NCBI GenBank assembly: GCA_039811685.1
Contig: JBDHZC010000005.1
Coordinates: forward strand, 72,057 to 136,056
Direction: 5' to 3'
DNA from: Armatimonadota bacterium
GTDB taxonomy: Bacteria > Armatimonadota > UBA5829 > DSUL01
Length of the DNA stretch: 64,000 nucleotides
Position numbers and translations under genes: made by a program. The notes under the pieces were generated by a model that worked only from the letters and a program-made list of their open reading frames with translations, had not been told where the DNA came from and ran no database searches. Of this stretch, positions 1 through 64,000 are shown in pieces (the stretch's first letter is position 1; the number at the start of each line of letters is the position of its first letter).

Positions 1-111
1 GATGCCTTGAGTGGGTTCTTTACGCCGACGGGTCAGTCCGGCTACTACCTCTACAAGAAGCAGTCGCCCAGCGACGTGCGGCTGGAAGGAAGAGAAGTTC
101 CGTACCCGTAG
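1..111 (+). CDS. Small peptide, 5'-truncated at window edge (…DALSGFFTPTGQSGYYLYKKQSPSDVRLEGREVPYP*); paralog of the peptide at 4820..4939
   Basis: Reading frame from position 1 to TAG at 109-111. It is 85-90% identical at nt and aa level to the 39-aa ORF at 4820..4939, which lies just downstream of an E element. The flanks are also duplicated. Confidence 0.35.
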   Translation, partial: DALSGFFTPTGQSGYYLYKKQSPSDVRLEGREVPYP

Positions 112-135
112 CGCCTATCGGCGAAAGAGGATGAA

Positions 136-1128
136 ATGTTTCGACAGTTGATCTGGTTTGTCACAGCAGCGCTCCCTTTGCTCGCACTTGTGCTCGCCGC
201 GGCCGCGTGCGGTGCAAGCGATATTCCGGTCGCTGTGCCCGCCCCCGGAGAGCCGCCTGTTCTGTTCGCTGCCGAGTCAGCAGGTGTGCTCTACACGGCA
301 ACTCTGGAGGCGGACAAGCGCGTTGCGGTCATCGCCGCCCTGCCGCTTGATCGAGTTGCGGAAAAACGGACTTACACAGTGCCGGTACCCGCTCTCGAAT
401 ACGAAAGTTTCCAGCGGCTCCGCTGGAGACTGGGCAGCGGATACGCGTGGCTGCTGCCAACGGTGCTGACGAATGGTGGCTTACGCCGCTACCCGATGTA
501 TCGCATTCCGCGCAGCGAACTCGACAAACTCCTCCACGGCAGTAACGAAGCCAGCGGAAGCGGCTTGAAAGACATGTGGTTTCCGCCGGGCTTTGCGCCA
601 CTCACACGCGCGGACGATGAATCCGGGGTGAAAGGGCAGCCGATCTACGGAGACTTCTACCCTATCTCTACATCAGCTATCCGGCAGTTCATTTTGCAGG
701 GCAGCGTACTGAGCGTCTGGGACTACATCGGAAACCCAGACGCCAAGCGGCCTGGGGGAAGTGACAGAGACCTCACTCCCGTGGCTGACCGAGAGCGGTA
801 CTTCAACTGGGTCCGCGTGGTGAAGCTGAAGGCGCCTTTTACGGAGTCCTTCCACGCGTTTCCTCAGAAGGGCGGGTTCCTGCTGGTTACGGACTCCGGC
901 GCGCTCTACTCCATCACGGGCATCAGCACCGGTACTCCAGCGATACGCAGGGTGGATCTGGGCGACGAGCAGATCAGGGTTATCGTGCAGACGGAGGGTG
1001 GATCGGCCATTGCGGCGACGCAGACGAAGCGCCTCGATCTGTCCTCGGCGCCGAAGCTGTCGCCGCTTTCGCATCCGCACAGCTCACCGACGGCTGCGGC
1101 CCTTGAGCTGGCCAAAGCGCTGAAGTAG
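136..1128 (+). CDS. Secreted protein/putative lipoprotein, P-family paralog (330 aa)
   Basis: ATG with upstream GAGGA. N-terminal hydrophobic signal with LAAAAC lipobox-like motif. Near-identical copy at 4964..5956. C-terminus …LELAKALK is shared with 3400..4482 and 7300..8325. Confidence 0.6.
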   Translation: MFRQLIWFVTAALPLLALVLAAAACGASDIPVAVPAPGEPPVLFAAESAGVLYTATLEADKRVAVIAALPLDRVAEKRTYTVPVPALEYESFQRLRWRLGSGYAWLLPTVLTNGGLRRYPMYRIPRSELDKLLHGSNEASGSGLKDMWFPPGFAPLTRADDESGVKGQPIYGDFYPISTSAIRQFILQGSVLSVWDYIGNPDAKRPGGSDRDLTPVADRERYFNWVRVVKLKAPFTESFHAFPQKGGFLLVTDSGALYSITGISTGTPAIRRVDLGDEQIRVIVQTEGGSAIAATQTKRLDLSSAPKLSPLSHPHSSPTAAALELAKALK

Positions 1129-1181
1129 TAGCGGGGTCGGCCGCGCTCAGTGAAGGAAGTCAGCCATCGCGGAGTCAAAGA

Positions 1182-1358
1182 ATGGAGAAACAAGTAGCTC
1201 AGGCGCAGCAAACCGTTCTGACTCTTGAAGCTGCGACAGCTACCTGCGCCGATTGGAAGCAGTGGTGGGCCGAGAACCAGAGCCAGTTTCAGTCCGGCAC
1301 CAGGAGCAAAGCTGAAGCTGCGGCCTTCGAACCAGCCGAACCCGCAACGGAGCAGTAG
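1182..1358 (+). CDS. W-module small protein (58 aa, MEKQVAQAQQTVLTLEAATATCADWKQWWAENQSQF…)
   Basis: ATG 1182 preceded by a conserved GAAGGAAG-containing leader. Homologous to the ORF at 8379..8555 and to the C-terminal ~50 aa of the HEAT protein at 6209..7165. Ends at the TAG that begins E copy 1. Confidence 0.45.
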   Translation: MEKQVAQAQQTVLTLEAATATCADWKQWWAENQSQFQSGTRSKAEAAAFEPAEPATEQ

Positions 1359-1461
1359 CGGAGGAACAGCGCTTCATCCGCGCAGGTGTCCTCACCTGCG
1401 CATAGAATTGGCGAATCTTTCACCCACTGGCTCCAGGTGGGGACATCTGGAGAGATGTAAA
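1356..1461 (+). repeat. E element copy 1 (~105 nt structured repeat: 5' arm agcggaggaacagcgcttcatcc, hairpin 1, spacer, hairpin 2, GGAGAG-ATG-TAA)
   Basis: One of six near-identical copies. Hairpin 1 is gcgcaggtg-tcct-cacctgcgc at 1380..1401. Hairpin 2 is ctccag-N10-ctggag at 1431..1452. ATG 1455-1457 is followed immediately by TAA. Confidence 0.8.
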
Positions 1462-1553
1462 TGGGGGCCCTTCTGCCAGACTGGGACGATGATGATCCCA
1501 ATCTGAACGGGGCGGAGAACGAGGACCTGGACCAGGTGACACGCGTCGAATGA
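1461..1553 (+). CDS. Acidic small peptide (30 aa, MGALLPDWDDDDPNLNGAENEDLDQVTRVE)
   Basis: Its ATG directly abuts the TAA of the E minimal uORF (ATGTAAATG). Its stop TGA 1551-1553 overlaps ATG 1550-1552 (ATGA). Coding status is uncertain. Confidence 0.3.
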   Translation: MGALLPDWDDDDPNLNGAENEDLDQVTRVE

Positions 1554-1561
1554 GGAGACCA

Positions 1562-3034
1562 ATGGTTTACAATGGAGTTATGGTCGTCGCCCGGCAGAAA
1601 GGCCCTGCCGGCCACTATGCAGCTGTCCTCGCGATAGCCGCATTCGTGTCCGCAGTGTGTGCTGCACAAGCGGCGTGCGAACTGCCAACTCACGGTTGGG
1701 AGTTCACAGTCGCAGCGGAGCACACGCCGGCTGTAGCGATCAGTAGAGACGGCTCGCGCATCGCCGTTTCCGACTGGGCGGCCATCTATCTACTTGACCG
1801 GCAGGGCAAGGTGCTGTGGACCGCGAAGGCGCCACCGAAGAGTGGCTTCGGAGTGACCGCCATCTCTGACACCGGCCATCGTGTGCTGTGCTGGAAGATT
1901 CGGCGCCTCCCAAGTGTGGACAACGAGGATATCGACTACAACGCGGTGCTCTTCAACGGCGCCAACGGGCAGGTGCTGACCGAGATCGAGCTGGACGGGG
2001 GCCGAGTGCCGACGGCGCTGTCTGGCGATGGACGGTATATTCTGGCGGGCTATCCGCCGGACGGCCTGGGCCTGGAAATGGCAGCACAGCCTGATCCCGC
2101 CAACTACCTCATGCTCTTAGATGACACCGGCAAGACCGTCTGGCGCTCAGACAAGCTTGCCCAAAAGCCCGTTGTCGGAGCGGCTTACGGCTTTTTATCC
2201 CACACCGGTTCCTATGCGCTGCTCGGCGCAAAAGACCGCCTGAACCTTGTGACCATCGGCGGCTATCACCTTTTCGACATTGCACTGACGTCAGACCCTG
2301 CCGTTTCCGCCGACGCTGACTTGATCATGATGGGCGCCACACCCGTGTTGTCCACAGACGTTCAGAAGTATGAGACCGCATGGCCTGTTGTCGCGCCACA
2401 GGGTGAGCAAGAGCCGCAGACATGGGGCCATGAGTCCTTTGGCTTCAAGACGTACACTGCAGCCGCGGCGCTCGCCTTGGTCCGCGTCGGGGATGTGGCC
2501 GAGGAGTCGCCTCCCCCGAACCGGCGGCATCCCTTTGCGGAGCTGGTGTGGGCGCATGGCGAGATCTGGGCGGGAAACCGGGAACGAGTGCTGGATGCGC
2601 CGAAGCTTCCGCCCATTCCCGCCGGTAATCCTGGACGGCGCGGGGTTGCCTACGGATCGGCTGGGCTGCTGGCAATTGTCGACCACACGCTGTTGGCGGC
2701 AGAGCTTGGGCAGGAGCACGCGGTGAAGTTGCTACGCCTGCCAGGGCTGGGGATTGTGAAAAGGGTCGGCGTGTCCAGCAACGCTTCCCGCGCCTACACT
2801 CTCGTCGCCGTCCCCGCTGGGTCCGATCTAGTGGGACGCGGCCCCAGCACGGGTTCGGCGGCTTCCGCTCTTGTCTGCACCGTCTGGGACAGGTCTGCCA
2901 AACCTGTTGCAACAATGCCTCTTTCAGAGCAGGAGAGGCCCTTCGCGATAGCCTTCTCCCACGCAGGCGATCTCCTGATCCTAGCGTGGAAGGGTAAGGT
3001 GCAGGCGTTCGAGATCGGAGGCGTCGCCAGGTAA
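1562..3034 (+). CDS. Secreted beta-propeller-like (PQQ/WD40-like repeat) protein
   Basis: 494-aa ORF; ATG 1562 preceded by GAGGAG at good spacing (alternative ATG 1550). Hydrophobic N-terminus and repeated …DG..IAVSD/…LLD.QGKVLW-like strands. It occupies the same position as the P-family genes between E copies 1 and 2. Confidence 0.5.
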   Translation: MVYNGVMVVARQKGPAGHYAAVLAIAAFVSAVCAAQAACELPTHGWEFTVAAEHTPAVAISRDGSRIAVSDWAAIYLLDRQGKVLWTAKAPPKSGFGVTAISDTGHRVLCWKIRRLPSVDNEDIDYNAVLFNGANGQVLTEIELDGGRVPTALSGDGRYILAGYPPDGLGLEMAAQPDPANYLMLLDDTGKTVWRSDKLAQKPVVGAAYGFLSHTGSYALLGAKDRLNLVTIGGYHLFDIALTSDPAVSADADLIMMGATPVLSTDVQKYETAWPVVAPQGEQEPQTWGHESFGFKTYTAAAALALVRVGDVAEESPPPNRRHPFAELVWAHGEIWAGNRERVLDAPKLPPIPAGNPGRRGVAYGSAGLLAIVDHTLLAAELGQEHAVKLLRLPGLGIVKRVGVSSNASRAYTLVAVPAGSDLVGRGPSTGSAASALVCTVWDRSAKPVATMPLSEQERPFAIAFSHAGDLLILAWKGKVQAFEIGGVAR

Positions 3035-3237
3035 CCCGGGTCGAGAACCCAATGCAGTTGACTTACTACGCCGACTGGAACTCAGAGACCGTAGCGATGG
3101 CCGGACTGCTTGCCGGAGGGGACGGCCAGTGCGGCTCCGCCTCAGGCGCAGCACGACGGCCTGGAGGGCCCGGCCTAGCAGCAGATGGTCGCCTGTCTCA
3201 CGGATATGAAGACCGCGCTGGGGTGTCCCCAGGCTAT

Positions 3238-3328
3238 GCTTCATCCGCGCAGGTGTCCTCACCTGCGCATAGAATTGGCGAGTCCTTCGCCCACTGGCTC
3301 CAGATGGGGACACCTGGAGAGATGTAAA
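3238..3328 (+). repeat. E element copy 2 (5' arm degenerate)
   Basis: gcttcatccgcgcaggtgtcctcacctgcgcatagaattggcgagtccttcgcccactggctccagatggggacacctggagagatgtaaa, with ATG 3322-3324 and TAA 3325-3327. The upstream 200 nt look like a decayed W-module. Confidence 0.75.
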
Positions 3329-3399
3329 GCTCGACCTGATATCGAGTGACGTAGCCGGCAGGGAAGCCTCGTATCCATAGCGTTAGAAGGAGTCACTAG

Positions 3400-4482
3400 A
3401 TGAAGATCACCGCTGTTGCCAAAGCTCTTCTTGTCTGTTGGTTGGCGGTCGACGCCGTCAGCCCTGCCGTCGCCGAGAGCTATCTATTCAGTGAAGAGAC
3501 GAAGCACCCCCTGATCGTCCAGCGCCCGCTGACAGGCATACTGGTTGATGAGACTATGTACACTCTCTCGATCGCGCCAGAGTCGGGCTATGCGCCTGTA
3601 CTGACGGAGACGCCGATGACCGCGCTTGCCGCGCCTGTCAGCTACGCTCTCACCGCAGTAGCCGACGCCAGACGCCCGGCCTTTCCTGTTCACTGGTCGC
3701 TGCGTGGAGGTTTTGTTTGGACGTTGACTGAGTCCGATACGCCGCTGAGTGGCATAGTGCCGTTTTACTTCAGTCTTCAGCGGACTGCGCTGACTGGCCT
3801 GGAGCCGTGTGCCGCAGCCACCACGCATGTGGTCAAGCCCGGTACTGTTGCCGATGTGTGGCACGCTCATCTGGCTAAGTGGGAGCGTGTCGCTTTCACT
3901 GAGCCCGAGACGCTGAACGACGCGACGCGGGCCGCCCGGCCTCCCGAGGTACCCTATCCTCTTGCCGCTATCGTGGTGACGGGACCGGTGACCGTCCAGC
4001 TTTTCCAGTTGACCGCCCCACATATGATGGGATGGGAGTACCGTGGGCCGGAGAAGCCTCGGCGGTGGAAAGCCGCGTTTGGGCCGGGGATGGCGCCGAT
4101 CTCTCCCGAGAGTCAGCGGGGCGTGCCTCTCAAGGAGCGTACTCACTCCGGCGACTGGTGGCGCATAGGGATGTTCGACGTTCCCTTCAGCGAGGCCTAG
4201 GAAGTGGCCAAGGTCGAAGGTACCTACTACGCCGTGACACAGAGCGGAGAGGTTTTCTCTCTGGGCGACCTTACCGGGAAAGTAAAGAAGATCGACATAG
4301 GAGGCAGACGTGTGACGGCGATTCTGACGCTGGAGGAGAGCGGAAAGGTGTATCTTTGTTCGCATGAGGACTACGCGCCGCTGTCGGATTCGCCTGGATT
4401 CAAATCCATTCCTGGAGGACACCCAGACGTCACCAGATCGGCAACGCAGTGCCTGCTGGACCTGGCGAAGGCGTTGAACTAG
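3400..4482 (+). pseudogene. P-family paralog interrupted by a single in-frame TAG (3400..4200 plus 4204..4482 in the same frame)
   Basis: Signal peptide at N-terminus. The last ~90 aa (…GGRRVTAILTLEESGKVYLCSHEDYAPLSDSPGFKSIPGGHPDVTRSATQCLLDLAKALN) are near-identical to the C-terminus of 7300..8325. TAG at 4198-4200 is in frame and flanked by homologous sequence on both sides. Confidence 0.5.
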
Positions 4483-4538
4483 CGCAGGGACTGCCATCCG
4501 CACGCAGTGAAGGAAGGCAGCCATCGCGGAGTCAAAGA

Positions 4539-4716
4539 ATCGAGAAATGAGCGGCTCAGGCGCAGTAAAGCGATCTGAATCTGAAGGCCGCGGAAGCTGC
4601 CAGGTCCGATTGGGAGCAGTGGCGGGCAGAGGACCAGAGCCAGTTTCAGTCCGGCACCAAGATCAAAGCTGAGGCTGGCGCACCCTCGATGTCGCCCGGC
4701 CCCGCGGCTCAGCCGT
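4539..4716 (+). pseudogene. W-module small ORF, degenerate copy (start ATG to ATC, internal TAA)
   Basis: Aligns to 1182..1358 and 8379..8555. Start codon mutated (aatCgagaa), stop within 'cagtaaagc', and a diverged middle. The 3' end …WEQWRAEDQSQFQSGTKIKAEAGAPSMSPGPAAQP* is retained. Confidence 0.5.
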
Positions 4717-4818
4717 AGCGGAGGAACAGCGCTTCATCCGTGCAGATGAGCGCATCTGCGCATAGAATTGGCGAATCTTTCACCCACTGGCTCCAGGTGG
4801 GGACACTTGGAGAGATGT
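4716..4818 (+). repeat. E element copy 3
   Basis: Hairpin 1 gtgcagatg-agcg-catctgcgc is a compensatory variant. Hairpin 2 is ctccag…cttggag. ATG 4815-4817 is followed by TGA, which overlaps the ATG of the next ORF (ATGTGATG). Confidence 0.8.
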
Positions 4819-4819
4819 G

Positions 4820-4939
4820 ATGCAAGACGATGCGTTGAGCGGGTTCTTTAGGCCGGCGGGTCAGTCCGGCTACTACCTCTACAAGAAGCAGTCGCCCAGC
4901 GATGTGCGGCTGCAAGATACTGAAGTTCCGTACCCGTAG
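4820..4939 (+). CDS. Small peptide (39 aa, MQDDALSGFFRPAGQSGYYLYKKQSPSDVRLQDTEVPYP)
   Basis: ATG overlaps the stop of the E minimal uORF. Conserved in the duplicate at window start (1..111), with mostly conservative changes. Confidence 0.4.
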   Translation: MQDDALSGFFRPAGQSGYYLYKKQSPSDVRLQDTEVPYP

Positions 4940-4963
4940 CGCCTATCGGCGAAAGAGGATGAA

Positions 4964-5956
4964 ATGTTTCGACAGTTGATCTGGTTTGTCACAGCAGCGC
5001 TCCCTTTGCTCGCACTTGTGCTCGCCGCGGCCGCGTGCGGTGCAAGCGATATTCCGGTCGCTGTGCCCGCCCCCGGAGAGCCGCCTGTTCTGTTCGCTGC
5101 CGAGTCAGCAGGTGTGCTCTACACGGCAACTCTGGAGGCGGACAAGCGCGTTGCGGTCATCGCCGCCCTGCCGCTTGATCGAGTTGCGGAAAAACGGACT
5201 TACACAGTGCCGGTACCCGCTCTCGAATACGAAAGTTTCCAGCGGCTCCGCTGGAGACTGGGCAGCGGATACGCGTGGCTGCTGCCAACGGTGCTGACGA
5301 ATGGTGGCTTACGCCGCTACCCGATGTATCGCATTCCGCGCAGCGAACTCGACAAACTCCTCCACGGCAGTAACGAAGCCAGCGGAAGCGGCTTGAAAGA
5401 CATGTGGTTTCCGCCGGGCTTTGCGCCACTCACACGCGCGGACGATGAATCCGGGGTGAAAGGGCAGCCGATCTACGGAGACTTCTACCCTATCTCTACA
5501 TCAGCTATCCGGCAGTTCATTTTGCAGGGCAGCGTACTGAGCGTCTGGGACTACCGCGGAAACCCAGACGCCAAGCGGCCTGCGGAAAGTGACAGAGACC
5601 TCACTCCCGTGGCTGACCGAGAGCATTACTTCGACTGGGTCCGCGTGGTGAAGCTGGAGGCGCCTTTCACGGAGTCCTTCCACGCGTTTCCTCAGAAGGG
5701 CGGGTTCCTGCTGGTTACGGACTCCGGCGCGCTCTACTCCGTCGCGGGCATCAGCACCGGCACTCCAGCGATACGCAGGGTGGATCTGGGCGACGAGCAG
5801 ATCAGAGTTATCGTGCAGACGGAGGGTGGATCGGCCATTGCGGCGACGCAGACGAAGCGCCTCGAGCTGTCCTCGGCGCCGAAGCTGTCGCCGCTTTCGC
5901 ATCCGCACAGCTCACCGACGGCTGCGGCCCTCGATCTGGCCAAAGCGCTGAAGTAG
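4964..5956 (+). CDS. Secreted protein/putative lipoprotein, P-family paralog (330 aa); recent duplicate of 136..1128
   Basis: About 97% aa identity to 136..1128. The upstream 140 nt are also duplicated. Followed directly by TAGTAG and E copy 4; the W-module ORF is absent here. Confidence 0.6.
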   Translation: MFRQLIWFVTAALPLLALVLAAAACGASDIPVAVPAPGEPPVLFAAESAGVLYTATLEADKRVAVIAALPLDRVAEKRTYTVPVPALEYESFQRLRWRLGSGYAWLLPTVLTNGGLRRYPMYRIPRSELDKLLHGSNEASGSGLKDMWFPPGFAPLTRADDESGVKGQPIYGDFYPISTSAIRQFILQGSVLSVWDYRGNPDAKRPAESDRDLTPVADREHYFDWVRVVKLEAPFTESFHAFPQKGGFLLVTDSGALYSVAGISTGTPAIRRVDLGDEQIRVIVQTEGGSAIAATQTKRLELSSAPKLSPLSHPHSSPTAAALDLAKALK

Positions 5957-6062
5957 TAGCGGGGGAACAGCGCTTCATCCGCGCAGATGAGCTCATCTGC
6001 GCAAAGCATTGGCGAGTCCTTCACCCACTGGCTCCAGGTGGGGACACCTGGAGAGATGTAAA
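5957..6062 (+). repeat. E element copy 4
   Basis: Hairpin 1 is gcgcagatg-agct-catctgcgc. ATG 6056-6058 and TAA 6059-6061. Confidence 0.8.
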
Positions 6063-6071
6063 GCGACGTTC

Positions 6072-6212
6072 GTGGCGGCAATCAACCAGGAGAGGATCGC
6101 GGGTGATAAGGATTACGAGGAGCAGGCCTACGGCGCGGAGGCCGTGTGCGAAATGGACCTGCTGGAGGAGACGTGCGCGTACGTCACGCCGCCATGTGAG
6201 GCGTGTCCATGA
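6072..6212 (+). CDS. Acidic 4-Cys small peptide A (…DKDYEEQAYGAEAVCEMDLLEETCAYVTPPCEACP); start codon uncertain (GTG 6072?)
   Basis: Open frame from the E element to TGA 6210-6212, which overlaps ATG 6209 of the HEAT gene (ATGA). Homologous to peptide B at 8660..8782 with pattern C-x8-C-x6/7-C-x2-C. Confidence 0.4.
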   Translation: MAAINQERIAGDKDYEEQAYGAEAVCEMDLLEETCAYVTPPCEACP

Positions 6213-7165
6213 CCATGGTATGCAGTCCTAGAACGGAGGTCGTTTTGAAACTCTTTATTGTGCTACTGCTTGCTGCTGCTCTTTGTGTTACGGCAATATC
6301 CGAGGGTGCGTCGGCCGAGCGCACGTGTGCCGCCACCAGGTATTACCGCTCCACGGTTTCTGAGTTGGTCGGGCTGCTTTCGAGTGGGCTGTCTATCGAC
6401 CGGTTCGACGCGGCTCTCGAACTCGGGCGGCGAGGCGATGTGTCAGTGATCCCTGCAATGAAGGCTGCGCTTGGCGATCCGGAGCGTTTCGTGCGGATGC
6501 GGATAGCTGCTGCGCTGCTGGATCTCGGCGATCGAAGCGGCGTGGAGGTACTTCACGAAGTTGTTACGTCGGGTGAGCCCTACTGGAGTCTGGCAGCGGC
6601 GGAGGTGCTTGCCCATCACGGTGACACCTTTGGCCGTGATCTCATCAGGAAGGCTCACTCTTCGAGCAGTTGGGTCGCTCGCTCCTCAGCCTTAAGGGCC
6701 TCGGCCGACCTTCCGGAGGGGCCGCCCTACGACGCCGTGGCTGCCGGACTGGAGGACTCGCAGCAGATTGTCCGCTTGACCGCCCTGAGGGCTGCTCAAA
6801 TGTGCCATGACCCCCGGGTGAAGGATCTGGTCCGCAAGGCGTTGTCTTCTTCCGATACGCTTCTGAGGGCGCGCGCGGCCATCATAATTGCGGAGGAGGG
6901 GCAGCCCGCAGACATTCCGGCTCTGATAGCGCTGTTGACAGCTCCGGATGGGGTTACCCGTTCTGCCGTTCTCAGAGCACTGCAGTCGCTGACGGGGCGT
7001 GCTTCTCCGTCGAAAACCGTTCTGACTCTTAAGGCTGCGACAGCTATCCGCGCTGAGTGGGAGCAGTGGTGGGCCGAGAACCAGAGCCAGTTCCCGCCTG
7101 GTACCAAGATCAAAGCTGAGGCTGGCGCACCCTCGGTGTCGCCCGGACCCGCGGCTCAGCCGTAG
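6209..7165 (+). CDS. Secreted HEAT-repeat (PBS-lyase/E-Z type) protein with C-terminal W-module
   Basis: Signal peptide (LKLFIVLLLAAALCV). Tandem repeats of the …LG(D)xxxxxxLxxxLxDxxxxVRxxAAxAL… type. The last ~50 aa (KTVLTLKAATAIRAEWEQWWAENQSQFPPGTKIKAEAGAPSVSPGPAAQP) match the free-standing W-module ORFs. GTG 6203 is an alternative start. Confidence 0.6.
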   Translation: MTMVCSPRTEVVLKLFIVLLLAAALCVTAISEGASAERTCAATRYYRSTVSELVGLLSSGLSIDRFDAALELGRRGDVSVIPAMKAALGDPERFVRMRIAAALLDLGDRSGVEVLHEVVTSGEPYWSLAAAEVLAHHGDTFGRDLIRKAHSSSSWVARSSALRASADLPEGPPYDAVAAGLEDSQQIVRLTALRAAQMCHDPRVKDLVRKALSSSDTLLRARAAIIIAEEGQPADIPALIALLTAPDGVTRSAVLRALQSLTGRASPSKTVLTLKAATAIRAEWEQWWAENQSQFPPGTKIKAEAGAPSVSPGPAAQP

Positions 7166-7267
7166 CGGAGGAACAGCGCTTCATCCGTGCAGAGGAGCGC
7201 ATCTGCGCATGGACTTGGCGAATCTTTCGCCCACTGGCTCCAGATGGGGACACCTGGAGAGATGTAA
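7163..7267 (+). repeat. E element copy 5
   Basis: Starts at the TAG of the HEAT gene. Hairpin 1 gtgcagagg-agcg-catctgcgc has one mismatch. ATG 7262-7264 and TAA 7265-7267. Confidence 0.8.
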
Positions 7268-7299
7268 GTCGCGAATACTGAGCGCAACTGAGATGCACA

Positions 7300-8325
7300 A
7301 TGAGAAGCAAAGGACACAGTAAAATGAGGGTACGGAAACGGCCTCTTCTTCTTCTCTTCGGAGTCCTACTTGTCACCACTCCACCAGCTGTCGGGCAGCC
7401 GTCTCCTGGTGTTCGCCTACGTCCTGGTCAAAGCCAACTGGTGCAGACTCCGCTGACGGCCTCTTCACGTGCGGGCGTTCTTTACACAGTGATCATTGAC
7501 AAAGGGCGTGCCTTGCTGCGGCAGACGCCTCTTGATACTTCATCGCCCGTTCGCTTCGCAAGTCTGGAGTCCTCCAGCCGTTTGACCGGTATCGGCCCGA
7601 TGTTTCCAGCGCATTGGGGACTTGCAGACGGCTTCCTTTGGTCGCTGGTTCTTGAAGAAGGAGACGCATACTGGGCCAGCCCACATCTAAGCCGCTTCGC
7701 GCTGGAGGACATGCGTCTCGTGGACCCGGACAACGCCCTTCCGCCTCGAGGCGCGCACCGCACAAGGCGCACAGAAGTCCCCCCGTATCCTCTCCTGGAT
7801 GCCATCGCGGAAGGGTCAAACCGTGACTTACTGGTCTTCCCCGCGCTTCAGCCCCTGTCGCGCAAATCCGTCCGCCTGTTCGTGCTGCAGCCGCCCGTGC
7901 TGACGGTATGGGTGAACGAAGACCCCGCGCTTTTCGCACCACGAACGTCCGGACGCAGCGTCGAAGGACGCGTGAAGGAAAAGGGCAGGATTGAGAACTG
8001 GTTGAAGGTTGCGTCTATCAGTGTTCCTTTCGCCGAGCCTTTCGAAGTTGTTGGGTGCGGTTCCGTCTGCTACTTCATCACAGGAAGCGGGGACCTCTAT
8101 GCAGATAAAGATCTGAAGGCAAGTCCGCAGAAGATCGACACAGGAGGCAGGCGCGTGACGGCGATTCTGACGCTGGAGGAGAGCGGAAAGGTGTATCTTT
8201 GTTCGCACGAGGACTACGCGCCGCTGTCGGATTCGCCTGGATTCAAATCCATTCCTGGAGGTCACCCAGGCGTCACCAGGTCGGCAACGCAGTGCCTGCT
8301 GGACCTGGCCAAAGCGCTGAAGTAG
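7300..8325 (+). CDS. Secreted protein, P-family paralog (341 aa)
   Basis: Basic N-terminus followed by a hydrophobic signal (RPLLLLFGVLLVTTPPAVG). Middle region recognisably homologous to 3400..4200. C-terminal 90 aa near-identical to 4204..4482, ending LLDLAKALK. Alternative start at 7324. Confidence 0.6.
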   Translation: MRSKGHSKMRVRKRPLLLLFGVLLVTTPPAVGQPSPGVRLRPGQSQLVQTPLTASSRAGVLYTVIIDKGRALLRQTPLDTSSPVRFASLESSSRLTGIGPMFPAHWGLADGFLWSLVLEEGDAYWASPHLSRFALEDMRLVDPDNALPPRGAHRTRRTEVPPYPLLDAIAEGSNRDLLVFPALQPLSRKSVRLFVLQPPVLTVWVNEDPALFAPRTSGRSVEGRVKEKGRIENWLKVASISVPFAEPFEVVGCGSVCYFITGSGDLYADKDLKASPQKIDTGGRRVTAILTLEESGKVYLCSHEDYAPLSDSPGFKSIPGGHPGVTRSATQCLLDLAKALK

Positions 8326-8378
8326 TAGCGGGGTCGGCCGCGCTCAGTGAAGGAAGTCAGCCATCGCGGAGTCAAAGC

Positions 8379-8555
8379 ATGGAGAAACGAGCGGCTCAGG
8401 CGCAGCAAACCGTTCTGACTCTTAAAGCTGCGACAGCTATCCGCTCCGATTGGGAGCAGTGGTGGGCCGAGAACCAGAGCCAGTTCCCGCCTGGCGCCAA
8501 GATCAAAGCTGAGGCCGCACCCCCGGCGTCGCCCGGACCCGCGGCTCAGCCGTAG
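8379..8555 (+). CDS. W-module small protein (58 aa, MEKRAAQAQQTVLTLKAATAIRSDWEQWWAENQSQFPPGAKIKAEAAPPASPGPAAQP)
   Basis: Same conserved leader (cagtgaaggaagtcagccatcgcggagtcaaag) and ATG context as 1182..1358. Ends at the TAG that starts E copy 6. Confidence 0.45.
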   Translation: MEKRAAQAQQTVLTLKAATAIRSDWEQWWAENQSQFPPGAKIKAEAAPPASPGPAAQP

Positions 8556-8659
8556 CGGTGGAACAGCGCTTCACCCGTGCAGAGGAGCGCATCTGCGCAT
8601 TGAATTGGCGCATCTTTCGCCCACTGGCTCCAGGTGGGGACATCTGGAGAGATGTAAAC
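8553..8659 (+). repeat. E element copy 6
   Basis: Hairpin 1 is gtgcagagg-agcg-catctgcgc. ATG 8652-8654 and TAA 8655-8657. Carries an internal TGA in the frame that is open in the other copies. Confidence 0.8.
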
Positions 8660-8782
8660 AAACAACGTGATGAAGAAGAAGCGTACTCCGAACAGGAGAT
8701 GTGCGAGAGGCTTACGTTGGACGACTGGTGTACATTTGGTATCCACGGGCCCTGCACGGCGTGCGATGATCTCAATGACTAG
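8660..8782 (+). CDS. Acidic 4-Cys small peptide B (…RDEEEAYSEQEMCERLTLDDWCTFGIHGPCTACDDLND); start codon unresolved
   Basis: Homolog of peptide A with the same Cys spacing and the conserved EE.AY…C.E motif. Ends at TAG 8780-8782, 20 nt upstream of the second HEAT gene. The only in-frame ATG is at 8699; the homology extends upstream of it. Confidence 0.35.
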   Translation, partial: KQRDEEEAYSEQEMCERLTLDDWCTFGIHGPCTACDDLND

Positions 8783-8801
8783 CAAGATGATGGAGGAAAG
8801 A

Positions 8802-9716
8802 ATGACGAAGATGGTAGCGCTGGTTCTAATCTGCGGGTGGTTCGGCTGGGGTGGTGTCTGTGCTGCGGGGCCGGCTACCCCTGTCACCGCCACAAATGGC
8901 TCAGCGACTCGTTCACCGGATTGTGACGAGGCGAGTGTCCCTGAATTGATTGCCATCCTTCGTGAGCGTGGAACCTTTGCTGTCCGTGCAGCACAGCTCC
9001 TTGCGGATCGCCACGCGACGTCTGCAATTCCGGATCTCGCGCTGTTGTTGACGGATCCGAAAATCTCTCTGCGGATAAATGCGGCGCGTGCAATGGCGCT
9101 CCTGGGAGACCGGAGCGGGTTACCAGTGCTGCGGGCGGCGCTGACAGAGGGTGACGATTTCCACGCCTCTATCGCGGCCGCTTTTCTGGCGCAGCTTGGC
9201 GACGACAGTGGGCGCGCGGTTTTGGAGAGGGAACTCAGTAGTCAAAACTGGATCGACCGGAGGCAGGCCCTGTACGCATTGGCGCTTCTTCCGGATGGTC
9301 TGTCTGATGTGGCTGTTGCAGCGGCTCTAGAGGACGAAAGGCCGGAGGTACAAAGAAGCGCGTTTCGTGTGGCCTGGAAAAATGCGTCTGATAGGGTGCG
9401 GGAGGTGTTGATTAAAAAGACACAGTCCCCGGATCCGCTTACCCGCTGGCGGGCGACTGAGGCCCTGTTTATGAGTAACCCGCACCGAAACGCAGAGATT
9501 GCTATTGGCATGATTACGGATCCGGACCGCCTCGTACAGGGACAAACATCCATGATGCTGGCGCATTTCTCCCGTGTGGCTGTGCCTCGGGTGAGCGGGT
9601 GGATGAGGAGTGCCGAGCGGGCAAGAGATCTCAAGCAGGCGTATCTGGAGTGGCTGGCGGTTAACAGGGACGTGGCGTTCCCGCCAACCGAGCCGGCGCC
9701 GCCTGCACCGCAATAG
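8802..9716 (+). CDS. Secreted HEAT-repeat (PBS-lyase type) protein with a diverged native W-like C-terminus
   Basis: GGAGG then ATG 8802. Signal peptide (MTKMVALVLICGWFGWGGVCAAG). HEAT repeats (…AARAMALLGDRSGLPVLRAAL…). C-terminal QAYLEWLAVNRDVAFPP resembles AIRAEWEQWWAENQSQFPP. An in-frame upstream ATG at 8667 would add a non-signal extension. Confidence 0.6.
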   Translation: MTKMVALVLICGWFGWGGVCAAGPATPVTATNGSATRSPDCDEASVPELIAILRERGTFAVRAAQLLADRHATSAIPDLALLLTDPKISLRINAARAMALLGDRSGLPVLRAALTEGDDFHASIAAAFLAQLGDDSGRAVLERELSSQNWIDRRQALYALALLPDGLSDVAVAAALEDERPEVQRSAFRVAWKNASDRVREVLIKKTQSPDPLTRWRATEALFMSNPHRNAEIAIGMITDPDRLVQGQTSMMLAHFSRVAVPRVSGWMRSAERARDLKQAYLEWLAVNRDVAFPPTEPAPPAPQ

Positions 9717-9765
9717 CAGCGGCTGCGAGCGGGCAAACGCTCATTCAGTCGGAGATACGCACGCA

Positions 9766-9797
9766 AAAGTAAGGGGGCAGCCGGTTGGCCGCCCCCA
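9766..9797. terminator. Putative bidirectional intrinsic terminator hairpin between convergent genes
   Basis: gggggcagccggttggccgccccc, a GC-rich imperfect stem-loop between the + gene ending at 9716 and the − gene ending at 9829. No strong U-tract. Confidence 0.3.
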
Positions 9798-9828
9798 ATT
9801 GCTTGAATCACGCTGTGGATGAGACGCT

Positions 9829-10719
9829 CTACACCCGCTTGCGGCGAACCACCCCTGCCAGTGATACCAGGCCGGCTCCCAGCGCGAGCAGGGAACCCGG
9901 CTCAGGCACCAGCGTCAGCGAGAAGTCATCAAAGTAGCCAGTCTGGCTTCCGAACTTTGAGTTCACTTCTATAACATTGTAGCCGTAGTTGAGCACGGAA
10001 TTATGAGTCAGCGTCGGATTCACCATGTCGTCAATGTAGAACCAGACGTCGTTTGTGCCGTCGCCGAGCGCAGGCCCAACCACGATGCGCGCCTGATGCC
10101 AACCAACGCTTCTGCTGGTGCTGGTGTTGAACCATCCGTTAGGGCCGCCGTAGCCGTCGCTGGACCCGACAACGCGAGCCTGATACTTGCTGGTATCCCC
10201 GGTGCTTTGCGCTCCCAGTGAAAGCCGCTGGATCTTGCTGGCGCCGGCGTTCAGGCTGCCCGATCCAGGATAGTCAGTGCCGGAAGGCGCCGTGTTGTAA
10301 TAGCCAAGAGCGACGTAGTCCTTGAAGTTGCCGTCACCCGCGCCACCGACGTCGTAGAACCACCAGTCGAGCGTCAGATTCCCGGTAAAGACGTTGCCGC
10401 CGTTGAAGCGATAGGCGATATTCAACCAGTTCTGGTCAATGTCTGCCCCGCCTACGAAGGCTCCGCGAAGCATGTGGTCACCACTGTGGGGCGTGACGCC
10501 GCTGTCGGTCGAAACTACCTGTCCGTTTGGCGGGTTGGGGCCGAACCAGGGGTTGCCGGACCCGTTTGGCGCCGAGTTCGCGCCACCGGGGGCATTCTTG
10601 TCGAGCGCGCCGATATTGGCGCCCTCAAATCCGTCTGTAAAGACGGGAGCCGCCTGCGCCGTGAAAGCTGTGGCCACAACCAAAAGTCCCACCGCGCAGA
10701 GGAGCATTCCTCTTTTCAT
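9829..10719 (-). CDS. PEP-CTERM sorting-domain secreted protein
   Basis: Start MKRGMLLCAVGLLVVATAFTAQA (signal peptide). C-terminal VPEPGSLLALGAGLVSLAGVVRRKRV is a PEP-CTERM motif plus TM helix plus basic tail. Confidence 0.65.
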   Translation of the reverse strand: MKRGMLLCAVGLLVVATAFTAQAAPVFTDGFEGANIGALDKNAPGGANSAPNGSGNPWFGPNPPNGQVVSTDSGVTPHSGDHMLRGAFVGGADIDQNWLNIAYRFNGGNVFTGNLTLDWWFYDVGGAGDGNFKDYVALGYYNTAPSGTDYPGSGSLNAGASKIQRLSLGAQSTGDTSKYQARVVGSSDGYGGPNGWFNTSTSRSVGWHQARIVVGPALGDGTNDVWFYIDDMVNPTLTHNSVLNYGYNVIEVNSKFGSQTGYFDDFSLTLVPEPGSLLALGAGLVSLAGVVRRKRV

Positions 10720-11129
10720 ACTTTCTCCTTCTGTCTGCCTGCAGTCAGCCGATCTTACGCCGGCTTGCACTCTAGCAGTACACAAACGTACTTAATTTAG
10801 AATATCACTGCGTACTTATAGAGTCAACTGGTAATTTGGTGTCAAAATCTCATCCTTTTTCCAGGTGAAGCGCAGAAAGCGCAGGATGCCTTTACTGTTG
10901 CGCGACCGGACCGGTGTCTGACGTATTTGCATTCGGATTGCGCTAAGGCCACCGCCCGTGGTATACTCCTGCGTCTGTGAAAGTCGTCACAGGCTTTGCA
11001 CTTACAGAGACGATGGCCACTTCTTGAGGGCAGAGCCAGCGCAACAGAGTTCCACAGACACATAGTTGAGGGTGGAATCAGAACCACGGCCGACTGTGGC
11101 AACTCCGCCTGCTGCTCGTAAATGCTCGC

Positions 11130-11762
11130 ATGAACCAACAGACCCAAAAGGTGCCGGTGCCGACTCTGGAGCGCATGGCAAGATATCTTGCCTGCCTGCT
11201 TGATCTCGACGCAAAAAGCGTTGAGACGATCTCTTCCGCGGACATGGAGCGCTATACGGACGTCAACGCCGCTCAATTCCGCAAAGATCTCTCGTACTTT
11301 GGCGAGTTTGGACGTCCCGGCATCGGCTACAGCGTGCCGGAGCTCACCCGCCGGATCAGCAAGATTCTAAAAGTGGACAGAGAGCAGCCGGTGCTACTGG
11401 TAGGAGCGGGCAATCTGGGGTCGGCGCTTGCGGGCTACCCGAGTCTCTCCCGGGAACACTTCAGAATCGCTGCGGTTTTCGACAACAATCCCGCCAAGAT
11501 CGGTCACAAACTCTGGGACGTAGATATTTACGACATTTCGAAGATTGCGGAGGTCAATGCGCGGAGCATAGACGCCAGACTCGCCATTATCGCAGTGCCA
11601 TCCGCAGCAGCTCAACAGGTGGCGGACGCAGTTGTGAAGTGCGGGGTCACCGCTATTCTCAATTTCGCTCCAGTGACACTGCGAGTTCCGCGTGAAGTGA
11701 CAGTGCGCAATGTAGATTTTGTGCAGGAGCTTGCCGTACTGTCGTTTCACCTGGCTCCCTGA
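11130..11762 (+). CDS. rex: Redox-sensing transcriptional repressor Rex
   Basis: Full-length similarity to Rex family: N-terminal wHTH (…RDLSYFGEFGRPGIGYSV…) and Rossmann NADH domain (LVGAGNLGSAL…ILNFAP). Confidence 0.85.
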   Translation: MNQQTQKVPVPTLERMARYLACLLDLDAKSVETISSADMERYTDVNAAQFRKDLSYFGEFGRPGIGYSVPELTRRISKILKVDREQPVLLVGAGNLGSALAGYPSLSREHFRIAAVFDNNPAKIGHKLWDVDIYDISKIAEVNARSIDARLAIIAVPSAAAQQVADAVVKCGVTAILNFAPVTLRVPREVTVRNVDFVQELAVLSFHLAP

Positions 11763-13277
11763 ATGGCGCGCGTCAGGGATATACGCACTGTCTCGGTGCG
11801 TACAAAAATCCTCGTGCCGGTTCTCTTCATTGTTGTCGCTGTCTTTGCCGCTATTCTCTACGGCGCCGCTCTGGTACTGGAAGCGCAGCGGCACGAATAC
11901 TCCCGAAGAATTGGTAGAAGAGTCTCCAGCGCTGTTGCTGGCGGGTTGCACTCCGCTCTGATGACTGGACGCAAAACCGAAGCACAGGAAGCCATCCGGG
12001 TTATGCTCTCCGAAGCGGACCTCCCTCCCAGTCAAATCGCTATTCGCAAGCTGGACGGCGCTTACTGGATTCGCGGCGGCGACAATACAATCCCGCCGCA
12101 TTCGTTTGCGCTGAAACCGTCTCTAAAGGAGAACTCCAGCCGAGAGTTCAGCGTTGGCGCTGCCCGTTTCATCAATACCACATCAGTTCTCCCGAATGAG
12201 CCTGAGTGTCAAAGCTGTCACAGCCCCGCCACCCGAGTGCTCGGCTATCTCGAAGTGGACCTTCCCGTGGTCTGGGTGCGCCAGCGCCACCAGGCGACTC
12301 TCACGGCTATCGCCGTTATTGCGGGGCTGACGCTTCTGCTGCTGGCTGTTGCAATCGTTTTGTCCGTCCAGATAGCGGTTGTTACGCCGATCAAGGGTCT
12401 GGCAAGCGCTATGACGGTGGTTAAGGGCGGGCATCGCGATGTTCAGGTGGAAGCCGGACCGGAAGACGAGATCGGCATGCTGAGCAGACGGTTCAACGAG
12501 ATGGTGGATGAAGTGGCTGAGGCGGAACACTCTCTTGTCGAAAAAGAGCACCAGCTTGCGCGGGCGGAGAAGCTGGCTGGGATTGGGCTGATGGCTGCGG
12601 GAATCGCCCACGAGATAAATAACCCGCTGACCGCTGTGTCGATGGCCGCGGAGAGTATCAATCTCCCCAACGCCACACAAGAGCAGCGGCAAAGGCTGAG
12701 CGCCTACATTCTGGAGGGTACGCGGCGAATCCAGGATATTGTGGCTGAGCTTCTGACGCTGGATCAGAAGCGAGCTTTGAATGTGACTGAGCAGGACGTT
12801 GCGGAGATCGTCCACGCCGCGCTGGCTGGCAGACAGATTCCCGGTAACATCACGGTGCACGCCAGTTTGGCTCCGGATCTTCCAAAAGTTCACGTGGACT
12901 GGGAACGAATTGTGAGGGCAATCGGCAACCTTGTGAAAAACGCTCTCCAGGCGATGCCTGACGGGGGAGAATTGACTTTGTCTGCAGAAGCTGGAAAAGG
13001 CGAGGTACTGATTGACATCAAGGATACAGGTGGAGGTATAGCCCCCGAACATCTCCACCGCATTTTTGATCCTTTTTTCAGCACGCGGGAGGTCGGAGAA
13101 GGCTTTGGACTGGGACTGGCTTTTGCGCACGCTGTGGTGAAGCAGCACGGGGGGGACATAACAGTCAGCAGCGAACCTGGCCGTGGAACGGCATTTACAA
13201 TCTCGTTGCCCGTTGAGCCGGGAGCGAACCCAGAGGAACCTGGTGATTCCAGGGACGTGTCAGAGATGGAGGAATAG
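11763..13277 (+). CDS. Sensor histidine kinase with periplasmic CxxCH heme-binding motif
   Basis: TM segment, periplasmic domain containing CQSCH, second TM, H-box (IAHEINNPLTAV), and HATPase_c G-boxes (DTGGGI…GLGLAF). Confidence 0.7.
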   Translation: MARVRDIRTVSVRTKILVPVLFIVVAVFAAILYGAALVLEAQRHEYSRRIGRRVSSAVAGGLHSALMTGRKTEAQEAIRVMLSEADLPPSQIAIRKLDGAYWIRGGDNTIPPHSFALKPSLKENSSREFSVGAARFINTTSVLPNEPECQSCHSPATRVLGYLEVDLPVVWVRQRHQATLTAIAVIAGLTLLLLAVAIVLSVQIAVVTPIKGLASAMTVVKGGHRDVQVEAGPEDEIGMLSRRFNEMVDEVAEAEHSLVEKEHQLARAEKLAGIGLMAAGIAHEINNPLTAVSMAAESINLPNATQEQRQRLSAYILEGTRRIQDIVAELLTLDQKRALNVTEQDVAEIVHAALAGRQIPGNITVHASLAPDLPKVHVDWERIVRAIGNLVKNALQAMPDGGELTLSAEAGKGEVLIDIKDTGGGIAPEHLHRIFDPFFSTREVGEGFGLGLAFAHAVVKQHGGDITVSSEPGRGTAFTISLPVEPGANPEEPGDSRDVSEMEE

Positions 13278-13284
13278 CAGGGAT

Positions 13285-13905
13285 ATGCCTAAGCGAGTCT
13301 GGACAGCAGAGCGTGTTGTCGAGGAAATACAGCAACTCGAGAAATCGGGCGTCGATCTGAGGCACGGTTCTGTCCAGGACGAGCACAAGAGGCTGGTAAG
13401 CGCGGCGATCCGTTACTTTGGAAGCTGGAGAGCGGCGGTTGAAGCCTCAGGGCTTGACTATGAAAAGCTGCGGCAGTCCTCTGAAGAGCAGCGCCTTCAG
13501 AAGATTGGAAAATGGTCGGAGGAGAGGATTCTTGCGGAAATCAAGGATCTGAAGGACAAAGGAGACGATCTGCGCGCTGTGATGGTCAAGAACAAGTACC
13601 CCGCGCTGTTCTCAGCGGCGGTCAGCCCCAGGTACTTTGGCAACTGGCGAAAAGCTCTGACAGCGGCGGGAGTGGACTACGATACAGTGCTGTCCCGGTC
13701 CCCGCGCGGGCGTCCAAAAAGGACCGACGTCTGGCACGCAGGGCTGATTCTGCAGAAAATCCGTGAGATGCATGCGAAGGGGCAGAGCCTGGAGTCCGAG
13801 GCGATATCTTCGCACTATCCCCGCCTTCTCCGGCTTGCGACAATGCGCTTTGGAAGCTGGCACTCTGCGGTGGATGAGGCCCTCTCAAAAGACAACTCCG
13901 CATAG
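13285..13905 (+). CDS. Hypothetical protein with three tandem ~45-aa repeats (R[YM]FGSW..A…G[LV]DY)
   Basis: ATG 13285 just after the kinase stop. Repeats RYFGSWRAAVEASGLDYEKL / RYFGNWRKALTAAGVDYDTV / MRFGSWHSAVDEAL resemble homing-endonuclease-associated repeats; this resemblance is from memory. Confidence 0.4.
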   Translation: MPKRVWTAERVVEEIQQLEKSGVDLRHGSVQDEHKRLVSAAIRYFGSWRAAVEASGLDYEKLRQSSEEQRLQKIGKWSEERILAEIKDLKDKGDDLRAVMVKNKYPALFSAAVSPRYFGNWRKALTAAGVDYDTVLSRSPRGRPKRTDVWHAGLILQKIREMHAKGQSLESEAISSHYPRLLRLATMRFGSWHSAVDEALSKDNSA

Positions 13906-13994
13906 TTGCGCTCTTTTCTTACGGGCTTCGATATGGCTGACGGCGCACACAGCGCGGTTGACGTTGCGCGTGCAAAGCTTTATTATACGGTCAC

Positions 13995-14774
13995 GTGAGC
14001 AGGGCGCTTTATATCTTCGACCTTGACGGCGTCATCTACCGCGGAGACACTCCTCAACCCCACGCAGCCGACTGTATCCGGCGATTGACGGCTGCCGGAC
14101 ACGCCATCTATTATCTGACCAACAACGCATCGCGAACGCGCGAGAGCTTCGCGCAGAAGTTGTCCGCAATGGATATTCCCACCGAACCTCGGCAGGTGAT
14201 GAACAGCTCGTACGGTACGGTCTTGTGGCTGCGAGAGTTTGGACAGGTGGCAAGTACTGTGATGGTTGTGGGGGAGCAAGGCTGTTTTGATGAGTTGAAC
14301 GCCGGAGGAATGCGGACTGTGACGCCAGGTGACGGGCATCAGCCAGACTACGTGGTAGTTGGCATTGACCGGAGCTTCACCTACCAGAAGCTCTGGCAGG
14401 CTCAGACGGCGATTCTGAACGGCGCTGTTTTCATCGCCACGAACCGGGACTCGACTTTCCCGTATGAAAGCGGCATCGCTCCGGGCGCTGGCTCGATTGT
14501 TGCGGCAGTCGCGGAGGCAGTGGGACGCCAACCGTTTACAATAGGCAAACCAGAAACATTTCTGCTGGATCAGGTTATCAAGGATTCGGGAATCGCGCGG
14601 GAGCGCGCTATCATGGTGGGAGACCGGCTGGATACAGACATTGCGGCTGGCAACAGGGCCGGGGTAAAGACTGTACTGGCGCTCGGCGGAGTGGCGAGCC
14701 GTGAAGATGCGGCTATCGCTGAAGAGGAAATGCGCCCGCAAGTCATCATTGACAATCTCTCGGAGCTTGAGTAG
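13995..14774 (+). CDS. HAD-superfamily hydrolase, subfamily IIA (NagD-like sugar-phosphatase)
   Basis: Motif I (FDLDGVIY), TNN, and C-terminal GDRLDTDI motifs. Confidence 0.7.
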   Translation: MSRALYIFDLDGVIYRGDTPQPHAADCIRRLTAAGHAIYYLTNNASRTRESFAQKLSAMDIPTEPRQVMNSSYGTVLWLREFGQVASTVMVVGEQGCFDELNAGGMRTVTPGDGHQPDYVVVGIDRSFTYQKLWQAQTAILNGAVFIATNRDSTFPYESGIAPGAGSIVAAVAEAVGRQPFTIGKPETFLLDQVIKDSGIARERAIMVGDRLDTDIAAGNRAGVKTVLALGGVASREDAAIAEEEMRPQVIIDNLSELE

Positions 14775-15461
14775 GTGTCAATTCTGGCAATCGGTGCGGC
14801 AGATTCATCTGGCTTGTCCGGGCTTTGGATGTATGCTCACAGCGCAGAGTGTGACTGCCGGATATTCCCTGTGACCGCGTGCGTGATCGCCAGGAGCAGA
14901 GATGGCCGCGTCAAAGCAGTATCCGCAACCCCGCCAACGATTATCGCGCGCCAGATTGATGCCGCTACTGAGATAGAGCATCCACAGGCCTGCATCGTCG
15001 GGATGCTGGCGCGGCATCAGGCGGTGCACAGGGTGGCGGAACGGATTCAGAGGCGAGAGATCTGCAACATTGTCCTGGCGCCGGTGTTAGGGCGCGAAGA
15101 CGGGCGCGATCTGATGACAGCGCAGGGGATCAAGCAGACCAGAAGGCAGCTTGTCCCGCTGGCTGATATCATCGTTGGTGATGCGCAGACACTTCAAAGC
15201 CTTGCCAACAGTGAACGGGGCGTTGCTGCCGCGGCACAGGCACTGAGAGATAACGGTGCGAAAAGCGTCATTGCGCTCTGGCAGCAGGCGGACAAGTTTG
15301 TCTGCCGCGTGTTTGCCGGGCAAACGGCGCAGTTCTCTCTGGGTCCGGGAAGCCAGATGGACCAGACGCTCATCGACAGGCTCGCTGTTGCTTCGGCGCT
15401 GAGTCTTACGGAGGGCAAGAGCCTCACGGAGCGCCTGAGTCAGTGGAGCGCCGGGTGTTAG
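14775..15461 (+). CDS. ThiD-like (hydroxymethylpyrimidine/pyridoxal kinase family) protein, short
   Basis: N-terminal ILAIGAADSSGLSGL resembles the ThiD glycine-rich motif. Shorter than canonical ThiD. Confidence 0.4.
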   Translation: MSILAIGAADSSGLSGLWMYAHSAECDCRIFPVTACVIARSRDGRVKAVSATPPTIIARQIDAATEIEHPQACIVGMLARHQAVHRVAERIQRREICNIVLAPVLGREDGRDLMTAQGIKQTRRQLVPLADIIVGDAQTLQSLANSERGVAAAAQALRDNGAKSVIALWQQADKFVCRVFAGQTAQFSLGPGSQMDQTLIDRLAVASALSLTEGKSLTERLSQWSAGC

Positions 15462-15561
15462 TCAACTCAGGCTCAGCCGCTGCAGCAGGAAGTGGAATCT
15501 GCGTGTGCGGGTAGAGTACGGGGACAAAGAGCTATACGGATTGTTCGGTGATTTTTAGCAG

Positions 15562-16296
15562 ATGGCTGAGCTGAAACAACAACATTTTGACAGTGGTGAA
15601 TACTGGATAAAGCGGCACGAAGAGTTCGATCGCTCGCATCAGGCGACCGGGCTTCTCGGCTCTTCAGAGCGATCCAACACCGTGCTCTACGATCTGCGCA
15701 GACAGGCGCTGATGGAGGCGATTGGCTCCGTCGATCTCAGTGGGCGGCGCGTGCTGGACGCGGGCTGCGGGCTTGGCGACTTCTCCCGGTTTTACAAGGA
15801 ACGCGGGGCGCTGGTGAGCGGGTGTGATATCTCAGATCTGGCGGCTGAGAAGTGTCAGCAGGCGGGACTTGGTACTTTCCGGGCCGGACGCTTGAAGGAC
15901 ATCCCCACGCTTTTCCCCGGACAGACCTTTGACATTGTTCACTGCTTTGACGTCCTGTATCACATTGTGGACGATGAGGAGTGGCGCGAAACGCTGGATG
16001 CTTTCGAACAGGTCTCAGGACCAGAAACAGTCTGGTATATTATCGAGCTTGCGCGGGCGAAAGGGTCTTCTGTTCACGTGAAGGTCCGCGGTACACGTAC
16101 TTACGGGCAAGAGCTGGCAAAGCGCGGGCGCTTCATCGCGCGTGACCGTCGTATCCACTGGTTGCTGAGTGTCTTTCCGCGCCTGCACGCCCTCAATCCC
16201 CGGCTGTCCTATGCCTTCGAGCGTCTGACAAAGTGGAGCCCGACGGCGAAGGCGCCGAGGGGAGCGCTGTGGACGATAAAGCGGGGGCAGGCATGA
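15562..16296 (+). CDS. Class I SAM-dependent methyltransferase
   Basis: VLDAGCGLGDF motif I and acidic motif II. Confidence 0.6.
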   Translation: MAELKQQHFDSGEYWIKRHEEFDRSHQATGLLGSSERSNTVLYDLRRQALMEAIGSVDLSGRRVLDAGCGLGDFSRFYKERGALVSGCDISDLAAEKCQQAGLGTFRAGRLKDIPTLFPGQTFDIVHCFDVLYHIVDDEEWRETLDAFEQVSGPETVWYIIELARAKGSSVHVKVRGTRTYGQELAKRGRFIARDRRIHWLLSVFPRLHALNPRLSYAFERLTKWSPTAKAPRGALWTIKRGQA

Positions 16297-16342
16297 TGGC
16301 GTATGCAATCAAAGCGATGCACGCAGAAAGGCTTTCTGGTCT

Positions 16343-17083
16343 GTGGCCTCTTTGCTGAAGGCTCTGAGGCTTGGCGCGGCTTCGGCGCGGGTGAAGGATC
16401 CCGCGATGAGCGAAGCGCTTCGCGAGGGCGCATCAGCCTGGGGAAGTGTGACGGGCTGGTCCATTCATCCGGATGCTCTCGGCGCACTTGCTGAATATGT
16501 CCCAGACAGCTCGGTACGTGTAATCGAGTGTGGATCGGGCTACTCAACCGGCGTCCTGCACCTGTGGGCCCGAAAGCGTAGGGCAGCATGCTCTGTGACC
16601 AGCTATGAACACGAGGACGAACAGATTGAGCGTTTGCACAGTGTTCTGGACGGGGAGGCTCTGAACGGAGTTGTCAAATCCAGCCTCAGCCAGCTCACGG
16701 AGCACCGGTTTCGGGAATTGCTTGGGTCCGGCGCAAACGCAGTAAACTACTGGAAGCAGTGGGCAGACCCTCTTCCACATGACCTCTACTCCACAACCCG
16801 CGTCTCCCGCGTCTTCTACACAGAGCTTGCCGAGAATCCGCCAACACTTTCAGACGATGAGACGCTGGTGGTCATCCTGGACGGGCCGCACGGCAACGGC
16901 CGCTCGGTCGCGTTTCCGATTCTGGCCGCCTCTTCAAAGCGCGAGTCCATCTGGCTGATTGACGACTACGACCACTACCCCTTTGTTGAGGAGATGAGCC
17001 AGGTCTATGCGCTTTCGGATCAGCAGACGCGCCACGAAGGCACAAAGCGCTGGACTATCGTCCGCGCGACACCAAAGAGCTGA
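16343..17083 (+). CDS. Hypothetical protein (possible methyltransferase-like fold)
   Basis: Weak VIECGSGYSTG motif-I-like segment. Lies in the polysaccharide cluster. Confidence 0.3.
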   Translation: MASLLKALRLGAASARVKDPAMSEALREGASAWGSVTGWSIHPDALGALAEYVPDSSVRVIECGSGYSTGVLHLWARKRRAACSVTSYEHEDEQIERLHSVLDGEALNGVVKSSLSQLTEHRFRELLGSGANAVNYWKQWADPLPHDLYSTTRVSRVFYTELAENPPTLSDDETLVVILDGPHGNGRSVAFPILAASSKRESIWLIDDYDHYPFVEEMSQVYALSDQQTRHEGTKRWTIVRATPKS

Positions 17084-17091
17084 GAGGCGAC

Positions 17092-18111
17092 TTGAAAGTC
17101 CTGCACGCCGGGATATTCCAGGATCATGAGCTTGGCGGGGACATCATCCTTGAAAAGGGTCTGCAGCAGAACGGCTGCGAAGTCGAACGCTTCGAGTTTC
17201 GTGAACTAGCACAGCGCGAAGGACCGGAAGCGATGAACCGCGCGCTGTTGGAGCATGGAGGCGACGCGGATCTGGTTTTTATCGGCAAGGGCAATTTCAT
17301 TCGCCCGGAGACGCTTCGCGCCCTGCGCGGCAAAGGGGCGCAGGTTGCCGTGTGGTACGGGGACATCCGGCCGGAGCCCGAGCCGTGGCTGGTGGAGCTT
17401 CTTGGGGAGGTGGACGTCTTCTTCATGACCAGTGGTGGAGAGATGCTGCGCCGGCACAAGGAGATGAGCGGTTGTGGACGTGCAGCCTACTTTTTCAACC
17501 CGACCGACCCCGAGCTTCCGGTCAAGTACAGCTATCTGCCGCGGGGAACGCAAAACGTCGTGTGGACGGGAACGATGCACGATGTCGCACAGACAGAGCG
17601 CCGCCAGACGCTGGAGTATCTTCAGACGCGCGCAGACGTCGCCTTCTACGGATTTGAGCGTCCGCGCAGCGCACTTGCGCGGCTCGCGCGGCGAGTCCAG
17701 CGGAAAATCCGCCCGAAGGGGCCGCCTCTGGTGCGCGGGGAAGCCTACATCACGGCTATCAAGAGCGCGAAAATCGGCGTGGGCGTCAGCGCGCTGCAAA
17801 ATGTGACCCGCTACTCAAGCGACCGCATCTCTCACTACCTCACCTTCGGGACGTTCTACCTGGCGTGGCGCTTCCCGGAGGCAGAGCGCCTCTTTGAGCC
17901 GGGCACGGAATTGGTGACTTTTGACAGCGTAGGCGAGCTTCACCGCAAGATTGAATACTTTCTTGCCAACCCGCAGGAGCGGGAGGCCATAGCGTGGGCT
18001 GCTCAGAAGCGAGCGCTGGAGCAGTACAACACGCGGGCTGTCACGAAGATGATGTTGGACATCCTGCAGAAAGGCCGCAGCGGGGTCTTTGAATGGGAGG
18101 AAGTCCTCTAG
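17092..18111 (+). CDS. Glycosyltransferase, CgeB-like/GT1-related
   Basis: C-terminal region typical of CgeB/DUF3880-type glycosyltransferases. TTG start as called by the ORF track. Confidence 0.45.
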   Translation: MKVLHAGIFQDHELGGDIILEKGLQQNGCEVERFEFRELAQREGPEAMNRALLEHGGDADLVFIGKGNFIRPETLRALRGKGAQVAVWYGDIRPEPEPWLVELLGEVDVFFMTSGGEMLRRHKEMSGCGRAAYFFNPTDPELPVKYSYLPRGTQNVVWTGTMHDVAQTERRQTLEYLQTRADVAFYGFERPRSALARLARRVQRKIRPKGPPLVRGEAYITAIKSAKIGVGVSALQNVTRYSSDRISHYLTFGTFYLAWRFPEAERLFEPGTELVTFDSVGELHRKIEYFLANPQEREAIAWAAQKRALEQYNTRAVTKMMLDILQKGRSGVFEWEEVL

Positions 18112-18126
18112 CAGGCGTCACGGGCT

Positions 18127-19365
18127 ATGAAACCGACTGTTGGCATAGTAACAACCTGGTTTGAGCGCGGAGCTGCCTACGTCAGCCGCGCCTACAGGGA
18201 GCTGCTCGTCCCGGACTTTGACGTGCAGATTTATGCGCGAGGCGGGGAGAGCTTCGCCCGCGGCAACCCGGACTGGGACGACGCCTCAGTGTGGTGGAGC
18301 GAGCACCGCGCCGGCACATTCATTGACCGTGCAGACTTTGAGCGCTGGATTGACGAGCGCGGCGTCGGGCTGATTCTGTTCAACGAGCAGAACTGGCTGC
18401 CTCCTGTAATCTGGGCGCATGAGAAGGGCTGCCGGACAGTGGCTTACGTGGACTTCTACACTCCTGAGCTTGTGCCGCTCTTCCGCGCGTACGATGAGGT
18501 CTGGTGCAACACGCGCCGTCACCACTCCGTTTTTGAGAACCATCCGCGGGCGCGCTACATTCCGTGGGGGACTGACCTGGACCTCTTCAAACCCGCCGGA
18601 CACGAGCCGTCTGAAGAGCTGATCTTCTTTCACTCAGCGGGGATGGGAGGAGCGGACCTGGCGCGGGGAATTCTACCCCGCAAAGGCACCGATCTTGCGA
18701 CTCAGGCCTTTCGGCGCGTGCAGGGACCGGCGCGGCTCATCGTTCATTCCCAGCTTCCCCTGGCGGCTTTTGGCAGCGTGACAGAAGAGGCTGTGCAGGC
18801 GGATGAACGCATTCAGTTCATCGAAAAAACTGTTCCCGCTCCGGGTCTGTACCATCTGGGTGACGTCTATCTTTACCCGACACGGCTGGAAGGCATCGGG
18901 CTGAGCATTATTGAAGCGCTGGCGTGCGGTCTCCCGGTCATCGCCACCGGTACCGGGCCCTGCAATGAGTTTGTCGTCGAGGGCAAGAGCGGCTGGCTGG
19001 TTCCGGTCGCGCGCCGTCAGATGCGCCGGGATGGCTATTACTGGCCACTGGCCGAGTGCGATCTGGACGCGCTGGTCCGCATCATACAGACCTGCATAAA
19101 TGAGCGCAAATGTCGCCCCCAGTGGAGAGCGAACGCTCGCGATTTTGCCACTGAGCGTTTGGACTGGATCGCCAACCGGGCGGCGGTTCAGGGCTACGTG
19201 CGGGAGCTACTGGCTTCGGACCCTCTTCCTGTGCCGGCGGCCATCCGGCGGGAGATTCTGGCGCAGGGCGCCTCAGGAAGCCTGGCCACCAGGCTGCTGC
19301 GCCGGATGAAGCGGCAGGCGGTGCGTCTGAGACATGATCTGGCCATGAGGCATGTCCATGCGTAA
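18127..19365 (+). CDS. Glycosyltransferase family 1 (GT4)
   Basis: E-x7-E motif region YPTRLEGIGLSIIEALACGLPVIAT. Confidence 0.75.
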   Translation: MKPTVGIVTTWFERGAAYVSRAYRELLVPDFDVQIYARGGESFARGNPDWDDASVWWSEHRAGTFIDRADFERWIDERGVGLILFNEQNWLPPVIWAHEKGCRTVAYVDFYTPELVPLFRAYDEVWCNTRRHHSVFENHPRARYIPWGTDLDLFKPAGHEPSEELIFFHSAGMGGADLARGILPRKGTDLATQAFRRVQGPARLIVHSQLPLAAFGSVTEEAVQADERIQFIEKTVPAPGLYHLGDVYLYPTRLEGIGLSIIEALACGLPVIATGTGPCNEFVVEGKSGWLVPVARRQMRRDGYYWPLAECDLDALVRIIQTCINERKCRPQWRANARDFATERLDWIANRAAVQGYVRELLASDPLPVPAAIRREILAQGASGSLATRLLRRMKRQAVRLRHDLAMRHVHA

Positions 19366-20299
19366 GACGCCGCTCGCCCTGTTCACCTACAACCGTCCTC
19401 AGTACACTCGCAGCGCGATGGAGGCGCTCGCTCGCTGCCGCAGACTGGAGGAATGTGAGGTTTTTGTCTTTTGTGACGGCCCGAAGACCCTGGAGCACGC
19501 GAGCGCCGTCGAAGAAAGCCGCAGGGCTGCTCACGAACTTGCGCCTGCTGTAAACGCAACTGTTGTTGAGCGTCCGGAAAACTTCGGACTGGCTCGCAGT
19601 ATTGTCGAGACAGTGACAGCTCTTTGCGCGGACTACGGGAGGGTCATTGTTCTGGAGGACGATCTCACGGCTCATCCGCGCTTTGTTGACTACATGCTGC
19701 AGGCGCTGGAGCGCTATGAGAATGACCACCGCGTGTATCAGGTATCCGGCTTCATGTTCCCGGTATCGCACCCGCCTGGGCCGGATGCGTTTCTGATGCC
19801 TCTGTCCACGACGGTCGGCTGGGCGACGTGGGAGCGGGCATGGAAGGCGTTCGACCCGCAGCCGACGGACTGGGAGGCAGACCTGCGGGACGCGGAGTTC
19901 CGGGGCCGGCTGGACCTGGACGGGGCATGCGACTTCTCAGACATGCTTCGCCAGCGCATGAACGGAGGCAATCAGTCGTGGGGGGTGCTTTGGTACTATG
20001 CGCTGGTCAAAGCCCGCGCTCTGGTGGCGCAACCGAGGCGTTCGCTGATCTATGTTGGAGGATTTGACAACAGCGGCGTTCACTGCGGGGCGCCCTCACC
20101 CATCTACAAACACGACCGCGATACGCTGCTGAGCCAGGAGTTTCCCGAGCGCTTCGTATTTTCAGACGCAGAGGATGAGCATGCCTTTCTGCGCGTGAAA
20201 GCCTTTCTGGCCGCTCAGAAGCCGGGGCCGATCCGGCGTCTCGGGTCATCCCTGCGCCAACGCGCCAGAAGCGCCTTTGGAGCCTTGCGAGCCGGATGA
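19352..20299 (+). CDS. Glycosyltransferase, GT-A fold (GT2-like)
   Basis: N-terminal LFTYNRP…FCDG… DxD-like LEDD. Overlaps the upstream gene by 14 nt. Confidence 0.4.
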   Translation: MSMRKTPLALFTYNRPQYTRSAMEALARCRRLEECEVFVFCDGPKTLEHASAVEESRRAAHELAPAVNATVVERPENFGLARSIVETVTALCADYGRVIVLEDDLTAHPRFVDYMLQALERYENDHRVYQVSGFMFPVSHPPGPDAFLMPLSTTVGWATWERAWKAFDPQPTDWEADLRDAEFRGRLDLDGACDFSDMLRQRMNGGNQSWGVLWYYALVKARALVAQPRRSLIYVGGFDNSGVHCGAPSPIYKHDRDTLLSQEFPERFVFSDAEDEHAFLRVKAFLAAQKPGPIRRLGSSLRQRARSAFGALRAG

Positions 20300-20895
20300 T
20301 TCAGCGTCTCTACAACGGGCTGCGGCGCCGCACCCACCGCCGTTCGCTCAACGCGCAGCTTCATCCGGAGGCGGTCGTGACGCCCGAGACACAGGTGGAG
20401 AACTTCGCCGGAGGCCCTGAGCGCGTGCAGATCGGCGCCCACTCCTGCGTCCGCGGCAGGCTGATCACTTACGGCCACGGAGGGCGCATTGCGATAGGCG
20501 AGTGGTGCTATGTGGGAGTGCGCACAGAGATATGGAGCATGGACGCGATCACCATCGGGGACCGGGTGATGATTGCGCACGACGTCAACATTCACGACGG
20601 AACCGCCCACTCGATGGACCCGGAAGAGCGTCACCGGCACTACCGCCACATCGTGGAGCGCGGCCACCCCAGGACATCTGAGGAGATGCCGGGAGTGTTT
20701 TCCGCTCCGGTAGTGATCGAGGACGACGTGTGGATATCGTTTGGCGTGACAATTTTGAAAGGCGTCACGATCGGCAAAGGCAGCGTGATCGCAGCTAAAA
20801 GCACAGTTCTGCGGGACGTCCCGCCGGGTGTGCTCTACCGGTGCGAGGTGACTCCTGTCATCACACCGCTGAAGCTCGGAGTCAGCGATGCTTAG
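20296..20895 (+). CDS. Hexapeptide-repeat (LbH) O-acetyltransferase
   Basis: Left-handed beta-helix hexapeptide repeats (IGDRVMIAHDVNI…VWISFGVTILKGVTIGKGSVIAA). Confidence 0.7.
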   Translation: MIQRLYNGLRRRTHRRSLNAQLHPEAVVTPETQVENFAGGPERVQIGAHSCVRGRLITYGHGGRIAIGEWCYVGVRTEIWSMDAITIGDRVMIAHDVNIHDGTAHSMDPEERHRHYRHIVERGHPRTSEEMPGVFSAPVVIEDDVWISFGVTILKGVTIGKGSVIAAKSTVLRDVPPGVLYRCEVTPVITPLKLGVSDA

Positions 20896-21484
20896 ACGGT
20901 GCCTGAAACGGGCGGCCACAGCGCTCGGAGTTCGCCGGGACGCTCTGAAGTGGCTTGGCGAGCGGGCGAAGGTGGGCGAAGGCGCGCGCATTGTTCACGC
21001 CTGCATCTCCGCTCCTGACCCTGCGGAGTGCGCGCTGACAATAGGTCAGGGCAGCAACATCGAGTGCAGTATCTGCTTTGAGCGCGCGGGAGCGAAGGTG
21101 ACAATCGGGGCGCGCACGCATCTGGGCGGCAGGACGCTTCTGGACTGCGCAAGCGAAATCTCTATCGGAGACGACGTGCTGGTGGCCTTTGACACGCTGA
21201 TTGCCGATCACGACAGCCATTCCCTCGTCTTCAGCGAAAGACAGTACGACGTGCGCGACTGGATGAACGGGCGCAAGGACTGGTCGCATGTCAAAATGGC
21301 GCCGGTGAGGATCTGCGACAAAGCCTGGATCGGCGCACGGGCCATCATCCTGAAAGGTGTCACAATCGGTGAGGGCGCGGTGATCGGCGCAGGCAGCGTG
21401 GTCACAAAGGACGTTCCGGCGTGGTGTGTGGCCGCCGGTAACCCTGCGCGTGTAATCAGGCAGGTGGAGGAGGCGTCCCCGTGA
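20888..21484 (+). CDS. Hexapeptide-repeat (LbH) O-acetyltransferase, second copy
   Basis: Hexapeptide repeats (AWIGARAIILKGVTIGEGAVIGAGSVV). Overlaps the neighbouring genes. Confidence 0.7.
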   Translation: MLRRCLKRAATALGVRRDALKWLGERAKVGEGARIVHACISAPDPAECALTIGQGSNIECSICFERAGAKVTIGARTHLGGRTLLDCASEISIGDDVLVAFDTLIADHDSHSLVFSERQYDVRDWMNGRKDWSHVKMAPVRICDKAWIGARAIILKGVTIGEGAVIGAGSVVTKDVPAWCVAAGNPARVIRQVEEASP

Positions 21485-22281
21485 GTGCGCCTCTCACCTG
21501 GGAAGAAGCCGTCCGGCGCTACCGTAGCGAACCCGCCAACGACAAGGGCGTGCGCGACAACTACTTTGACCTGCCCGTGTTGCAGGCAGCCCGGCGCTAT
21601 GCGGATAGTGAAGAGTTCGCCGAAGTCGAGCGGCTGCTTGGCCCTCCGGATGGCGGTAGAGTCCTGGATCTTGGCGCGGGCAACGGGATAGCGAGCTTTG
21701 CGCTGGCGAAGGCCGGCTGGCAGGTGAGCGCGATTGACCCGGACGGCAGCGCGGAAGTCGGAGTAGCGGCCATTCAGGCGCTCGCGGAAGAGACAGGTCT
21801 CAATATTGACACTCAGCGCACGCAAGGGGAAACGCTGCCTTTTGCCGATGCGTCCTTCAACGCCGTCCACGCGCGGCAAGTTCTTCACCATGCAGCCGAT
21901 CTGGAGCTGATGCTGCGGGAGGTGGCCCGCGTTCTGAAGCCGGGCGGCTCTCTGCTGGCGACCCGAGAACACGTGGCGGACAACCCGCGCCAGCTTGAGC
22001 AGTTCCGGGCGTCTCATCCGCTTCACGGGCTCTATGGGGGCGAGAACGCTTTCTCTCTCCCGCGCTATCTCAGCGCTATTCAGGCCGCCGGATTGAGGAT
22101 TGAAAAGGTCTGGGGACCGCTGGACTCCATTCTGAACTTCTACCCGGGAAGTGAAGAGCAGAGGCAGGCGGCGCTGCGCCGATCCGGGCGGCTGAAGTGG
22201 GCGCTTATCGGGTTTGTCATGGAGAAGCGGCGCGCGAGCGCCGCCGGCAGACTCTACAGTTTTCTGGCGGTACGCCCGTGA
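21481..22281 (+). CDS. Class I SAM-dependent methyltransferase
   Basis: RVLDLGAGNGIASFALA motif I. Confidence 0.6.
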   Translation: MSAPLTWEEAVRRYRSEPANDKGVRDNYFDLPVLQAARRYADSEEFAEVERLLGPPDGGRVLDLGAGNGIASFALAKAGWQVSAIDPDGSAEVGVAAIQALAEETGLNIDTQRTQGETLPFADASFNAVHARQVLHHAADLELMLREVARVLKPGGSLLATREHVADNPRQLEQFRASHPLHGLYGGENAFSLPRYLSAIQAAGLRIEKVWGPLDSILNFYPGSEEQRQAALRRSGRLKWALIGFVMEKRRASAAGRLYSFLAVRP

Positions 22282-22283
22282 GG

Positions 22284-23198
22284 ATGATTGTCACAGGCAG
22301 CCGCGGATTCCTCGGGGCGGCCTTTGGGCGTGTCGCCGGCGCTTCAGGATGGGAAGTGCTCGGAATTGCCCGGTCGAACCAGAGCGAGCCTGACTGGCTG
22401 GGGGAACACGTGTCAGCCGATGTCGCCTTTGCCGATCTCACCTCCGTCATAAGAGACTACAAGCCGGACGTCTTTGTTCACTGCGCGGGAACCGCCTCTG
22501 TTGGGGCGTCTTTTGAGTCGCCGGTGGACGATCTACGGGCGGCTGTTATGACATGGGCCAATGCGCTGGAGAGCATCCGGCGCTCTGGAGTGGGATGCGC
22601 CGTGATCTTCCCCTCCAGCGCGGCGGTGTACGGCAATCCTCTTGCTTTGCCAGTCGCTGAAGACGCGCCAGTCGCGCCAATCTCACCTTACGGGTTTCAC
22701 AAAGCTGCATGTGAGCTGCTGGCAAAGGAGTATACGCACTGCTTCGGCCTGAGCGTGGTGGTCTGCCGGCTGTTCTCCGTCTTTGGACCTTCGCAGCGGC
22801 GGCTTCTGGTCTGGGAACTGTATGAACAGCTTACAAACGCGGGACAGGATATCCACCTTCAAGGGACGGGGGAGGAGACACGCGACTACCTCTATGTGGA
22901 CGACGCAGTGCAGGCGTGCCTGGCGGTCGCTGATGCGGCAAAGCTGCAGCCCGGCTCGGTGAGTGTAAACATCGCCAGCGGGCAGGAAACCAGAGTCGCT
23001 GATCTTGCTGAGGAGATGAGAGAGCTGATTAATCCTGGCAAGCGGCTTTTCTGCGCTCAGACTCAGCGCCGGGGCGACCCGCAGCGCTGGCGGGCCGACA
23101 CCGGGCTTCTGCAATCGCTTGCGCCCCGGTGGGCGGCGCGGCCACTGAGAGAGGGGCTCGAAGCGTGCGTGCAAGCCTGGGGGAAGCACTGCCCTTGA
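22284..23198 (+). CDS. NAD-dependent epimerase/dehydratase (SDR family)
   Basis: N-terminal MIVTGSRGFLG Rossmann motif and YxxxK (YGFHKAACE). ATG 22284; the ORF track extends upstream through overlap. Confidence 0.7.
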   Translation: MIVTGSRGFLGAAFGRVAGASGWEVLGIARSNQSEPDWLGEHVSADVAFADLTSVIRDYKPDVFVHCAGTASVGASFESPVDDLRAAVMTWANALESIRRSGVGCAVIFPSSAAVYGNPLALPVAEDAPVAPISPYGFHKAACELLAKEYTHCFGLSVVVCRLFSVFGPSQRRLLVWELYEQLTNAGQDIHLQGTGEETRDYLYVDDAVQACLAVADAAKLQPGSVSVNIASGQETRVADLAEEMRELINPGKRLFCAQTQRRGDPQRWRADTGLLQSLAPRWAARPLREGLEACVQAWGKHCP

Positions 23199-24331
23199 AG
23201 CTGGGAATCATTCTTGATCCCGCCGACTCAAGCTGGATTGGCGGCGCTATCTACATGCAGAACGTGCTCAGGAGTCTGTGCTCCTCGCAGGCGGATGTGG
23301 AAATCCTGGTCTGGTGCCAGCGTGGACGCATCGATGGGGTTCTTAGTGAACCAGTGGCGCAAGGCGTTCAGGTCATCGAGACATCTGCCGGCCGCCTGCC
23401 TGATGCCGCGGCACGACTGGTCCAGGTGCGCTCCATGCTGAAGCATCGGATAGACGTACTTTTCGGAAGCCTGTCACGCCTGCCATGGTCGCCAGTGCCC
23501 TGGATTGGCTGGATTCCAGACTTCCAGCACGTGCGCCTTCCTGAGCATTTTTCCCCGGCTCAGCGCTCGCAACGAGACCGCATCTTTCGCAGAGTGATAC
23601 AGCGCTCAAGCCGCATGATTTTCAGCAGTCAGGACGCGTTTGGCGACTTCACGCAGTTCGCTCCTGGCTTCACGGACAAGGGACACGTTGTTCCGTTTGT
23701 CTCTTTGTTCCCGGAAGCGTTTTACGAACCAGACCCCGAACAGACAGTGTGCAAGTTCAACATTCAGCGCCCCTTCGCACTGACGCCAAATCAGTGGTGG
23801 GCACACAAGAATCACGAAACGCTGATCAGAGCAGCGGGAATACTCAGGCAGCGCGGCGTCGCGTGCCAGTTTGTGTTGACCGGAGCGCTCTCGGATGTGA
23901 GGGCTTCAGGTCATATTTCGCACCTGCTGCAATTAATGGCGGAGTTGAATGTACAGGATCGTTTTGTCCTTCTGGGGTTGCTCCCACGCGCTGAGCAGGT
24001 GCAACTTCAGCGCGCCGCGGATATTATTGTCCAACCGTCTCTGTTCGAAGGGTGGAGCACGGTTGTTGAAGACGCAAAGACGCTTGGAAAGACTATGGTA
24101 GTGTCAGACATCGCCGTACATCGGGAGCAGCAACCGCCAGGCAGTCTGTTCTTTGAGCCGGCAGACGCGGTGGACCTGGCGGACAAGATACAGCACGCGC
24201 TGGGCGGAGCCGGCCAGTGGGAGGACGAACAGAAGGCGAGACAAGACGCTTTACAGCGCGCAAGAGTATTCTCTGATGCATTTCTCGAAGTGTGTCGCTG
24301 TGCCGCGGCGCGAAGCTCTCCCCCAAAGTAA
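23195..24331 (+). CDS. Glycosyltransferase family 1 (GT4)
   Basis: C-terminal …VQPSLFEGWSTVVEDAKTLGKTMVVSD motif. TTG 23195 overlaps the upstream TGA (TTGA). Confidence 0.6.
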   Translation: MKLGIILDPADSSWIGGAIYMQNVLRSLCSSQADVEILVWCQRGRIDGVLSEPVAQGVQVIETSAGRLPDAAARLVQVRSMLKHRIDVLFGSLSRLPWSPVPWIGWIPDFQHVRLPEHFSPAQRSQRDRIFRRVIQRSSRMIFSSQDAFGDFTQFAPGFTDKGHVVPFVSLFPEAFYEPDPEQTVCKFNIQRPFALTPNQWWAHKNHETLIRAAGILRQRGVACQFVLTGALSDVRASGHISHLLQLMAELNVQDRFVLLGLLPRAEQVQLQRAADIIVQPSLFEGWSTVVEDAKTLGKTMVVSDIAVHREQQPPGSLFFEPADAVDLADKIQHALGGAGQWEDEQKARQDALQRARVFSDAFLEVCRCAAARSSPPK

Positions 24332-24334
24332 GAT

Positions 24335-25507
24335 ATGAACCTTAGACACTCCTCGCCATCACCTGAAGACGGAGACTATCTGCTGTGGCTTGGGCCAATT
24401 CTGGACGAATCCACTCTGCAGCGGTCTCCAGCCGCCAGCCCCGCAGCGGCTCGATGGCAATTCGGCCTGGTTCAGGCCCTGCAGGATCTGGGGCAGAGCG
24501 TGTTCAACATCGGCCATGTCCCCGAAAGGCTCTGGCCTAAGGGACGCCTGTTTATGGGGCGAAGCGCCGGGCGGCTGCCTTCCGGAATAGCAGGGCGGAT
24601 CGTCAGGTATGTTAACGCTCCTTTCATCCGGCGCGGGAGTCTGCACCGGCGCTACCTGCACTCCATGGCCCGCGCTGTCAGAAAACGCGGCCGCCCTTCA
24701 GCCGTTGTCACCTACAACGCCTACCCTCATAACGCTGTCTGCGGCCTGCGCGCAGTGCGCGATCTCAACGTACCCTGGGTATGTATAGCCGCAGACGCTC
24801 CCGGTGAGACCGCAGAGCGCAAAGTGCACGACGCAATCCTGGCACAGGCTTCCGGACGGGTGCTCCTGTCCTGGGGTCTCTACCGTGACACGCCAGGCGA
24901 ACCCAGGCTGCATCTTGACGGAGGGATAGAGGAGATTCGTTTTGCCCCTTCTTCAATGGAGCCTCAGCCAACCCCGGTGATTCTCTACACAGGGGCGCTC
25001 ACCAAATGGGGCGGCGTGAGCCTGTTGATAGACGCTTTTGCACTCATTCGCTCACAAAGCGCGGAATTGTGGATATGCGGTCACGGAAACGACGCACAGG
25101 TGCGCGAAGCGGCGCAGGCTAATCCCCGCATCAAGTGGCTGGGAATGGTCTCAGAAGAGAAGCTGCGCGAGGTCTCTGAAGCAGCCAGCGTTTTTGTCAA
25201 TCCACGCCCGCCGGAGATCAAAGACAACGCGATGAACTTTCCGTCCAAGGTGCTTGAGTATCTGTCTTACGGCCGGCCGGTTGTGAGCACGTGGACGGAC
25301 GGCCTCAGCCCTGATTACCGCGATGCGCTCATCGTACTCCAAAGCAGCGATCCGGAAGCTCTGGCTTCGGAAATCGACACAGTGCTGAGCTGGGATACGG
25401 AGCGCCTGCGGCTTCAGGCGCAAAAGGCGCACAGTTTCCTGCAACAGAAGCTGTGGTCTCGTCAAGCGGAGCGGTTTCTGAAGTGGATGGAGACGGTGCG
25501 TGTCTGA
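24335..25507 (+). CDS. Glycosyltransferase family 1 (GT4)
   Basis: …NPRPPEIKDNAMNFPSKVLEYLSYGRPVV motif. Confidence 0.65.
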   Translation: MNLRHSSPSPEDGDYLLWLGPILDESTLQRSPAASPAAARWQFGLVQALQDLGQSVFNIGHVPERLWPKGRLFMGRSAGRLPSGIAGRIVRYVNAPFIRRGSLHRRYLHSMARAVRKRGRPSAVVTYNAYPHNAVCGLRAVRDLNVPWVCIAADAPGETAERKVHDAILAQASGRVLLSWGLYRDTPGEPRLHLDGGIEEIRFAPSSMEPQPTPVILYTGALTKWGGVSLLIDAFALIRSQSAELWICGHGNDAQVREAAQANPRIKWLGMVSEEKLREVSEAASVFVNPRPPEIKDNAMNFPSKVLEYLSYGRPVVSTWTDGLSPDYRDALIVLQSSDPEALASEIDTVLSWDTERLRLQAQKAHSFLQQKLWSRQAERFLKWMETVRV

Positions 25508-26609
25508 GGAGCAGCAGATTGTCTTCTGGCAGAACACCCTCAGCATTCACCAGTCCGCGCTGATTTCGGCTTTGGCGGAGCGGGCGCAGGTGACTCTGGT
25601 GGCTGAGGAGGATGTTTATCCGGAGCGCTCGGACATGGGCTGGTTCCGGCCGGATTTTGGAAAGGCGAAGGTAGTTGTCGCACCCGGCGACGCGCAACTT
25701 CTCGAGTTCGCCCGCATGAGCCAGGCCGCCCATATCTTCACCGGTATTGGCGCCTACCCAATGGTGAGCCGGGCCATGGCGTCGTGCGCGGAGGCGGGTG
25801 GCTGGATGGCGATGCAAAGCGAGCCGGCGGACTGGCGAGGGCCACTTGCACTTGCGCGCCTGGCGCGAGGACGCCACTACGCCCGTCGCTACGGGCAGAC
25901 GCTTTCACTCGCTCTGGCGATCGGTCATCTGGCGCGGCAGTGGTTCCGCAGGATTGGCCTGCCAGAGTCCAGGACGCGCCCTTTCGCCTATTTCACCCAG
26001 GGCCCTGAGTCTGGGGTGGACGTGGAAGAGCGCGACGAGGTGCGTCTGATAGTTGTGGCAAGTCTTGTCACCCGCAAAGGAGTGGATATTCTGCTGCGAG
26101 CGTTGAGCGACGTGCCGGGGCCATGGTTTCTGACAATCGTGGGCGACGGCCCTGAGCGCAATACTCTGGAGAAGCTGGCGCTGTCTCGTGGATTGGATGA
26201 AAAAGTGCGCTTTGCAGGCTCACTCGCCAATGACGAAGCGATGCGCTTGCTCTCGCAGAGTGATCTCTTGATCCTTCCCAGCCGGTGGGATGGCTGGGGC
26301 GCAGTGGTGAACGAGGCTTTGATGCGGGGAGTTCCGGTTGTCTGTAGCAACCGCTGTGGAGCCTCTGATCTGATAGTCTCCGCAGAGCTTGGCGCAGTCT
26401 ACGCGTGGCAGTCGCAGAGCGCTCTTTCTCAGGAGCTTGCGCGGCGTGTGGCGCACGGCCCGGCAATCAGCAGCCAGCGGCAGAGGATTCGTCAGTGGGC
26501 TGAATGTATCAGCGGAGAGCGAGCGGCGCAATACGTCCTGGATCTGATCAGAAGCGCGCGTGACAGCTCCGAAGCCCCGCGCCCTCCGTGGCGGCCATTT
26601 GTGGACTGA
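25500..26609 (+). CDS. Glycosyltransferase family 1 (GT4)
   Basis: …ILPSRWDGWGAVVNEALMRGVPVVCS motif. Confidence 0.7.
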   Translation: MSEEQQIVFWQNTLSIHQSALISALAERAQVTLVAEEDVYPERSDMGWFRPDFGKAKVVVAPGDAQLLEFARMSQAAHIFTGIGAYPMVSRAMASCAEAGGWMAMQSEPADWRGPLALARLARGRHYARRYGQTLSLALAIGHLARQWFRRIGLPESRTRPFAYFTQGPESGVDVEERDEVRLIVVASLVTRKGVDILLRALSDVPGPWFLTIVGDGPERNTLEKLALSRGLDEKVRFAGSLANDEAMRLLSQSDLLILPSRWDGWGAVVNEALMRGVPVVCSNRCGASDLIVSAELGAVYAWQSQSALSQELARRVAHGPAISSQRQRIRQWAECISGERAAQYVLDLIRSARDSSEAPRPPWRPFVD

Positions 26610-27214
26610 GCAGGCGCGGTGATTGATTTTAGAACGGGCTACCGGCGTCAACATCGGTAGGATGATCTATCAGGCGCTGGACGGCGGCTGTTCGCGTGGA
26701 CGGGCTGGAAGCGCCTATCCCGCACGCGCTGGCGCTGCGGATTATACAGAACGCCGGGAAAGCAACCAGCGCGACAAGAAACAAAACGATTATCAGCTTC
26801 ATGGGAATCTTCCTCTTTCGTTTGCAGTAGCTTTGTCTATCTTAGGACCCGGCTACTGGAAAAAACAGAGCGCGCAGATTCCCCGCATTGGTACGGGTCT
26901 TTGCCTGTAGGGGGCAAAAAATCGGGCTTTTTGGGGCACTGGCAGGCAAAAAAATAGCCCGCGGAAGTAGCTTCAGCGGGCTCCAGAGAAAATATCTGAC
27001 AGAAGGAGAAAAAGATATTTGGTTTCCATCATTAATAAGTGCAAGAACCGTGCCAAAAGCCAGATAGCGCTGAATTTTGTCCAGATTTTGCGTCAACAGG
27101 AGATGGGCAGTCTCTCCTGTGTCTCCTCTGCTGATGCCTGGAGCAGTGCTCCGGAGTGCGTCTGCGTCTGATATTCTGCTTGCGGATGACTGTCTCTGAA
27201 AGGATGCTGGGCCA

Positions 27215-27964
27215 TTGGGTCTTACAGCCGCTTTAGTCTGCAAAAATGAAGAGAAGAACATGGAGCGCGTCCTGCGCAGCGTGCAGTTTGCAGATCAAAT
27301 CCTGGTTGTGGACTCCGGCTCGACGGACAAGACTCTGGAGATCGCGCGCAGGTTCACCGGGGACGTTATTGTGCGCGACTGGCCTGGCTTCTCGGCGCAG
27401 AAGAACTTCGCGTTGTCACAGGCCTCCGAGGAGTGGGTTTTATGCATGGACGCAGACGAGGAAGTCTCACCCGAGCTTGCCCTGGAGATTCAGGAGGTTG
27501 TAGCGGGCAGGCGTACCGGTTTTCGCTTCTACAACATGCCGCGCCTTACCCGTTTTGTGGACAGATGGATGCGCCACGGAGGATGGTATCCCGATCGGCA
27601 ACTGCGCCTGCTTCAAAACGGAGCGGGGGAGTACAATGACCATCCGGTGCATGCGGCTATCACGCCAGACGAGCCCGTAGGCAAGCTGCAGGGAGACATC
27701 CTGCACTACAGCTTCGAATCCATTTCCGACTATGTGGACAGGATGAATGGATACTCCTCCACTATGGCGCGAATGCTGCTGGAACGCACGCACCCTCCGC
27801 GCGTTGGACCGTTTGGTCTCGGACTGACGCTCGCGCGGAAATTTCTGGAAGTTTATCTCCTTAAGCGCGGCTTTTTGGACGGGGGCGACGGGTTTGTGGT
27901 GGCCTGCCTGGGAGCCTACAGCGTCTTTCTGCGGCAGGCGAAAGTCTGGCGGCCTGAAAAGTAA
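27215..27964 (+). CDS. Glycosyltransferase family 2
   Basis: N-terminal …KNEE…ILVVDSGSTDKT… and DxD (MDADE). TTG start per the ORF track. Confidence 0.65.
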   Translation: MGLTAALVCKNEEKNMERVLRSVQFADQILVVDSGSTDKTLEIARRFTGDVIVRDWPGFSAQKNFALSQASEEWVLCMDADEEVSPELALEIQEVVAGRRTGFRFYNMPRLTRFVDRWMRHGGWYPDRQLRLLQNGAGEYNDHPVHAAITPDEPVGKLQGDILHYSFESISDYVDRMNGYSSTMARMLLERTHPPRVGPFGLGLTLARKFLEVYLLKRGFLDGGDGFVVACLGAYSVFLRQAKVWRPEK

Positions 27965-27995
27965 ACGGGACGAACGGGGCCTCAGAAGCGTTCTA

Positions 27996-28814
27996 ATGGG
28001 TGAGGCTGTCAAGGCAGCCAGTCTCAAATGGAGAGTCGGCGTCAGACAAAACACAAAGGAAGGTTTGCCATTGCCATTTAGAAAGATAGCTGCCACGTTA
28101 TTTGTGGCTTTTGTCGCCGTTCTGGCGGCTGAAGGAGTTTCCCGGGCGGAGTCACCCGCAGAGCTGCGAAAGCAGGTGCACGAAGCGACAAAAGGCTTCA
28201 GAGACATCCAGGCGGATGTGAACATAGCCTACTCCAACCAGACTGAGCTCGCAAAGATCGGAAAAGACTTCGGGCAGGCGTACAGATTCAAGAACTCCAG
28301 GATGATGTTCGAGACGCCGAACAAGTTCAAAATGACAGCTCGTGCCGGGCTGGTCAACGTCAGCTATATTGTCACCGGTAACACCAAGAAAATCCGGGCT
28401 GGCATAATCAACAAGACCGAAGATATCTCAAAAGAACCGCATAAGCGGCAGACGATTTTGGATGCGGGGCTTGCCAACGACAGTCTGTGGAGCTCGTACA
28501 ACGTGGAGCAGGTGTCGAAAAGTGCGTGGGACAAGCAGCCTGCGCTGAAAGTGCAGTTGTCCCTGTCAAACTCGCCACAGAAGAAGCAGTACATCTATCT
28601 CAATCCGAAAGACTTCCGGCTGCTGGCGCGAGAGAAGCGGGAAGCGAACGGATCATTGATTGCCCGCTATGTTTACAGCAAGTTCAAAGAGTACGCGGGC
28701 GTGTGGATTCCCACAGAGATACGCGTGTATAACGGGGCGGGAAAACTGGGTGGCACCAGCGTTTACAGCAACATCAAAGTCAACAAGGGGATTCCCGACA
28801 GCGAGTTCAAATGA
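27996..28814 (+). CDS. Secreted hypothetical protein (LolA-like/outer-membrane lipoprotein-sorting-like?)
   Basis: ATG 27996. Signal peptide (IAATLFVAFVAVLAAEGVSRA). Fold assignment is a guess. Confidence 0.35.
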   Translation: MGEAVKAASLKWRVGVRQNTKEGLPLPFRKIAATLFVAFVAVLAAEGVSRAESPAELRKQVHEATKGFRDIQADVNIAYSNQTELAKIGKDFGQAYRFKNSRMMFETPNKFKMTARAGLVNVSYIVTGNTKKIRAGIINKTEDISKEPHKRQTILDAGLANDSLWSSYNVEQVSKSAWDKQPALKVQLSLSNSPQKKQYIYLNPKDFRLLAREKREANGSLIARYVYSKFKEYAGVWIPTEIRVYNGAGKLGGTSVYSNIKVNKGIPDSEFK

Positions 28815-28880
28815 GCAGGTGGGACGGATACAGATAGAAAGATCCAAAAGTTTGCGCGCGGCCAGTGAGTCTGAAGACTG

Positions 28881-29891
28881 ATGCCGAGCCGCTACCGCAC
28901 TATTGACCTCAGCCAGATCACACCGACGAGCATTCAGGGGCGTGAGAGCAAAGTTCACATTGCCGACTTCGCCTCTCCTCTGAAACCTGGGGCTACTGTC
29001 CGGGAGCTGATTGACAGTCTGCCGCACATTCTGGCCGGTGACGATTTACGCACCGCTATCGACGCCGTAGCGCAGGCCGCCCTGAAACGCCGCGCTGTTG
29101 TGTTGTGCTTTGGAGCGCACGTCATCAAGACTGGTCAGGCGCCAGTGCTGATAGATCTGATGCGCCGCGGCGTAATCTCCACTCTCGCTACTAACGGCGC
29201 CAGCGTCATTCACGACTCGGAGATAGCGCTGTTCGGACACACAAGCGAGCACGTCGAGAAGGGAATCGGCCGCGGGCTTTTCGGGATGATGAGAGAGACT
29301 GCCGACTTCGTAAATACCGCCGCCGTCAGAGGAGCGGAGTCGCAGCTTGGTTTTGGTGAGGCCGTCGGCAAAGCCCTGCTGGACGCGGACGCGCCGAACA
29401 AAGCCGTCTCACTTTTCGCTGCAGCCTACGAGATGAAAATCCCAATCACTGTGCATGTGGGAGTGGGGACAGATATCGTGCACATGCATCCGAGTGCGGA
29501 CGGGGCGTCCATTGGTGATGTGTCGCACAGGGATTTCAAGATTCTGATCGAATACATGCGGGGTCTTGCGCACGGTGGGGCGTTGCTCAATTTCGGCTCG
29601 GCTGTAGTCATGCCGGAAGTCGTTCTGAAAGCTCTGACTGTGCTGCGCAATCTCAACGTGGATATGAGCGGATTTACGAGTGTCAACATGGACTTTCTGC
29701 AGCACTACAGGTCCAGCCAGCAGATTGTGGAGCGCGTCCGGGAGATTGGTGGGCAGGGAGTGAGTCTGACGGGTCACCACGAGATAATGATCCCGCTATT
29801 TGCCGCTGGCGTTCTGGAAAGGCTCAGGGAGTCTCGCGAGGAGACAGAGTCCCCTGCGCTTTCGGACGCAGAGGTGAACACGGTTGGCTGA
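28881..29891 (+). CDS. Deoxyhypusine synthase-like family protein
   Basis: Segments VVLCFGAHVIKTG…GVISTLATNGASVIHD and ITVHVGVGTDIVH…LLNFGSAVVMPEV resemble DHS-like NAD-binding motifs; similarity judged by eye. Confidence 0.35.
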   Translation: MPSRYRTIDLSQITPTSIQGRESKVHIADFASPLKPGATVRELIDSLPHILAGDDLRTAIDAVAQAALKRRAVVLCFGAHVIKTGQAPVLIDLMRRGVISTLATNGASVIHDSEIALFGHTSEHVEKGIGRGLFGMMRETADFVNTAAVRGAESQLGFGEAVGKALLDADAPNKAVSLFAAAYEMKIPITVHVGVGTDIVHMHPSADGASIGDVSHRDFKILIEYMRGLAHGGALLNFGSAVVMPEVVLKALTVLRNLNVDMSGFTSVNMDFLQHYRSSQQIVERVREIGGQGVSLTGHHEIMIPLFAAGVLERLRESREETESPALSDAEVNTVG

Positions 29892-30891
29892 CGGACACGC
29901 AGCGCTGCTGGAACTCCTGGAGCGGCTCCCCGGGCGGCGTATCGCTGTCGTCGGCGATGTGATGCTGGATGAGTACCTGCACGGCGGCGTGAAGCGGGTC
30001 TCCCCGGAGGCCCCGGTCCTGGTGGTGGACGTTGACAGGATGACCTGGGCGCCGGGAGGAGCGGCCAACGTCGCGGCCAATATCCGCGCGCTCGGCGCGG
30101 AGGTGTCGCTGATCGGGCTTGTTGGAAAAGACTACGCAGCAGACAGGCTGCGAAGGCTGCTCGAGGATATGCAGGTTGGCACAGATGGCCTGCTGGAAGA
30201 CCCGAACAGGGACACAAGTCTCAAGACGCGCATCATTGCGCACCATCAGCAGGTCGTACGCGTGGATCGAGAGAGGCGAGAGAAGCCGTCCGAAGCCCTG
30301 GTGCGCAAGCTCCGGCTACAGATTGAGGAGAAGCTGGCTGAGTGCGACGCACTGGTTGTCTCGGACTACAACAAGGGCGTTGTCGGAGAGCTTACGCAGA
30401 CGGCTGTAACAAAAGCCCGTGAAGCCGGGGTCCTGGTGACGTCAAACCCCAAGCCTGCAAATCTGCGCTTCTTTCAGGGCGCTGATGTGATTACCCTCAA
30501 CAACCTTGAGGCGGAAGCGGCTTCCGGGGAAAGTATTGACGGACTGAAGGCGCTGGTCAGGGCCGGAGCGAAAATAGTGCGCAAGACCCGCGCCGGATGT
30601 ATTGTCATCACGCGGGGCGCGAACGGAATGAGCGTTTTCCGCCAGGCGGAGCAATCCGCAGAACCCGCGCATATCCCGGGAATGCCGGTTGAGGTTTACG
30701 ACGTGGCTGGCGCAGGCGATACGGTCGTCAGCACACTCACGCTTGCAATGGCGGCTGGAGCGGACGAAGTGCAGGCCGCGACACTGGCTAACTACGCTGC
30801 TGCGACTGTCGTTAGAAAAGTGGGCGTGGCATGCGTGTCCACCGCAGAAGTTGCCAATCTGATCAGAGAATCCGAGAGCAGATCAATTTGA
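29884..30891 (+). CDS. hldE: D-glycero-beta-D-manno-heptose-7-phosphate kinase (HldE kinase domain, RfaE domain I)
   Basis: Strong similarity to the E. coli HldE N-terminal domain (RIAVVGDVMLDEY…PGGAANVA…YDVAGAGDTVV…). Confidence 0.8.
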   Translation: MADGHAALLELLERLPGRRIAVVGDVMLDEYLHGGVKRVSPEAPVLVVDVDRMTWAPGGAANVAANIRALGAEVSLIGLVGKDYAADRLRRLLEDMQVGTDGLLEDPNRDTSLKTRIIAHHQQVVRVDRERREKPSEALVRKLRLQIEEKLAECDALVVSDYNKGVVGELTQTAVTKAREAGVLVTSNPKPANLRFFQGADVITLNNLEAEAASGESIDGLKALVRAGAKIVRKTRAGCIVITRGANGMSVFRQAEQSAEPAHIPGMPVEVYDVAGAGDTVVSTLTLAMAAGADEVQAATLANYAAATVVRKVGVACVSTAEVANLIRESESRSI

Positions 30892-31409
30892 GCAATCTCC
30901 ATGGCGCAAAGCCCGGCGACGAAGACTCCACCTGCCGGATACTGGACAGAAAACGGCTCAGCGAGTATTGCGCGCGCTGGCGCGAAGAAGGTCTGACCAT
31001 CGTCTTCACAAACGGCTGCTTTGACATTTTGCACATTGGACATGCCCGCTACCTGGCGCAGGCGAAAGCTCTCGGAGACCGGTTGGTAGTGGGTGTAAAC
31101 TCAGACGCATCCACCCGGCGTCTCAAGGGTCCCGAGCGCCCGATAGTTCCGGAAAGCGAGCGCGCGGAAATGCTGGCGAGTCTGCGCGTTGTAGATGCCG
31201 TGTCAATTTTCGACGAACCTCGCCCGGACGACCTCATCCGCGCCGTACGCCCACATATCCACACTAAGGGTGGAGACTACCGGCCGGAGGAGCTGCCCGA
31301 AGCGGCGACGGTGGCAGAAGTGGGTGGCGTTGTGAAGATTTTGGGACTCGTGCAAGATCGCTCGACATCGCGCCTGCTGGAGCTTATTCGACGCACGGAG
31401 CAGGACTGA
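30888..31409 (+). CDS. D-glycero-beta-D-manno-heptose-1-phosphate adenylyltransferase (RfaE domain II)
   Basis: …IVFTNGCFDILHIGHARYLAQAKALGDRLVVGVNSDASTRRLKG… cytidylyltransferase-like. TTG 30888 overlaps the upstream TGA (TTGA). Confidence 0.75.
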   Translation: MSNLHGAKPGDEDSTCRILDRKRLSEYCARWREEGLTIVFTNGCFDILHIGHARYLAQAKALGDRLVVGVNSDASTRRLKGPERPIVPESERAEMLASLRVVDAVSIFDEPRPDDLIRAVRPHIHTKGGDYRPEELPEAATVAEVGGVVKILGLVQDRSTSRLLELIRRTEQD

Positions 31410-31421
31410 GAGGCCCTCTGC

Positions 31422-32153
31422 ATGCGCGGTCAAAAGACTCTCGGAGTAATCCCGGCCAGGCTGGCGGCTACCCGGCTTCCCAACAAGCCACTGTTGGAGA
31501 TTTGCGGCAGGCCAATGATTCAGTGGGTATGGGAGCGCTGCCGCCGGGCGAAGTTGCTGGATGATATCGTCGTAGCTACGCCGGACGAGGCAATTGCGGA
31601 AGCCTGTCGCAGCTTTGGCGCGAACGCTGTGTTGACAAAGCCAGAGCACCCGACCGGAACAGACCGTGTTGCGGAAGTAGCCGCAACCTGTGACGCGGAT
31701 ATCATCGTCAACATCCAGGGCGATGAGCCGCTGATTGCTCCGGAGGCGCTGGATGAGCTCATTCGGGCCTTTACGGAGTCCGACGCGCAAATGGGCAGCC
31801 TGATGTTCCAAATACCACCTGAAGAGGACGCCGCTGATCCGAACCTGGTCAAGGTAGTCACGGCTTTGGACTCTACAGCGCTCTATTTCTCCCGCAGCCC
31901 TGTGCCCTTTGCTAGAGGTGCCCCGGATCCACTTCGCTACGGACATGTGGGAATCTACATCTACCGCCGGGCTGATCTGCTTGCGTTCACACGGCTTGCC
32001 CGCACGCCGCTGGAGATTGCGGAGTCACTGGAGCAGCTCCGGGCTCTTGAGTCTGGTTGGAAGATAAAGATGGCGCTGACGGACTACCGTCCGATTGGAG
32101 TGGACACACCGGCGGACCTGGAGCGTGTGCGCGAGGCTCTTTCGGCGGCCTGA
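31422..32153 (+). CDS. kdsB: 3-deoxy-manno-octulosonate cytidylyltransferase (CMP-Kdo synthetase)
   Basis: Near-full-length similarity to KdsB (VIPAR…TRLP.KPL…GTDR.AEV…NIQGDEP…GVDTP.DLERVR). Confidence 0.85.
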   Translation: MRGQKTLGVIPARLAATRLPNKPLLEICGRPMIQWVWERCRRAKLLDDIVVATPDEAIAEACRSFGANAVLTKPEHPTGTDRVAEVAATCDADIIVNIQGDEPLIAPEALDELIRAFTESDAQMGSLMFQIPPEEDAADPNLVKVVTALDSTALYFSRSPVPFARGAPDPLRYGHVGIYIYRRADLLAFTRLARTPLEIAESLEQLRALESGWKIKMALTDYRPIGVDTPADLERVREALSAA

Positions 32154-32156
32154 CGC

Positions 32157-32597
32157 TCAGCCTTGCCGCGAGCGGTTCCTATTGTGGAAATACACCCGGA
32201 CGAACTCTCGCTGTGCCTCTGTCTGAGGCAACCCGACCCACGTAAATGCCCGCTCAAGATCCTGCAGCCGCGCAGCCAAATGAGCGCAAGCCACAGTGCG
32301 GCAGCGTCCAACGCCCATGTAGCAGTGCACCAGAGCCGGCTTACCTTCCGCGCGCCACCGCTCAAGCAGTCCATCCATCTCCTCCATCAGGCGCAATCCG
32401 GGAGAGGTCATATCCTCCAACCGGCGAAACCGGTGTTCAATTTCCGCCTGCCTGAAGAGAGCCTGAATATTCCCTGAAACAGGGTGGAGCGACAACACAG
32501 CCCGAATGCCCATGCGCTCAAGAAGACGAACGTCGCCCTCGGTTGACGGCAAGGAGCCGGTAGCCAGTTCATTTTCGACAGCCCAGTGAAAGTCCAT
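32157..32597 (-). CDS. Dual-specificity/tyrosine protein phosphatase
   Basis: CX5R P-loop VHCYMGVGRCRT. Confidence 0.6.
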   Translation of the reverse strand: MDFHWAVENELATGSLPSTEGDVRLLERMGIRAVLSLHPVSGNIQALFRQAEIEHRFRRLEDMTSPGLRLMEEMDGLLERWRAEGKPALVHCYMGVGRCRTVACAHLAARLQDLERAFTWVGLPQTEAQREFVRVYFHNRNRSRQG

Positions 32598-32896
32598 AAT
32601 GTCGCATTATGCAACGTCAACGACGATAGTTCTGTCTTTTGGATGACAAAAGTATCTGCGGTTGACGGCTGGACACGGGCTATGGAGTGTTTTGTCGGCA
32701 GGCCCCAACCGTGTCGCAGGTTAGAAGCGACTGATTTTCGGACAATCGAAGTCCAAAGGACGCGCGCAAAAGTTGAGAATCGCATCCCTGCTGCGCCGAA
32801 GTGTCCGTCCGGCGTCTTCAGGTTTGCCGGGCGGCCGGTCGCGGTATATAATCCAGCAGCCCTGGCAGGCTGAACTTTGCAAGGAGAAGCACTATC

Positions 32897-34249
32897 TTGG
32901 CAGACCTGAACCCGACCATCTTCAAAGCGTACGACATCCGCGGAACCTACCCGGACCAGTTGAACGAAGACGCCGTTTACCGGATTTGCCGCGCCTATGG
33001 CACGATGCTGAAGGGAAAGACGGCGATTGTCGGGCACGACATGCGCCTGTCGTGGGAAGCCCTGTTCCCTGAAGTTCTGCGAGGCCTGACAGACGCGGGG
33101 CTGGATGTATGGGACGTCGGGCTGGTCAGCACGCCGCTGTACTACTACTGCGTAAATGCACTGAAAGGCGATGTCGGAATAATGCTCACGGCATCGCACA
33201 ACCCCGGCGAGTACAACGGCATCAAACCCACGGGCCCGCAGGCCATCCCCAGCATCTCTTTCGTGTCCAACACAGAGATTCAGAAGCTCGCCAACTCACA
33301 GGATTTTCCGCAACCTCCTCAAAAGGGGCGCATCCTGGGCAAGAAGGACGTGCTGAATGACTACATTGAAGCAGTCATAAAGACTTCCGGCCTGCACGAC
33401 GCAGGCGGTATGAAGGTGGCCATTGATACCGCTAACGCTATGGGTGGCCTGACGGCTCCCAAGATCGCTGAGCGCATCAATCTGAAGGCCTTTCCGCTCT
33501 ACTGGGACATTCACGGCGGCTTTCCCAATCACGAAGCCAACCCGCTGCACGAGGAGACTCTGATTGCGCTAAAAGCCAAAGTCCGCGATGAAGGCGCCGC
33601 GCTGGGAGTGGCCTATGACGGAGACGCGGACCGTGTGGGTTTCGTTGACGAAAAAGGCGACACCATTCCCGGAGATATGATCACCGCGCTTCTGGCGCGC
33701 CAGATTCTCAAGCAGCACCCCGGCGCCACAATCCTTTACGATCTACGCTCAAGCTGGTCGGTGAAAGAAGAGATTGAGAAGGCAGGCGGCAAGGCTGTGA
33801 TGTGCCAGGTTGGGCACGGACTCATCAAGCGGCAGATGCGCGAAGGCGACGCGATTTTCGCCGGCGAGCTCTCCAGCCACTACTACTTCCGCGACTTCTT
33901 CATCACTGACAATGGAGATCTGGCGATGCTGGGCATATTGTCTCTGCTGAAAGAAGCCAGCGAGACTGCAAGTGAGCTCTGGCGGCCCATCAAGCGCTAC
34001 TTCCATTCAGGAGAAATCAACTCGCAGGTGAAAGATCAGCACGCTAAACTCCAGGAGCTGGAAGACAAGTATGGCCCCAGCGCGCAGACAGTGCTGCACC
34101 TTGACGGACTGACAGTGGAGTACGCGGACTGGTGGTTCAATGTGCGCCCATCCAACACGGAGCCTTATCTGCGCCTCAATCTGGAATCCAAAGACGAAAA
34201 GCAGATGGAGGCCAAACGCGACGAACTCCTTGCGTTGATCCGCAGTTAG
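32897..34249 (+). CDS. Phosphomannomutase/phosphoglucomutase
   Basis: Active-site TASHNPGEYNGIK and Mg-binding GDGDADR-like (YDGDADRVGF). Confidence 0.8.
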   Translation: MADLNPTIFKAYDIRGTYPDQLNEDAVYRICRAYGTMLKGKTAIVGHDMRLSWEALFPEVLRGLTDAGLDVWDVGLVSTPLYYYCVNALKGDVGIMLTASHNPGEYNGIKPTGPQAIPSISFVSNTEIQKLANSQDFPQPPQKGRILGKKDVLNDYIEAVIKTSGLHDAGGMKVAIDTANAMGGLTAPKIAERINLKAFPLYWDIHGGFPNHEANPLHEETLIALKAKVRDEGAALGVAYDGDADRVGFVDEKGDTIPGDMITALLARQILKQHPGATILYDLRSSWSVKEEIEKAGGKAVMCQVGHGLIKRQMREGDAIFAGELSSHYYFRDFFITDNGDLAMLGILSLLKEASETASELWRPIKRYFHSGEINSQVKDQHAKLQELEDKYGPSAQTVLHLDGLTVEYADWWFNVRPSNTEPYLRLNLESKDEKQMEAKRDELLALIRS

Positions 34250-34372
34250 AGTGAGTGGCCTTCAGCGGCGCACAGGCCCGGCCGGGACTGCTGGCAGGAA
34301 GGAATAAGCCCGCTTTGCGTCATAGTCTGCAACTGACACATACGCATCAAACAGGCGGGCACACTCTCTACC

Positions 34373-35650
34373 ATGCTTGACATCAAACTTATCCGATCAG
34401 ACCCTGACGCTGTACGCCGGCGGCTCAGCCGCCGCGGTTATGGCGAGGCCGTCGATCAGCTCTTGAGCCTGGATGAAGACCGCCGCCGTTTGATCCAACA
34501 GGTTGAAGACCTCAAAGCGCGACGCAACGCCGCTTCTGAAGAAATTGCCCGGGTCAAAAAGGAAAAAGGCGACGCCTCCAGCATCATCAGCGAGATGAAG
34601 CAGGTCTCCGACGAGATTAAAGCGCTGGACGCAGAGCTGAAGTCTGTCGATGATGCGCTGGATGAGCGCCTGAGTGACCTGCCTAACCTTCCTGACGAGA
34701 GCGTGCCGGACGGCGCCGGGGAAGAGGACAATGTCGAGATTGAGCGCTCAGGTGATCCGCCATCGCTCAGCTTTGAGCCGAAACCCCACTGGGATATTGC
34801 GACTGCGCTGGACATCATAGACTTCGAGCGTGGGGCAAAGCTGGCTGGCTCCGGTTTCATTCTCTACAAGAGGCTGGGCGCGCGGCTTGAGCGGGCGCTG
34901 ATCAACTTCATGCTGGACATGCATACCACCAGTCACGGCTATACCGAGGTGTGGCCACCGTACCTGGCGCTGCCTTCCGTGATGTACGGGACGGGTAAGC
35001 TTCCGAAGTTCAAGGACGACATGTACTGGGTGACCGAGGACGATCTGTATCTCAACCCAACTGCGGAGGTCCCGATTACCTGTATCCACATGGACGAGAT
35101 TCTGTCGCCAGGAACACTGCCACTTCGCCACACCGGATATTGCGCCAGCTTTCGCCGCGAAGCCGGCGCCGCCGGCAAAGACACCCGGGGACTTATCCGC
35201 CTGCACCAGTTTGACAAAGTGGAGCTCGTACAACTCACGGAACCGGAAAAGAGCTACGACGCGCTGGAGGAGATGCTGAAGCAGGCAAAAAATGTTGTCG
35301 AAGCGCTTGGCTTTACTTACCGCGTCCTCAACTGCTGTGCGGGAGACATCGGTCAGGCCGCCTCCAAGATGTACGATGTGGAGATCTGGGCGCCCGGGCT
35401 GGGCAAGTGGCTGGAGGTCTCCAGCGTTTCAAACTGCACGGACTACCAGGCGCGCCGCGCCAACATTCGCTTTCGCAGAGAGCCAACCGCAAAGCCGGAG
35501 TTTGTCCACACGCTGAACGGCAGCGGAATAGCGCTTCCGCGCACGATGATCACGCTCATAGAAACTTATCAACAACCTGACGGCTCTGTCCTCATCCCCG
35601 AAGTCCTGCGCCCCTATATGGGCGGCATGGAAGTCATTTCCTCATCCTAG
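34373..35650 (+). CDS. serS: Seryl-tRNA synthetase
   Basis: N-terminal coiled-coil MLDIKLIR… and class II aaRS motifs (…HQFDKVE…). Confidence 0.85.
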   Translation: MLDIKLIRSDPDAVRRRLSRRGYGEAVDQLLSLDEDRRRLIQQVEDLKARRNAASEEIARVKKEKGDASSIISEMKQVSDEIKALDAELKSVDDALDERLSDLPNLPDESVPDGAGEEDNVEIERSGDPPSLSFEPKPHWDIATALDIIDFERGAKLAGSGFILYKRLGARLERALINFMLDMHTTSHGYTEVWPPYLALPSVMYGTGKLPKFKDDMYWVTEDDLYLNPTAEVPITCIHMDEILSPGTLPLRHTGYCASFRREAGAAGKDTRGLIRLHQFDKVELVQLTEPEKSYDALEEMLKQAKNVVEALGFTYRVLNCCAGDIGQAASKMYDVEIWAPGLGKWLEVSSVSNCTDYQARRANIRFRREPTAKPEFVHTLNGSGIALPRTMITLIETYQQPDGSVLIPEVLRPYMGGMEVISSS

Positions 35651-35764
35651 ACGGCACGCACCTCTGTTTCTGAGCGAGTAGTCGCGGACGTTAGCACCTG
35701 GCAGGGCTTCATTTCCTGTACGGATGAGTCTGCCAAACACGCTGAGAAAAGGAAGCGGTTCTGC

Positions 35765-37291
35765 GTGGCTTTTCCGTATCGCGGTTATAATTTCACAGCC
35801 ATGAAAACACAAACTCAGATTTCCTCCGTCACAGAGCATGCTTGCGACGCTCTGATTGTCAATCTTTTTGAAGGCGTTACCACACCGGGCGGCGCGACAG
35901 GCGCGGTGGACAAGGCGCTCGGCGGCCTGATCAGCCAGCTTATCGCGCAGGAGAAGTTCGAGGGCAAGCTCGGAAAGACTCTGCTCATTCACTCGCAGGG
36001 GAAGATTCCCGCTGCTCGCGTTGTGCTGGTGGGACTGGGCAAATCGCAGGACTTCACGCTGGAAGCTGTGCGCAGAGCGTCCGCTGCCGCTATTCGCAAA
36101 GCCAGAGAAGCCCGTGCGGCCAGCGTGTCGTCCATCTCGCACGGGGCGCGCATCGGCGGGCTGGAGCCAGCCTCCGCCGCTCAGGCGACAGTGGAAGGCG
36201 CCCTGATCGCCAGCTATGAGTTCACCAAGTACAAGAGCAAGCCAGACAACGCCGCAATCGAGAGCTTCACCCTCATAAGCAACGATCCGGCTGAGGTTGA
36301 AAAGCTGGAACGGGGGGCGCGGAAGGGTCAGATCGTAGCGGAGGCTGTCAACGAAGCGCGCGACCTCATCAACACACCGGCAAGCGATGTGTATCCGGAG
36401 ATGCTTGCCGGGTATGCGGAGGCGCTGGCGCATGAGGCGGGCCTCGGCGCGCGGGTGCTGGACCGCGAGGAGTGCGAGCGCATGGGTATGGGCGCTTTTC
36501 TGGCGGTAGCCAAAGGCTCTGAGCGGCCCCCCAGATTCATCGTCCTGAAGCACACGGTCGAAGGTGCGAAAAAGACTGTCGCTATTGTCGGCAAGGGTGT
36601 TACATTCGACACCGGCGGCTACTGCATCAAGACGGCGGAATCCATGTTTACGATGAAGGATGATATGTCCGGGGCGGCGGCGGTGCTTGCGGCGATGCGG
36701 GCCGTCGGCAGGCTGAAGCCCGGCGTAAACGTCATGGGCATCGTGGCGGCCACGGAGAACATGATCAGCGGGTCAGCGTACCGTCCGGGCGATGTGGTGC
36801 GCGCGATGAACGGCAAGACCATCGAGATTGAGAACACGGACGCCGAGGGGCGCGTCACCCTCTCCGATGCGCTGTCCTACGCCGCTTCTGAAGGCGCGGA
36901 TGAGATTATTGATCTGGCTACGCTGACGGGCGCATGCGTGGTGGCTCTTGGAAGGCGCATCAGCGGGCTGTTCTGCAACAACGACGCTTTGAGAGCGCGG
37001 CTGATGGAGGCTTCCGATACCTCAGGGGATCTTCTCTGGGACATGCCGCTGCTTGCCGACTACTTCGAGCAGATTGAAAGCAAGGTCGCGGATATGAAGA
37101 ACACCGGCGGCCGGGAAGCCGGAGCGACGACCGCCGCGCTTCTGCTGCAGGAGTTTGTGGACGCTAAGCCCTGGGCGCACATTGACATCGCCGGTCCGGC
37201 ATTTGTGAGTAAGGACAACGGGCTGGTCTCCTACGGCGGGACGGGAGCGGGCGTGCGGCTGCTGATTGAGTATCTGACGCGAGGGCAGTAG
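35765..37291 (+). CDS. pepA: Leucyl aminopeptidase (M17 family)
   Basis: NTDAEGRL signature (ENTDAEGRVTLSD) and VGKGVTFDTGGY. Alternative start at ATG 35801. Confidence 0.8.
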   Translation: MAFPYRGYNFTAMKTQTQISSVTEHACDALIVNLFEGVTTPGGATGAVDKALGGLISQLIAQEKFEGKLGKTLLIHSQGKIPAARVVLVGLGKSQDFTLEAVRRASAAAIRKAREARAASVSSISHGARIGGLEPASAAQATVEGALIASYEFTKYKSKPDNAAIESFTLISNDPAEVEKLERGARKGQIVAEAVNEARDLINTPASDVYPEMLAGYAEALAHEAGLGARVLDREECERMGMGAFLAVAKGSERPPRFIVLKHTVEGAKKTVAIVGKGVTFDTGGYCIKTAESMFTMKDDMSGAAAVLAAMRAVGRLKPGVNVMGIVAATENMISGSAYRPGDVVRAMNGKTIEIENTDAEGRVTLSDALSYAASEGADEIIDLATLTGACVVALGRRISGLFCNNDALRARLMEASDTSGDLLWDMPLLADYFEQIESKVADMKNTGGREAGATTAALLLQEFVDAKPWAHIDIAGPAFVSKDNGLVSYGGTGAGVRLLIEYLTRGQ

Positions 37292-37295
37292 GCGC

Positions 37296-38147
37296 TTGCT
37301 GTGGGTTCTGCTGGCTCTGGCGGGTCTGATCGCCTATGCGCTTCTGATAGAGCCTTTCGCCGTGCGTCTGCGGAGGGTGACGATGTGGTGCCCGCGTCTG
37401 CCGGAGAGCTTCGACGGCTTTACCGTTCTTCAGATCAGCGATGTGCACATGGAGAAGATGGGGCTGCGGGAGCGCCGGGTCGCGCGTCTGATTCGCGGGC
37501 TGACGCCGGATGTCGTCGCCATCACAGGGGACCTTGCCGGGGACGGGCCTTCGGGGGAAGCCCTCGCTCAGATAGCGCTTGAGAGCCAGCCGCGCCTCGG
37601 CGTCTTTGCGATCTCCGGCAACTCCGATGTGCGCCATCCGGAGCAGTACCGCGAGGTGCAGGCGGCCATGCGCTCGCTTGGAGTGGTCTTTCTGGAGAAC
37701 GAACACCGGGCGCTGGAGCGCGGCGGAGAGAAGTTTGTGCTGGCCGGTGTCGAAGACCCACACACGGGGCTGGACGATCTGAACAAAGCTCTCGAAGGCG
37801 CGCCGCCGGGAGCTTTCATCTTTCTTCTTGCCCATGCGCCCTCCATCGCCATCCCCGCTATCGAAAAGGGCGTGGACTGCGTGATCAGCGGACACACGCA
37901 CGGCGGGCAGCTTGCGCTCCCCTTTTTGGGACCTCTCTTTACCCGCTCCGGGCACGGCAAAGCGCTCGCGGCGGGTCACGTTTACGGGCAGAAGCTGAAG
38001 GACGCGGTCGAGGTGGACCCTGGCGTAACCCAGATCTACGTCAGCCGGGGCATTGGCGCGAGCTTCCTGCCCGTGCGCTTTCTCAGCCCTCCGGAGGTGG
38101 CCATCTTCACCCTCCGCCGCGCTTCCGGCCCTCACCTGAAGACCTGA
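37296..38147 (+). CDS. Metallophosphoesterase (calcineurin-like)
   Basis: Motifs QISDVH, GDL, GNSD and GHTHGGQ. Confidence 0.7.
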   Translation: MLWVLLALAGLIAYALLIEPFAVRLRRVTMWCPRLPESFDGFTVLQISDVHMEKMGLRERRVARLIRGLTPDVVAITGDLAGDGPSGEALAQIALESQPRLGVFAISGNSDVRHPEQYREVQAAMRSLGVVFLENEHRALERGGEKFVLAGVEDPHTGLDDLNKALEGAPPGAFIFLLAHAPSIAIPAIEKGVDCVISGHTHGGQLALPFLGPLFTRSGHGKALAAGHVYGQKLKDAVEVDPGVTQIYVSRGIGASFLPVRFLSPPEVAIFTLRRASGPHLKT

Positions 38148-38234
38148 TGGAGCGCGCTCGCCGGAGCAAGGAGGCGCAGAACGGGTAACTTTTTCCGGAA
38201 TATCACAAAGCCTTCTTGACTCCCGCCCACCCGG

Positions 38235-38663
38235 ATGCTAGCGTATGTCTGCGGGCGCTACGCGCGTCCAGCCAGGGAGGACCGGCAGGTGTTCAGACGT
38301 CTGGCGTCAGTGGTCATTGCGCTGGCTGCCGCAGGAGTTCTTATTCTGAGGTCGGGTCAGAAGACGGCGCAGCCTTCTGGCTACGAGCTCGCACGTGAAA
38401 CGCCACCTGAGATTTCCATAGTCGCGGGCGAGCGAACCACTATTTTCGCGAATCTTTCGCTGGATGGCAGTCCTGTTGATGGGGCTACGTTCGACATCAC
38501 CATTAGCGGCGGCCGACAGCTTCCCCGCAACCACGACCCATCCACGATCGGCGCCGCCAAAGCCGCCACCCCGGGTGACGGGATCACGCTGCGCTCCGCC
38601 GGAAGCCCGGGGGTACCTGCCGGTGGCCACCGCGTCTTATCATCTAAAGTAGGACCTTCATGA
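38235..38663 (+). CDS. Hypothetical secreted protein
   Basis: Hydrophobic N-terminal segment. No recognisable domain. Confidence 0.25.
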   Translation: MLAYVCGRYARPAREDRQVFRRLASVVIALAAAGVLILRSGQKTAQPSGYELARETPPEISIVAGERTTIFANLSLDGSPVDGATFDITISGGRQLPRNHDPSTIGAAKAATPGDGITLRSAGSPGVPAGGHRVLSSKVGPS

Positions 38664-39187
38664 TGCAGCACGACACGCGCCCGCGACAGGAATACGCCGG
38701 CGGGTACCGCTTCTGGGGCGCAAGGACGTGGCTGCTGTACGCTGGCGGCTTGGCGGCTTACCTTATACTGTGGCTGCTCGGCCTTGCGCTCAAACCTGTG
38801 CCCCCTGTCTTTCCCGGGGCGCAGGTGACTGGCGGCCAGACCTCGGCCGCACCGCTGTTTTCGGCGCGGGTTACGCGGGATTTCGTGAGCCATGCGGATT
38901 TCGAGAAAGTTCTCGCGTGGTACCGGGTGGCGCTCCAAAGCACTTCCGCGTCACCCGTAAATGGGCTCTTCGTCGATACGGCAGGAAAAGCTGGCAGCCG
39001 TAGCGCTCGTCTCCTTCACCCTTCCTGGCGCGGAACCACCCAGGTGACGCTCCGCCAGGCGTCGCAGCAGACGCAGATACGCCTGGTCAGCTCGGGGCAG
39101 CCCCCGCCTTCGCCTATCGCCCTCATGGCTCTATTGTTTGGAGTGTGGGTGGCGCAGCGGCTGCGCCGGTTTCGGATAACGGAGTAG
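38660..39187 (+). CDS. Hypothetical membrane protein
   Basis: Two predicted TM segments. Start overlaps the upstream stop. Confidence 0.3.
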   Translation: MMQHDTRPRQEYAGGYRFWGARTWLLYAGGLAAYLILWLLGLALKPVPPVFPGAQVTGGQTSAAPLFSARVTRDFVSHADFEKVLAWYRVALQSTSASPVNGLFVDTAGKAGSRSARLLHPSWRGTTQVTLRQASQQTQIRLVSSGQPPPSPIALMALLFGVWVAQRLRRFRITE

Positions 39188-39420
39188 CCCTCCGCGTCAG
39201 ATAGCGCCCTACTTATTCCGCATGCTTCTTTCATCCAGCATCGATTTCATCTCTGTGCGACTACCCATGATACAATTCGGCTGCTTGACGCGGTGCAGAG
39301 GCTGCACTAGAATAAGCATCCCAATACGGGCGCGCTTCGTGCTGGAGCGCTAACAATGCTGTTTCCGGGAGCGGCGACCAGCGATGAAGCCGGTGAAAGA
39401 CAAAGGAGGACCTGACGACT

Positions 39421-40803
39421 ATGAGGCTGTCTACAGTATTTCGGCTGTTGGCGAAAGTGAGCTCAGCTTTATCTGCTGTGCTCATAGTAGCCTTCGCTAC
39501 CGGGCCGCTTGCGGCTGACTACGGCAATATTGTAGTCAACGGTGACTTTGAGAACGGACTGACAGGCTGGAATCTGGCCACCCCCACAAAACCAGCCTAC
39601 AACTACAACAATCCCCCGATCTCCCCACAGATATTCAGCGGTAACGGTCCTGTAAAGACCCAAACCTATCAGGGGACGTTTGGAGACCCGGTCAATACCA
39701 TTCCGGCAGCCTACAACAATCACTCCATCGGGTGGTTTCGCTCGGGACCGCCCGCTGACAACTACGGAACGCTACCGGGCGGCTTTCTCTACAACTTCGT
39801 TTATCAGAACATCTTCGTAACGCCCGGCGTCGAGTACACCATTGAAAGCGCCAACTGGCAAGCCTCGGCCTGGAACACCTACGACGACTCGAAAAACAGC
39901 ATCAACGAGATCGCTGCGATGCTGCTGATCCGTATGGATTCGCAGCTCGATACTCCCTACGACCCGAACGATCCGTCCACCTACAGCTTCCGGAGCACCT
40001 GCTGGAATCTGGCGTCGCTCGGAAACTGGGTTCCAAAGCAGTTGACGCCGGGGTCTAAGTTCACCAGTACAACTGGGCGCGTCCAGATTCAGGTTCACTT
40101 TCAGGACGGCTACTACGACCGGGACTACGGGGACGCCTACACCAACGTGATGATGGACGACCTCTACATCGGGCTGGACAAGCCGCTTGTCGCTCCGCCG
40201 ACAGTTGCGTCTATCGCTGAGGCTAAGTCCAATCCCGATAGCAGCACGTTCAACATCGCCAATGACGCTGTGGTTACCCTTGCGGGGCAGGGCTTCTTCT
40301 ACGCCCAGGACCCGGACGGCACAGCGGGTATCCACGTGAACTCGAGCGCCACTGTCGCCGTTGGAGACACGGTCAAGCTGGATGGCGTGACGATCGTCAC
40401 GAACCCGGACGGTGAACGTCAGCTTAACGTTCTGACAGCCACGGTCACGGGCACAGGGACCACCAAAGTCCGAAAGACCACTAACAGAACGATTGACGGC
40501 AATGGCTATCCGGACGGTGAGATCCCGCTCAACCAGGGGCTGCTCATGAAGACCTCGGGCCGCGTGATGGACTCGCAGGTGGACCAAGACGGTAACCCGG
40601 TCCTGTTCATTGACGATGGCTCAGGTGTGGACGGCGGCAATACGCTCGGGCTGAACGGACTGCGCGTGATTGGCGACGGTACGGTGGATCTGTTTACGAA
40701 CTACATCTTCACGGGTGTCGTCTCATCGGTTCGCGTGGATGGCAGGATCATCCGGGTCCTGCGCCTGCGCGGACCCTCAGATATCGTGCGCGCCGACCTG
40801 TAG
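39421..40803 (+). CDS. Secreted protein with N-terminal CBM_4_9-like domain (no PEP-CTERM)
   Basis: Signal peptide, then NGDFENGLTGW jelly-roll-type motif. First ~250 aa paralogous to 40948..41775. Confidence 0.55.
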   Translation: MRLSTVFRLLAKVSSALSAVLIVAFATGPLAADYGNIVVNGDFENGLTGWNLATPTKPAYNYNNPPISPQIFSGNGPVKTQTYQGTFGDPVNTIPAAYNNHSIGWFRSGPPADNYGTLPGGFLYNFVYQNIFVTPGVEYTIESANWQASAWNTYDDSKNSINEIAAMLLIRMDSQLDTPYDPNDPSTYSFRSTCWNLASLGNWVPKQLTPGSKFTSTTGRVQIQVHFQDGYYDRDYGDAYTNVMMDDLYIGLDKPLVAPPTVASIAEAKSNPDSSTFNIANDAVVTLAGQGFFYAQDPDGTAGIHVNSSATVAVGDTVKLDGVTIVTNPDGERQLNVLTATVTGTGTTKVRKTTNRTIDGNGYPDGEIPLNQGLLMKTSGRVMDSQVDQDGNPVLFIDDGSGVDGGNTLGLNGLRVIGDGTVDLFTNYIFTGVVSSVRVDGRIIRVLRLRGPSDIVRADL

Positions 40804-40947
40804 AGAACTCTCTTCTACGGGTGGTAGTGGCCGGAGCGGGAAGCTCCGGCCCGCGCCGGAAACGGCAGGGAAGCTCTTACGAGCTGTGATACTGACATCA
40901 TCTACAGCTCACGCGGGACACAGCGGTCCCTTAGAAAGGACATAGTC

Positions 40948-41775
40948 ATGCGAGGTTCAGTGCTTTTGCGCCTCATAGCGCCACTGCCGGTTGTCTTGGC
41001 AATGGCCGCGCCGGCGTTGGCGGATTTTGGCAACGTCATAACAAACGGCGACTTTGAAAACGGTCTCACGGGCTGGTCTGTTGCCGGCCCCAGCAAGGCG
41101 GGGTATAACTACAACGATCCTGCACTGCCGCCACAGACCTATAGCGGAACGGGGCCGGTAGATCTGCGAACCTACCAGGGCACGTCCGGTGGTTCGGCCA
41201 GCGCGTTCACGTCTGCTTACAGCGGATCGTCTCTCGGCTGGTTCCGCACGGGTGACCCCAGCACCAACCACGGATCACTTCCCGGCGGATTCCTGTACAA
41301 CTATGTGTATCAGGACATTTACGTGACTCCGAACGTCGAATACACGATTGAATCAGCAACGTGGCAGGCGTCGGCGTGGAATGGCTACAACAACGCCAAG
41401 AACGATGCCAATGAGATCGCCGCGATGTTTCTCGTTCGCATCGATGGGCAGATTGATTCGATATACGATCCGAACGACTCGGCAACATTTGCGTTCCGCT
41501 CAACGTGCTGGAATTTGGCGTCACAGGGAAACTGGATATCCAAGAGCCTGGCGGCGAACTCGAAGTTCACCAGCACCACAGGCCGCGTGCAGGTGCAGCT
41601 TCACTTCCAGGACGGGTTCTACGACAGGACTTATACGGGCGAAAACACGGACGTAGGATTCGATAATCTCTATATCGGACTCAACAGACCCGTTGTGCCG
41701 GAGCCTTCAAGTGCATTAGCGCTGTTTGGTGGCCTTGTTGGCCTGGCGCCCTTGGTGAGGCGCAAACAGAGCTAG
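40948..41775 (+). CDS. PEP-CTERM protein with CBM_4_9-like domain
   Basis: Paralog of 39421..40803 N-terminal domain. C-terminal VVPEPSSALALFGGLVGLAPLVRRKQS. Confidence 0.65.
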   Translation: MRGSVLLRLIAPLPVVLAMAAPALADFGNVITNGDFENGLTGWSVAGPSKAGYNYNDPALPPQTYSGTGPVDLRTYQGTSGGSASAFTSAYSGSSLGWFRTGDPSTNHGSLPGGFLYNYVYQDIYVTPNVEYTIESATWQASAWNGYNNAKNDANEIAAMFLVRIDGQIDSIYDPNDSATFAFRSTCWNLASQGNWISKSLAANSKFTSTTGRVQVQLHFQDGFYDRTYTGENTDVGFDNLYIGLNRPVVPEPSSALALFGGLVGLAPLVRRKQS

Positions 41776-41979
41776 ATCCGGTGACTGGCCGGAGCGCAAG
41801 GCGGGCGCGGGGGCTTCTCTCTATTGAGCCTCCGCGCCTTTCTTGTACGCTCGTCGCTAAGTCCGGGCGCCGGGAAACGTTCAAAGGCAAAGGAGATGGG
41901 CTCTCTTTCGGCAAATACGAGTGCGGCCTCCTATAGATTTTGGGTGATGGAGGCCGTTGCAAAGACCAGGAGGTAACCA

Positions 41980-43932
41980 ATGCGAAGAGTCACCGCAGCT
42001 ATAGTGGCGGGACTGACTATCTACGGGGCAACGACGGCCTGTAGCCAGGTGGTGATTAGCGGGCGCGTAAGGACAGCTTCCAGCCCGCAGTCCGCTGACC
42101 TGACACCGGTTGGCGGAATGTTTGTGTATGCCAGCCTGGACGGCTCCGGCAGCCAGTCCCTCGGGTCTCGCACCTGGGAAACAGAGCCGGGAGGATGGTA
42201 CAGAGTGTCGGGTAGCGCCGGGCGCTACAGCATGGTTTTTTCCAACCCCGGCGACGGGATTCGGCCTGCGATTCTCACGAACATCTTCACCAGAAAAGGA
42301 GACGATATTGACGTCAGCCCCCATCTCAATCTGGACTACGCTGTCCTGGAGTTCAAGGGCTGGGACACCAAAGCCGCCCACACCTACTACCAGCCGTTCA
42401 CCGCGCGTGGACGCAGCATAACACAGGTATCCTTTCGCCTGGCCACCGATGGCGTGGACGGGCAGGGTCCGGGCGGCCAGAACATGCTGCTGTCGATAGT
42501 GGAGGTCGGGCCTGGCAAACCGGATACATGGAAACAGACCGGCGCGACAATGCTCGTGCGCGACGTTGACACAGGCGGGGTAAAAAACTATGCCTACGGC
42601 GCCGGCTGGAACTCGGGCGAAGCTCCGACTGTTCCGGGGCGGCGGTACGCGGTGCGCCTGACAACAGAGAAATCTGATGGCAGCTTTCAGCCCTTCTGGA
42701 ACAAGGCTGCCTCCGGTAACGGCTGCTACAGGGAGGGCGGTGCGCCGGGGAGCACAGACGGGTGGACCGGCAATGACATGTGCATGGTGATCGGCAGCGA
42801 CTGTGACGGCCTTCTCATCCCCTACAACAAGCGCACCCTCAAGCCCTATCAGGACCTGGATGCGACACAGTCCGCGAGGAAATGGTCTCAGACCTATGTA
42901 GCGCAGGGTCGCAGCCTCGCCTCTGTTATCCTCTACTCCGCATGGAGCGGCGTTCAGCCGGGGCTATTCCGCCAGCGCGCGGCAGTGCGGGTTCGGGAAG
43001 GCGGACCAAACGGCCCTGTCGCCGGAGTGGAGAAAATCGCCACTGGCAATGGCATGCATACCGGAGACGCTTCCTGGGGAACATGCGGGGCCGTGTATTC
43101 ACCCGGGGAAGTCCCGCTCAAGCCCGGAAAGACTTACGCAATAGAGTTTGAAAGCATTGAAAATATCGAGTCCCTGCACGACTATGTGGACATTAAAGAT
43201 CATCCAACCGACGTGACACCCGCGTTCCACCCGTATGCCAAAGCCGCGCCCGACAGCTACCCGAAAGGGCGCGCCTACCAGGATGGCAAGCCAACTGACC
43301 TCGACCTGGATATGCAGATCATCGAATATGACAGAGATCTACCGCAGTGGAATCTGGCGGAGACGGGCCCGAATCTGATTGCGAATAGCTCTATGGACAG
43401 GGGAGCTCTCAGTGACGACGTTAAGGCTTTTGACGGATGGAGTCCTTTCCGCGTGAAGCCGGAGACGCAGCTTCAGGCTGTGGCGGACAAGTGGGACAAT
43501 GGCAACCGCCTGTTGCGCGTACGCGGCGGCGGCACACAGCGAAGAGTCAACGGAGGCATAGAGGGCAAAGCAGCGGACGGCGGCTTTGTCACCGAAGTAG
43601 CGAAGGTAGCTGGCTCGCAGACCTACCGCCTGAAGGGGCGTGTCCGCTCTTCGTGGCCGGTGGATGACAAGCACTGGCTGGCTGTCGGCATTGACCGCAC
43701 AGGGCAAACGGCAAATCCGGAGTCTTCGACAATTGAGTGGACCTATCTGCCACCCACGCACAGCCTCTGGACACCGTACCTTTCCGAGCCGGTGCGCCCG
43801 GCTGAGGGCAGTCTGAGCGTCTGGCTTCGAGGTTACTGTTCAGAAAAGAGCGGCTTTCCGTTCACTGCGGACTTCGACGATTTTGAGTTGAGACAGGTGC
43901 AGACCAGTGTCTCCGAGGCAAACTCCAGATAA
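41980..43932 (+). CDS. Large secreted hypothetical protein
   Basis: 650-aa ORF with signal peptide. No motif recognised. Confidence 0.45.
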   Translation: MRRVTAAIVAGLTIYGATTACSQVVISGRVRTASSPQSADLTPVGGMFVYASLDGSGSQSLGSRTWETEPGGWYRVSGSAGRYSMVFSNPGDGIRPAILTNIFTRKGDDIDVSPHLNLDYAVLEFKGWDTKAAHTYYQPFTARGRSITQVSFRLATDGVDGQGPGGQNMLLSIVEVGPGKPDTWKQTGATMLVRDVDTGGVKNYAYGAGWNSGEAPTVPGRRYAVRLTTEKSDGSFQPFWNKAASGNGCYREGGAPGSTDGWTGNDMCMVIGSDCDGLLIPYNKRTLKPYQDLDATQSARKWSQTYVAQGRSLASVILYSAWSGVQPGLFRQRAAVRVREGGPNGPVAGVEKIATGNGMHTGDASWGTCGAVYSPGEVPLKPGKTYAIEFESIENIESLHDYVDIKDHPTDVTPAFHPYAKAAPDSYPKGRAYQDGKPTDLDLDMQIIEYDRDLPQWNLAETGPNLIANSSMDRGALSDDVKAFDGWSPFRVKPETQLQAVADKWDNGNRLLRVRGGGTQRRVNGGIEGKAADGGFVTEVAKVAGSQTYRLKGRVRSSWPVDDKHWLAVGIDRTGQTANPESSTIEWTYLPPTHSLWTPYLSEPVRPAEGSLSVWLRGYCSEKSGFPFTADFDDFELRQVQTSVSEANSR

Positions 43933-43972
43933 CGGCTTGATCACCGCGACTTCTGAGCGGCCGTGAGATGAT

Positions 43973-43997
43973 GCGCGAGTGGAATATTCTCACGCGC
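43973..43997. terminator. Bidirectional terminator hairpin between convergent genes
   Basis: gcgcgagtg-gaatatt-ctcacgcgc (9-bp stem) between the + gene end at 43932 and the − gene end at 44021. Confidence 0.35.
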
Positions 43998-44020
43998 TGG
44001 CATGGGCGCGACAGCCGGGA

Positions 44021-44833
44021 CTACGGACAGGGAAACTCATCTGACGTGCCCGGCTGTCCGCGGAAGATGTAGCGGCCATCCGGGTACTTTCCATCGTTCC
44101 ACGTCACTCCGCCGGGCACAGTGCCCGCGTGGCCGTCCAGAAAGCTGACACACGCCCTGCCGTTGTGCCGGGTTGTTGAGGCGTCCGTGCCCTGAAAGCG
44201 TTCGTTGTTGATTTGAGTGCACGCAGGGTCGCTGCCTTCCTCGATCTTGCCAACCGCCTGATCTACCACGTGAACCACGGACGAAGGGTTGGCGAACATC
44301 GAGAGCTTCATGCCGGTAGTGCGCGCTTTCTCGTAGTCCGGCACGCGGCATCCGGCCCAGGTCGTATAGCCGTTCACGGCATAGGTCCACTTCAGATCTG
44401 TGCCAAACTGGTTTTTGTACCAGTTCTGGTACTTCGGCGGGCAGGATGGACACATCACCATTACTTTGGTAGTGAGATAGCGCGTAATCACACCATCAAA
44501 CTGACCGGTAGTGACATTTTCGTGGGTGACTGTGGTAAGGTGGAACGCCTGGAGGCCCGGAAGAGTCTCTTTGTAGTCACCCGCGTACATAAGAAACGCC
44601 TGTGTTATCTGGCGCACTGTCTGCAGACACTTCGTCTGCCGCGCGGTCTCTCTGGCGCGGGCAAACACAGGGAAAAGGATCGCTGCGAGAATGGCGATGA
44701 TGGCGATCACAACCAAAAGCTCGATTAGCGTGAATCCGCGCACTTCAGCAACAGGGCTGCGCCCGGTGAACAAGCGCCTGGCGTAGATCACGCGACCAGA
44801 ATCTTCATTGACCATTATCCCCTCACTCTCCAC
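44021..44833 (-). CDS. Prepilin-type N-terminal cleavage/methylation domain protein, DUF1559 (H-x9-DG) family
   Basis: GFTLIELLVVIAIIAILAAILFPVF pseudopilin N-terminus and C-terminal HNGRACVSFLDGH. The true start is probably internal to the called ORF. Confidence 0.65.
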   Translation of the reverse strand: MESEGIMVNEDSGRVIYARRLFTGRSPVAEVRGFTLIELLVVIAIIAILAAILFPVFARARETARQTKCLQTVRQITQAFLMYAGDYKETLPGLQAFHLTTVTHENVTTGQFDGVITRYLTTKVMVMCPSCPPKYQNWYKNQFGTDLKWTYAVNGYTTWAGCRVPDYEKARTTGMKLSMFANPSSVVHVVDQAVGKIEEGSDPACTQINNERFQGTDASTTRHNGRACVSFLDGHAGTVPGGVTWNDGKYPDGRYIFRGQPGTSDEFPCP

Positions 44834-44959
44834 TACATTGTTGAGTGATTATCAAAGTGGGAACTCCCGCTTGACCCATCAATGATACTCTGTTTATCTC
44901 CCAGACCTCAAGAACAACGCTGCCGCACGGTTTCCAGGACCCGTTGAAATCTTTGACAC

Positions 44960-45490
44960 TCAGATGATCTTGGCGATGTTGGAAAGCGAGCGCCCATCCA
45001 GCCGGGAGACATCGCGAATTTCGAAGCGGTTTCCGTGCATATCAATGAGGATTATGCGGTTATTTGGAAGGCGCACCACGTTGTCGCGCAGGTTTCTCAG
45101 GAAGAACTCACGCGGCCCCTTATCGGTTTCCACCATCAGGCGAAACAGGCCAAACTCCTCCTTCATAGAGCGCACGCGGCGAATACGCGCCGTAAAGTAG
45201 CGCTGCTCCAGTTCATCTTCCAGCAGTTTGCGCATCTCAATCGGAAGCTGGCGGATGTCTTTGAGCATTCCGATCTCCTGCTCCTGATGATCAAAGAAGG
45301 TGACGTAGAGGTACTTGTTGCTGAGTGGGAACGCCCGGCGCGCCTCAACCTGAAAATACGAGACATCCGGCAAACTCAAGGCCAGGTCATCCCCTACCTT
45401 GCGCAGGGTGACCTGTTGCGGGTCCAGGAAGTGAAGGTCCAGGTCAATAGGAGGCTGCGGGACCAGACTGTTCGTTACGCTCATACTCAT
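44960..45490 (-). CDS. DUF1854-like hypothetical protein
   Basis: 176 aa, immediately downstream of and overlapping the ABC transporter gene. Family assignment from memory. Confidence 0.4.
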   Translation of the reverse strand: MSMSVTNSLVPQPPIDLDLHFLDPQQVTLRKVGDDLALSLPDVSYFQVEARRAFPLSNKYLYVTFFDHQEQEIGMLKDIRQLPIEMRKLLEDELEQRYFTARIRRVRSMKEEFGLFRLMVETDKGPREFFLRNLRDNVVRLPNNRIILIDMHGNRFEIRDVSRLDGRSLSNIAKII

Positions 45491-45492
45491 CT

Positions 45493-47760
45493 CTAGGCGG
45501 TCATCCTGTCGCTTTCTTCCGCGGGCTCTCCCACCCGGCTGGCAGCCATCTCCGTCTGGATCTGCACCAGTTTCCAGTAAGACCCGCGTTTTTCCATCAA
45601 TTCGTCGTGCGTTCCAAGCTCTGCGATGCCGCCATCTTCGATGACCATAATGCGATCAGCATTGCGCAGCGTTGAGAGGCGGTGCGCAATGGCAAAGGTC
45701 GTGCGGTTTTCCACAAGGCGTTCAATCGCCTCCTGAATCTGGCGCTCGGTCTCGGTATCCACGGCGCTGGTGGCTTCGTCGAAAATCAGGATGCGCGGGT
45801 TGTGCAAAATAGCGCGCGCTATGGAGATGCGCTGACGCTCTCCTCCGGACAGCCGCCCGCCGCGCTCACCCACCTGCGCGTCGTATCCATCCGGAAAGCG
45901 CATGATGAAGTCGTGCGCGTTAGCAGCCTTTGCCGCCCGCATAATCTCTTCTGCGTGAGCAGTTGGCTTCCCGTAAGCGATGTTTTCGGAAATAGTGCCG
46001 CTGAACAGAAACGCTTCCTGTAGCACTACGCCGATCTGACTGCGCAAATCTCTCAGACGCACCTGGCGCAAGGGTTGACCGTCAATTAGTATTTCGCCGG
46101 CCTGCGGGTCGTAGAAACGGCAGACAAGATTGATAAATGTGCTCTTGCCCGCGCCAGTCTTGCCCACAAGGCCAATCATTTCGCCGGGCTGCACTTCCAG
46201 GCTGACATTCTTGAGGATAGGCTTGTTCTTATCGTAGCCAAAGGTGATGTCTTTGATCTCAATGTGTCCCTTGAGATCAGGCAGCGGAATGGAGTTCTCG
46301 ACATCCGCTACCTCAGGCTCTGTATCGAGCACTTCAAACACGCGCTCCGCAGCGGTGAGAGAGCGTGGCAGAGAATCGGCGAGGTTCGTCAACCACTGCA
46401 AAGGTCCGTAGAACATCGCCAGATAGCCAGTGAACATCAGCAGTGTTCCCATGGTCATCGAGTTGTTGATGACCATGATGCCGCCCACCAGCCACACCGG
46501 ATACAGGCCGAACTCGATAAGAAGGGACAGAGTCGGCACAAGAACATTCACAAGGCGCGTGGCGGAGTACTCGCTTTCAAACAGCCCGGTACTGGAGTCG
46601 GAGAAGCGCTTCATTTCGCGCCCCTCCTGCGCAAACGCGCGCACCACCCGAATTCCGGCCAGCGAGTCGCTGAGCATGGCGGTCAGACGGCTCCAGGAAG
46701 ACCAGTAGCGCGTATAGACAAAGCGCAGCCGCTTGGTAAACAGAAACGTAATCCCGGAGACAATTGGCGCTGGAGAAAGCGCGATAAGCGCCAGCTTCCA
46801 GTTCGTGACAAACAGCATGATGCAGATGCCGATAATCTGCAGAATAAACACCAGAAAGTACTGCGCGCTGGAAACCAGAAACACCTGAAGCGCTCCGGTG
46901 TCCTGCGTCACGCGGCTCATCACCGCGCCCGTCTGGCGCTTGTCGAAGTACGCAAGCGACAAACGCTGAAGGGCGCTGTACACTTCACGACGCACATCCA
47001 GCGTTACGCGCCCGCCGAGCCACGCGGCCACCTGTTGTCTCCAGACGCCTGTGCCATACGTCAGCAAGCGCACTCCCAGCATTCCCGCGACTATCAAAAG
47101 CAGCGAATGCACGCGCGAAGCCGCCGGAATGGGGACCTTTGCCTTGGGCATCAGGGAGATATCCCAGAGCGCCCGGCTGAGCATGGGAGGAACCAGAGAC
47201 ACCGCCGTGCTCGCCAGCAACAGCAGCGTGACAAGAGCGGACTTGCCCTTGTACGGCTTGAGATAGGCCAGCAGGCGCCGCATGACCTTGCCCTTGTCCA
47301 GACAGTGAGGACAGACTTTGGTGTACTTGGGAAGGCTTCGCCCGCAAGACGGACACAGAGCCTCCTGATCCTCGTCTTCTTCTTCAGGCGTCTCCTCGTT
47401 GTTGGCGATGGCCTGGAGGACACGGGCGGCGCGGTTGAACTTGCCAGACAACGTGTTGGAGTAGTGCAGCAGCGTGATGCGCTGTCCGTCGTGCAGAACT
47501 GTGAGTACGCCCCCACCCACCAGCGGCTCAGCGTTGACTTCGGTAATCTCCGAGTAGGGCACGTCCACGAGCACAGACGCCTGAGCCGGAGTGGGGTCCA
47601 GAACCAGAGCGCGGTCGTCTATAGCGACAAGCCAGCGCTCTCCGAAGTTGCCGTCCCGGGTGATGTCCGTAGAGGTTGCAAACTGGACGGTGTCCGTGGA
47701 TTTGCCGAGAGATGCCAGAGCCTTCTCTACGGACGGAGGTAAGTTTTCGACGACAGACAT
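45493..47760 (-). CDS. ABC transporter permease/ATP-binding fusion (ABCB exporter type) with N-terminal extension containing a zinc ribbon
   Basis: Six TM helices, then Walker A (GKTGAGKST), ABC signature (LSGGERQR) and Walker B (ILIFDEATSAVD). N-terminal ~200 aa carry CPSCG…CPHC. Start at MSVVENL. Confidence 0.75.
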   Translation of the reverse strand: MSVVENLPPSVEKALASLGKSTDTVQFATSTDITRDGNFGERWLVAIDDRALVLDPTPAQASVLVDVPYSEITEVNAEPLVGGGVLTVLHDGQRITLLHYSNTLSGKFNRAARVLQAIANNEETPEEEDEDQEALCPSCGRSLPKYTKVCPHCLDKGKVMRRLLAYLKPYKGKSALVTLLLLASTAVSLVPPMLSRALWDISLMPKAKVPIPAASRVHSLLLIVAGMLGVRLLTYGTGVWRQQVAAWLGGRVTLDVRREVYSALQRLSLAYFDKRQTGAVMSRVTQDTGALQVFLVSSAQYFLVFILQIIGICIMLFVTNWKLALIALSPAPIVSGITFLFTKRLRFVYTRYWSSWSRLTAMLSDSLAGIRVVRAFAQEGREMKRFSDSSTGLFESEYSATRLVNVLVPTLSLLIEFGLYPVWLVGGIMVINNSMTMGTLLMFTGYLAMFYGPLQWLTNLADSLPRSLTAAERVFEVLDTEPEVADVENSIPLPDLKGHIEIKDITFGYDKNKPILKNVSLEVQPGEMIGLVGKTGAGKSTFINLVCRFYDPQAGEILIDGQPLRQVRLRDLRSQIGVVLQEAFLFSGTISENIAYGKPTAHAEEIMRAAKAANAHDFIMRFPDGYDAQVGERGGRLSGGERQRISIARAILHNPRILIFDEATSAVDTETERQIQEAIERLVENRTTFAIAHRLSTLRNADRIMVIEDGGIAELGTHDELMEKRGSYWKLVQIQTEMAASRVGEPAEESDRMTA

Positions 47761-47998
47761 AACGCGGGCACCCCCGGCCCCGATGGCTTGAGCGCAGCTC
47801 AGTGGAGAAGCGCGCGGGATCCACCGGCGGCCCGGCTCACGGACGGCGTTAGCGCTTGCGCCGTACCATTGCCTGGGGCACACCAACCCCTTTCTCTCCA
47901 GATTCTATCACTCGCCCGTTTGAGTGTAAACACGAAGAACTCTTTGAAGGAGACTGTTTTGAACTTCTCGCGATCCGGATTGACGGCGGCGTGAATTG

Positions 47999-48592
47999 TT
48001 ACGCCTGATTCAACAGATTGAGAGCATCCTTGAGGATGACAGCGGGGTTGCGCTGGTCCGTGTGATTCTTGGCGGCGTCCTGAGCGGCTTTGCGAGCATC
48101 CGCCCGATTGTACCCCAGAGCGATCAAGCCTTCGATGACGTCTCCCATCACGTCAAAGCGCTGATGATCCGCGTCCACAGAGGCCGCCAGTGCAATTTCC
48201 TGCAACTTCTCGCCGATTTCAAGCGATATTCGCTGCGCGGTTTTCTTGCCGACGCCTGGAATAGTCTGCAGACGGACGCCGTTGTCCTGCGCGGCATGCG
48301 CCAGCTCTCGCACGTCCATTGAAGAGAGCATCCCCAGCGCAATCTTAGGACCCACACCTGACACTGAGATCAACACTTCGAAAGCCTGCTGATCCAGCTC
48401 GCTGACAAATCCATAGAGATCGATTGCGTCCTCTTTGACAATGGTGTGGACGTGGAACGCCGCAGGCTCATTCTCAATCAGCCTCGTCAGCGCAGATGCG
48501 GGGGTATTTACCCGGTAGCCTACTCCGGCGACATCAACCACTACATAGCCTGCGCCGATCTTCAGAACAGTTCCCCTGATGTGTGCGATCAT
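47999..48592 (-). CDS. ruvA: Holliday junction branch-migration protein RuvA
   Basis: Full-length RuvA similarity (MIAHIRG…HhH motifs GVGPKIAL/GVGKKTAQRI). Confidence 0.85.
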   Translation of the reverse strand: MIAHIRGTVLKIGAGYVVVDVAGVGYRVNTPASALTRLIENEPAAFHVHTIVKEDAIDLYGFVSELDQQAFEVLISVSGVGPKIALGMLSSMDVRELAHAAQDNGVRLQTIPGVGKKTAQRISLEIGEKLQEIALAASVDADHQRFDVMGDVIEGLIALGYNRADARKAAQDAAKNHTDQRNPAVILKDALNLLNQA

Positions 48593-48732
48593 AGGACGAT
48601 TATGACCTTTCGTTTACCAGTTGGCAGTCATCTGACGTCCCAGGCTCACGGCAGGGCATGCGGCTGGTGACAACGAAGGACACATCAGCGCCAGTTTTGT
48701 TGACGCCCAACACCGAATCACAGGACAATACT

Positions 48733-49836
48733 ATGACATTTCGGGAACGGACCCTGCGCACATTCCAGCACAAACCCGTTGACTGTATTGTTTACCAGCC
48801 CCGTATTGAGCACTGGTACAACTACAACAAAGCGCGGAACACATTGCCGGAGCGCTACCGCGACATGGACCTGCTCGAAGTTTACGACGACCTCAATTGC
48901 TCCATCCGCCCCTATCACTACTACAGCCAGTGCCGTGCCAGGGAAAATCCACCTGACCTCGACATCGAAGTCCAAAGGGACGCAGACATCGAAACCGTCC
49001 TGCAGCACACGCCTGTCGGAACTCTGAAGTCTGTTATCAAGCACACAGATCTCGCGCAGCATCAGATTGAGAACCCCATCAAAACTCATAAGGACGTGGA
49101 CGTGATGGAGTACATCCTGCGCAACAGCAAAATCTGGTTTGATATGGAGAAGTTCAAAGAAATCGACGAGATGGTCGGCGATCGGGCTGCACCGATGGTC
49201 TTTTATGAACGGGTGAACATGCAGCGGATTTTGCTGGATTACGTGGGATGGCAGGAAACGGTCTATCTACTGGCTGACGACAGAGAGCTGATCGAACGGC
49301 TGGTCAAAATCATCGACGAGACGGACGAAGGGACGATGGAGGCGCTCCTCAACTCGCCAATCCCCATCATCAACTTTGGAGACAACCTCGACGAGTACTT
49401 GCTCTCACCCAGACTCTTCGAGGAGTTCGTCCTGCCTGTCTATCAGGATCGCGGGGAGCGCTTCCGAAAAGCCGGCCAGTTCACACAGTCGCACTTTGAC
49501 GGAAACGTGAAGCATCTGCTGAAGTACTGCCAGCGCTGCGGGATAGACGGCTTTGAAGCGCTGACTCCAAAGCCGCAGGGCGATCTGACGATTGACGAGA
49601 TGAAGGAAGCGCTGGGAGACAATCTGATTTTGCTGGATGGCATTCCGATGACCGCCTTTCTGCCTTCGACGCCGGAAGAGGAGTTTGAGCGCGTAACACG
49701 CGAGATCATAGAGACTTTCTCGCCGAACCTCGTCCTAGGCATCTCCGACGAGCCCTCGCCTGTCTGTGATATCGAGCGCGTGCGAAGGGTGGGAGAGATT
49801 CTGCGGGAGTACGAGACGTCGGTGACGGCGCAGTGA
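48733..49836 (+). CDS. Uroporphyrinogen decarboxylase (URO-D)-like family protein
   Basis: C-terminal region resembles URO-D/MtaA-like TIM barrel (…LILLDGIPMTAF…LVLGISDE). Confidence 0.35.
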   Translation: MTFRERTLRTFQHKPVDCIVYQPRIEHWYNYNKARNTLPERYRDMDLLEVYDDLNCSIRPYHYYSQCRARENPPDLDIEVQRDADIETVLQHTPVGTLKSVIKHTDLAQHQIENPIKTHKDVDVMEYILRNSKIWFDMEKFKEIDEMVGDRAAPMVFYERVNMQRILLDYVGWQETVYLLADDRELIERLVKIIDETDEGTMEALLNSPIPIINFGDNLDEYLLSPRLFEEFVLPVYQDRGERFRKAGQFTQSHFDGNVKHLLKYCQRCGIDGFEALTPKPQGDLTIDEMKEALGDNLILLDGIPMTAFLPSTPEEEFERVTREIIETFSPNLVLGISDEPSPVCDIERVRRVGEILREYETSVTAQ

Positions 49837-49945
49837 AACTAAGTATTGCCGCTCGTCTGTAAGGGTAACACACTTCAAAAACAGCGGCCTGCCCTGAACA
49901 AGGACAGGCCGCTGTTTGCATCTCTACGATTGTCCGTGCGTCAGT

Positions 49946-51226
49946 TCAACTTGTGACCTTGAGCGTCTCAGGATTGAAGTTCATGGTCTTATTCTGCTTC
50001 CAGCTCGCTTCCGCCAGCGTCACAATCGTCTGAACGCGCGCGGCCAGCTCGATGTCACAGTTGGGAGTGTCGCCAGTGCGAATGCAGTGGAACCAGTTGC
50101 GCTCATGCTCCGCTATATCTTCGCCGGGGCCAATCACCGGAACGTCTTCCTGCTCGACCTCATCGGAAGCCCAGCGCTCCGGACGAATCTCGACTTTGTC
50201 ACCACCGAAGTAAATGGTGGCCTTGTGCCCTCGAATCATGTCCTGAAGTCCCTGCTCGTTAGCGGTCGATCCGGCGATGACCATCTGGGAGCCGTTGGGG
50301 AACTTCACCATCATCTGCGTCGTGTCAGCTACGTCGCGGTCTGGGTGCGCGATAATGGAGCCAATGCAACTGACCTGAACCGGATAAGCCAGTCCCGTAG
50401 CTATCATCAGCGGGTGCAGGCGGTGCGGGAAAAGGTCGGAGAGAATTCCAGCTGAGAAGAGCTGATACTTGCGCCAGCGGAAGTAGTACTCCGGGTTCCA
50501 ATCCACCTTGCCCACAGGCTTGGTCCACGTAATCCAGTCCAGTGTCTTACCCGGAACCGCGTCCGGATCGATGCCGTACTCCCATTCGCCTTCTTTGGAG
50601 TTGCGGCAATAGCTGCCCTGGCTCCAGACAATCTTACCGATTTTTCCAGCCTTGACCTGTTCTCCAGCCGTGCGCCACTTGGCGTCACTGCAACCCTGCG
50701 ATCCAACCTGAAACGCAACTTTATTGCGCTTGACAGCCGCTTGAAGCTGATGAATCTCATCCAGATGGCGGCACATTGGTTTTTCGCAGTAGACGTGCTT
50801 GCCCGCATCCATAGCGTCTATCGCGATCTTTGCGTGCCAGTGCTCCGGCGTGGCAATGACAACAGCATCTACATCCTTGTCTTCAAGCAGCTTGCGGTAG
50901 TCGGCGTATGCCTTGTCTGAACCAACGCCTATGGCGCTGGCGGAGCTGTTCCGCCGTTTGTCCCACACATCGCACACAGCAACCGATTTCACATTCTGAT
51001 CTGCCGGCTGCCCCTTGACAAAGTTGATGTGCGCGCCGCCCTGGCCGCCCACACCGATGTGACCGATGTTGATCCGGTCGTTGGCGCCGATTACTCTGGC
51101 TGAGCTGGCCGCAAACGCGCGGTTGGACGTCAGCCCGCCTACCATCACCCCGGCCGCTCCAATGCCCGCAACTTTGAGAAAGTCCCGGCGCGACAGATTG
51201 TTCAGGTCTTTTGCTTTCTTTTCCAA
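49946..51226 (-). CDS. Gfo/Idh/MocA-family oxidoreductase with Tat signal
   Basis: RRDFLKVAGIGAAGVMVGG twin-arginine motif and Rossmann GVGGQGG. Confidence 0.7.
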   Translation of the reverse strand: MEKKAKDLNNLSRRDFLKVAGIGAAGVMVGGLTSNRAFAASSARVIGANDRINIGHIGVGGQGGAHINFVKGQPADQNVKSVAVCDVWDKRRNSSASAIGVGSDKAYADYRKLLEDKDVDAVVIATPEHWHAKIAIDAMDAGKHVYCEKPMCRHLDEIHQLQAAVKRNKVAFQVGSQGCSDAKWRTAGEQVKAGKIGKIVWSQGSYCRNSKEGEWEYGIDPDAVPGKTLDWITWTKPVGKVDWNPEYYFRWRKYQLFSAGILSDLFPHRLHPLMIATGLAYPVQVSCIGSIIAHPDRDVADTTQMMVKFPNGSQMVIAGSTANEQGLQDMIRGHKATIYFGGDKVEIRPERWASDEVEQEDVPVIGPGEDIAEHERNWFHCIRTGDTPNCDIELAARVQTIVTLAEASWKQNKTMNFNPETLKVTS

Positions 51227-51354
51227 TAGAGTTCCCTTCGCGAATTGTGAGACAGACCGCCCTGCAAATGGCGAAGCTGTCCTGCTTCTTTTAACATTGA
51301 TTACGGCGAGGCTTCAGCAGTCTCCAGCTTCACCGGTAACACCGTCTGGCGCCC

Positions 51355-52686
51355 TCAGGCCAGATCAAACCATTCCTTCTGGTAGGATATCTCGCTGCCG
51401 TTTACCAGAGCCTCATTAGCTTTAACAGCCGTCACCGTAGCAATGTATCCCGCTATTGCGTCCGCAAGCGGCTTCGACCCATCCCGCACACTGTTGCAGA
51501 ACGCTTCCATGGCGAAATAGAGCGGGTCTTTGCCGGGTTCAACACCACCCTGCGTTGCCGGATCTCCACCAGCCGCCAGAATTTTGGTGGCATCGGCTAC
51601 CAGCGCAATGCCCGTCTCGTCCATGATCTTGTCCTTACGCGCATAGACTTCCCAGCCCAGCATCGCAGAGTCCGCTTCCTTGAACATCCAGGCGCGCTGC
51701 CCGTGAATCGCCACCGCAGACTCCGAACCGCAAACCTCCTCATACGCCGCGTCGAACGAGTTGACGAGCGTCACGTCGTACAGATAGTTGAAGCCCGCAG
51801 GATACTCAAAGACCGCCTGCGCCGTGTCAGCGACATCCCGGCCGTCATTCCACTTTCGGATCCCTCCAAAGGCGCGAATGGTTTTTGGAGGTGTATCGAA
51901 GTACCAGTTCATAACATCGGCCTGGTGGATGCCGATTTCCCCGAGAAGTCCGCTGCTGGTCGCCTTCTGCAGACGCCAGTTCAGTTGCGCTTCACGCTCG
52001 TTCGTCGGCGCCATCCGGCGCCAGCTCTGCTTCTTGTGCCACTGCGCCCGCGACAGAGCTATCGTTCCAGGCACGCCAGTGCGCATAAACTGAAGCACGT
52101 GTTTGTGAATAGGGTTGGATCGCAGAGTGAGTCCGGTCTGGAATATCTTGCTCGAACCCTTACCGGCCTGGGCAATAGCCTTTGCTTCGGCCAGGTCACT
52201 GGAGAGTGGCGCTTCGCAGTAAACGTGCTTCCCAGCCGCAACAGCAGCCAGAGTAATCTCTTTGTGCTGAAGCGTAGGAGTTGCGACGAGCACTGCTTCG
52301 AGTCCCGGTTGCTCGAGCAGCTTTCGGTAGTCTGTAAACGCACTCGCTTTCGGTGCTATTTCAAGCGCTTTCTTGTGAGCGGGCTCGTAGGTGTCGCAGA
52401 CGGCGACAACAGACGCGTTTGGAACCTTGGAAAGCGCCGTTAGCAGATTGCGCCCCTGCTCTCCGAGGCCGATGACCCCCAACGCAACTGCGGGGCCTGT
52501 GGCAGGTGTGCCCTCTGCCTCCGCCGCGAACAGCTCCTGACCCATCAGCCACAATCCGGCGGTAGCCGCACCGGCGCCGATCAGAAAATCGCGGCGAGAA
52601 ATTGAATCTTTACTCAAATGATGACCTCCTGTGGCCCGCTCTGTTCCCAAGTATAGGCGTGGGGAAATCCGCGTTTCCCACTGCAA
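51355..52686 (-). CDS. Gfo/Idh/MocA-family oxidoreductase with Tat signal
   Basis: SRRDFLIGAGAATAGLWLMG and GLGEQG Rossmann. The true start is possibly downstream of the called one. Confidence 0.65.
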   Translation of the reverse strand: MQWETRISPRLYLGTERATGGHHLSKDSISRRDFLIGAGAATAGLWLMGQELFAAEAEGTPATGPAVALGVIGLGEQGRNLLTALSKVPNASVVAVCDTYEPAHKKALEIAPKASAFTDYRKLLEQPGLEAVLVATPTLQHKEITLAAVAAGKHVYCEAPLSSDLAEAKAIAQAGKGSSKIFQTGLTLRSNPIHKHVLQFMRTGVPGTIALSRAQWHKKQSWRRMAPTNEREAQLNWRLQKATSSGLLGEIGIHQADVMNWYFDTPPKTIRAFGGIRKWNDGRDVADTAQAVFEYPAGFNYLYDVTLVNSFDAAYEEVCGSESAVAIHGQRAWMFKEADSAMLGWEVYARKDKIMDETGIALVADATKILAAGGDPATQGGVEPGKDPLYFAMEAFCNSVRDGSKPLADAIAGYIATVTAVKANEALVNGSEISYQKEWFDLA

Positions 52687-53087
52687 GGCCCGCGAGTTGT
52701 TCTGTCAGACGAGTGTTGTCCCCAGACGCCCCATGCCTATTCGCCAGCCAACATCGGGAATCCCTGCCGCAGAGTATCAGTGTTGCCACAGATGCGACAG
52801 AAAGAGTCCGAGACACTCTTCGAGTCAACAAACGCGACCTGGAATCTCAGACCACTACTGCGCAGACCAGACGCAATTCCATTACAGTATACTTCAAGAC
52901 TATCACTTTTTGATCCCTGCTTGTTCGCGAGAAAATTCACTTTTGGGAAGAACGGACGTGTTTGAAGTCGCATCTCAAAGTGAGTCTGTTTTGGTTGGTA
53001 TGTGGAAATGCGGCGCAATATGGAAAGATTACTCGTACAATTGCGGATTTTTAGCAACGGCGCCTGACGCCAGTCAGTTGACACCCG

Positions 53088-54836
53088 ATGTCACACAACC
53101 TGCGACCAAACAGCAGCAACGACCAGACAGCCGCCGGACGACCGCCGTCCGCAGCGCCTCTTCGGTTCATAGAGAGCTACTATCCAGCCGTTAGACTCGC
53201 CGTCAGAGTCTCGGACGCGGCCGTCTTTGCCGCCGAGCCCATTGCGCGGGCTATCTTTCAGACTGCGGCCGCTCACGCTGAGTTGCGCAATGTGTGCGCT
53301 CAAATGCACGCGGCGATTTTGGAAGCCACCGGCGCCCAGTTTCCAGGCATAGAACCAGACCAGCCTGTTGCCCCAGACGCTATCTCTTCCAACGTGCGCG
53401 CCATGGTGCAAAACGGCATCACGCGCATAGCCTCAGACCTGTTGGCGCACCGAAGCTGCCTGAGACTCGCAAACCACAGCGCGCCTTCGGACACACCCGC
53501 AGAGGCGCTGGCACTGCGCCAGATGGCGGATCATTCTCTCCTGCGGGGGATGCGCGCAGAAGCGCAGCAGCGCAGCGAGTTTTTCCTGGAAGGGATTGAC
53601 ACTCTGAGGCGTTATCTGGACTACTCCTGCGCTCAAGTGGACGCCTCAGCGTGGTTTGACATGGGTTGGATGCTGTGGCGCACCGGAGGAGGTCCGGCGG
53701 AAGCTGAGAGCGCAATTCGTTTGGCCGCAGAGTTGACAACAGACGATCCGGCCGGACTGTATCTGCTTTGTCTCAAACATCTGATACATTTCTACTGCGA
53801 ACGCGGATCCATGGATGATGCGCAGGCCGCGGCAAACATCGCCGTTCAGATATCTCCGACCTACGACGTGCTCTATGAGGCTTCGAGGTGCGCGGCTCTG
53901 GCGGGCGATGAGCACAAAGCCATCGATCTGCTGGAGCGCTGCATCGAGCTGGTCCCGCTTACCTACGTTTGCGTGCTTTCTGACAAGGATTTCTCAGAGG
54001 TCGGCGCAGCGATACGCGCACTCACACAACAGCTTTCGCAGACGGCCCAGGAGACAGCTCGCGAGAAGCTGGCCGGTTGGAAGGATGCCCTCGAGCGATG
54101 CGCCGCAGTCGAAGCGAACTGTCAGTTTGATATCAAGCTGCCTGCGCAGCTTAAGCAGAACCCGGACATTCTCTTGACGGACATTGAAGATACGGACTTC
54201 TTCAGTTGTCTGGAGATTGCCAGACACGCCGCAACCAGCCGATCCAAAGTTTTTGTTTTCGCCTGTCAGGCGCTCGAAGAGGAGACGACAGCGCGCTCAG
54301 AGGCCCTGCGCACGGTCGTTCAGCGCATTACAGAGACGCGCAAGCGAGCCGAGGAAGCCAAGGCGGCCGCACGCGCGCAGATGAATGCTGCCATTCAGGA
54401 AGCTGCCAAAGAGCGCGATTCGCGCCCCCGCCTGACTGTCTCGTGGAGCTTCGGTCTCGCGCTGGCGGCTACATTTATCGGCGGCGCGGTGACAGGCAGT
54501 GTGGAAAGTGGGCTGGCGCTGTTTCTACCGGCGCTGGTGGCCTCAGTCTCGTTCACCTACCTGCTCAACTCCAGCTCCGCCAGCCTCGCCTACACAAGCC
54601 GGGCAAACGCCTGCCGGCGTGAAAACTCGATAGCTATCGGGCAGATTGAAAACGAGCTTCAGAAGTCTTTGCGATCGCTGGAGCAAAGCGCAGCTCACCT
54701 GCGCGATCTGAAAGTGCAGGCGGCTCAGGAGATTGCCGCCCTAAGATCGGCTGAAGCTGCGGCTCAAGAAACTCAGGAGCAGGCGCCCATGACAGCGACA
54801 ACCCCTGAGTCTCAGAACGAACGAAAAGCGGCCTGA
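53088..54836 (+). CDS. Hypothetical protein (helical/TPR-like region, coiled coil, two TM segments)
   Basis: 582-aa ORF with consistent codon usage. No recognisable catalytic motif. Confidence 0.4.
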   Translation: MSHNLRPNSSNDQTAAGRPPSAAPLRFIESYYPAVRLAVRVSDAAVFAAEPIARAIFQTAAAHAELRNVCAQMHAAILEATGAQFPGIEPDQPVAPDAISSNVRAMVQNGITRIASDLLAHRSCLRLANHSAPSDTPAEALALRQMADHSLLRGMRAEAQQRSEFFLEGIDTLRRYLDYSCAQVDASAWFDMGWMLWRTGGGPAEAESAIRLAAELTTDDPAGLYLLCLKHLIHFYCERGSMDDAQAAANIAVQISPTYDVLYEASRCAALAGDEHKAIDLLERCIELVPLTYVCVLSDKDFSEVGAAIRALTQQLSQTAQETAREKLAGWKDALERCAAVEANCQFDIKLPAQLKQNPDILLTDIEDTDFFSCLEIARHAATSRSKVFVFACQALEEETTARSEALRTVVQRITETRKRAEEAKAAARAQMNAAIQEAAKERDSRPRLTVSWSFGLALAATFIGGAVTGSVESGLALFLPALVASVSFTYLLNSSSASLAYTSRANACRRENSIAIGQIENELQKSLRSLEQSAAHLRDLKVQAAQEIAALRSAEAAAQETQEQAPMTATTPESQNERKAA

Positions 54837-54854
54837 TCCGGCAGGCCGGGCTCT

Positions 54855-56015
54855 TTAGTAGTCAACCTCCACCCATTGTCCGGATTTCGACGAGCGCAGC
54901 ACCGCCTCGACGATCGCGATCTCATTGTGTCCGTCCACAAAAGTCGGAAACGGTGGCTGTGCGCTCTGCGGGTTCTGATTCTCCGCAACAAAGGTGTAGA
55001 ACGCGCGCATAAAGTTCTTCAGCCCGTCTGGATACCCTTCAGGGTGTCCGCCCGGATAGCTGACGTTTGCGCGCGCCTGCGGGCTCAAGAGAGACGGGTC
55101 GCGCATCAACACGCGGTTGGGCTCGGCGCGGCTTCCAATCCACAGGCGCTCTGGATCCTCCTGGTCGAAGGCGATCGCCTGGTTTTCACAGTCAATCTCG
55201 TAGTAGAGCCGGTTCTTTCGTCCCGCAGCCACCTGACACACCGTGAACGTTCCCCGCGTTCCCTGATCCATCTCAAAAAGCACAGTCCCATAGTCCTCGG
55301 TGGTCACAGGCACAGGCTCGTAGTCCTCAGGCGTCATCTCCTTGCCGGAGTAGGTCTCAATCGCCTTTTTCGGCTTCATGCGGGTTTTGTGAATAACGGC
55401 CAGATCCGCATACACGCGCGTGATTTTCTGGCCGGTGATGAACATGATCAAATCGCACCAGTGGCTGCCCACGTCGGCAACGGCGCGCGACTCTCCGCCA
55501 GCCTCCGGTTCAATGCGCCAGTTGTAGTCCGTTTTCAACAGCAGCCAGTCCTGCAGATAGGAACCGGTTATGACCAGAGGCTTGCCAGCTTCTCCGGACT
55601 GCACCCGCTGCCTCGCTTCCTGATTGAGCGGGTAGAACCTGTAGTTGAAGTCCACTGCGTTGATTTTTCCGGTGTCCCGCGCAAGCTGAACCAGCTCCTT
55701 GGACTCCCGGCTGTTCATGGCCAGGGGTTTTTCGCTGAAGACATGTTTGCCTGCCTTCAAAGCCTCTACCGCCAGCGGGTAGTGCAGTGTGTTGGGCGTG
55801 CAGAGATGGACAACTTCGATGGAAGGATCTGCCAGTATATCCCGGTAGTCGCCGTACGCCTTGTCAATAAAAAGTTGTCTGGATTTTGCTTCTGCCGTCG
55901 CCTGGTCAGCCTCGGCCAGAGCCGCTACGTCAACGAATCCCAGCCGCCGTGCAGCCTCTACGTGGGCGGGCCCGATGAAGCCCGTACCGATGATTCCCGC
56001 TTTTACCTTGCGCAT
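54855..56015 (-). CDS. Gfo/Idh/MocA-family oxidoreductase (cytoplasmic)
   Basis: MRKVKAGIIGTGFIGPAH Rossmann N-terminus. Confidence 0.75.
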   Translation of the reverse strand: MRKVKAGIIGTGFIGPAHVEAARRLGFVDVAALAEADQATAEAKSRQLFIDKAYGDYRDILADPSIEVVHLCTPNTLHYPLAVEALKAGKHVFSEKPLAMNSRESKELVQLARDTGKINAVDFNYRFYPLNQEARQRVQSGEAGKPLVITGSYLQDWLLLKTDYNWRIEPEAGGESRAVADVGSHWCDLIMFITGQKITRVYADLAVIHKTRMKPKKAIETYSGKEMTPEDYEPVPVTTEDYGTVLFEMDQGTRGTFTVCQVAAGRKNRLYYEIDCENQAIAFDQEDPERLWIGSRAEPNRVLMRDPSLLSPQARANVSYPGGHPEGYPDGLKNFMRAFYTFVAENQNPQSAQPPFPTFVDGHNEIAIVEAVLRSSKSGQWVEVDY

Positions 56016-56138
56016 TGTTCTACTCCCGAACAGATGATGTGGTCGGGAAGAGCTTCTCTACCGGACCTCTGTTGCCCTGCCGAAGCTGACGGCATTGGCA
56101 CGATAATTGCACACGTGGCATGCAACAGGAGTGTGCAG

Positions 56139-56747
56139 ATGAGGTTTTTTTGGGCGTTGGCGCTGTGTGCTGCGGCGATGTGTTCGCAGAGCGCCCGAAT
56201 AGATGCGGCTGCGATCATTCTGAATTTCGACGACCTGAGCGTTGGAGAGCCCGTGCCTGACGGCTACATGGGAATCACGTTCGATCTCGGGCAGATGGGC
56301 TTTGAGGGTCGCACAGGCCGAGCGATAGTGGCGGATGAGTCCACTGGCGCCAGGCCCGGCACACCGCCAAACTGCATAATCAACGAGTGGGGAGTCAGAC
56401 AGCTCGACTTCACCGCCTCATCCGGACGGTTCAACTTCTATGGAGCAGTTGTGGCGAGCTATGGCAAAGTAGCCAGCCTGCAGGCGCCAATGATAGGCTT
56501 TGTCGGGTTCAGAGACGGCAAAACTGAGTACCTGAGTCCCGGCTTCATCATCACGGACAAGCCCGGAATCGCCAGCGTCAGCTTTTTGGATGTGGATATG
56601 GTGGAGATTGTCGCCGCCAATGGAGCCACCGGCGACTGCGGGTGGTACAGTCTGGACCACCTGATGTACGAACCCGTTCCGGAACCCTCGTCTCTGATGG
56701 TTCTGGGTGCGCCGCTGATGATCTTGCTTGTGCGCAAGCGAACCTGA
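56139..56747 (+). CDS. PEP-CTERM sorting-domain protein
   Basis: ATG 56139. Signal peptide, then C-terminal VPEPSSLMVLGAPLMILLVRKRT. Confidence 0.6.
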   Translation: MRFFWALALCAAAMCSQSARIDAAAIILNFDDLSVGEPVPDGYMGITFDLGQMGFEGRTGRAIVADESTGARPGTPPNCIINEWGVRQLDFTASSGRFNFYGAVVASYGKVASLQAPMIGFVGFRDGKTEYLSPGFIITDKPGIASVSFLDVDMVEIVAANGATGDCGWYSLDHLMYEPVPEPSSLMVLGAPLMILLVRKRT

Positions 56748-56779
56748 GCCAGGACAGCTCCCAGAGTGACTCCGGAGCG

Positions 56780-57964
56780 CTAGTGCCGCCGCGTGCGCTG
56801 CGACGCCCCTCGATCCTGCGGATAATCTTCGTGGTGTGATGCTTCGCCCTTCAGGTTTGCGAAGATCATCTTGCCTGCCACTGTCTGCCACACACTTGCC
56901 ACCTGCACATCCACGCGCTCTCCAATGTGGCGGCGCGCGTTCTCGATGACAACCATTGTGCCGTCATCCAGATACGCCACGCCCTGGTGCGGCTCTTTCC
57001 CCTCCCGGATCACCGTGACGCTCATCTCCTCACCGGGCAGTACAACAGGCTTCAGAGAGTTGGCCAGCTCGTTTACATTCAGCACTGTCACCCCCTGTAA
57101 CTCCGCCACCTTGTTCAGGTTGAAGTCATTAGTGATGATAGCCGCGTCAAGCTGCTGCGCGACAGCCACGAGCTTGGCGTCCACCTGATCGGGCAACGGA
57201 CTTCCATCGTGGTCGTACGTGCTGACTTTCATCCCCAGCTCCTTGCGCATCTGGTTGAGGATGTCCAGACCACGCCGCCCACGGGCGCGCTTCAGCGCGT
57301 CGCTGGAGTCAGCTATGTGCTGAAGCTCATCCAGCACGAAGCGAGGAATGAACACGGGGCCTTCGACAAAACCTGTGCGACAGATATCCAGAATTCGCCC
57401 GTCAATGATTACATTCGTGTCAACGAGTTTCGGTTGCTGGCGTGGGATCTCCGGCTCGGGAGCCGCGCTGCCGGGTCCGGCGAAAAAGAACCCGAGCTGC
57501 TCTTTGATGCTGGTAGTGGCGGTGATGCTCAGATAACACAGAATCAACGCGATGATGATGGCCAGCCATGTAGGAATCCGAAAGCTCACTGTCAGCAACA
57601 GTGTGAGCAGAAGCCCGAACACCAGCCCCAGAAACAGCGCCATGACCTCGCGCGCGGACATGTGCTGCAAAGCCCGCCGCATCTGCATAATCCAGCGGTA
57701 CACGGCAGAGCTGACCAGAAACGCTGTGAGCGCGCCAGCCACCATAAATCCAATATAGGCAAGGAACTTCGCGGTCTCGGACGGCGCGGAACCGGCCTGA
57801 AACGCCTTCAACCAGTCAGGTGGATCGACGAGGATAGAGATGTAAACCTGCGCGGCAATTGCGCCTGTCACCACTCCGGCGACAAGAAATATAAGCGTCA
57901 GGATAGCCCTGAGCGAGCGATTTTCTTCAAACTGCGGCTGTTGATGCTTGACCGGAAGCTTCAT
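56780..57964 (-). CDS. Membrane-anchored PIN-domain plus TRAM-domain protein (YacL-like)
   Basis: Four N-terminal TM helices, PIN (LVDTNVIIDGR…), and C-terminal TRAM-like beta region. Confidence 0.55.
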   Translation of the reverse strand: MKLPVKHQQPQFEENRSLRAILTLIFLVAGVVTGAIAAQVYISILVDPPDWLKAFQAGSAPSETAKFLAYIGFMVAGALTAFLVSSAVYRWIMQMRRALQHMSAREVMALFLGLVFGLLLTLLLTVSFRIPTWLAIIIALILCYLSITATTSIKEQLGFFFAGPGSAAPEPEIPRQQPKLVDTNVIIDGRILDICRTGFVEGPVFIPRFVLDELQHIADSSDALKRARGRRGLDILNQMRKELGMKVSTYDHDGSPLPDQVDAKLVAVAQQLDAAIITNDFNLNKVAELQGVTVLNVNELANSLKPVVLPGEEMSVTVIREGKEPHQGVAYLDDGTMVVIENARRHIGERVDVQVASVWQTVAGKMIFANLKGEASHHEDYPQDRGASQRTRRH

Positions 57965-58336
57965 GTTGCTTGCCTGACTGCCCCTACGACGTATGCCTGG
58001 CACGGGAGCGTTGCCTGCTGCGCAGTGCAATCAGGTCTTGCCAAGACGCGCGAGCAGCCATAGAAATTGTCGGTATTTCCCGACACGATTCACCCCCAAG
58101 AAAGCAAAGCCGACCCGTCCGATGTCTCCCGAAGCAACTTACGCCGCCCACCGTTTCGAAAAAGCGACGCGTCAGCAACGGTAAGAGCCAGTATCACTGT
58201 AAAGCCTGCCGCACGCTTTGTCAAACATTCAATGCCGGGCGAGACGGCACACCAGCCCACACGCGCTCACGCCCTGCACGCACCACTCACAAAACAGGAC
58301 GCGTCACTCCTGCTCTGTTCGATTCGCCCCGTTCCG

Positions 58337-58804
58337 CTACAAACGCCCTTCCTCAGCATCCAGCAACTGGAACCATGTGCGGACATTGTAGCGCTTGGGC
58401 GCTATCTCACGGCGCGACTGCTCGAAATAGGCTTTGGCTTCTGCGCCTTCGGGCTCACGGCCGCGCTGATCGTAGCTCCAGGCCAGGACATCTTCTTCTG
58501 AGTTGCGCTTGTCGTGCTCCTTCACCCACTGTCCGATCTCCTCGTCCGTTGCGCCCGAAGCGATGAACGCCTTTATCTCTTCTGCGTCAATTCCCGTAAA
58601 CTCAAAGAAACGCTGATCGAGCGGGCAGTTGAACAGGTACTCGCCGTTTCTACCCGCCAGCGTTGCGCGGCATTTGTCTATCAGTCGCGCCAGCAGCACA
58701 TACCCAGCAATCTCTTTGTTAGGCGATCGTGGAAACTCTCTGGTCAGGTCGCGGACTTTCGGAAGATGCGAAACTCCCGGCGCGGGTGTGCTTGTCGTAC
58801 TCAA
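58337..58804 (-). CDS. Hypothetical protein (DUF5069-like)
   Basis: 155-aa ORF. Family assignment from memory only. Confidence 0.3.
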   Translation of the reverse strand: MSTTSTPAPGVSHLPKVRDLTREFPRSPNKEIAGYVLLARLIDKCRATLAGRNGEYLFNCPLDQRFFEFTGIDAEEIKAFIASGATDEEIGQWVKEHDKRNSEEDVLAWSYDQRGREPEGAEAKAYFEQSRREIAPKRYNVRTWFQLLDAEEGRL

Positions 58805-58883
58805 TTATCAGACCTCCGTTTGTGCGAAAAGAGCCGCAGCTCCGTAATAAAGAATACCCGACTCCAGCGGATTCGTCGGCGCT

Positions 58884-60014
58884 TCAGGAAGACGCATGCC
58901 CCTGTGGAAGCAGAGCCTGCACCTGAGCGATCTTTTCTACAAGGCTGGCGTGGTCAGGGGCAAGAACGGTAATGTGACCGATCTTGCGGCCGGGTCTGGG
59001 AGCTTTGCCATAGAGATGCACATGAGCGCCCGGGAGCCTCAGCAATGCCTCCACATCCGGCAGGTGCCCCACGATGTTTACCATCGCCGAGGACATGTGT
59101 GCGTGCGTTGAACCGAGCGCCAGCCCGCATATAGCCCGCACATGGTTTTCAAACTGACTGCACACCGCGCCTTCAATAGTCCAGTGTCCGGAATTGTGAA
59201 CGCGCGGCGCCATTTCATTGACCAGAAGCCGGTTGCCCTGCTGAAACAGCTCGATAGCCAGCACTCCAACATAATCTAGCGCTTCCAGTGTCATCAACGC
59301 CAGCTTCTCAGCCTGTCGCTGAAGCGCCTGAGAGATATCCGGAGCAGGCGCAATGGAAAGCCGCAGAATCCCGGCTCTGTGGTGATTTTCAATCAGTGGA
59401 TACACAGCAGTCTCGCCAGACCGGCTGCGTACAGCCACCACGGAGAGCTCACGGTCGAACCTAACGTGCGCCTCAGCGATCATGGGACCTTCCAGCGGAC
59501 GGGAACAGGCACGCTTTACGTCTTCGCTGGATCGCAGAACGCTCTGACCTTTGCCGTCGTATCCGAAGCGCCGGGTCTTTAGAACAAAGGGCAGGCCCAG
59601 GTCTTTCTCCGCCTCCACCAGTTCCTCAGCAGACGTCACTCCAGCGAACAGTGGAACATCTGCGCCCAGGCTGCGGAAGAAGGTTTTCTCGCGCAGGCGG
59701 TCCTGAGATACACGCAGCGCCTCCGGCGACGGAAAGACAGGCAGACGCTCCTGCAGAAACGCCGCCGAGGAATCCGGCACATTCTCGAACTCAAAAGTGG
59801 CGACATCCAGTCCCTCAGCAAAGCGCTCCAGGGCGCCTGTGCCGTCGTAGGCGCCGACAACCAGATTCCCCGTCTGCCCTGCGCCCGCTCCGGCATTTGG
59901 GTCCAGGAAGCGGAACTCCATCCCCAGCGGAATGCCACCAAGCGCCAGCATACGCCCAAGCTGCCCTCCGCCAAGCACACCTACTTTCATCTGTGAGAAT
60001 TCAGGACCAGACAC
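58884..60014 (-). CDS. purK: N5-carboxyaminoimidazole ribonucleotide synthase
   Basis: ATP-grasp, VGVLGGGQLGRM N-terminus. Confidence 0.85.
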   Translation of the reverse strand: MSGPEFSQMKVGVLGGGQLGRMLALGGIPLGMEFRFLDPNAGAGAGQTGNLVVGAYDGTGALERFAEGLDVATFEFENVPDSSAAFLQERLPVFPSPEALRVSQDRLREKTFFRSLGADVPLFAGVTSAEELVEAEKDLGLPFVLKTRRFGYDGKGQSVLRSSEDVKRACSRPLEGPMIAEAHVRFDRELSVVAVRSRSGETAVYPLIENHHRAGILRLSIAPAPDISQALQRQAEKLALMTLEALDYVGVLAIELFQQGNRLLVNEMAPRVHNSGHWTIEGAVCSQFENHVRAICGLALGSTHAHMSSAMVNIVGHLPDVEALLRLPGAHVHLYGKAPRPGRKIGHITVLAPDHASLVEKIAQVQALLPQGHASS

Positions 60015-60050
60015 AGAAGTTCTCCTACAGTTGAAGTTCGCTGCCGGAAA

Positions 60051-60572
60051 TCACTGCTTTCGGGGATCGGGGGCGTCCAGCACAGACTGAGTTTGACGAG
60101 TTCGAAAGGCTTCGACGGCAGAGCGGATTTCCGGGCGGTCTAACCCGACAATAGAGGCGGCCAGAAGCGCCGCGTTGATAGCTCCCGATCGTCCAATCGC
60201 CAGTGTGCCCACAGGTACTCCAGCCGGCATCTGCACGATGGAGAGAAGCGAATCCATGCCGTTCAGCGCTTTGCTCTGTACTGGAACCCCCAGCACTGGC
60301 AACACAGTTTTGGAAGCTGTCATACCGGGAAGGTGAGCCGCCCCTCCCGCGCCGGCGATAATGACGCGAAGCCCGCGTCCCTGTGCGGAGCTGGCGTACT
60401 CAAACAGAAGGTCGGGTGTGCGGTGAGCAGAGACCACGCGCACTTCGTGCGGCACCCCAAGCTCTTCCAAAGTGCGCGCGGCGTGCTCCATCGTCTCCCA
60501 GTCAGACTTCGATCCCATAATGATTCCGACAAGCGGCTGATTTTTGTCCATGGCACTCACCAGAGTCAGCAT
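60051..60572 (-). CDS. purE: N5-carboxyaminoimidazole ribonucleotide mutase
   Basis: [11 protein letters not shown]…[10 protein letters not shown] signature. Confidence 0.9.
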
Positions 60573-60627
60573 AACTCAAACGCCAGCCGCCACGCCACAG
60601 CCGCCTGCCGGAACCCGGATTCAGAGA

Positions 60628-62598
60628 TCAACCCTCTTCTTCGTAGCGCTCCCGCAGGCTCTGAACCACGCCTGGATCGGCCAGAGTCGTAGTATCTCCG
60701 AGAGCCCGGCCTTCGGCGATGTCTCGCAGCAGGCGGCGCATAATCTTGCCGGAGCGTGTCTTTGGAAGCTCCGCCGTAAAGATGATGTCGTCCGGGCGGC
60801 AGATTGCGCCGATCTTCTTGACCACGTGCTCCTTCAGGTCGTCAGCCATCTCCGAGTTGCCTGCTCGAGAACCCTTGAGCGTCACAAACGCAGAAATCGC
60901 CTGCCCTTTCAAGTCGTGATGCTTGCCGATAACCGCCGCTTCTGCGACAGCCGGATGATCCACCAGCGCGCTTTCCACTTCCATCGTGCTGATGCGATGT
61001 CCAGCCACATTCATGACGTCGTCCACGCGTCCCAGCAGCCAGAAGTAGCCATCTTCATCACGCTTTGCGCCGTCTCCAGTGAAGTAGATACCGGGGTACT
61101 TCGACCAGTAAACGTCTTTGAAGCGCTGCGGGTCGCCGTAGAGCCCCCGCGTCATACCCGGCCACGGATGAGTCATCACCAGATAGCCTCCACCGCCCAG
61201 CGGTACGGAGTTGCCTTTCTCATCCAGTACGTCTACCAGAATTCCCGGAAGCGGCCGCGTCGCGGACCCGGGCTTAGTGGGAGTGATGCCAGGCAGTGGG
61301 CTGATCATAATGTGACCGGTCTCCGTCTGCCACCATGTGTCCACCACCGGACATCTGCCCTCGCCGATATACTGCTGGTACCACATCCAGGCTTCAGGGT
61401 TAATAGGCTCTCCCACCGAACCCAGCAGGCGCAAAGAGCTGAGATCGTGCTTCTGAGCGTACTCCGGCCCCCACTTCATAAACGCGCGGATGGCGGTGGG
61501 CGCCGTGTAGAAGATCGTTACACCGTACTTCTCGCAGATACTCCAGAAGCGGTCTTTGTCTGGAAAGTCAGGCGCGCCCTCGTACATGACGATAGTCGCC
61601 CCGTTAGCCAGAGGGCCGTACACGGTGTAGCTGTGTCCGGTCACCCATCCGCAGTCCGCAGTGCACCAGTAGACATCGTCGTCCTTGAGGTCAAAGACCC
61701 ATTTCGTAGTGGCATAGCAGCCTGCCAGATAGCCGCCTGTGGTGTGCACAATCCCTTTGGGCTTGCCCGTGCTGCCTGAGGTGTAGAGGACATAAAGCAT
61801 ATCCTCAGAGTCCATCTCCTCACACTCGGACTTGCCGGAGACATCCTCCGCCACGCGGTGCCACCAGTGGTCGCGCATTTCGTGCATGCGGGTGAAAGTC
61901 TCGTCCGTCAGCCCATGCCCCAGACGCCGCACCACGACGACACCCTCAACGGACGGGCAGTTCACGAGAGCTTCGTCCACATTGCGTTTCAGAGGGATGA
62001 CCGTTCCGCGGCGGTAGCCGCCGTCAGCCGTAATCACCAGGCGGCACTCAGAGTCATTGATTCTGTCCTGAAGAGACTCTGCGGAAAAGCCGCCAAACAC
62101 CACAGAGTGGATGGCGCCAATGCGCGCGCAGGCCAGCATGGCAATTGCCAGCTCAGGCACCATGGGCATGTAAATGCAGACGCGATCGCCCTTTTTGATC
62201 CCGAAGTGCTCTGTTAGCACGCTGGCGAAACGGCGGACTTCGCGGTAAAGGTCCCAGTAGGTCAGAGTCCGCGTCTCGCCGTTTTCACCCTCCCAGATGA
62301 TAGCGGCCTTGTTACGGCGCGGGGTTGAAATATGGCGATCCACGCAGTTGTAGCAAGCGTTGATCTTGCCACCAGCGAACCATTGGGCGTCCGGCGCCTT
62401 CCACTCAAGCGCCTTGTCCCACGGCTTGAACCAGTGCAGCTCGCGGGCGGCCTCCGCCCAGAAGGCGACAGGATCCTTGGCCGCCACATCGTAGATGGCG
62501 GGGTCGTTTAGAATCGCGGTGGAGGCAAACTCCGCCGAGGGTGAAAAGCTGCGGTTCTCCTGCAGCAGGGCTTCTATTGCCCGGATTTCTACTGCCAC
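60628..62598 (-). CDS. acs: Acetyl-coenzyme A synthetase
   Basis: AMP-binding motif [11 protein letters not shown] and full-length Acs similarity. Confidence 0.9.
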
Positions 62599-62733
62599 GT
62601 TATCCTCCTCTTCGCTGAGAGAACACTCGGTTATCTGTTGTCTGAAAAGTCTCTCGCGTGCGCTTCTGTATGTTAAAACGAGCCGTCAAGCGCTCACTGC
62701 GGCAAAAAGCCCCTCAGCGTCGGTCTCCGGGGC

Positions 62734-63297
62734 TTATTTGATCCATTTCGCCACTTCTTTGAACTCTGGAGTTCCGGCCTTACGCAACCACTCGAAGACA
62801 ATGCTCTCGACCGTAGAAACGGTTGCGCCGACGTTTCTCAAGCGCTCCAGCCCATACCGATAGTTGAATTCTGAGCGTGAGCTGATAGCATCCGAAGCGA
62901 GATGTACAACGTACCCATCATCCAGCAGATCGTGCGCGGTCTGGTTGATGCAAACATGTGTCTCAAGGCCGGCCAGGATGACCTGGCTGCGACCTCGGAG
63001 TCCTTCGAGCGCGGCGCGGAAGTGCGAGTTCCCCATACAGCTAAAGCACATTTTATCGACAGACGCGATATCTGGCAAAAGCTCGGTGAAGCGCTCATCC
63101 AGCGCGCCCAGCTTTTCTGCGTACTGCGTGGTCGCAATGACAGGGACTCTCAAAATAGCGGCGCAGGCCAGCAGCCTGCGGGCATTGTCAATGATCCGCT
63201 CCTTCTCAAACATGACGTTGAGCAGGGCAGGCTGGAGATCAACAGCGACAACGACGCTGCGTCCCGCCTCCACCAGATGCGCATCCGCTAGTCCCAT
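62734..63297 (-). CDS. Isochorismatase-family hydrolase
   Basis: VVAVDLQ…catalytic Cys (THVCI) pattern. Confidence 0.6.
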   Translation of the reverse strand: MGLADAHLVEAGRSVVVAVDLQPALLNVMFEKERIIDNARRLLACAAILRVPVIATTQYAEKLGALDERFTELLPDIASVDKMCFSCMGNSHFRAALEGLRGRSQVILAGLETHVCINQTAHDLLDDGYVVHLASDAISSRSEFNYRYGLERLRNVGATVSTVESIVFEWLRKAGTPEFKEVAKWIK

Positions 63298-63367
63298 CCG
63301 CTACTGTCCTCCGACTTTCCGTGCTCCCGCTTGCGCAGCACCCGGCATCTGCAGGTGACGCCGGGCA

Positions 63368-63862
63368 TTAGTCGCCCGGATCGTAGTATCCAGTCTCCTC
63401 AATCGCATAGGTCTTGAAGCCCGGCTTGAGAAACAGTTTATTCTTCCCGGGATACGACACAACGTCCGCTGGCTGATTGTCCGCAATAATATAATACAGC
63501 AGATCTTCGTCGCCGGTGTTGGTCATGTTGTGCGCGACGCCAGGCGGAATGATGAAGCAGTCTCCCGCAGACACTTCGCTGGTCTCCTCACCTTCGCGCA
63601 CCATCCCACGCCCGGCCAGAATAATGTAAAACTCGTACTGCGCGGCGTGAGAATGCAGTGGCCAGTTAGTCTTTCCGGGCGCGAGCCGCGAAAGCTCAAC
63701 GTCAAAGGGGTGGCCACCGCCCCAAGGGCCCACATGGCGCGGACAGCCGAGCTCAACAGAGAGCTCTCTGCGTCCCAGTTCGTACGTCCCGTTTGGTGAT
63801 CTGCGCTGAGTCCACTCTATGTCGTTGTAGTTGACCTTCTTCATAGCGCCCTCAGACAGCAC
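63368..63862 (-). CDS. Cupin-domain protein
   Basis: Cupin motifs (PLHSH…, G.CF.IPPGVAH). Confidence 0.55.
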   Translation of the reverse strand: MLSEGAMKKVNYNDIEWTQRRSPNGTYELGRRELSVELGCPRHVGPWGGGHPFDVELSRLAPGKTNWPLHSHAAQYEFYIILAGRGMVREGEETSEVSAGDCFIIPPGVAHNMTNTGDEDLLYYIIADNQPADVVSYPGKNKLFLKPGFKTYAIEETGYYDPGD

Positions 63863-63893
63863 GTCTGCCCCTCAGTCCGCTGACGAAGGGAGA

Positions 63894-64000
63894 TTACAGT
63901 CTGGCGATGATGGCGTCTGCCATCTCGGAGGTTCCCACAGCAGACGGATCGTCCCGGTTTGGCTTCATGTCGTAAGTGACGCTCTTGCCTTCCGCGATAA
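63894..64000 (-). CDS. icd: Isocitrate dehydrogenase (NADP), C-terminal fragment (gene continues beyond window)
   Basis: …TYDMKPN…[13 protein letters not shown] resembles the Icd C-terminus. Confidence 0.45.

Follow-up and report, generated by a model that had tools for sequence, protein, structure and literature searches.

We found that the first 9.7 kb of the window, by which we mean the whole 64,000-nt stretch analysed, hold a co-oriented array of genes for exported proteins. Positions 1-9716 contain seven plus-strand open reading frames, each with an N-terminal hydrophobic, signal-like region, which encode four paralogs of a family termed P, one orphan beta-rich protein and two HEAT-repeat proteins. 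The genes are as follows:

136-1128, plus strand: P1a, a 330-aa exported small beta-propeller with a lipobox-like AAAC
1550-3034, plus strand: open reading frame of the orphan 494-aa exported beta-rich protein
3400-4482, plus strand: P3, a P-family gene with an in-frame TAG at 4198-4200
4964-5956, plus strand: P1b, a near-identical copy of P1a, with a lipobox-like AAAC
6203-7165, plus strand: HEAT1, an exported HEAT-repeat protein whose last ~50 codons gave rise to the W-modules (see below)
7300-8325, plus strand: P4, a 341-aa P-family member
8667-9716, plus strand: HEAT2, an exported HEAT-repeat protein and the final array gene, with no copy of the repeat E (see below) downstream
9829-10785, minus strand: PEP-CTERM gene, downstream of the array

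Export was called from Kyte-Doolittle hydrophobicity: a 12-aa N-terminal stretch reaches 2.3-3.2 in all seven array proteins, compared with 0.3-1.7 in seven cytoplasmic controls from the same window. The initial annotation had described a locus of exported-protein genes only, on one strand and tied together by common DNA modules, and this description holds. So do its two near-identical lipoproteins (P1a and P1b, 97% protein identity), its two further P-family members (P3 and P4, 25-32% identical to P1, with an LDLAKALK C-terminus common to them), its two HEAT-repeat proteins (HEAT_2, PF13646, E about 2e-20 and 73 bits against a cutoff of 27.7 for both; HEAT2 is 33% identical to HEAT1) and its PEP-CTERM protein downstream (Pfam E 2e-4, just above the Pfam cutoff, and also TIGR02595). 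Pfam, NCBIfam and PADLOC return generic HEAT matches only, which agrees with the earlier statement that no catalogued defence, secretion or mobile system is present, and nothing in Rfam 15 reaches its gathering score in the 64 kb. The neighbourhood downstream is ordinary (Rex, a histidine kinase, glycosyltransferases, SerRS, RuvA, PurK).

The P family has a beta-propeller fold, with toroidal four-stranded blades in a confident model and propellers as the top matches, and no Pfam model describes it. Its C-termini are conserved and its bodies variable, and the ~50 distant relatives include a few named ones, which belong to Planctomycetota. The TAG that interrupts P3 is also found in three other assemblies. 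The label "beta-propeller" had previously been given to the 494-aa protein instead; for this protein a propeller fold is only weakly supported, by a PQQ_2 match below the cutoff (E 0.022) and a single-sequence model with a pLDDT of 41. The 494-aa protein finds only itself among 5.8 billion proteins, and the stop codon of its gene is polymorphic between assemblies.

Two kinds of repeated module, E and W, lie between these genes, together with a second copy of the P1 unit:

1182-1358, plus strand: W1, an intact 58-aa open reading frame that duplicates the HEAT1 C-terminus; GGAG precedes its ATG by 7 nt
1351-1461, plus strand: E1, with the core GCTTCATCC...GAGATGTAA at about 1372-1461
3218-3328, plus strand: E2, of which the 91-nt core at 3238-3328 alone is common to the other copies; 94.5% identical to E1
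4490-4715, plus strand: W3, degenerate, with ATC in place of ATG and an in-frame TGA
4711-4821, plus strand: E3, repeat copy
4829-5964, plus strand: P1 duplicate unit, a 135-nt leader plus P1b, with E4 directly after it and no W-module
5952-6062, plus strand: E4, repeat copy directly after P1b
7158-7268, plus strand: E5, repeat copy
8379-8555, plus strand: W6, an intact 58-aa open reading frame copied from the HEAT1 C-terminus
8548-8658, plus strand: E6, repeat copy

E is a discrete, quasi-palindromic module of ~92 nt with two 9-bp CAGGTG/CACCTG hairpins, and its six copies are 80-94% identical. A 30-nt E core with up to three mismatches gives six matches (0.00 expected), all on the plus strand and all within the locus, and a covariance model of E finds no additional copy in the 64 kb. 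In an independent assembly, a seventh copy sits immediately upstream of window position 1, so that the array begins before the position at which the initial annotation had placed its start. The window is 99.95% identical to the contig end of the Armatimonadetes MAG GCA_020846715.1, and the contig breaks of all assemblies fall at E. The orientation of E is always that of the genes, start-to-start spacings are 1206-1867 nt, and five of the six copies start 13 nt past a stop codon; since every gene also has an E 30-180 nt upstream, a 5' role is possible as well. The claim that all genes are bounded by E and W is borne out by six E copies and three W-modules, but not at HEAT2, downstream of which there is no E.

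The two hairpins occur in all copies, with RNA z-scores of -1.8 to -3.7, and some copies add a closing stem and a third hairpin. Support for this structure is thin: covariation amounts to one compensatory pair, and each hairpin has a mismatch in two copies. Judged from its sequence, E is non-coding: substitutions in its single open frame are mostly non-synonymous, and E6 is interrupted by a stop in that frame. No U-tract follows the hairpins (hairpin 2 leads into AGAGATGTAAA) and a terminator scan was empty at every E, which led us to reject E as an ordinary intrinsic (Rho-independent) terminator; the neighbouring PEP-CTERM gene has a canonical one. The only Rfam match that overlaps an E copy at an E-value of 10 or below, SNORA43 over E2 (3246-3339; 19.5 bits against a gathering score of 80; E 3.1), was judged to be chance.

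REP/BIME, ERIC and MIRU-type repeats are short (40-130 nt) palindromic non-coding units that closely follow stop codons or separate co-transcribed genes, point in the direction of transcription and have no U-tract. They are thought to serve as 3' stem-loops of messages and as recombination substrates, and are dispersed genome-wide in tens to hundreds of copies. E shares their short palindromic and non-coding character, position after stop codons, orientation and missing U-tract, but differs in its confinement to one array so far, with seven copies there against none in the adjacent 54 kb, and in that no RAYT or other transposase was seen. By analogy with REP/BIME-type elements, E is probably transcribed as a 3' or intercistronic stem-loop that would set the 3' ends or the stability of upstream messages, and coordinated post-transcriptional control by E, as proposed earlier, is plausible.

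Alternatively, E could be a generic non-autonomous mobile or REP-like repeat (MITE or REPIN type) that accumulated here by chance and has no specific link to the genes. Its length, its sharp borders, a covariance model that also scores the reverse strand, and the contig breaks at E would fit such a repeat, as would its ~30-nt arms, which in E1 and E2 form imperfect inverted repeats (CTTCATC..CAGGTGTCCTCACCTG and its reverse complement at the 3' end). As to the MITE criteria of terminal inverted repeats, target-site duplication and dispersal in both orientations, the arms of E1 and E2 are roughly 75% inverted-repeat, no target-site duplication is seen at E2, and all copies have one orientation and one locus within the 64-kb window. 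The same orientation of all seven copies has a probability of about 1/64 under random insertion, and six copies in 9.7 kb with none in the next 54 kb a probability of about 1e-5 if placement in the window were random. No transposase was found in the window and no relative of E in genome, metagenome, viral, plasmid and phage collections, and we regard a chance accumulation as quite unlikely.

The array bears several footprints of recombination. Positions 1-1136 and 4829-5964 are 97.7% identical in DNA over 1136 nt. The segments 4286-4818 and 8129-8655 are 88% identical, rising to 94% over the last 197 coding nt of P3. P3 and P4 thus share a chimeric tail (88-94% in DNA) but elsewhere diverge as much as the other family members do (25-32% protein identity to P1). 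The three W-modules, which follow P1a, P3 and P4, are copies of the HEAT1 3' end, and the HEAT1 tail together with E has been copied three times at 82-93% identity. The NCBI MAG annotates W1 as a gene, and W1 may be either a small gene or a relic; dN/dS between W1 and W6 is 0.53 on few sites. The junction of P1b and E4, TAGTAGCGGGG|GAACAGC, fits a W-module deletion between GTAGCGG repeats, and the E copies themselves are mosaic, with hairpin-1 type and AATCT/AGTCC occurring in all four combinations among E1-E4. We conclude that segmental duplication, deletion at short homologies, and gene conversion or non-allelic recombination gave rise to the array and continue to reshape it. Two observations fit this reading less well. 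Both borders of the 91-nt E2 core are sharp and without flanking homology, which plain segmental duplication or conversion would not readily yield and which would suit a discrete unit that was inserted. The P1 copies are not adjacent, for which an E-bounded unit that was excised and reinserted is a simpler source than tandem duplication.

The comparison with relatives proposed in the initial annotation supports a conserved locus only in part. A related metagenomic lineage, L019 (the same as L018, and from another MAG), holds P paralogs, P fragments from both N- and C-termini and a HEAT gene in one array; P4 is the window protein nearest to it (41-52% identity), and C-terminal halves within that array are 82% identical. 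In five of the six contigs with distant P relatives, however, the P gene is solitary and has no HEAT neighbour, and the L019 array has no E but its own, unrelated 91-nt intergenic hairpin repeat. It thus shows the same evolutionary style without E, and E is not a conserved part of any system.

A further explanation for the modular layout is a cassette array in which a site-specific recombinase encoded upstream excises and reinserts units of a gene plus E, as in integrons or rAID-1 clusters, with a cargo that might protect the envelope in an immunity-like manner. We consider this unlikely. It would account for co-oriented orphan genes with one conserved structured repeat each at spacings of 1.2-1.9 kb, for the sharp E borders, above all at E2, for the P1 unit at two non-adjacent positions, and for an array that runs on upstream into unassembled sequence. 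An attC site is one imperfect hairpin with paired ends and extrahelical bases. Folded as single-stranded DNA, E2 and E4 form a closed structure in which the ends pair (GCTTCATC / GATGtaAAGC) with a 2-nt bulge around three internal hairpins (scores of -4.1 to -5.2 for their strands); E5 and E6 do not, and their bottom strands are weaker (-2.4 and -1.4). Integrons and CALIN, which are clusters of attC sites lacking an integrase, also consist of co-oriented, mostly orphan genes, each followed by an imperfect palindrome (57-141 nt in integrons, highly similar within a chromosome). Duplicated integron cassettes can sit at separate positions, as the P1 units do here, and the E copies have the spacing of CALIN sites, with at least two within 4 kb of each other on the same strand and after co-oriented open reading frames. 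In attC sites, however, the best-conserved feature is a pair of complementary triplets (PMC4889954), with AAC at the 5' end as part of R'' and GTT at the 3' end as part of R', whereas the six E cores contain no GTT and the sole AAC lies in a 5' extension, GGAACAGC, that is missing from E2. The R''/R'-like closing stem is not conserved in E1, E3, E5 and E6, the last array gene has no site, and the units, at 1.2-1.9 kb with their long leaders, are larger than typical cassettes. No recombinase (including IntI), invertase, reverse transcriptase or transposase was found in the 54 kb downstream of the array.

The rAID-1 clusters, recombinase-associated acquired interbacterial defence clusters of Bacteroidales, provide a precedent for repetitive intergenic sequences combined with a 5' XerD-like recombinase, and are defined by this recombinase (>44% identical to that of B. 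fragilis), a GC content below the host's and homology to T6SS immunity genes (Ross et al. 2019, bioRxiv 10.1101/471110). The array resembles them in its co-oriented genes, repetitive intergenic sequences and gene fragments. In contrast to rAID-1, its GC is not skewed (0.61, against 0.59 in the remaining window), and its genes match no Imm-type or other immunity family in Pfam, NCBIfam or PADLOC; the missing E in the L019 array also argues against cassettes. A more specific version, in which the array is the end of a new Armatimonadota gene-cassette platform, appears very unlikely to us; here, E would form a four-way junction and, though unrelated to attC, serve an upstream recombinase as the site for capturing, duplicating and reshuffling exported envelope-protein genes, perhaps protective or immunity-like beta-propellers and their HEAT partners.

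Neisseria pilE/pilS, with its conserved 3' repeat, and Mycoplasma vlp/vsa are surface-protein multigene families that evolve by gene conversion. The array is similar to them in its clustered paralogs with conserved ends and variable bodies, its pseudogenes, its conserved 3' non-coding sequence and its mosaic tracts. The P repertoire could accordingly be diversified by directed gene conversion, with the pseudogene P3 as donor and the 3' tail plus E as anchor, like the Neisseria pilin 3' repeat, a scenario that we hold to be highly improbable. The P3 tail, the P fragments in the L019 array, the seven SNPs between the two MAG assemblies, which are all located within 3033-6079 whereas the next 8 kb contain none, and an independent assembly in which P1 is a mosaic of the P1a and P1b variants could all be read in its favour, but the SNPs are not copies of visible paralogs and de Bruijn assembly may have produced the mosaic contig as a chimera. 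The family has four members only, and its paralogs are ancient and complete genes, each with a start and a signal peptide of its own, in contrast to an expression site with silent copies; no silent-cassette architecture was found in the array, and no recombination-initiating element or enzyme was seen. With a dN/dS of 0.89 on 16 differences, P1a and P1b give no signal of diversifying selection. Of the programmed recombination suggested earlier, the recombination itself is thus visible and the programme is not: there is no direct evidence for a programmed surface-variation system at the array, and the gene family looks reshuffled by recombination.

The explanation that we favour, with about even confidence, is a chromosomal, lineage-specific paralog array of an uncultured Armatimonadota bacterium, shaped by duplication and recombination at E, with E probably serving as a 3' RNA stem-loop module. 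At the DNA level, the portable homology of ~100 bp that E provides would allow gene units bounded by it to be duplicated, moved and converted, and the P propellers and their HEAT partners probably act jointly in the cell envelope. The visible features are explained without dedicated machinery for programmed variation. If this modest reading is true, a short private repeat and homologous recombination give a chromosomal paralog cluster cassette-like modularity with no dedicated enzyme. If E were instead the site of a dedicated recombinase, the array would represent an integron-like platform of a new kind, in a phylum about which little is known. Our data furthermore reveal an unnamed family of exported beta-propellers, with about 50 members and no Pfam model, which is associated with HEAT-repeat proteins in two or more Armatimonadota-like lineages.

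Across window positions 1-9716, seven ORFs lie on the + strand in the order P1a, a 494-aa protein, P3, P1b, HEAT1, P4 and HEAT2. All elements described for this array by the initial annotation exist, well beyond chance, and its statement that every sizeable gene encodes an exported protein is borne out, as all seven products carry a strongly hydrophobic N-terminal stretch that distinguishes them from seven cytoplasmic controls of the same window. The array sits at an assembly break, since the end of the public contig JADLDK010000010.1 (Armatimonadetes MAG GCA_020846715.1), which matches the window at 99.95% over 13 kb, terminates within the array, and since position 1 of the window lies about 10 nt past a copy of the hairpin repeat E in an independent short assembly. 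Samples with this Armatimonadota population include, besides the environment of GCA_020846715.1, SRR31740696, SRR31861156, SRR35018966 and SRR17578869.

The exported P proteins (P1a, P1b, P3 and P4) have no matching family in Pfam, NCBIfam or PADLOC. P1a and P1b are 97% identical, the remaining members share 25-32% identity with P1, and the C-terminal end LDLAKALK is common to all four. When 1.8 billion representative proteins were searched exhaustively with an HMM, 53 proteins were retrieved at E<=1e-3, mostly of 300-400 aa and, where inspected, with signal-peptide-like N-termini; the few named ones come from Planctomycetota, e.g. Thermoguttaceae. HEAT1 and HEAT2 both pass Pfam HEAT_2. Neither HEAT1 nor the 494-aa protein has specific relatives among 5.8 billion proteins, and structure prediction of the latter without an alignment gave no usable model. 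The stop codon of the 494-aa gene (3032-3034) is polymorphic: the window has TAA and the NCBI MAG has TCA, which makes the ORF nine codons longer there. P3 contains an in-frame TAG (4198-4200), which aligns with a conserved aromatic position of the P family and is identical in three other assemblies (the NCBI MAG and two independent Logan assemblies). It is thus a real nonsense codon rather than a sequencing error, and P3 would be either a pseudogene or a gene whose TAG is subject to readthrough.

Between these genes lie six copies of E, 80-94% identical and all on the + strand, with a seventh directly upstream of position 1 in the independent short assembly. The 64 kb hold no further copy, neither by pattern search with 3 mismatches (six found, 0.00 expected) nor by covariance model. 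The E core starts with GCTTCATCC and ends with GAGATGTAA. In five copies it is preceded by the extension TAGCGGRGGAACAGC, whose TAG terminates the ORF before it, while E2 consists of the core alone, with neither flank similar to other copies. Every copy is predicted to form two 9-bp hairpins, CAGGTG-N4-CACCTG; covariation comprises one compensated pair, and each hairpin has a mismatch in two copies. E is quasi-symmetric, as within E1 and within E2 one hairpin is nearly the reverse complement of the other, and E2 and E4 are predicted to be able to close as a four-way junction. A terminator scan found no U-tract after the hairpins.

A second shared element, the W-module, follows P1a, P3 and P4. 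It consists of the last ~50 codons of HEAT1 and a ~75-nt leader without traced origin. Two of the three modules retain an ORF:

1182-1358, + strand: W1, intact 58-aa ORF (MEK...DW.QWWAENQSQF...), copy of the HEAT1 C-terminus
8379-8555, + strand: W6, intact 58-aa ORF (MEK...DW.QWWAENQSQF...), copy of the HEAT1 C-terminus

In both, a GGAG precedes the ATG by 7 nt and there is no signal peptide; the third module, W3 (about 4536-4715), is decayed, as is the preceding gene P3. Judged from these ORFs and a dN/dS of 0.2-0.5 computed on very few sites, W1 and W6 could be small proteins or relics.

The distribution of these modules demonstrates, at the sequence level, recombination within the array. 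The 1.1-kb P1 unit is present twice at non-adjacent positions with 97.7% identity, a block of P tail, W-module and E is common to otherwise divergent P genes (88%), and the HEAT1 tail with E occurs in three copies elsewhere in the array. One junction is consistent with deletion of a W-module between GTAGCGG repeats. Among E1-E4, all four combinations of two variable segments occur, and these reticulate variants imply exchange between copies. E lies at a fixed 13 nt past stop codons, keeps one orientation and has stable hairpins that no U-tract follows, features best accounted for by a transcribed 3' or intercistronic stem-loop of the REP/BIME kind. With roughly 100 bp of near-identity between copies, E would also be a natural place for RecA-dependent crossovers, through which E-bounded units would be duplicated, excised and reinserted, or converted. 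Such a combination of stem-loop and homologous recombination accounts for the modular look with no dedicated enzyme needed, and we regard this reading as evenly poised between right and wrong. That E is instead a generic MITE/REP repeat appears rather unlikely, given its uniform orientation and extreme clustering within the window.

A site-specific cassette system of the integron or rAID kind would best explain why E2 has sharp borders and why the P1 copies are not adjacent. However, E lacks the AAC/GTT triplets that integron attC sites carry (PMC4889954), it has no conserved closing stem, the array ends in a gene without E, and neither a recombinase nor a transposase was found in the stretch of the window downstream of the array. 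The locus also departs from rAID-1 in those defining features that are open to testing (10.1101/471110). We hold such a system to be unlikely, and find it distinctly improbable that the array is the margin of a genuinely new cassette platform.

Other identities of E were tried and rejected. As to E being a translated extension, five of six copies keep one reading frame open between the upstream TAG and a TAA/TGA, but most substitutions change the amino acid, a TGA interrupts the frame in E6, P1b terminates in a double TAG, and the copies have no start codon in common. In Rfam, nothing scores at the gathering threshold, and up to an E-value of 10 the sole overlap is a far sub-threshold SNORA43 over E2; ARAGORN detected neither tRNA nor tmRNA. 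Neither a scan of E for sigma-70 promoters nor a manual check for sigma-54 and ECF patterns gave a match, and a TAGAAT box is not conserved. Relatives of E were absent from viral contigs, plasmids and phages, and a core with 27 specified bases had no match in genome or metagenome contigs. A 19-base core gave seven single matches. Five of them, in MAGs of Chloroflexota and in metagenome contigs, fall within a single conserved coding sequence translated as ...DYFAHWLQMG, which we take to be GTP-PEPCK. There, similarity to the E core (e.g. 7225-7262) spans 25-39 nt, with a 25-nt exact match and up to about 36/39 nt:

L011, 7953-7977: 25-nt E-like match
L014, 1811-1835: 25-nt E-like match
L015, 9717-9741: 25-nt E-like match
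L016, 339-363: 25-nt E-like match
L017, 4173-4197: 25-nt E-like match

We judge these matches to be chance, though an odd coincidence (estimated E about 0.06-0.3 at database scale).

Programmed variation of the antigenic type could draw on the P3 pseudogene, on P fragments in the related contig L019, on a contig with a mosaic P1, and on the seven SNPs between the window and NCBI MAG assemblies, all of which fall within 3033-6079 and none in the next 8 kb. Yet each paralog is old and complete, the contig with the mosaic may be an assembly artefact, and comparison did not support conversion of the SNPs from visible paralogs. Such variation is thus very unlikely, and the proposal of an undescribed envelope or surface-variation system exceeds the evidence.

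After the array comes the gene of the PEP-CTERM protein that the initial annotation had placed there; it is convergent and has a canonical terminator. Beyond it lie Rex, a histidine kinase, polysaccharide-biosynthesis genes and housekeeping genes including SerRS, PepA, RuvA and PurK:

13183-13905: 240-aa protein with an HNH_repeat domain (E 2e-15) of the homing-endonuclease-associated type, located between the histidine kinase and a HAD hydrolase
about 14700-32200: large polysaccharide-biosynthesis cluster with several GT1/GT2/GT4 glycosyltransferases, acetyltransferases, methyltransferases, an epimerase and cytidylyltransferases

The cluster, downstream of the PEP-CTERM gene, fits an exopolysaccharide/exosortase context; no exosortase was identified among the window ORFs scanned. 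Four large ORFs (460, 275, 650 and 582 aa) at 39421-43932 and 53088-54836 match no Pfam family at E<=1e-5.

Related loci were compared, one of the checks that had been suggested for this array. Among six contigs with distant P relatives, five carry a single P gene and no HEAT neighbour, four of them in an ordinary gene setting and one (L008) beside a cadherin-repeat protein and a resolvase; in the sixth, a HEAT_2 gene lies 3.7 kb from the P gene. Two contigs place the P gene 14-26 nt downstream of a very large protein gene, a hint that in other members of the family the two proteins may be partners:

L006, 2397-6765: P-family gene downstream of the gene for a 1080-aa protein of no known function
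L008, 5610-9819: P-family gene downstream of the gene for a 1012-aa protein with cadherin-like repeats

The closest P relatives, with 41-52% identity to P4, are encoded on ENA contig L019 and the identical NCBI MAG contig L018. Positions 1-5700 of L019 form a second P/HEAT array, from a related metagenomic lineage, with one full-length P gene, three P fragments, of which two are N-terminal and one is C-terminal, a gene for an exported HEAT protein and a frameshifted HExxH metalloprotease-like gene (2287-3734). At the DNA level, its C-terminal P halves share 82% identity, and a 91-nt hairpin repeat of its own, unrelated to E, lies on either side of a P fragment (4617-4707 and 5510-5599). Two lineages thus have in common that P paralogs cluster with HEAT genes and turn over by recombination, while E is private to one. 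The locus is best classed as an array of recombining paralogs that has a structured intergenic repeat of its own.

Follow-up and report, generated by a model that had tools for sequence, protein, structure and literature searches.

A cluster of secreted-protein genes in an uncultured Armatimonadota MAG raises the question of whether paralogs with diverged bodies and very similar 3′ ends are the cassettes of a recombinational switching system, or neighboring duplicates that have exchanged sequence by ordinary gene conversion. The cluster spans ~9 kb (positions 1–9.7 kb) of the 64,000-nt stretch of DNA that was analyzed, here termed the window. It consists of seven co-oriented genes on the plus strand: four genes of a beta-propeller family (termed P), one gene for another propeller-like protein and two for HEAT-repeat proteins. 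A preliminary description of the sequence proposed an organization into silent and expressed cassettes, as in pilE/pilS, vlsE and msp2. The analysis points to another explanation as the likely one, i.e. interlocus gene conversion within a lineage-specific tandem cluster of secreted-protein genes.

The four P genes are open reading frames at positions 136–1128 (P1), 3400–4482 (P2), 4964–5956 (P3) and 7300–8325 (P4), all on the plus strand and all located where they were first described. Their proteins can be aligned and display the common motifs W..G..W, PF.E.F, T.SG.LY and LAKAL[KN]; the LAKAL(K/N) C-terminus that had been attributed to all P proteins is present in four out of four. A family HMM detects exactly four members in the 64-kb window, and a search of 15 billion proteins yielded no further close paralogs. 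P is a rare family that carries no annotation, and its genes often adjoin genes for secreted HEAT-repeat proteins. Modeling of P4 (341 aa, or 333 aa if read from the ATG at 7324) predicts a five-bladed beta-propeller with a C-terminal helix, the four-stranded antiparallel blades being arranged round an axis. The helix motif LxxAxxL is kept in remote members of the family.

Every P gene is full length and has its own ATG, a Shine-Dalgarno-like sequence and a signal peptide. The signal peptides, recognized by eye only, agree with the preliminary description, but a lipobox-like motif (LAAAAC) is found in the pair P1 (330 aa) and P3 only. P2 is interrupted by an in-frame TAG at 4198–4200, and another public assembly of the same organism annotates it as two open reading frames of 266 and 92 aa. 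P2 is probably a recent pseudogene.

P1 and P3 lie within a 1136-nt duplicate (positions 1–1136 and 4829–5964) with an identity of 97.7%. There are 26 differences, and none of them falls in the 633-nt stretch at positions 94–726. Coding differences number 16 and all are in the last ~400 nt, within blades 4–5; the dN/dS is ~0.9, a value that fits relaxed constraint and also diversifying selection. Because P1 and P3 are near-identical, the P repertoire of four genes comprises only three sequence types. The picture of diverged but recognizably homologous bodies applies to P2 and P4 (43% nt identity), but not to P1 and P3.

The other genes of the cluster, all on the plus strand, are found between the P genes and at the 3′ end of the cluster. 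The gene at 1550–3034 encodes a 494-aa secreted protein that is weakly PQQ_2/propeller-like and stands outside the P family. HEAT1 (6203–7165) encodes a secreted protein with HEAT_2 repeats, and its paralog HEAT2 (8667–9716; 33% identity) is the final gene. The cluster is punctuated by an intergenic repeat of ~90–110 nt (termed E), which carries two 9-bp hairpins and follows stop codons immediately. The six copies, in plus orientation, lie within 1–8.7 kb: E1 at 1351–1461 (core about 1371–1461), E2 at 3238–3328 (truncated at its 5′ boundary), E3 at 4711–4821, E4 at 5952–6062, E5 at 7158–7268 and E6 at 8548–8658. E is not confined to P genes: a copy stands before each gene of the cluster, and copies also come after HEAT1 and after the 494-aa gene, which has E1 on one side and E2 on the other. 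No copy was found in the remaining 55 kb of the window with three mismatches allowed, nor in 185,579 representative genomes, JGI metagenomes, plasmids and phages, and E has no match in Rfam. The copies are 88%–93% identical with sharp boundaries, while their immediate flanks cannot be aligned. Conversion alone may be insufficient to account for the conservation of E, which suggests that E has a functional role. The primary role would be at the RNA level, e.g. hairpins that end or stabilize transcripts between genes.

A second shared module (termed W) shows homology to the final ~58 codons of HEAT1, where it is intact; W is what remains of the 3′ end of a HEAT-repeat gene. W1 (1182–1358, plus strand) is a 58-aa open reading frame with a new ATG and a GGAG upstream of it, and W4 (8379–8555, plus strand) is likewise a 58-aa open reading frame; the dN/dS between the two is 0.53. 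W2 is degenerate, having no ATG and having in-frame stops. W and E had been described as following every P gene. This is the case for P1, P2 and P4, but P3 is followed directly by E4, which abuts its stop codon. The P3–E4 junction lies in a 7–10 nt microhomology, GTAGCGG(G/A)GG, at which P3 lost W. The in-frame TAG of P2, together with the lost ATG and the stops of W2, represents decay of the kind expected from birth-and-death turnover.

P2 and P4 show signs of exchange. In the first 745 aligned nt they are 43% identical, but the final 194 nt reach 94.3%, and the tails are 97% identical in protein. The breakpoint is at 4286 in P2 and 8129 in P4, i.e. 194 nt before the stop codon; a permutation test supports this position (max-chi2 = 164, with 0 of 2000 permutations as high). 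The 3′ ends are thus homogenized as had been noted, but the near-identical length is ~194–197 nt and not ~270 nt, and synonymous sites in it have diverged (dS 0.18; dN 0.021, dN/dS 0.12), while the bodies are saturated. The similarity runs on through the spacer, W and E (4286–4818 compared with 8129–8655, both on the plus strand; 88%). On the P2 side this tract encompasses the last blade, the C-terminal helix, the spacer, the degenerate W2 and E3. According to the structural model, the unit exchanged within the coding sequence would be the last propeller blade plus the C-terminal helix.

The tract on the P4 side is itself mosaic. P2 is the nearest relative of its coding tail (94%), P1 that of the stop codon, spacer and 5′ half of W (92%), and the tail of HEAT1 that of the 3′ half of W (94%). 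A related protein from another MAG (P0005) matches the P4 body at 52% identity but the P2 body at only 33%. This makes the P2 and P4 lineages old, with a divergence that long predates the sharing of their tails, and 97% identical tails in such lineages point to exchange and not to differential constraint. A supported breakpoint, homogenization at synonymous as well as non-coding sites, and a shift of the nearest relative along the P4 flank are the features by which interlocus conversion is recognized. The proposal of recombination between paralogs is thus borne out by mosaic genes and flanks, with homology kept in a conserved 3′ flank of W and E.

The proposed course of events is as follows. 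The cluster would have grown by segmental duplication and been kept partly homogenized as its repeated non-coding modules underwent homologous recombination, in the form of interlocus gene conversion and unequal exchange. E, ~100 nt long and present at each gene junction, and W, left over from the 3′ end of a HEAT gene, form the longest shared homology. Exchanges would start in E or W and extend for variable distances into the adjoining coding 3′ ends, and this variable extent would give diverged bodies with homogenized tails. Such exchange would be general recombination of the RecA type and not the work of a dedicated system, and the variation that arises from it would be a by-product and not a programmed switch.

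Two explanations without recombination between the genes were considered. The 3′ ends could be kept alike by strong purifying selection if the C-terminal blade and helix are functionally critical, and both the LxxAxxL motif of remote family members and the low dN/dS of the P2/P4 tail agree with this. Such a reading is already contradicted by the similarity of synonymous sites, spacer and W, the tail dS being 0.18 against saturated bodies. Further, identity shifts abruptly and not in a graded manner, and P1 and P3 have a clearly distinct tail in the same columns (~40%–50% nt identity to P4). Selection alone is extremely unlikely to be the explanation. An assembly artefact, in which repeat collapse or chimeric joins in the MAG made the duplicate P1 and the mosaic flanks, is also decidedly doubtful. 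It would be in keeping with the end of a contig in the other public assembly at window position 1108, inside the tail shared by P1 and P4, and with the restriction of differences between assemblies to the repeats. Against it, the P2/P4 tract, all E copies and W1, W2 and W4 are present in an independent contig (L002) with 99.96% identity, and the P1–spacer–W junction is present in a third data set (L001). The copies moreover differ by 6%–57% and are thus not collapsed duplicates. The comparison of assemblies itself can be read in two ways. Over 17.2 kb the two public assemblies show 7 differences, which all fall within 3033–6079 (chance ~5e-6). At three of the seven sites, P3 in the window has the P1 base and three other data sets have the alternative base, which hints at a recent P1-to-P3 conversion, although artefacts of short-read assembly could give the same pattern. 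Three Logan contigs from three samples show three different P1/P3 mosaics. These are k-mer contigs of 1.1–1.3 kb that run across two 97.7% identical copies, with a single contig per sample; collapsed or chimeric assembly would be expected to give such a result, and the mosaics may be chimeric. For mosaicism at the population level, the decisive check suggested earlier, there is a hint that is inseparable from assembly artefact.

Programmed variation, in which P genes serve as donor and acceptor cassettes, E and W as downstream homology elements, and a surface-exposed propeller is diversified, would accommodate several of these observations: the mosaic tails and flanks, E on both sides of each P gene, a pseudogene member that could act as a donor, assembly differences inside the cluster only (some with conversion polarity), the three Logan mosaics and the P1/P3 dN/dS of ~0.9. 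Such diversification might act against phage or predators, for example. The division into silent and expressed cassettes is not what the cluster displays. Each copy is a complete gene that can be translated independently, and among the four P genes no separation into 5′-truncated silent cassettes and a single expression site is apparent, a sigma-70 scan being uninformative as to promoters. There are only three types, and E surrounds unrelated genes as well. No conserved 5′ anchor is present, since only the 3′ end is shared by P2 and P4 and their 5′ and middle parts are ~43% identical in nt. The dS of 0.18 in the P2/P4 tail indicates an exchange that is old and not continual, and the Logan mosaics match the pattern of collapsed or chimeric assembly. 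No G4 motif (G3+N1–7 ×4) occurs on either strand anywhere in the window. Single-nucleotide runs reaching 7 nt and short tandem repeats with at least 5 units were not found either, upstream of the P genes included. No inverted repeats bracket a promoter-like segment in the window; a single inverted-repeat pair is strong (I3, 95% complementary) and is formed between hairpin arms of E3 and E4, and the remaining seven pairs are short (16–30 nt) and 71%–88% complementary. No recombinase, reverse transcriptase or transposase domain was found among those window open reading frames of at least 200 aa for which a Pfam scan or precomputed Pfam hits were available; a recombinase or additional copies may lie upstream of window position 1. 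We consider programmed variation unlikely. A related possibility is that E-anchored segmental conversion is an active and selected reshuffling of the outer blades of secreted or lipoprotein beta-propellers and of their partner HEAT proteins, and this too appears improbable. The E hairpin would then be a recombination landmark at each cassette boundary in a free-living member of the Armatimonadota, and the cluster-restricted differences between two assemblies would be its footprint. Finally, E–gene–E units could be mobile cassettes of an integron-like array, moved by a site-specific recombinase whose gene lies upstream of the window. Co-oriented genes separated by conserved, sharply bounded, hairpin-forming repeats of ~100 nt, and an upstream array end that lies outside the window, would be compatible with this. 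E does not contain attC core sites (RYYYAAC/GTTRRRY), as read directly from both strands, and folds as two separate hairpins and not as one long imperfect palindrome; the supposed cassettes are paralogous genes, each with translation signals of its own, no integrase was found among the Pfam-scanned open reading frames of the window, and E is absent from the genomes, metagenomes, plasmids and phages searched. This arrangement is very improbable.

Interlocus gene conversion occurs in tandem bacterial paralogs, e.g. the tuf genes and multigene surface-protein families. The cluster resembles such paralogs in its co-oriented neighbors, abrupt breakpoints, homogenized synonymous and non-coding sites, shifting nearest relative and pseudogenes. 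It differs from the usual case in that mainly the non-coding flank, the last blade and the helix are homogenized, the bodies are saturated in divergence, and the shared flank carries a hairpin repeat that also punctuates non-homologous genes. Conversion in bacteria has been described between release-factor genes (PMC4530459), and conversion hotspots in antigen families of M. tuberculosis (PMC13061034).

The likeness to switching systems is partial. With pilE/pilS, vlsE and msp2/p44 (PMC4534519, PMC2632889, PMC3899283) the cluster shares transfer between members that gives mosaics, and a conserved 3′ flanking repeat (compare Sma/Cla). Unlike Neisseria pilE/pilS, it has no silent truncated donors and no G4 motif. 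Unlike vlsE/vls, it has no contiguous array of start-less cassettes bounded by short direct repeats, its complete genes being interspersed with unrelated ones. Unlike msp2/p44, it lacks a variable segment with conserved sequence on both its 5′ and its 3′ side, and the 3′ end is shared by P2 and P4 only. The hosts differ as well, the Armatimonadota MAG not being a host-associated pathogen as far as known. In Borrelia hermsii, vmp switching proceeds via extragenic homology sequences termed UHS and DHS (PMC4534519). Similarly, E is present on the downstream and the upstream side of each member and could set the limits of exchange. The vmp genes of B. hermsii are expressed from a single telomeric site, with many promoterless archived genes on linear plasmids, whereas the present cluster, known from sequence alone, is chromosomal and has complete, untruncated genes of three types. 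Tandem full-length paralogs with their own translation signals are also found in Ehrlichia omp-1/p28 and M. gallisepticum vlhA, which vary by differential expression (PMC4534519); in contrast to these, the sequence upstream of the P genes revealed neither a repeat tract nor any other switch signal. E resembles REP/BIME elements in being intergenic, hairpin-forming, sharply bounded and located just after stop codons. It differs in its ~90–110 nt length with two hairpins, its confinement in the window to the 9-kb cluster and its absence from every other genome searched.

Overall, the cluster looks like ordinary conversion among neighboring duplicates rather than a dedicated antigen-switching machine of the pilE/vlsE type. 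If so, it would be a small, clean case of concerted evolution limited to the 3′ flank of saturated paralogs, from a little-studied phylum. Two uncharacterized elements are defined here: a rare family of secreted proteins, predicted to be five-bladed propellers, and a cluster-specific double-hairpin repeat of ~100 nt. To our knowledge, nearly all established cases of recombinational surface variation come from host-associated pathogens, and the Armatimonadota are an environmental phylum. Ongoing exchange in this cluster, if true, would be an environmental case and would widen where such variation is sought. If E-anchored exchange were active and selected, the cluster would be an environmental, non-pathogen analogue of UHS/DHS-guided switching.

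The first 9.7 kb of the window contain a cluster of genes in which all features lie on the plus strand. Four of these, P1 (136-1128), P2 (3400-4482, with an in-frame TAG at 4198-4200), P3 (4964-5956) and P4 (7300-8325), belong to the P family of secreted proteins, modelled as five-bladed beta-propellers. The cluster also includes a gene for a secreted, propeller-like, non-P protein of 494 aa (1550-3034) and two secreted HEAT_2 repeat genes, HEAT1 (6203-7165) and HEAT2 (8667-9716). Every cluster protein displays a signal-peptide-like N-terminus as judged by eye, and a lipobox-like LAAAAC is confined to P1 and P3. A hairpin repeat of about 90-110 nt, termed E, is found between all cluster genes (E1, 1351-1461; E2, 3238-3328; E3, 4711-4821; E4, 5952-6062; E5, 7158-7268; E6, 8548-8658), such that each gene, the non-P genes included, is bracketed as E-gene-E; a third data set (L001) points to a further E on the same strand upstream of position 1. 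A tRNA scan shows no tRNA in the window, and a promoter and terminator scan gives a site count not above that of shuffled sequence.

A second repeated segment, W, aligns to the last ~58 codons of HEAT1, whose C-terminus it forms. W1 (1182-1358, a 58-aa ORF) and W4 (8379-8555) retain the ATG with a GGAG upstream and show a dN/dS of 0.53; W2 (about 4540-4713) is degenerate, having lost the ATG and acquired in-frame stops. E4 has no W ahead of it. The direct junction of P3 and E falls at the microhomology GTAGCGG(G/A)GG, a motif found after the P stop codon and again at the W end; this is the signature of a deletion.

The near-identity of P2 and P4 at their 3′ ends, recorded in the preliminary description, is real. 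In a codon alignment the two share 43% identity across 745 aligned nt, rising to 94.3% in the final 194 nt. The maximum chi-square test places the breakpoint at 4286/8129, and its statistic is reached by none of 2000 permutations. The likeness runs ~340 nt further, into non-coding sequence. The tract begins at P4 residue 277 and coincides exactly with the final blade plus terminal helix of the modelled structure. A P-family relative from a different MAG (P0005, GCA_037135195.1) matches the P4 body at 52% identity and the P2 body at only 33%; the P2 and P4 lineages are therefore older than that divergence, and tails that are 97% identical can only come from transfer. The tails give dS = 0.18, dN = 0.021 and dN/dS = 0.12, which indicates that the exchange is not very recent and that purifying selection has acted on both tails since then. 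This selection suggests in turn that the TAG in P2 is recent. The nearest relative shifts along the P4 flank: it is P2 for the coding tail (94%), P1 for the stop codon, spacer and 5′ half of W (92%), and the HEAT1 tail for the 3′ half of W (94%).

P1 and P3 form a 1136-nt duplicate with 26 differences, of which ten fall within positions 6-93 and sixteen within 727-1107, with 94-726 free of differences; the dN/dS of the coding part is about 0.9. The end of contig JADLDK010000010.1, from a separate assembly of the same organism (GCA_020846715.1, NCBI name "MAG: Armatimonadetes bacterium"), matches the window, whose own proteins are listed on a 214-kb NCBI contig. The 74-kb contig JADLDK010000010.1 ends at window position 1108, within a repeat, and its matching segment (L002, window 1108-18325) has 7 mismatches in 17,218 nt. 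All seven lie inside 3033-6079 and none in the next 12 kb (chance about 5e-6). At 5010, 5170 and 5179 the P3 of the window has the P1 base, and the other assembly and two Logan contigs (k-mer contigs from sequencing runs) have the alternative base; a P1-type Logan contig has the window base. At 4377 the P4 base is found in the P2 of the window. The A/C difference at 3033 is in the stop codon of the 494-aa gene, and in the other assembly a 499-aa product is annotated for this gene, with both start and end different. No literature was found under the assembly or run accessions.

The simplest biological reading of 5010, 5170 and 5179 would be that in the strain of the window 170-633 nt of P3 were converted to the P1 sequence, but this is suggestive only. 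Consensus polishing with mis-mapped reads could also explain the differences between the assemblies. Three Logan contigs from three runs show three different P1/P3 mosaics, one of which runs on into a W4-type flank. Each is a single k-mer contig of 1.1-1.3 kb per sample that spans both copies, and the identical stretches of P1 and P3 are far longer than k; assembler collapse or path-switching explains these mosaics equally well. Variation between data sets is no more than suggestive of exchange. It is improbable, at about one chance in ten, that the exchanges are frequent and selected.

The preliminary description had proposed a cassette system of the pilE/pilS, vlsE or msp2 type. In known gene-conversion systems, an expression site receives sequence from unexpressed copies that usually lack a promoter or are truncated, and tandem full-length gene families (Ehrlichia, M. 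gallisepticum) vary by other routes (PMC4534519). All four P genes are full length, each with its own start codon, Shine-Dalgarno-like sequence and signal peptide. They represent three sequence types only, nothing is conserved between the types on the 5′ side, and no further close P paralogs are present in the public data searched. There is no G4 motif in the window, and no simple-sequence tract was found. One strong pair of inverted repeats is seen, between the E hairpin arms; seven further pairs are short, with weak complementarity. Recombinase, integrase, reverse transcriptase and transposase domains are absent among the window ORFs of at least 200 aa that were Pfam-scanned or had precomputed Pfam hits, a set that leaves out several overlapping long ORFs and all shorter ones; the ORFs examined encode Rex, a histidine kinase, a polysaccharide-synthesis cluster and housekeeping genes. 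With full-length copies of three types, no 5′ conservation, E placed around non-P genes as well, no G4 motif and no recombinase domain among the ORFs covered, the defining features of the pilE/pilS, vls and msp2 systems are lacking and the proposal is not upheld. The nearest analogy is to the UHS/DHS extragenic elements of B. hermsii, a likeness of layout only. The best-supported account is segmental duplication, which would have built up this lineage-specific cluster of genes for secreted propeller and HEAT proteins, together with general homologous recombination, which would partly homogenise it through exchanges seeded in the conserved E/W flanks; in this account the P2/W2 unit is decaying.

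All six copies of E fall within the first 8.7 kb; the remaining 55 kb of the window contain none (20-mer, three mismatches allowed; 0 expected by chance). The fold of E consists of two 9-bp hairpins, in which the six copies show one compensatory pair, and E has no U-tract. Rfam gives no match anywhere in the window at gathering thresholds, and at E-values up to 1 over 1-9.8 kb nothing matches E. Inspection by eye shows no attC core, terminal inverted repeat, or ECF-type or sigma-70 promoter inside it. The 20-mer has one match in 185,579 representative genomes (Actinomadura), about the chance expectation, and none in JGI metagenomes; plasmids and phages contain no match to the W+E block. An ORF that reads across E on the minus strand and is conserved there (…SPDVPTWSQWVKDSP…) is not taken to be a gene, since its start is not conserved and its upstream portions bear no relation to one another. 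All six E copies terminate in GGAGAG-ATG-TAA (ATG-TGA in E3), a Shine-Dalgarno-like purine run with a start-stop mini-ORF immediately after it (1445-1461, 3312-3328, 4805-4821, 6046-6062, 7252-7268, 8642-8658), and the sole substitution seen preserves a stop codon. The sharp boundaries and 88%–93% identity of E suggest that it has a function of its own. As a working guess, it would act between the genes as an RNA hairpin element by which transcripts are ended, processed or stabilised.

Directly downstream of the cluster is a PEP-CTERM protein gene (9829-10785, minus strand). Rex, histidine-kinase and HNH_repeat genes at 11-14 kb separate the cluster side from a long run of glycosyltransferase, epimerase and methyltransferase genes (~14-30 kb), an exopolysaccharide-type locus. 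The 240-aa protein at 13183-13902 (plus strand) has two matches to HNH_repeat, a homing-endonuclease-associated repeat (E = 2e-15), and no nuclease domain was detected in it. A DUF1559/N-terminal-methylation (pseudopilin-like) protein (44024-44833, minus strand) and a PIN-TRAM domain protein (56783-58030, minus strand) are unrelated to the P cluster.

Neither Pfam nor NCBIfam has a match to the P family. When 5.8 billion clusters were searched by word index, only the organism's own genes and Logan contigs came up, and a full HMMER scan of 1.84 billion representatives yields 58 relatives at E ≤ 1e-3, mostly of 300-400 aa, with the common motifs W..G..W, PF.EPF and YFFVT.SG.LY. The family is genuine, rare and unannotated. 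Weak Rfam matches to naRNA4 within the P1 and P3 coding sequences (432-492 and 5260-5320, plus strand) reach 27 bits, where the gathering score is 59.5 (E = 0.14), and are probably due to chance.

HEAT1 and HEAT2, both HEAT_2 proteins, are 33% identical. In the window, and at two of the four remote-relative loci with listed surroundings (L004; L006/L007), a P-like gene has a HEAT_2 gene no more than two genes away. In these other organisms the stretches with a distant P-family gene near secreted HEAT_2 genes are 1523-2893 of contig JBAXKU010000499.1 in GCA_037135195.1 (L004) and 1045-6765 of L006. In P0012, a remote member of the family, a HEAT-like helical segment is inserted into the propeller. 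These arrangements may reflect a functional partnership of P propeller and HEAT proteins, possibly conserved across organisms. The recombination signal in the cluster is real and tidy and of an already known kind; the P protein family and the E repeat are new and uncharacterised.

Follow-up and report, generated by a model that had tools for sequence, protein, structure and literature searches.

Introduction

An uncultivated Armatimonadota MAG (GCA_020846715.1) carries an array of tandemly duplicated secreted-protein genes, all on one strand, and a non-coding element of about 105 nt (E) occurs once at every junction of this array. The locus raises the question of what E is, namely an RNA signal, a tract of recombining DNA, a cassette or regulator-binding site, a mobile repeat or a coding sequence. 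An earlier note had described six copies of E as a structured element. We therefore analyzed the copies, their surroundings and their predicted folding within the whole 64-kb stretch of DNA that contains the array (the window).

Results

A repeat search identified a family of six direct copies (1351-1461, 3218-3328, 4711-4821, 5952-6062, 7158-7268 and 8548-8658) with 80–90% identity to the reference. Two E sub-patterns each gave exactly six matches in the 64-kb window, all on the + strand, compared with 0 expected in shuffled sequences, and neither pattern revealed a copy outside these six. A covariance model based on the copies likewise recovered only the six known ones from this window, in agreement with the earlier note on the six + strand copies (Table 1). 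The additional copy that it had postulated upstream of the window was also found: Logan contig L003, which extends 55 nt upstream of window base 1, includes 46 nt from the 3' end of a further, seventh copy (E0), located just upstream of base 1 and ending in ATGTGATG, the same as E3.

Pairwise identity of E over alignment columns 16-105 was 84–94% in 15 of 15 pairs, and the 100 nt downstream showed background identity (44–54%) in all pairs. The 3' boundary was formed by ATGTAA or ATGTGA with unrelated DNA beyond, and the position of the 3' edge was identical to the base across the seven copies. The 100 nt upstream of E was at background identity in every pair that included E2 or E4; where the upstream DNA was homologous, it was never more conserved than E (E versus upstream, 90 vs 75%, 87 vs 74%, and 91 vs 82%). 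The proposed start of E at or just after a TAG codon held for five of the six copies and failed for that at 3238-3328, which has no 5' arm, does not begin at a stop codon and is contained in a 91-codon ORF (3052-3327).

Table 1. Positions of the E copies, array genes and associated features in the window (H1 and H2, hairpins 1 and 2; SD, Shine-Dalgarno sequence)
Feature	Position	Strand	Remarks
E1, full copy	1356..1461	+	TAG of 58-aa ORF at 1356-1358; H1 1380-1401; H2 1431-1452
E1, 3' end		+	GGAGAG 1449-1454; ATGTAA 1455-1460; ATG of next ORF at 1461
E2, 5' arm replaced by unrelated sequence	3238..3328	+	H1 3247-3268; H2 3298-3319; gene at 3400 with own SD ~70 nt downstream
E3, full copy ending ATGTGA	4716..4820	+	H1 4740-4761; H2 4791-4812; GGAGAG 4809-4814; 39/40-aa ORF follows, ATG at 4820, 5 nt past GGAGAG
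E4, full copy	5957..6062	+	Abuts TAGTAG end of 330-aa gene; H1 5981-6002; H2 6032-6053
E5, full copy	7163..7267	+	Starts at TAG of intact HEAT-repeat gene 6203/6245-7165; H1 7187-7208 with one G-A mismatch; H2 7238-7259
E6, full copy	8553..8659	+	Starts at TAG of 58-aa ORF 8379-8555; H1 8577-8598; H2 8628-8649
W1, 330-aa signal-peptide/lipoprotein-like protein	136..1128	+	Predicted beta-propeller
W1 paralogues	4964-5956; 7300/7324-8325; 3400-4482	+	First a 97% nt duplicate; last with in-frame TAG at 4198-4200
494-aa cassette gene	1550..3034	+	Weak, sub-threshold PQQ_2/BamB-like Pfam match
HEAT_2 repeat protein	6203..7165	+	Signal peptide; annotated start 6245
Second HEAT_2 repeat protein	8802..9716	+	Last array gene
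Module 5' of E1	1129..1355	+	Conserved ~55-nt stretch and 58-aa ORF 1182-1358
Sister copies of module	8326-8552; 4483-4715	+	Intact ORF 8379-8555; decayed ORF with two in-frame stops
Small ORF directly after E3	4820..4939	+	39-40 aa
Other small ORFs after E	1461-1553; 6072-6212; homologue ending 8782	+	30 aa; 46 aa, Cys-rich; Cys-rich
Intrinsic-terminator hairpin	9773..9796	called on -	10-bp G+C-rich stem

The cassettes, which are spaced at 1.2–1.9 kb, are paralogues encoding beta-propeller lipoprotein-like proteins, HEAT-repeat proteins and small ORFs. The ATG of the 494-aa gene overlaps the TGA of the 30-aa ORF (ATGA), and a duplicate of the small ORF that follows E3 runs from upstream of base 1 to position 111, after E0. 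The 58-aa ORF 5' of E1 is homologous to the C-terminus of the first HEAT protein, and the repeated 58-aa module derives from the 3' end of that gene. The earlier note had overlooked that the 250 nt 5' of four E copies are a repeated remnant of this 3' end; the module is absent upstream of E4. Behind the last array gene, neither E nor an E remnant was found. Sequence prediction gave no sigma-70-type promoter or terminator between the cassettes. The hairpin at 9773..9796, the only strong intrinsic terminator in 1-10000, lies between the last array gene and a convergent PEP-CTERM gene and probably marks the 3' end of the array transcript. The array appears to be transcribed from the + strand as a single long unit.

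The array contains a 97% duplicate block and mosaic blocks, and four of the E copies are embedded in a longer repeat (250–530 nt, 83–93% identity). Site patterns within E were phylogenetically incompatible, with all four combinations present at columns 60/63 versus 67 and at 67 versus 91. Conversion tracts between copies were seen in a second strain, and in a comparison of two assemblies all seven differences fell inside the array. The cassettes arose by local duplication and show gene conversion. That the array is a recombining paralogue family had also gone unnoticed, and it makes a non-RNA explanation for the similarity of the E copies available.

The predicted + strand fold of E consists of a 5' irregular hairpin (P1-P2-H1) followed by the 9-bp H2, whose loop is GGGA; in the alignment, H1 spans columns 25-46 and H2 columns 76-97. 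Compared with shuffled sequences, the fold gave z-scores of -2.8 to -4.0 in five of the six copies and -1.15 in E5, and it was better than the - strand fold in 4 of 5 copies. The predicted stability of H2 was -9.8 to -16.5 kcal/mol, and 96% of cells were paired in the common structure. Both hairpins named previously are real, but a 9-bp stem capped by a 4-nt loop describes each of them better than the formula ctccag-N10-ctggag. One-sided stem changes were mostly from G-C to G-U on the + strand (pairs 26/45, 81/92, 84/89 and 8/63), and pair 31/40 switched from G-C to A-U; mismatches were A-C in H2 of E2 and E5 and G-A in H1 of E5 and E6. Only one base pair showed compensatory change on both sides, and none of the covariation measures was significant, the shuffles reaching the observed values in 163-500 of 500 cases. 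The seven copies are too alike for a structure test, and covariation is too sparse to prove a structure. The description of E as structured is plausible, and the predicted + strand fold is thermodynamically stable.

An SD site, not mentioned in the earlier note, is buried in H2 at the end of E: the core GGAG lies within the 3' arm of H2 in seven of seven copies. In E0, E1 and E3, GGAGAG precedes the start codon of the next ORF by 5–6 nt. The genes after E2 and E5 have their own SD 35–70 nt downstream, and the nearest plausible start codons after E4 and E6 are 15–18 nt from GGAGAG; a role in SD masking therefore directly fits only three of the seven copies.

E matched no Rfam family at gathering or permissive thresholds, a check that the earlier note had proposed. 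Searches of GTDB species representatives, JGI metagenomes, plasmids and phages did not find it, and it was absent from related arrays of other Armatimonadota (L005, L006 and L007). Because no homologue was found outside this lineage, E shows no cross-species conservation; it is known only from one lineage and is lineage-specific.

Discussion

We tentatively favor the possibility that E is an intercistronic leader RNA whose copies are homogenized by gene conversion. E spans the interval from the stop codon of the upstream cistron to the putative ribosome-binding site of the next, and it occurs before but not after the last cassette, which fits a 5' leader and not a 3' cassette site.

A plain recombination tract without an RNA role, which we consider somewhat less probable, is a serious rival. 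E would then be passive homology, a piece of a duplicated unit (the 3' end of the HEAT gene with the spacer behind it), spread by unequal crossing-over and homogenized by conversion; it would have no RNA- or protein-binding function of its own and would serve at most as a substrate for homologous recombination among cassettes. The longer repeats around four copies, the incompatible site patterns, which are expected under conversion, the tracts in the second strain and the confinement of the inter-assembly differences to the array all agree with this explanation, as do the lack of significant covariation and of conservation in related lineages, and gene conversion alone could explain the high identity of E. 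However, E survives at the E2 and E4 junctions, where both flanks are unrelated, and its 3' edge is the same in all seven copies, whereas conversion tracts should end raggedly. Nor is the coding remnant next to E ever better conserved than E itself, and the one-sided stem substitutions favor + strand pairing. In the orphan-module arrays downstream of cdiA/rhs, the units carry a short 3' remnant of the 'main' gene that provides recombination homology. The 58-aa module is a comparable remnant, but no toxin or immunity domains were detected here, the remnant is not in frame with a variable part, and E is non-coding.

It is improbable that E is a site-specific recombination site for gene cassettes (attC-like or rAID-1-like), at whose sharp 3' edge cassettes would be inserted or excised by a recombinase with its gene upstream of the visible array. 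The array head does fall at a break in both assemblies, the 3' boundary of E is identical at each junction, and E resembles the attC sites of sedentary chromosomal integrons (e.g., the Vibrio cholerae repeats) in being a ~100-nt repeat with highly similar copies and internal dyad symmetry, placed at every junction of a co-oriented array of 1–2 kb cassettes. Unlike attC, E has no RYYYAAC/GTTRRRY core sites on either strand, as the earlier note had stated, its ends are not complementary and form no end-to-end imperfect palindrome, and the last cassette has no downstream site. The cassettes belong to two or three families of local paralogues and are not captured unrelated genes; the same families occur together, without E, in other lineages, so local duplication, not capture, enlarged the array. 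Furthermore, no integrase or other recombinase was seen among the scanned window ORFs, G+C content is 61% in the array and 59% in the rest of the window, and the G-U pattern favors RNA over duplex DNA. The rAID-1 orphan-immunity arrays of Bacteroidales also comprise same-strand exported-protein genes with repetitive intergenic sequences, and are defined by a XerD-family recombinase, skewed G+C and immunity-gene homology (Ross et al. 2019, bioRxiv 10.1101/471110). The E array shares their general layout, but it belongs to a different phylum, shows neither a visible recombinase nor skewed G+C, and gave no immunity-family matches.

We give still less credence to E as a DNA operator whose two 9-4-9 palindromes bind a dimeric regulator of all cassettes, either as a roadblock or through internal promoters. 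The two hairpins have a common core, CAGRTG-N4-CAYCTG, with centers about five helical turns apart, and the linker and H2 loop are invariant. On the other hand, there is no sigma-70-like promoter in or near E, the copies do not share the candidate -10 TAGAAT, the array has no linked regulator gene, and protein recognition would not be expected to produce symmetric compensating or G-U-type changes.

A small mobile or dispersed repeat (MITE, REP or BIME-like) that is clustered here by chance is very unlikely. The size of ~105 nt and the internal hairpins resemble such elements, and our copy count covers the 64-kb window; yet E is absent from all searched collections, occurs in one orientation in one 9-kb array with no copy in the other 54 kb, and, in keeping with the earlier note, has two internal hairpins without terminal inverted repeats or duplicated flanking bases. 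The spacing of 1.2–1.9 kb rules out CRISPR, which the earlier note had also excluded. REP units are 20–40 nt long and dispersed genome-wide in both orientations, and intercistronic REP/BIME palindromes stabilize upstream mRNA, as in E. coli malE-malF. E is similar in placing stable stem-loops right after a stop codon, between cistrons of what would be one transcript, and differs in being 105 nt long, composite and confined to one array and one orientation.

E was not convincingly coding in any frame, and a micro-protein or conserved N-terminal leader of the downstream peptides in frame +2 (LANLSPTGSRWGHLERC...) is the least credible explanation: the frame has 11 synonymous to 12 non-synonymous variant codons versus ~4:19 in most (four) frames, all four substitutions in columns 65-103 of the six window copies are synonymous and the frame runs on into the Cys-rich peptide in E4, but the synonymous excess is only ~p 0.015 before correction for six frames, E0 has a non-synonymous change, stop codons lie upstream of the conserved part in E3 and E4, the only conserved start is a TTG without SD, the relation to the downstream peptides varies by copy (+1, +2, +3), and the tails past the conserved part range from 3 to 49 codons.

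We return to the intercistronic leader, for which the closest parallels are SD-sequestering 5' leaders (ROSE and fourU thermometers, translational riboswitch platforms). E resembles them in having the SD in the 3' arm of a hairpin that directly precedes a start codon and itself follows other stems. It differs from RNA thermometers in having a strong H2 stem (-10 to -16.5 kcal/mol) with perfect or near-perfect pairing, without their defining mismatches, G bulge or U-rich anti-SD; from riboswitches in that Rfam searches recognized no ligand-binding fold; and from all such leaders in being reiterated inside an operon instead of standing at its 5' end.

From these features we infer that E is transcribed, that it folds in vivo and that it may have a regulatory effect. 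In the mRNA, the 5' two-thirds would fold into P1-P2-H1 and the 3' end into H2, and initiation at the following small ORF would be masked until H2 is opened, because the H2 3' arm holds the GGAG of the SD. In addition, the stable stems may shield the mRNA on either side from degradation. The unit of duplication would be the 3' end of the HEAT gene together with E, and gene conversion would keep the copies in this lineage alike.

A repeat family at the junctions of a gene array

The earlier note had reported six near-identical elements of about 105 nt, here called E, at the junctions of the array, and a repeat search of the window returned them as one direct-repeat family with start-to-start spacings of 1206–1867 nt. 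Two independent sub-patterns of E each gave 6 matches, all on the + strand, against a chance expectation of 0, and had no further match in the 64 kb. The covariance model that the note had proposed was built from the six copies (R1) and, scanned over the window, recovered just these copies at 102–132 bits. According to the note, each copy starts at or just after the TAG of an upstream ORF; five copies did begin with such a TAG, but not E2, which lacks the first ~15 nt and sits within a 91-codon ORF, not after a stop codon. The further copy deduced to lie upstream of the window was present (E0): its 3' 46 nt were found on a Logan contig that encodes the first 330-aa protein of the window and reaches 55 nt past window base 1.

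The first exact E pattern gave 0 matches in GTDB species representatives and JGI metagenomes, and the second gave 4 chance matches in these collections, which scored 8.4 bits or less with R1 at the pattern sites. A blastn search of E against plasmids and phages returned no match, and a protein scan of GTDB genomes, part of the hunt for relatives of E, found none. The Rfam search that had been suggested as a check detected no Rfam 15 family in the window at gathering thresholds and none at permissive ones; the lone sub-threshold match over a copy of E was to the snoRNA SNORA43 (3246–3339, 19.5 bits against a gathering threshold of 80). E is a genuine, previously uncatalogued repeat of tidy anatomy.

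Positions of E, array genes and neighbouring features in the window
Feature	Position (nt)	Remarks
E1	1356–1461	
E2	3238–3328	
E3	4716–4820	
E4	5957–6062	
E5	7163–7267	
E6	8553–8659	
W genes (four paralogues)	136–1128; 3400–4482; 4964–5956; 7300/7324–8325	~330 aa; signal-peptide/lipoprotein-like; two form a 97% duplicate pair; one interrupted by an in-frame TAG
In-frame TAG of W gene 3400–4482	4198–4200	
494-aa protein		weak, sub-threshold PQQ_2/BamB-like match
HEAT_2 repeat proteins (two genes)	6203–7165; 8802–9716	
58-aa ORF	1182–1358	own SD and ATG; stand-alone C-terminal ~55 residues of HEAT protein 6203–7165, motif DWEQWWAENQSQF
58-aa ORF	8379–8555	own SD and ATG; stand-alone C-terminal ~55 residues of HEAT protein 6203–7165, motif DWEQWWAENQSQF
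Third copy of 58-aa module	about 4540–4716	decayed, two stops
Short ORFs		directly 3' of E
Small acidic Cys-rich ORFs	6072–6212; about 8700–8782	one before each HEAT gene
Duplicated 1.1-kb block	1–1128; 4829–5956	small ORF and 330-aa gene; 97% identity
Strong terminator hairpin	9773–9796	past the last array gene
PEP-CTERM-anchored protein gene	9829–10785 (-)	converges on the array end
Glycosyltransferase region	17092–26609	at least six genes (GT1/GT2/GT4), then LolA-like protein and PfkB kinase

Predicted RNA fold of E

Most full-length copies shared a common minimum-free-energy fold on the + strand, whereas E5 and the 5'-truncated E2 differed. In the predicted fold the 5' arm of E pairs weakly with the linker (pairings P1 and P2), and an invariant ACCCACUGG linker separates two 9-bp hairpins: H1, whose loop varies (-9.6 to -17 kcal/mol), and H2, whose GGGA loop is invariant (-9.8 to -16.5 kcal/mol). 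Fold z-scores ranged from -2.8 to -4.0 with the exception of E5 (-1.15), and the + strand fold was more stable than that of the - strand in four of five copies. Of the cells in the named structure, 96.2% pair. A single pair changes from G-C to A-U, and several one-sided stem changes turn G-C into G-U when read on the + strand; read on the - strand they would give A-C mismatches. Because the copies are too similar, no measure of covariation beat shuffles. The claim that E is a structured element is thus plausible: the + strand fold is thermodynamically credible and strand-biased, but it is not proven.

H1 resembles the reverse complement of H2 (core CAGRTG-N4-CAYCTG), and the two are 88% complementary over 16 nt in E1 and E2, giving an alternative long-range fold. 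The 5' arm also holds a GGAGG as a possible competitor for the anti-SD. This GGAGG and the H1/H2 complementarity may possibly act as switch elements.

Position of E relative to ribosome-binding sites and transcription signals

The 3' arm of H2 reads CUGGAG and, with the AG that follows, forms an SD-like GGAGAG, whose GGAG is predicted to be base-paired within H2 in all copies. SD-sequestering leaders hold the SD in a hairpin directly before the start codon. Start codons of small ORFs lie 5–6 nt past GGAGAG only in E0, E1 and E3; the nearest plausible start is 15–18 nt from it in E4 and E6, and E2 and E5 are followed by a gene whose own SD lies further downstream. The anti-SD helix of RNA thermometers is weak, mismatched or U-rich and melts as the temperature rises, as in the ROSE G-bulge and fourU types, whereas the anti-SD of E is CUCCAG in the 9-bp stem of H2.

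No sigma-70-like promoter or terminator was found between the cassettes, nor any sigma-70-like promoter in E, and the sole strong terminator hairpin lies past the last array gene, where it is common to the array and to the convergent PEP-CTERM-anchored protein gene. Other promoter candidates were rejected: a -10-like TAGAAT (columns 48–53) was by eye not conserved among the copies, the GG-N10-GC spacing of a sigma-54-like promoter occurred in only four of seven copies, and an ECF-like GGAAC had no conserved -10 element. E is present in front of the last HEAT cassette and neither E nor a degenerate remnant was found behind it, which fits a 5'-side element and not a 3' cassette site.

The reading that we tentatively favour is that E would be an intercistronic leader RNA, spread by duplication and homogenised by conversion, that keeps the ribosome-binding site of the following cistron masked. 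Such a leader may also stabilise mRNA segments.

Borders, spread and homogenisation of the copies

Columns 16–105 of E were 84–94% identical across all 15 pairs of copies. Identity was at background (44–54%) in every pair over the 100 nt 3' of the ATGTAA/ATGTGA end, and at background over the 100 nt 5' of E in all pairs including E2 or E4; where homologous upstream DNA was present, it was never more conserved than E in pairwise comparison. E is a discrete island despite a longer repeat around four copies. Of that repeat E1, E3, E5 and E6 are the terminal part: the 170 nt before their TAG code for 58 aa with homology to the C-terminal end of the intact HEAT protein. The only database relatives of the 58-aa ORFs were the MAG's own proteins. 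Because the longer repeat carries this HEAT C-terminal remnant, the unit that has spread is the 3' end of the HEAT gene together with E. E4 directly abuts the TAGTAG of a W gene, and its junction resembles the product of a deletion between GTAGCGG(G/A)G sequences that are near-identical at W-gene ends and at the start of E.

A HEAT-repeat protein of the array has a 100%-identical counterpart in 'MAG: Armatimonadetes bacterium', and contig JADLDK010000010.1 (GCA_020846715.1), which ends inside the array, matched window 1108–17165 but for seven mismatches. These (3033, 4377, 4645, 5010, 5170, 5179 and 6079) all lie in the array and none in E, with 0 mismatches in the 11 kb past the array (16 kb compared). 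At 3033 a sense codon takes the place of the TAA that ends the 494-aa ORF, and the NCBI gene there is annotated as 499 aa. L003, a Logan contig from another sample that overlaps the window start and represents a second strain, was a mosaic: it mostly follows the first copy of the duplicated block, carries a tract from the second copy (L003 130–148), and its downstream module is closer to 8299–8480 than to 1102–1283. Site patterns inside E were mutually incompatible. Taken together, the incompatible sites and the tracts from a sister cassette indicate that gene conversion is active in the array. The main rival to the leader reading is that E would be a mere homology tract with no function of its own; we rate it as less probable than the leader, though a serious contender.

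Genes of the array and their relatives

The AlphaFold model of W, the ~330-aa protein family of the array, is a generic beta-propeller (pLDDT 83, pTM 0.80). A lone in-frame TAG interrupts one of the W genes, with homology in frame on both sides; the TAG sits where the paralogues have P/S (FSEA-TAG-EVAK versus FAEPFEVV), and the NCBI record annotates two genes of 266 aa and 92 aa. The TAG represents either a nonsense mutation of recent origin or a site of read-through. The small Cys-rich ORFs preceding the HEAT genes share the pattern EE.AY....C....L....C......PC.AC in frames that differ relative to E, and had no NCBIfam match.

Word-based searches with three array proteins gave self hits and remote HEAT-repeat proteins only, and a full HMM search returned 51 remote W-family relatives. 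The loci of the closest ones, in another Armatimonadota MAG (L006), an ENA contig (L005) and metagenomes (L007–L009), again pair W genes with HEAT_2 genes; none of them contains E. This recurrence in distant loci points to an old partnership amplified locally, not to captured foreign genes, and the gene neighbourhoods suggest that the W beta-propeller and secreted HEAT_2 genes form a conserved functional pair. L007 additionally encodes an internally repetitive protein of 1080 aa. On L005, which has the P0010 protein cluster in common with an Armatimonadota MAG, a ~90-nt direct repeat of its own (4632–4722 and 5524–5614) flanks a truncated W-family gene; this repeat, a hairpin TCCCGCGGCC...GGCCGCGGGA then ...GGAGATGGCC, shows no homology to E that could be detected.

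Beyond the array, the window is made up of ordinary chromosomal genes (glycosyltransferases, phosphoglucomutase, SerRS, PepA, acetyl-CoA synthetase), and the glycosyltransferase region is probably a polysaccharide biosynthesis locus.

Comparison with cassette arrays and other repeats

The possibility that E is the site of a site-specific cassette system, like those of integrons or the Bacteroidales rAID-1 arrays, was judged improbable. attC sites carry RYYYAAC (R'') and GTTRRRY (R') cores at ends that pair as a long imperfect hairpin with extrahelical bases. The earlier note had set E apart from attC, MITEs and CRISPR, and these distinctions held. No attC cores were found in E when both strands of every copy, plus 30 nt of flank, were searched by regex, RYYYAAC-N40-130-GTTRRRY did not occur within 1–10000, and the inverted repeats of E are two local 9-bp hairpins with H1-H2 cross-complementarity, its termini not being complementary. 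Integrons have an intI tyrosine recombinase, attI and Pc at the array head, every cassette ends in a site, and the genes are unrelated. In contrast, no E follows the last gene and the cassettes are paralogous (four W, two HEAT) and not foreign, which argues against gene capture; no recombinase domain was found among the window ORFs scanned, the array head lying beyond window base 1, where both assemblies break off.

In rAID-1 arrays, a XerD-family recombinase lies at one end of same-strand ORFs with repetitive intergenic sequences, and the genes are homologous to known or predicted immunity genes with G+C skewed relative to the genome (10.1101/471110). The E array likewise has repetitive intergenic sequences between same-strand ORFs, whereas its genes gave only generic HEAT matches (Pfam, NCBIfam, PADLOC) and its G+C is 61% compared with 59% in the rest of the window. 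TGCGCATA is similar to the XerC arm of a dif/Xer site, a likeness that was rejected since the bases next to it differ from copy to copy and a XerD arm is missing.

A DNA operator, a micro-protein and a MITE- or REP-like element are each less likely. MITEs have terminal inverted repeats and target-site duplications; E has no terminal inverted repeats, and the flanks of the six copies have no common duplicated bases. REP/BIME elements are palindromic units of 20–40 nt, dispersed extragenically in both orientations, whereas E is 105 nt, always on the + strand, in one 9-kb array and absent from the other 54 kb of the window. CRISPR repeats of 23–55 nt alternate with spacers of 20–70 nt, unlike the ~105-nt E with genes inside its far longer spacings.

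Coding tests

None of the six frames of E carried a gene-like coding signal; in four of them the variant codons were ~4 synonymous against 19 non-synonymous. Frame +2 (11:12; antisense partner 10:13) was alone in its synonymous excess, yet it held no coherent ORF, with stops in E3 and E4, a TTG without SD as the sole conserved start, and a relation to the downstream peptides that varies by copy. The TAG opening E is in frame with an open 34-codon stretch ending at its TAA. Read-through or recoding of this TAG is unlikely. TAG serves as a normal stop here, closing 14 of the 36 long ORFs that lie outside the array; in E4 it is doubled (TAGTAG), and in E6 a TGA interrupts the frame. Nor does the frame show purifying selection (4 synonymous against 19 non-synonymous changes), and the window has no tRNA genes, which was weighed against recoding. 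Among array ORFs (window 1–9716; ends read by eye) TAG ends about 12 of 16, an excess that may reflect only shared ancestry of paralogous 3' ends.

Implications

A bolder version of the leader reading, which we find doubtful, is that E would represent an undescribed class of cis-regulatory RNA before every cassette of a variable secreted-protein array, through which one signal acts via a common SD-masking switch. In this version the pseudo-SD GGAGG and the H1/H2 cross-complementarity would offer alternative folds freeing the SD, and the 105 nt of E would also supply homology for cassette shuffling. With E restricted to a single uncultivated lineage, its wider importance is modest for now; almost nothing is known of gene regulation in Armatimonadota. 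Were E a recombination site instead, the biology of cassette arrays would reach past integrons and the Bacteroidales rAID systems. If E is a working RNA leader, one regulatory module would have been copied along with each new paralogue, and the expanding gene family would stay under common translational control.

Follow-up and report, generated by a model that had tools for sequence, protein, structure and literature searches.

The beginning of the DNA that we analysed holds a real but fairly ordinary recombination patchwork, in which the tail of a HEAT-repeat gene was probably copied once behind a gene of an exported-protein family (A/B) and then spread by gene conversion or unequal crossing-over. 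The whole stretch, here called the window, comprises 64,000 nt of an Armatimonadota bacterium (GCA_039811685.1, contig JBDHZC010000005.1, positions 72,057-136,056, forward strand). It opens with at least seven cassettes arrayed in tandem on one strand and encoding exported proteins: members of the A/B family, one 494-aa protein and two pairs, each made up of a small Cys-rich ORF and a HEAT-repeat protein. The array is specific to one species of uncultured Armatimonadota. A genuine PEP-CTERM protein (9829-10785) adjoins the locus.

Just 7 SNPs, all 7 within the repeat region, separate the window from NCBI contig JADLDK010000010.1, and the key junctions recur in short Logan contigs of several further sequencing runs. 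Hence, misassembly does not account for the order of the genes. As a caveat, metagenome assemblies of repeats can be chimeric, and some fine mosaic detail may be artefactual; Logan contig L002 spans a 53-nt stretch common to two copies and is possibly chimeric there.

Four copies of a Trp-rich module

We found four clear copies of a Trp-rich module: two intact free-standing ORFs (c1 and c6), one disabled copy (c3) and one fused to the HEAT-repeat protein HEAT1 (c5). Each terminates with TAG at the opening bases of an intercistronic repeat, E. These copies and their neighbours are:

136..1128, + strand: A1, 330-aa exported protein, recent duplicate of A2 and paralogue of B
1129..1181, + strand: c1 leader, 53 nt, GGAG 7 nt 5' of the ATG, starts with TAGCGGGG
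1182..1358, + strand: c1, free-standing module ORF, 58 aa, behind A1 (NCBI IT209_02475)
3400..4482, + strand: B', broken paralogue of B, in-frame TAG at 4198-4200
4539..4716, + strand: c3, disabled module, ATC for ATG, TGA at codon 4, TAA at codon 10
4964-5956, + strand: A2, second 330-aa gene, 97% identical to A1 over the first 300 nt compared
5949..5964, + strand: junction of the A2 stop codon and E4 (TAGTAGCGGGG followed by GAACAG), module block missing
6209-7165, + strand: HEAT1, secreted HEAT-repeat protein, HEAT_2 73.3 bits
7016..7165, + strand: c5, last ~50 codons of HEAT1, helix 274-294 and disordered Pro/Ala tail in the model
7300..8325, + strand: B, 341-aa exported protein, 28% identical to A, same C-terminal helix (...LDLAKALK)
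8326-8378, + strand: c6 leader, 3' of B
8379..8555, + strand: c6, free-standing module ORF, 58 aa, behind B (NCBI IT209_02430)
8802-9716, + strand: HEAT2, HEAT_2 74.3 bits
9582..9716, + strand: HEAT2 C-terminus, the module's positional counterpart (YLEWLAVNRDVAFPP), no E 3' of it

A preliminary description of this DNA had reported the two free ORFs as conserved together with a 60-nt leader. Both ORFs are as described, but the leader, from the upstream stop codon to the ATG, measures 53 nt; it is identical at 52/53 positions between c1 and c6. The ORFs themselves differ at 33/174 nt. Copies c1, c5 and c6 share an unchanged 30-nt core (GCAGTGGTGGGCCGAGAACCAGAGCCAGTT), with zero synonymous changes, while the ORF tail drifts among copies (57-73% identity) and is diverged in c1 (FQSGTRSKAEAAAFEPAEPATEQ). 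The first 8-mer of the c1 leader, TAGCGGGG, is also the first 8-mer of E.

The loss of the start and gain of a stop in c3 were likewise borne out, there being two in-frame stops. This copy is a mosaic, c1-like in the middle and HEAT1-like at its 3' end, including an extra GCTGGC. A further decayed remnant had been proposed at ~3040-3237, and we found no support for it: the spacer between the 494-aa gene and E2 (3035..3217) shares a single 13-16-nt word with the module (CTCAGGCGCAGCA), and a second word, of 12 nt, lies out of order.

E marks cassettes, not modules

E is 111 nt long and occurs in six copies at 80-90% identity, where chance alone would give 0 matches:

1351-1461, + strand: E1, after c1
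3218-3328, + strand: E2, truncated at its 5' end, after the 494-aa gene
4711-4821, + strand: E3, after c3
5952-6062, + strand: E4, after A2
7158-7268, + strand: E5, after HEAT1
8548-8658, + strand: E6, after c6

All six lie in a ~9-kb locus, and the other 55 kb of the window contain none. The module had been described as always directly preceding E, the two forming a unit. That adjacency holds for the four clear copies and fails at the HEAT2 tail, after which we saw no similarity to E above that of shuffles. Because E also lies 3' of two module-less genes, the 494-aa gene and A2, the unit finds no support: E is a spacer after every array cassette but the last, not a partner of the module.

Each repeat is laid out as a long imperfect hairpin, a 9-bp hairpin carrying GGAG in its 3' arm, and then AUG-UAA. 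Folding gave z scores of -1.0 to -3.3, with one compensatory pair, two local hairpins and the Shine-Dalgarno sequence (SD) masked. There was no coding signal in any of the six frames of E. A minus-strand frame (YISPxVPTWSQW...), open in 6/6 copies to the end of the shared sequence, had a pN/pS of 1.4, and the frame for readthrough from the module TAG into E, open in 5/6 and stopped in E6, had a pN/pS of 1.5; we discarded both. NCBI annotates one ORF in this minus-strand frame (66 aa, 8546-8746). Consensus scans for promoters and terminators placed nothing on E. A TAGAAT box is not conserved among the copies, and sigma-54-like GG-N10-GC spacing was seen by eye in 3/6.

Native setting of the module: the HEAT family

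Both HEAT proteins score above the gathering cut-off of Pfam HEAT_2 (PF13646, 27.7 bits). The AlphaFold model of HEAT1 (mean pLDDT 77) shows a solenoid, with matches to alphaRep/HEAT structures. Beyond the final HEAT repeat and a short linker it predicts a helix at 274-294, followed by a disordered Pro/Ala tail at 302-318, as the preliminary description had anticipated for the module. DNA homology between c5 and the free copies begins sharply at ~7016, c5 being 92% identical to the stretch 8409-8547 of c6; the earlier placement of the module in the last ~50 aa of HEAT1 was thus correct.

A diverged but related terminus had also been ascribed to HEAT2. HEAT1 and HEAT2 do align collinearly through the module (33% identity, E 4e-26; WEQWWAENQ / YLEWLAVNR). 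The HEAT2 tail alone, however, is not significantly similar to the module (best pairwise E 0.006), and a profile built without that tail did not match it. The putative relation of the two therefore depends on the full-length alignment. Together, this alignment and the terminal helix in the model support the idea that the module originally belongs to HEAT proteins, as their C-terminal helix and disordered Pro/Ala tail. From the same two observations we infer that copying likely ran from the HEAT gene to the free ORF; the order of later events given below is likewise reconstructed.

We found no relatives elsewhere. The profile search suggested earlier, run with HMMER against 1.84 billion representative proteins, returned only proteins of the source genome, and its match to HEAT2 was circular, since the HEAT2 tail was in the profile. 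A word-indexed protein search and a back-translated scan of JGI metagenomes likewise returned only the source genome's own proteins, and neither the window nor public collections contained a module copy beyond the 9-kb locus. Searches with the A/B family and with HEAT1 gave self matches only, the latter with its capacity taken up by 8000 generic HEAT candidates. Two GTDB genome scans and one metagenome scan for E found none, in collections that evidently lack the source genome. The literature offered no usable comparable case. The module, the A/B family, E and the Cys-rich ORFs are confined to one uncultured Armatimonadota species.

Probable recombination within one locus

The genes that host the free copies had been called unrelated. 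They are in fact one paralogous family: all three module hosts share the C-terminal LDLAKALK helix, and the last ~200 nt of B' are 94% identical to B. The model of B is mostly beta-strand and too poor for a fold search (pLDDT 45.7). To account for all three hosts, a single capture with later duplication and conversion suffices. The near-identity of the leaders exists although A and B are merely 28% identical as proteins.

Identity jumps from ~40% to 97-100% at fixed points: at 1107 (A1 unit versus B unit), ~4300 (B' versus B) and ~7016 (HEAT1 versus B unit). In the genes upstream of the free copies, the sharp step falls at the final 8 codons. In one other sample, a Logan contig runs from an A gene into a c6-type module. 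At the A2 junction, a 222-nt block of leader and module is absent exactly between two AGTAGCGG direct repeats, which are simply the start of E; this junction recurs in Logan contigs of three other samples. The identity jumps and the mosaic copy suggest that a single locus has undergone gene conversion and unequal recombination, and they support the view that the free copies were positioned or renewed through recombination. The shuffling of 3' ends proposed earlier is thus supported as recombination; movement of a mobile element is not. We saw no terminal repeats and no recombinase in view, and no copies outside the 9-kb locus or the species. A transposable element or MITE was rejected on reading the ends, which lack terminal inverted repeats, and on the lack of dispersed copies.

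On the history that we favour, one illegitimate event would have placed the last ~49 HEAT codons and E behind an A/B-family gene. At the junction, some 85 nt of unrelated DNA would have supplied an SD, an ATG and 10 new codons, making a 58-codon ORF. The resulting block, consisting of the last 8 A/B codons, leader, module and E, would then have been copied or refreshed among old paralogues by gene conversion or unequal crossing-over, which is possible because the block has homology on both flanks. It may also have exchanged tracts with the 3' end of HEAT1. One copy was presumably deleted between the two 8-nt repeats, at A2, and another, c3, appears to have decayed along with its broken partner gene B'.

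Is the free ORF a gene?

The preliminary description allowed that the free copies might be untranslated relics showing no translation signal; in both intact copies, GGAG stands 7 nt upstream of the ATG. An SD and in-frame ATG are unlikely to arise by chance in sequence not derived from HEAT (rough estimate, about 1%), which suggests that the ORF is, or once was, selected for expression. The free ORF may be more than a by-product of recombination, and we put at about even the odds that the 58-aa peptide is produced and functional.

A stronger proposal holds that the free ORFs are real small-protein genes derived from the HEAT tail, co-expressed with A/B and needed for A/B function, perhaps as a cytoplasmic partner or regulator. 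We consider it possible but doubtful. Both intact copies keep the SD, the ATG and the near-identical leader; both are called by the NCBI pipeline; and besides these two, the first 34 codons are intact in another sample's Logan contig. The sole disabled module sits behind the sole A/B gene with a premature stop, and this joint decay hints at a functional link. Against these points, the module frame has a dN/dS of 0.45-0.62, and the wrong frames do just as well. We detected no purifying selection on the free ORFs, in tests that have little power because the copies are very few and closely related. Moreover, c1 and c6 diverge from each other (19% of nt) about as much as either does from disabled c3, A2 has no module, and protein searches found no homologue in other organisms. 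The free ORF also lacks a signal peptide, unlike HEAT1 and A/B, whose N-termini look signal-peptide-like (judged by reading rather than by a predictor).

Perhaps the block instead acts as nucleic acid, the ORF being incidental: either as a 3'-UTR or intercistronic RNA, or as a recombination signal that shuffles cassettes and so diversifies exported proteins? DNA-level conservation of leader and module core beside a drifting ORF tail would fit, as would the two hairpins of E with their hidden SD and the patchwork of conversion tracts. However, recent gene conversion alone explains the DNA-level identity. Leader plus module did not fold significantly (z -0.49 and -1.0; c1 leader, z -1.05), and E matched nothing in Rfam 15, at gathering scores over the 64 kb or at E <= 1 over positions 1-10000. 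Nor does E have attC core sites, and its region resembling a dif XerC arm is variable. The annotated genes of the ~9 kb downstream contain no recombinase, and no intI integrase; the array's upstream end lies outside the window. No reverse transcriptase domain appears among the Pfam matches listed for genes over the same distance. A diversity-generating retroelement was rejected: substitutions lack adenine bias, with only 1/8, 3/31 and 3/30 differences at A. We regard a nucleic-acid role as unlikely.

Finally, the module had been suggested to be a shared C-terminal tag, a reading for which we found no support. It is fused in HEAT1 only and elsewhere lies in the -1 frame behind TAGTAG. It has no hydrophobic segment (maximum 19-residue Kyte-Doolittle hydropathy 0.28-0.66) and no Pfam or NCBIfam match to sorting-tag signatures (PEP-CTERM, LPXTG, GlyGly-CTERM, T9SS CTD) in searches that do detect the PEP-CTERM protein at 9829-10785. 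Programmed -1 frameshifting could still attach it to A/B, giving A/B-linker-W fusions like HEAT1, since the module frame is open through the whole leader (Ser/Gly/Ala-rich VVAGSAALSEGSQPSRSQ) and, in the c6 unit, from 8199. Yet the last codons (CTG GCC AAA GCG CTG AAG TAG TAG) contain no slippery heptamer or homopolymer and end in a double stop, and a TGA at 1104-1106 in the c1 unit confines any shift to 7 codons. At 60% G+C, a run of eighteen codons free of stops is unremarkable, and the leader has its own SD and ATG. We consider frameshifting extremely improbable.

Implications and comparison with known systems

If the 58-aa ORF is translated, the locus is a clean, datable case in which the 3' end of a larger gene gave rise to a small-protein gene, which took its start signals from the junction and then spread among paralogues by conversion. 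It is very unlikely that this is a dedicated cassette-exchange locus, with E as translational control point and recombination anchor and the HEAT helix supplied fused or in trans; were it so, exported proteins would be re-paired with a common helix in a new manner that needs no recombinase. More generally, a short structured intercistronic repeat can make a gene array a recombination patchwork. Practical value is limited, all components being found in one uncultured species.

Like integron arrays, the locus has short same-strand cassettes separated by a conserved repeat of ~110 nt that can form an imperfect hairpin. Unlike attC, E has no R''/R' core sites (RYYYAAC / GTTRRRY; no GTTRRRY at its 3' end) and no end-to-end inverted symmetry, as judged by reading the six aligned copies; no integrase was seen, and several cassettes are multi-gene, each gene with its own start signals. 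The REP/BIME repeats of E. coli and Correia repeats of Neisseria can affect mRNA stability or processing and serve in recombination. E resembles them as a structured repeat between genes of one transcription unit, but it is restricted, as far as seen, to one locus with 6 copies in 9 kb, has no inverted repeats at its ends and bears an SD that a hairpin masks, with AUG after it.

Orphan C-terminal modules downstream of the polymorphic-toxin genes rhs and cdiA vary, have no start signals and come with immunity genes. Here too, displaced 3'-end fragments lie downstream of full genes and retain recombination-capable homology to a full-length gene; the fragment, however, is conserved, has an SD and ATG, and sits behind genes of another family, in a locus without toxin or immunity features. 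As in Neisseria pilE/pilS, with its Sma/Cla repeat, a conserved 3' coding segment and a non-coding repeat accompany all copies and gene conversion operates. In contrast to pilE/pilS, there is no layout of expression locus and silent copies, the variable parts are whole unrelated genes, and no G4 or recombination-initiating element was identified.

The locus also resembles tandem paralogue arrays of other bacteria, in which concerted evolution and gene conversion are a general phenomenon, reportedly the subject of a 2005 review by Santoyo and Romero. Near-identical tracts in old paralogues, sharp edges, mosaics, repeats that delete or duplicate intervening material and flanking repeats that anchor recombination are common to both. 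Unlike in usual tandem arrays, the anchor here is a structured 111-nt intercistronic repeat found in no other genome, and the homogenised tract is a fragment of another family, the HEAT tail, with its own start signals.

A cassette array with several copies of one module

Positions 1 to 9716 of the window form a cassette array in which all genes lie on one strand. It combines paralogous exported-protein genes (A1, A2, B and B', the A/B family), two HEAT-repeat protein genes (HEAT1 and HEAT2), a Trp-rich module of about 50 to 58 aa (the W-module; copies c1, c3, c5 and c6) and a 111-nt noncoding repeat, E, between cassettes (E1 to E6).

Features of the array and its flank (coordinates, strand, description)
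136-1128, +, A1, 330 aa, then the 53-nt leader that separates its stop from the module ATG, and c1
1182-1358, +, c1, free module ORF of 58 aa behind A1
1550-3034, +, gene for a 494-aa protein
3400-4482, +, B', with an in-frame TAG at 4198-4200, then c3
4539-4716, +, c3, disabled module behind B'
4964-5956, +, A2, near-duplicate of A1
6072-6212, +, first Cys-rich ORF, 46 aa, preceding HEAT1
6209-7165, +, HEAT1, whose tail is c5
7300-8325, +, B, 341 aa, then leader and c6
8379-8555, +, c6, free module ORF of 58 aa behind B
about 8657-8782, +, second Cys-rich ORF, preceding HEAT2
8802-9716, +, HEAT2, last gene of the array
9829-10785, -, PEP-CTERM protein gene, convergent to HEAT2

The architecture is independently reproduced, since contig JADLDK010000010.1 of NCBI assembly GCA_020846715.1 (uncultured Armatimonadota, reversed) matches the window and several further sequencing runs yield short Logan contigs with these genes, broken at these repeats. 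The organism is present in runs SRR35018966, SRR19427039, SRR19427073, SRR31740696, SRR31861156, SRR20729861, SRR35206414 and SRR17578869. JADLDK010000010.1 itself stops within a repeat, near window position 1108. It differs from the window by seven SNPs over 16 kb (3033, 4377, 4645, 5010, 5170, 5179 and 6079), all within the repeat array; these may reflect variation among strains, gene conversion or repeat-related assembly noise. The SNP at 3033 (A versus C) makes or abolishes the stop of the 494-aa gene, giving 494 or 499 aa. Downstream, a G+C-rich hairpin terminator (9773-9796) separates HEAT2 from the PEP-CTERM gene, beyond which lie Rex-like, histidine-kinase and glycosyltransferase genes. 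With such neighbors, the array abuts an exopolysaccharide/exosortase-type region.

The module probably originated as the 3' end of a HEAT gene

The four clear module copies are genuine, their similarity lying well above chance (tblastn within the window, E values of 1e-21 to 1e-37). Between c1 and c6, 33 of 174 nt differ, against 1 of 53 in their leaders. In c3 the ATG is gone and two stops have appeared, and homology of the HEAT1 tail with the free copies begins at about nt 7016 and continues through the stop codon. Two further copies had been proposed, and neither stands up. The supposed decayed remnant at about 3040-3237 has one 13- to 16-nt word in common with the module, plus a second word out of order, and the HEAT2 tail has no independent similarity to it, being its positional counterpart in a collinear HEAT1/HEAT2 alignment (33% identity). 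Nor does E follow HEAT2, although the module had been said always to precede it. The observations of the preliminary description were largely right. Its interpretation survives as to origin in a HEAT gene 3' end and subsequent copying, but not as to mobility, unrelated hosts, a joint module/E unit or function as a tag.

What is the module in its HEAT context? In the HEAT1 AlphaFold model (mean pLDDT, 77), the solenoid of HEAT repeats extends to about residue 262 and is followed by a low-confidence linker, a single helix that constitutes the module (residues 274 to 294, LTLKAATAIRAEWEQWWAENQ; block pLDDT, 78 to 86) and a disordered Pro/Ala tail (302 to 318). A structure search with HEAT1 returned generic HEAT/alphaRep folds only. 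The module contains no transmembrane-like segment, its hydrophobic moment is low (Kyte-Doolittle scale), and it matched no Pfam or NCBIfam family. Because of the model, the lack of a transmembrane-like segment and the absence of a family match, we take the module to be a predicted helix plus tail at the C terminus of a HEAT protein that is specific to the lineage and carries a signal peptide, and no known sorting signal.

Each HEAT gene is directly preceded and overlapped by a small acidic four-Cys ORF, with ...EEQAYGAEAVCEMDLLEETCAYVTPPCEACP in one (6072-6212) and ...EEEAYSEQEMCERLTLDDWCTFGIHGPCTACDDLND in the other (about 8657-8782). The two are homologous (tblastn within the window, E value of about 6e-5), so Cys-ORF plus HEAT looks like a duplicated two-gene unit. 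Neither matched Pfam or NCBIfam, and no canonical start codon precedes the conserved part of the second.

Copies probably spread by recombination between flanking homologies

The hosts of the free modules, A1, B' and B, are members of a single family; A and B share 28% identity (E value of 5e-18) and a C-terminal helix with an LDLAKALK end. DNA identity is 97 to 100% from the last eight A/B codons across the leader to halfway along the module, against about 40% just upstream. Comparable steps lie near 4300 (B' versus B) and near 7016 (HEAT1 versus the B unit). Over its final ~200 nt (4286-4482), B' shares 94% identity with B, while the proteins overall are only 44% identical; judged from these identities, this 3' stretch is probably another conversion tract. 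The single in-frame stop of B' divides it into 266-aa and 92-aa ORFs, separately annotated by NCBI. Tracts resembling c1 and tracts resembling HEAT1 make c3 a mosaic. A2, identical to A1 in mid-gene and 90 to 98% identical nearer either end, lacks 222 nt of leader and module, the gap falling exactly between two AGTAGCGG repeats; this deletion junction was confirmed in three other samples. A contig from one further sample links an A gene to a c6-type module; that contig spans a 53-nt shared stretch and could be chimeric. The identity steps, the c3 mosaic, the A2 deletion and the A-c6 joint all point to a past in which gene conversion and unequal recombination started from homology at the two flanks, which the 3' end of the A/B gene would supply upstream and E downstream.

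Nothing points to transposition: terminal inverted repeats are lacking, and the rest of the window has no module copies. Outside this locus, the module was absent from 1.84 billion representative proteins, JGI metagenomes and GTDB genomes. Weak matches to naRNA4 inside A1 and A2 (432-492 and 5260-5320, +; Rfam score of 27 bits against a gathering threshold of 59.5, E value of 0.14) are almost certainly chance.

Repeat E may control translation

E follows every cassette but the last, in six copies that are 80 to 90% identical. It is absent from the remainder of the 64 kb, and another E tail lies directly upstream of window position 1 on a Logan contig. It folds into a long imperfect hairpin and then a perfect 9-bp hairpin, CUCCAGGUG-GGGA-CAUCUGGAG, with GGAG in the 3' arm, paired with CUCC, followed by an AUG-UAA start-stop. 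Folding z scores range from -1.0 to -3.3, with one compensatory pair. The 3' end, CCCACTGGCTCCAGRTGGGGACAYYTGGAGAGATGT, is the most conserved part and may serve to control translation. Two copies, E1 and E3, have a second AUG, 5 to 6 nt past GGAGAG, that opens ORFs of 30 and 39 aa (1461-1553 and 4823-4939). We infer that E is an intercistronic RNA element whose predicted fold would mask a ribosome-binding site, incidentally giving recombination homology. It matched no Rfam family and was not found in the other genomes and metagenomes searched. The defining features of an integron attC site are absent, and none of its frames shows constraint on coding, not even one on the minus strand that stays open across the six copies. 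NCBI annotates a 66-aa ORF in that frame through E6 (8546-8746, -); with a pN/pS of 1.4, it is most likely a spurious call.

Is the free module a gene?

The free product would contain TVLTLKAATAIR preceded by MEKRAAQAQQ, where the HEAT1 context is GRASPSK-TVLTL.... Could it be translated and have a role? Its in-frame ATG stands 7 nt after a GGAG, within about 85 nt not derived from the HEAT gene; both intact copies keep GGAG and ATG, and the only disabled module, c3, stands behind the only broken A/B gene, B'. However, module-frame dN/dS (0.45 to 0.62) is not below that of several wrong frames, and a 30-nt core is identical in DNA, without synonymous change. The product also lacks a signal peptide, unlike HEAT1 and the A/B proteins, whose N termini, as read from the sequences, are all signal-peptide-like; A2 does without a module altogether; and the ORF has no relatives elsewhere in the databases searched. 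We regard a translated, functional product as a tentative proposition, somewhere between doubtful and evenly balanced. Wider interest attaches solely to the chance that a small-protein gene was born here from a gene tail; otherwise the case adds an instance of a known process, in an orphan locus confined to the species.
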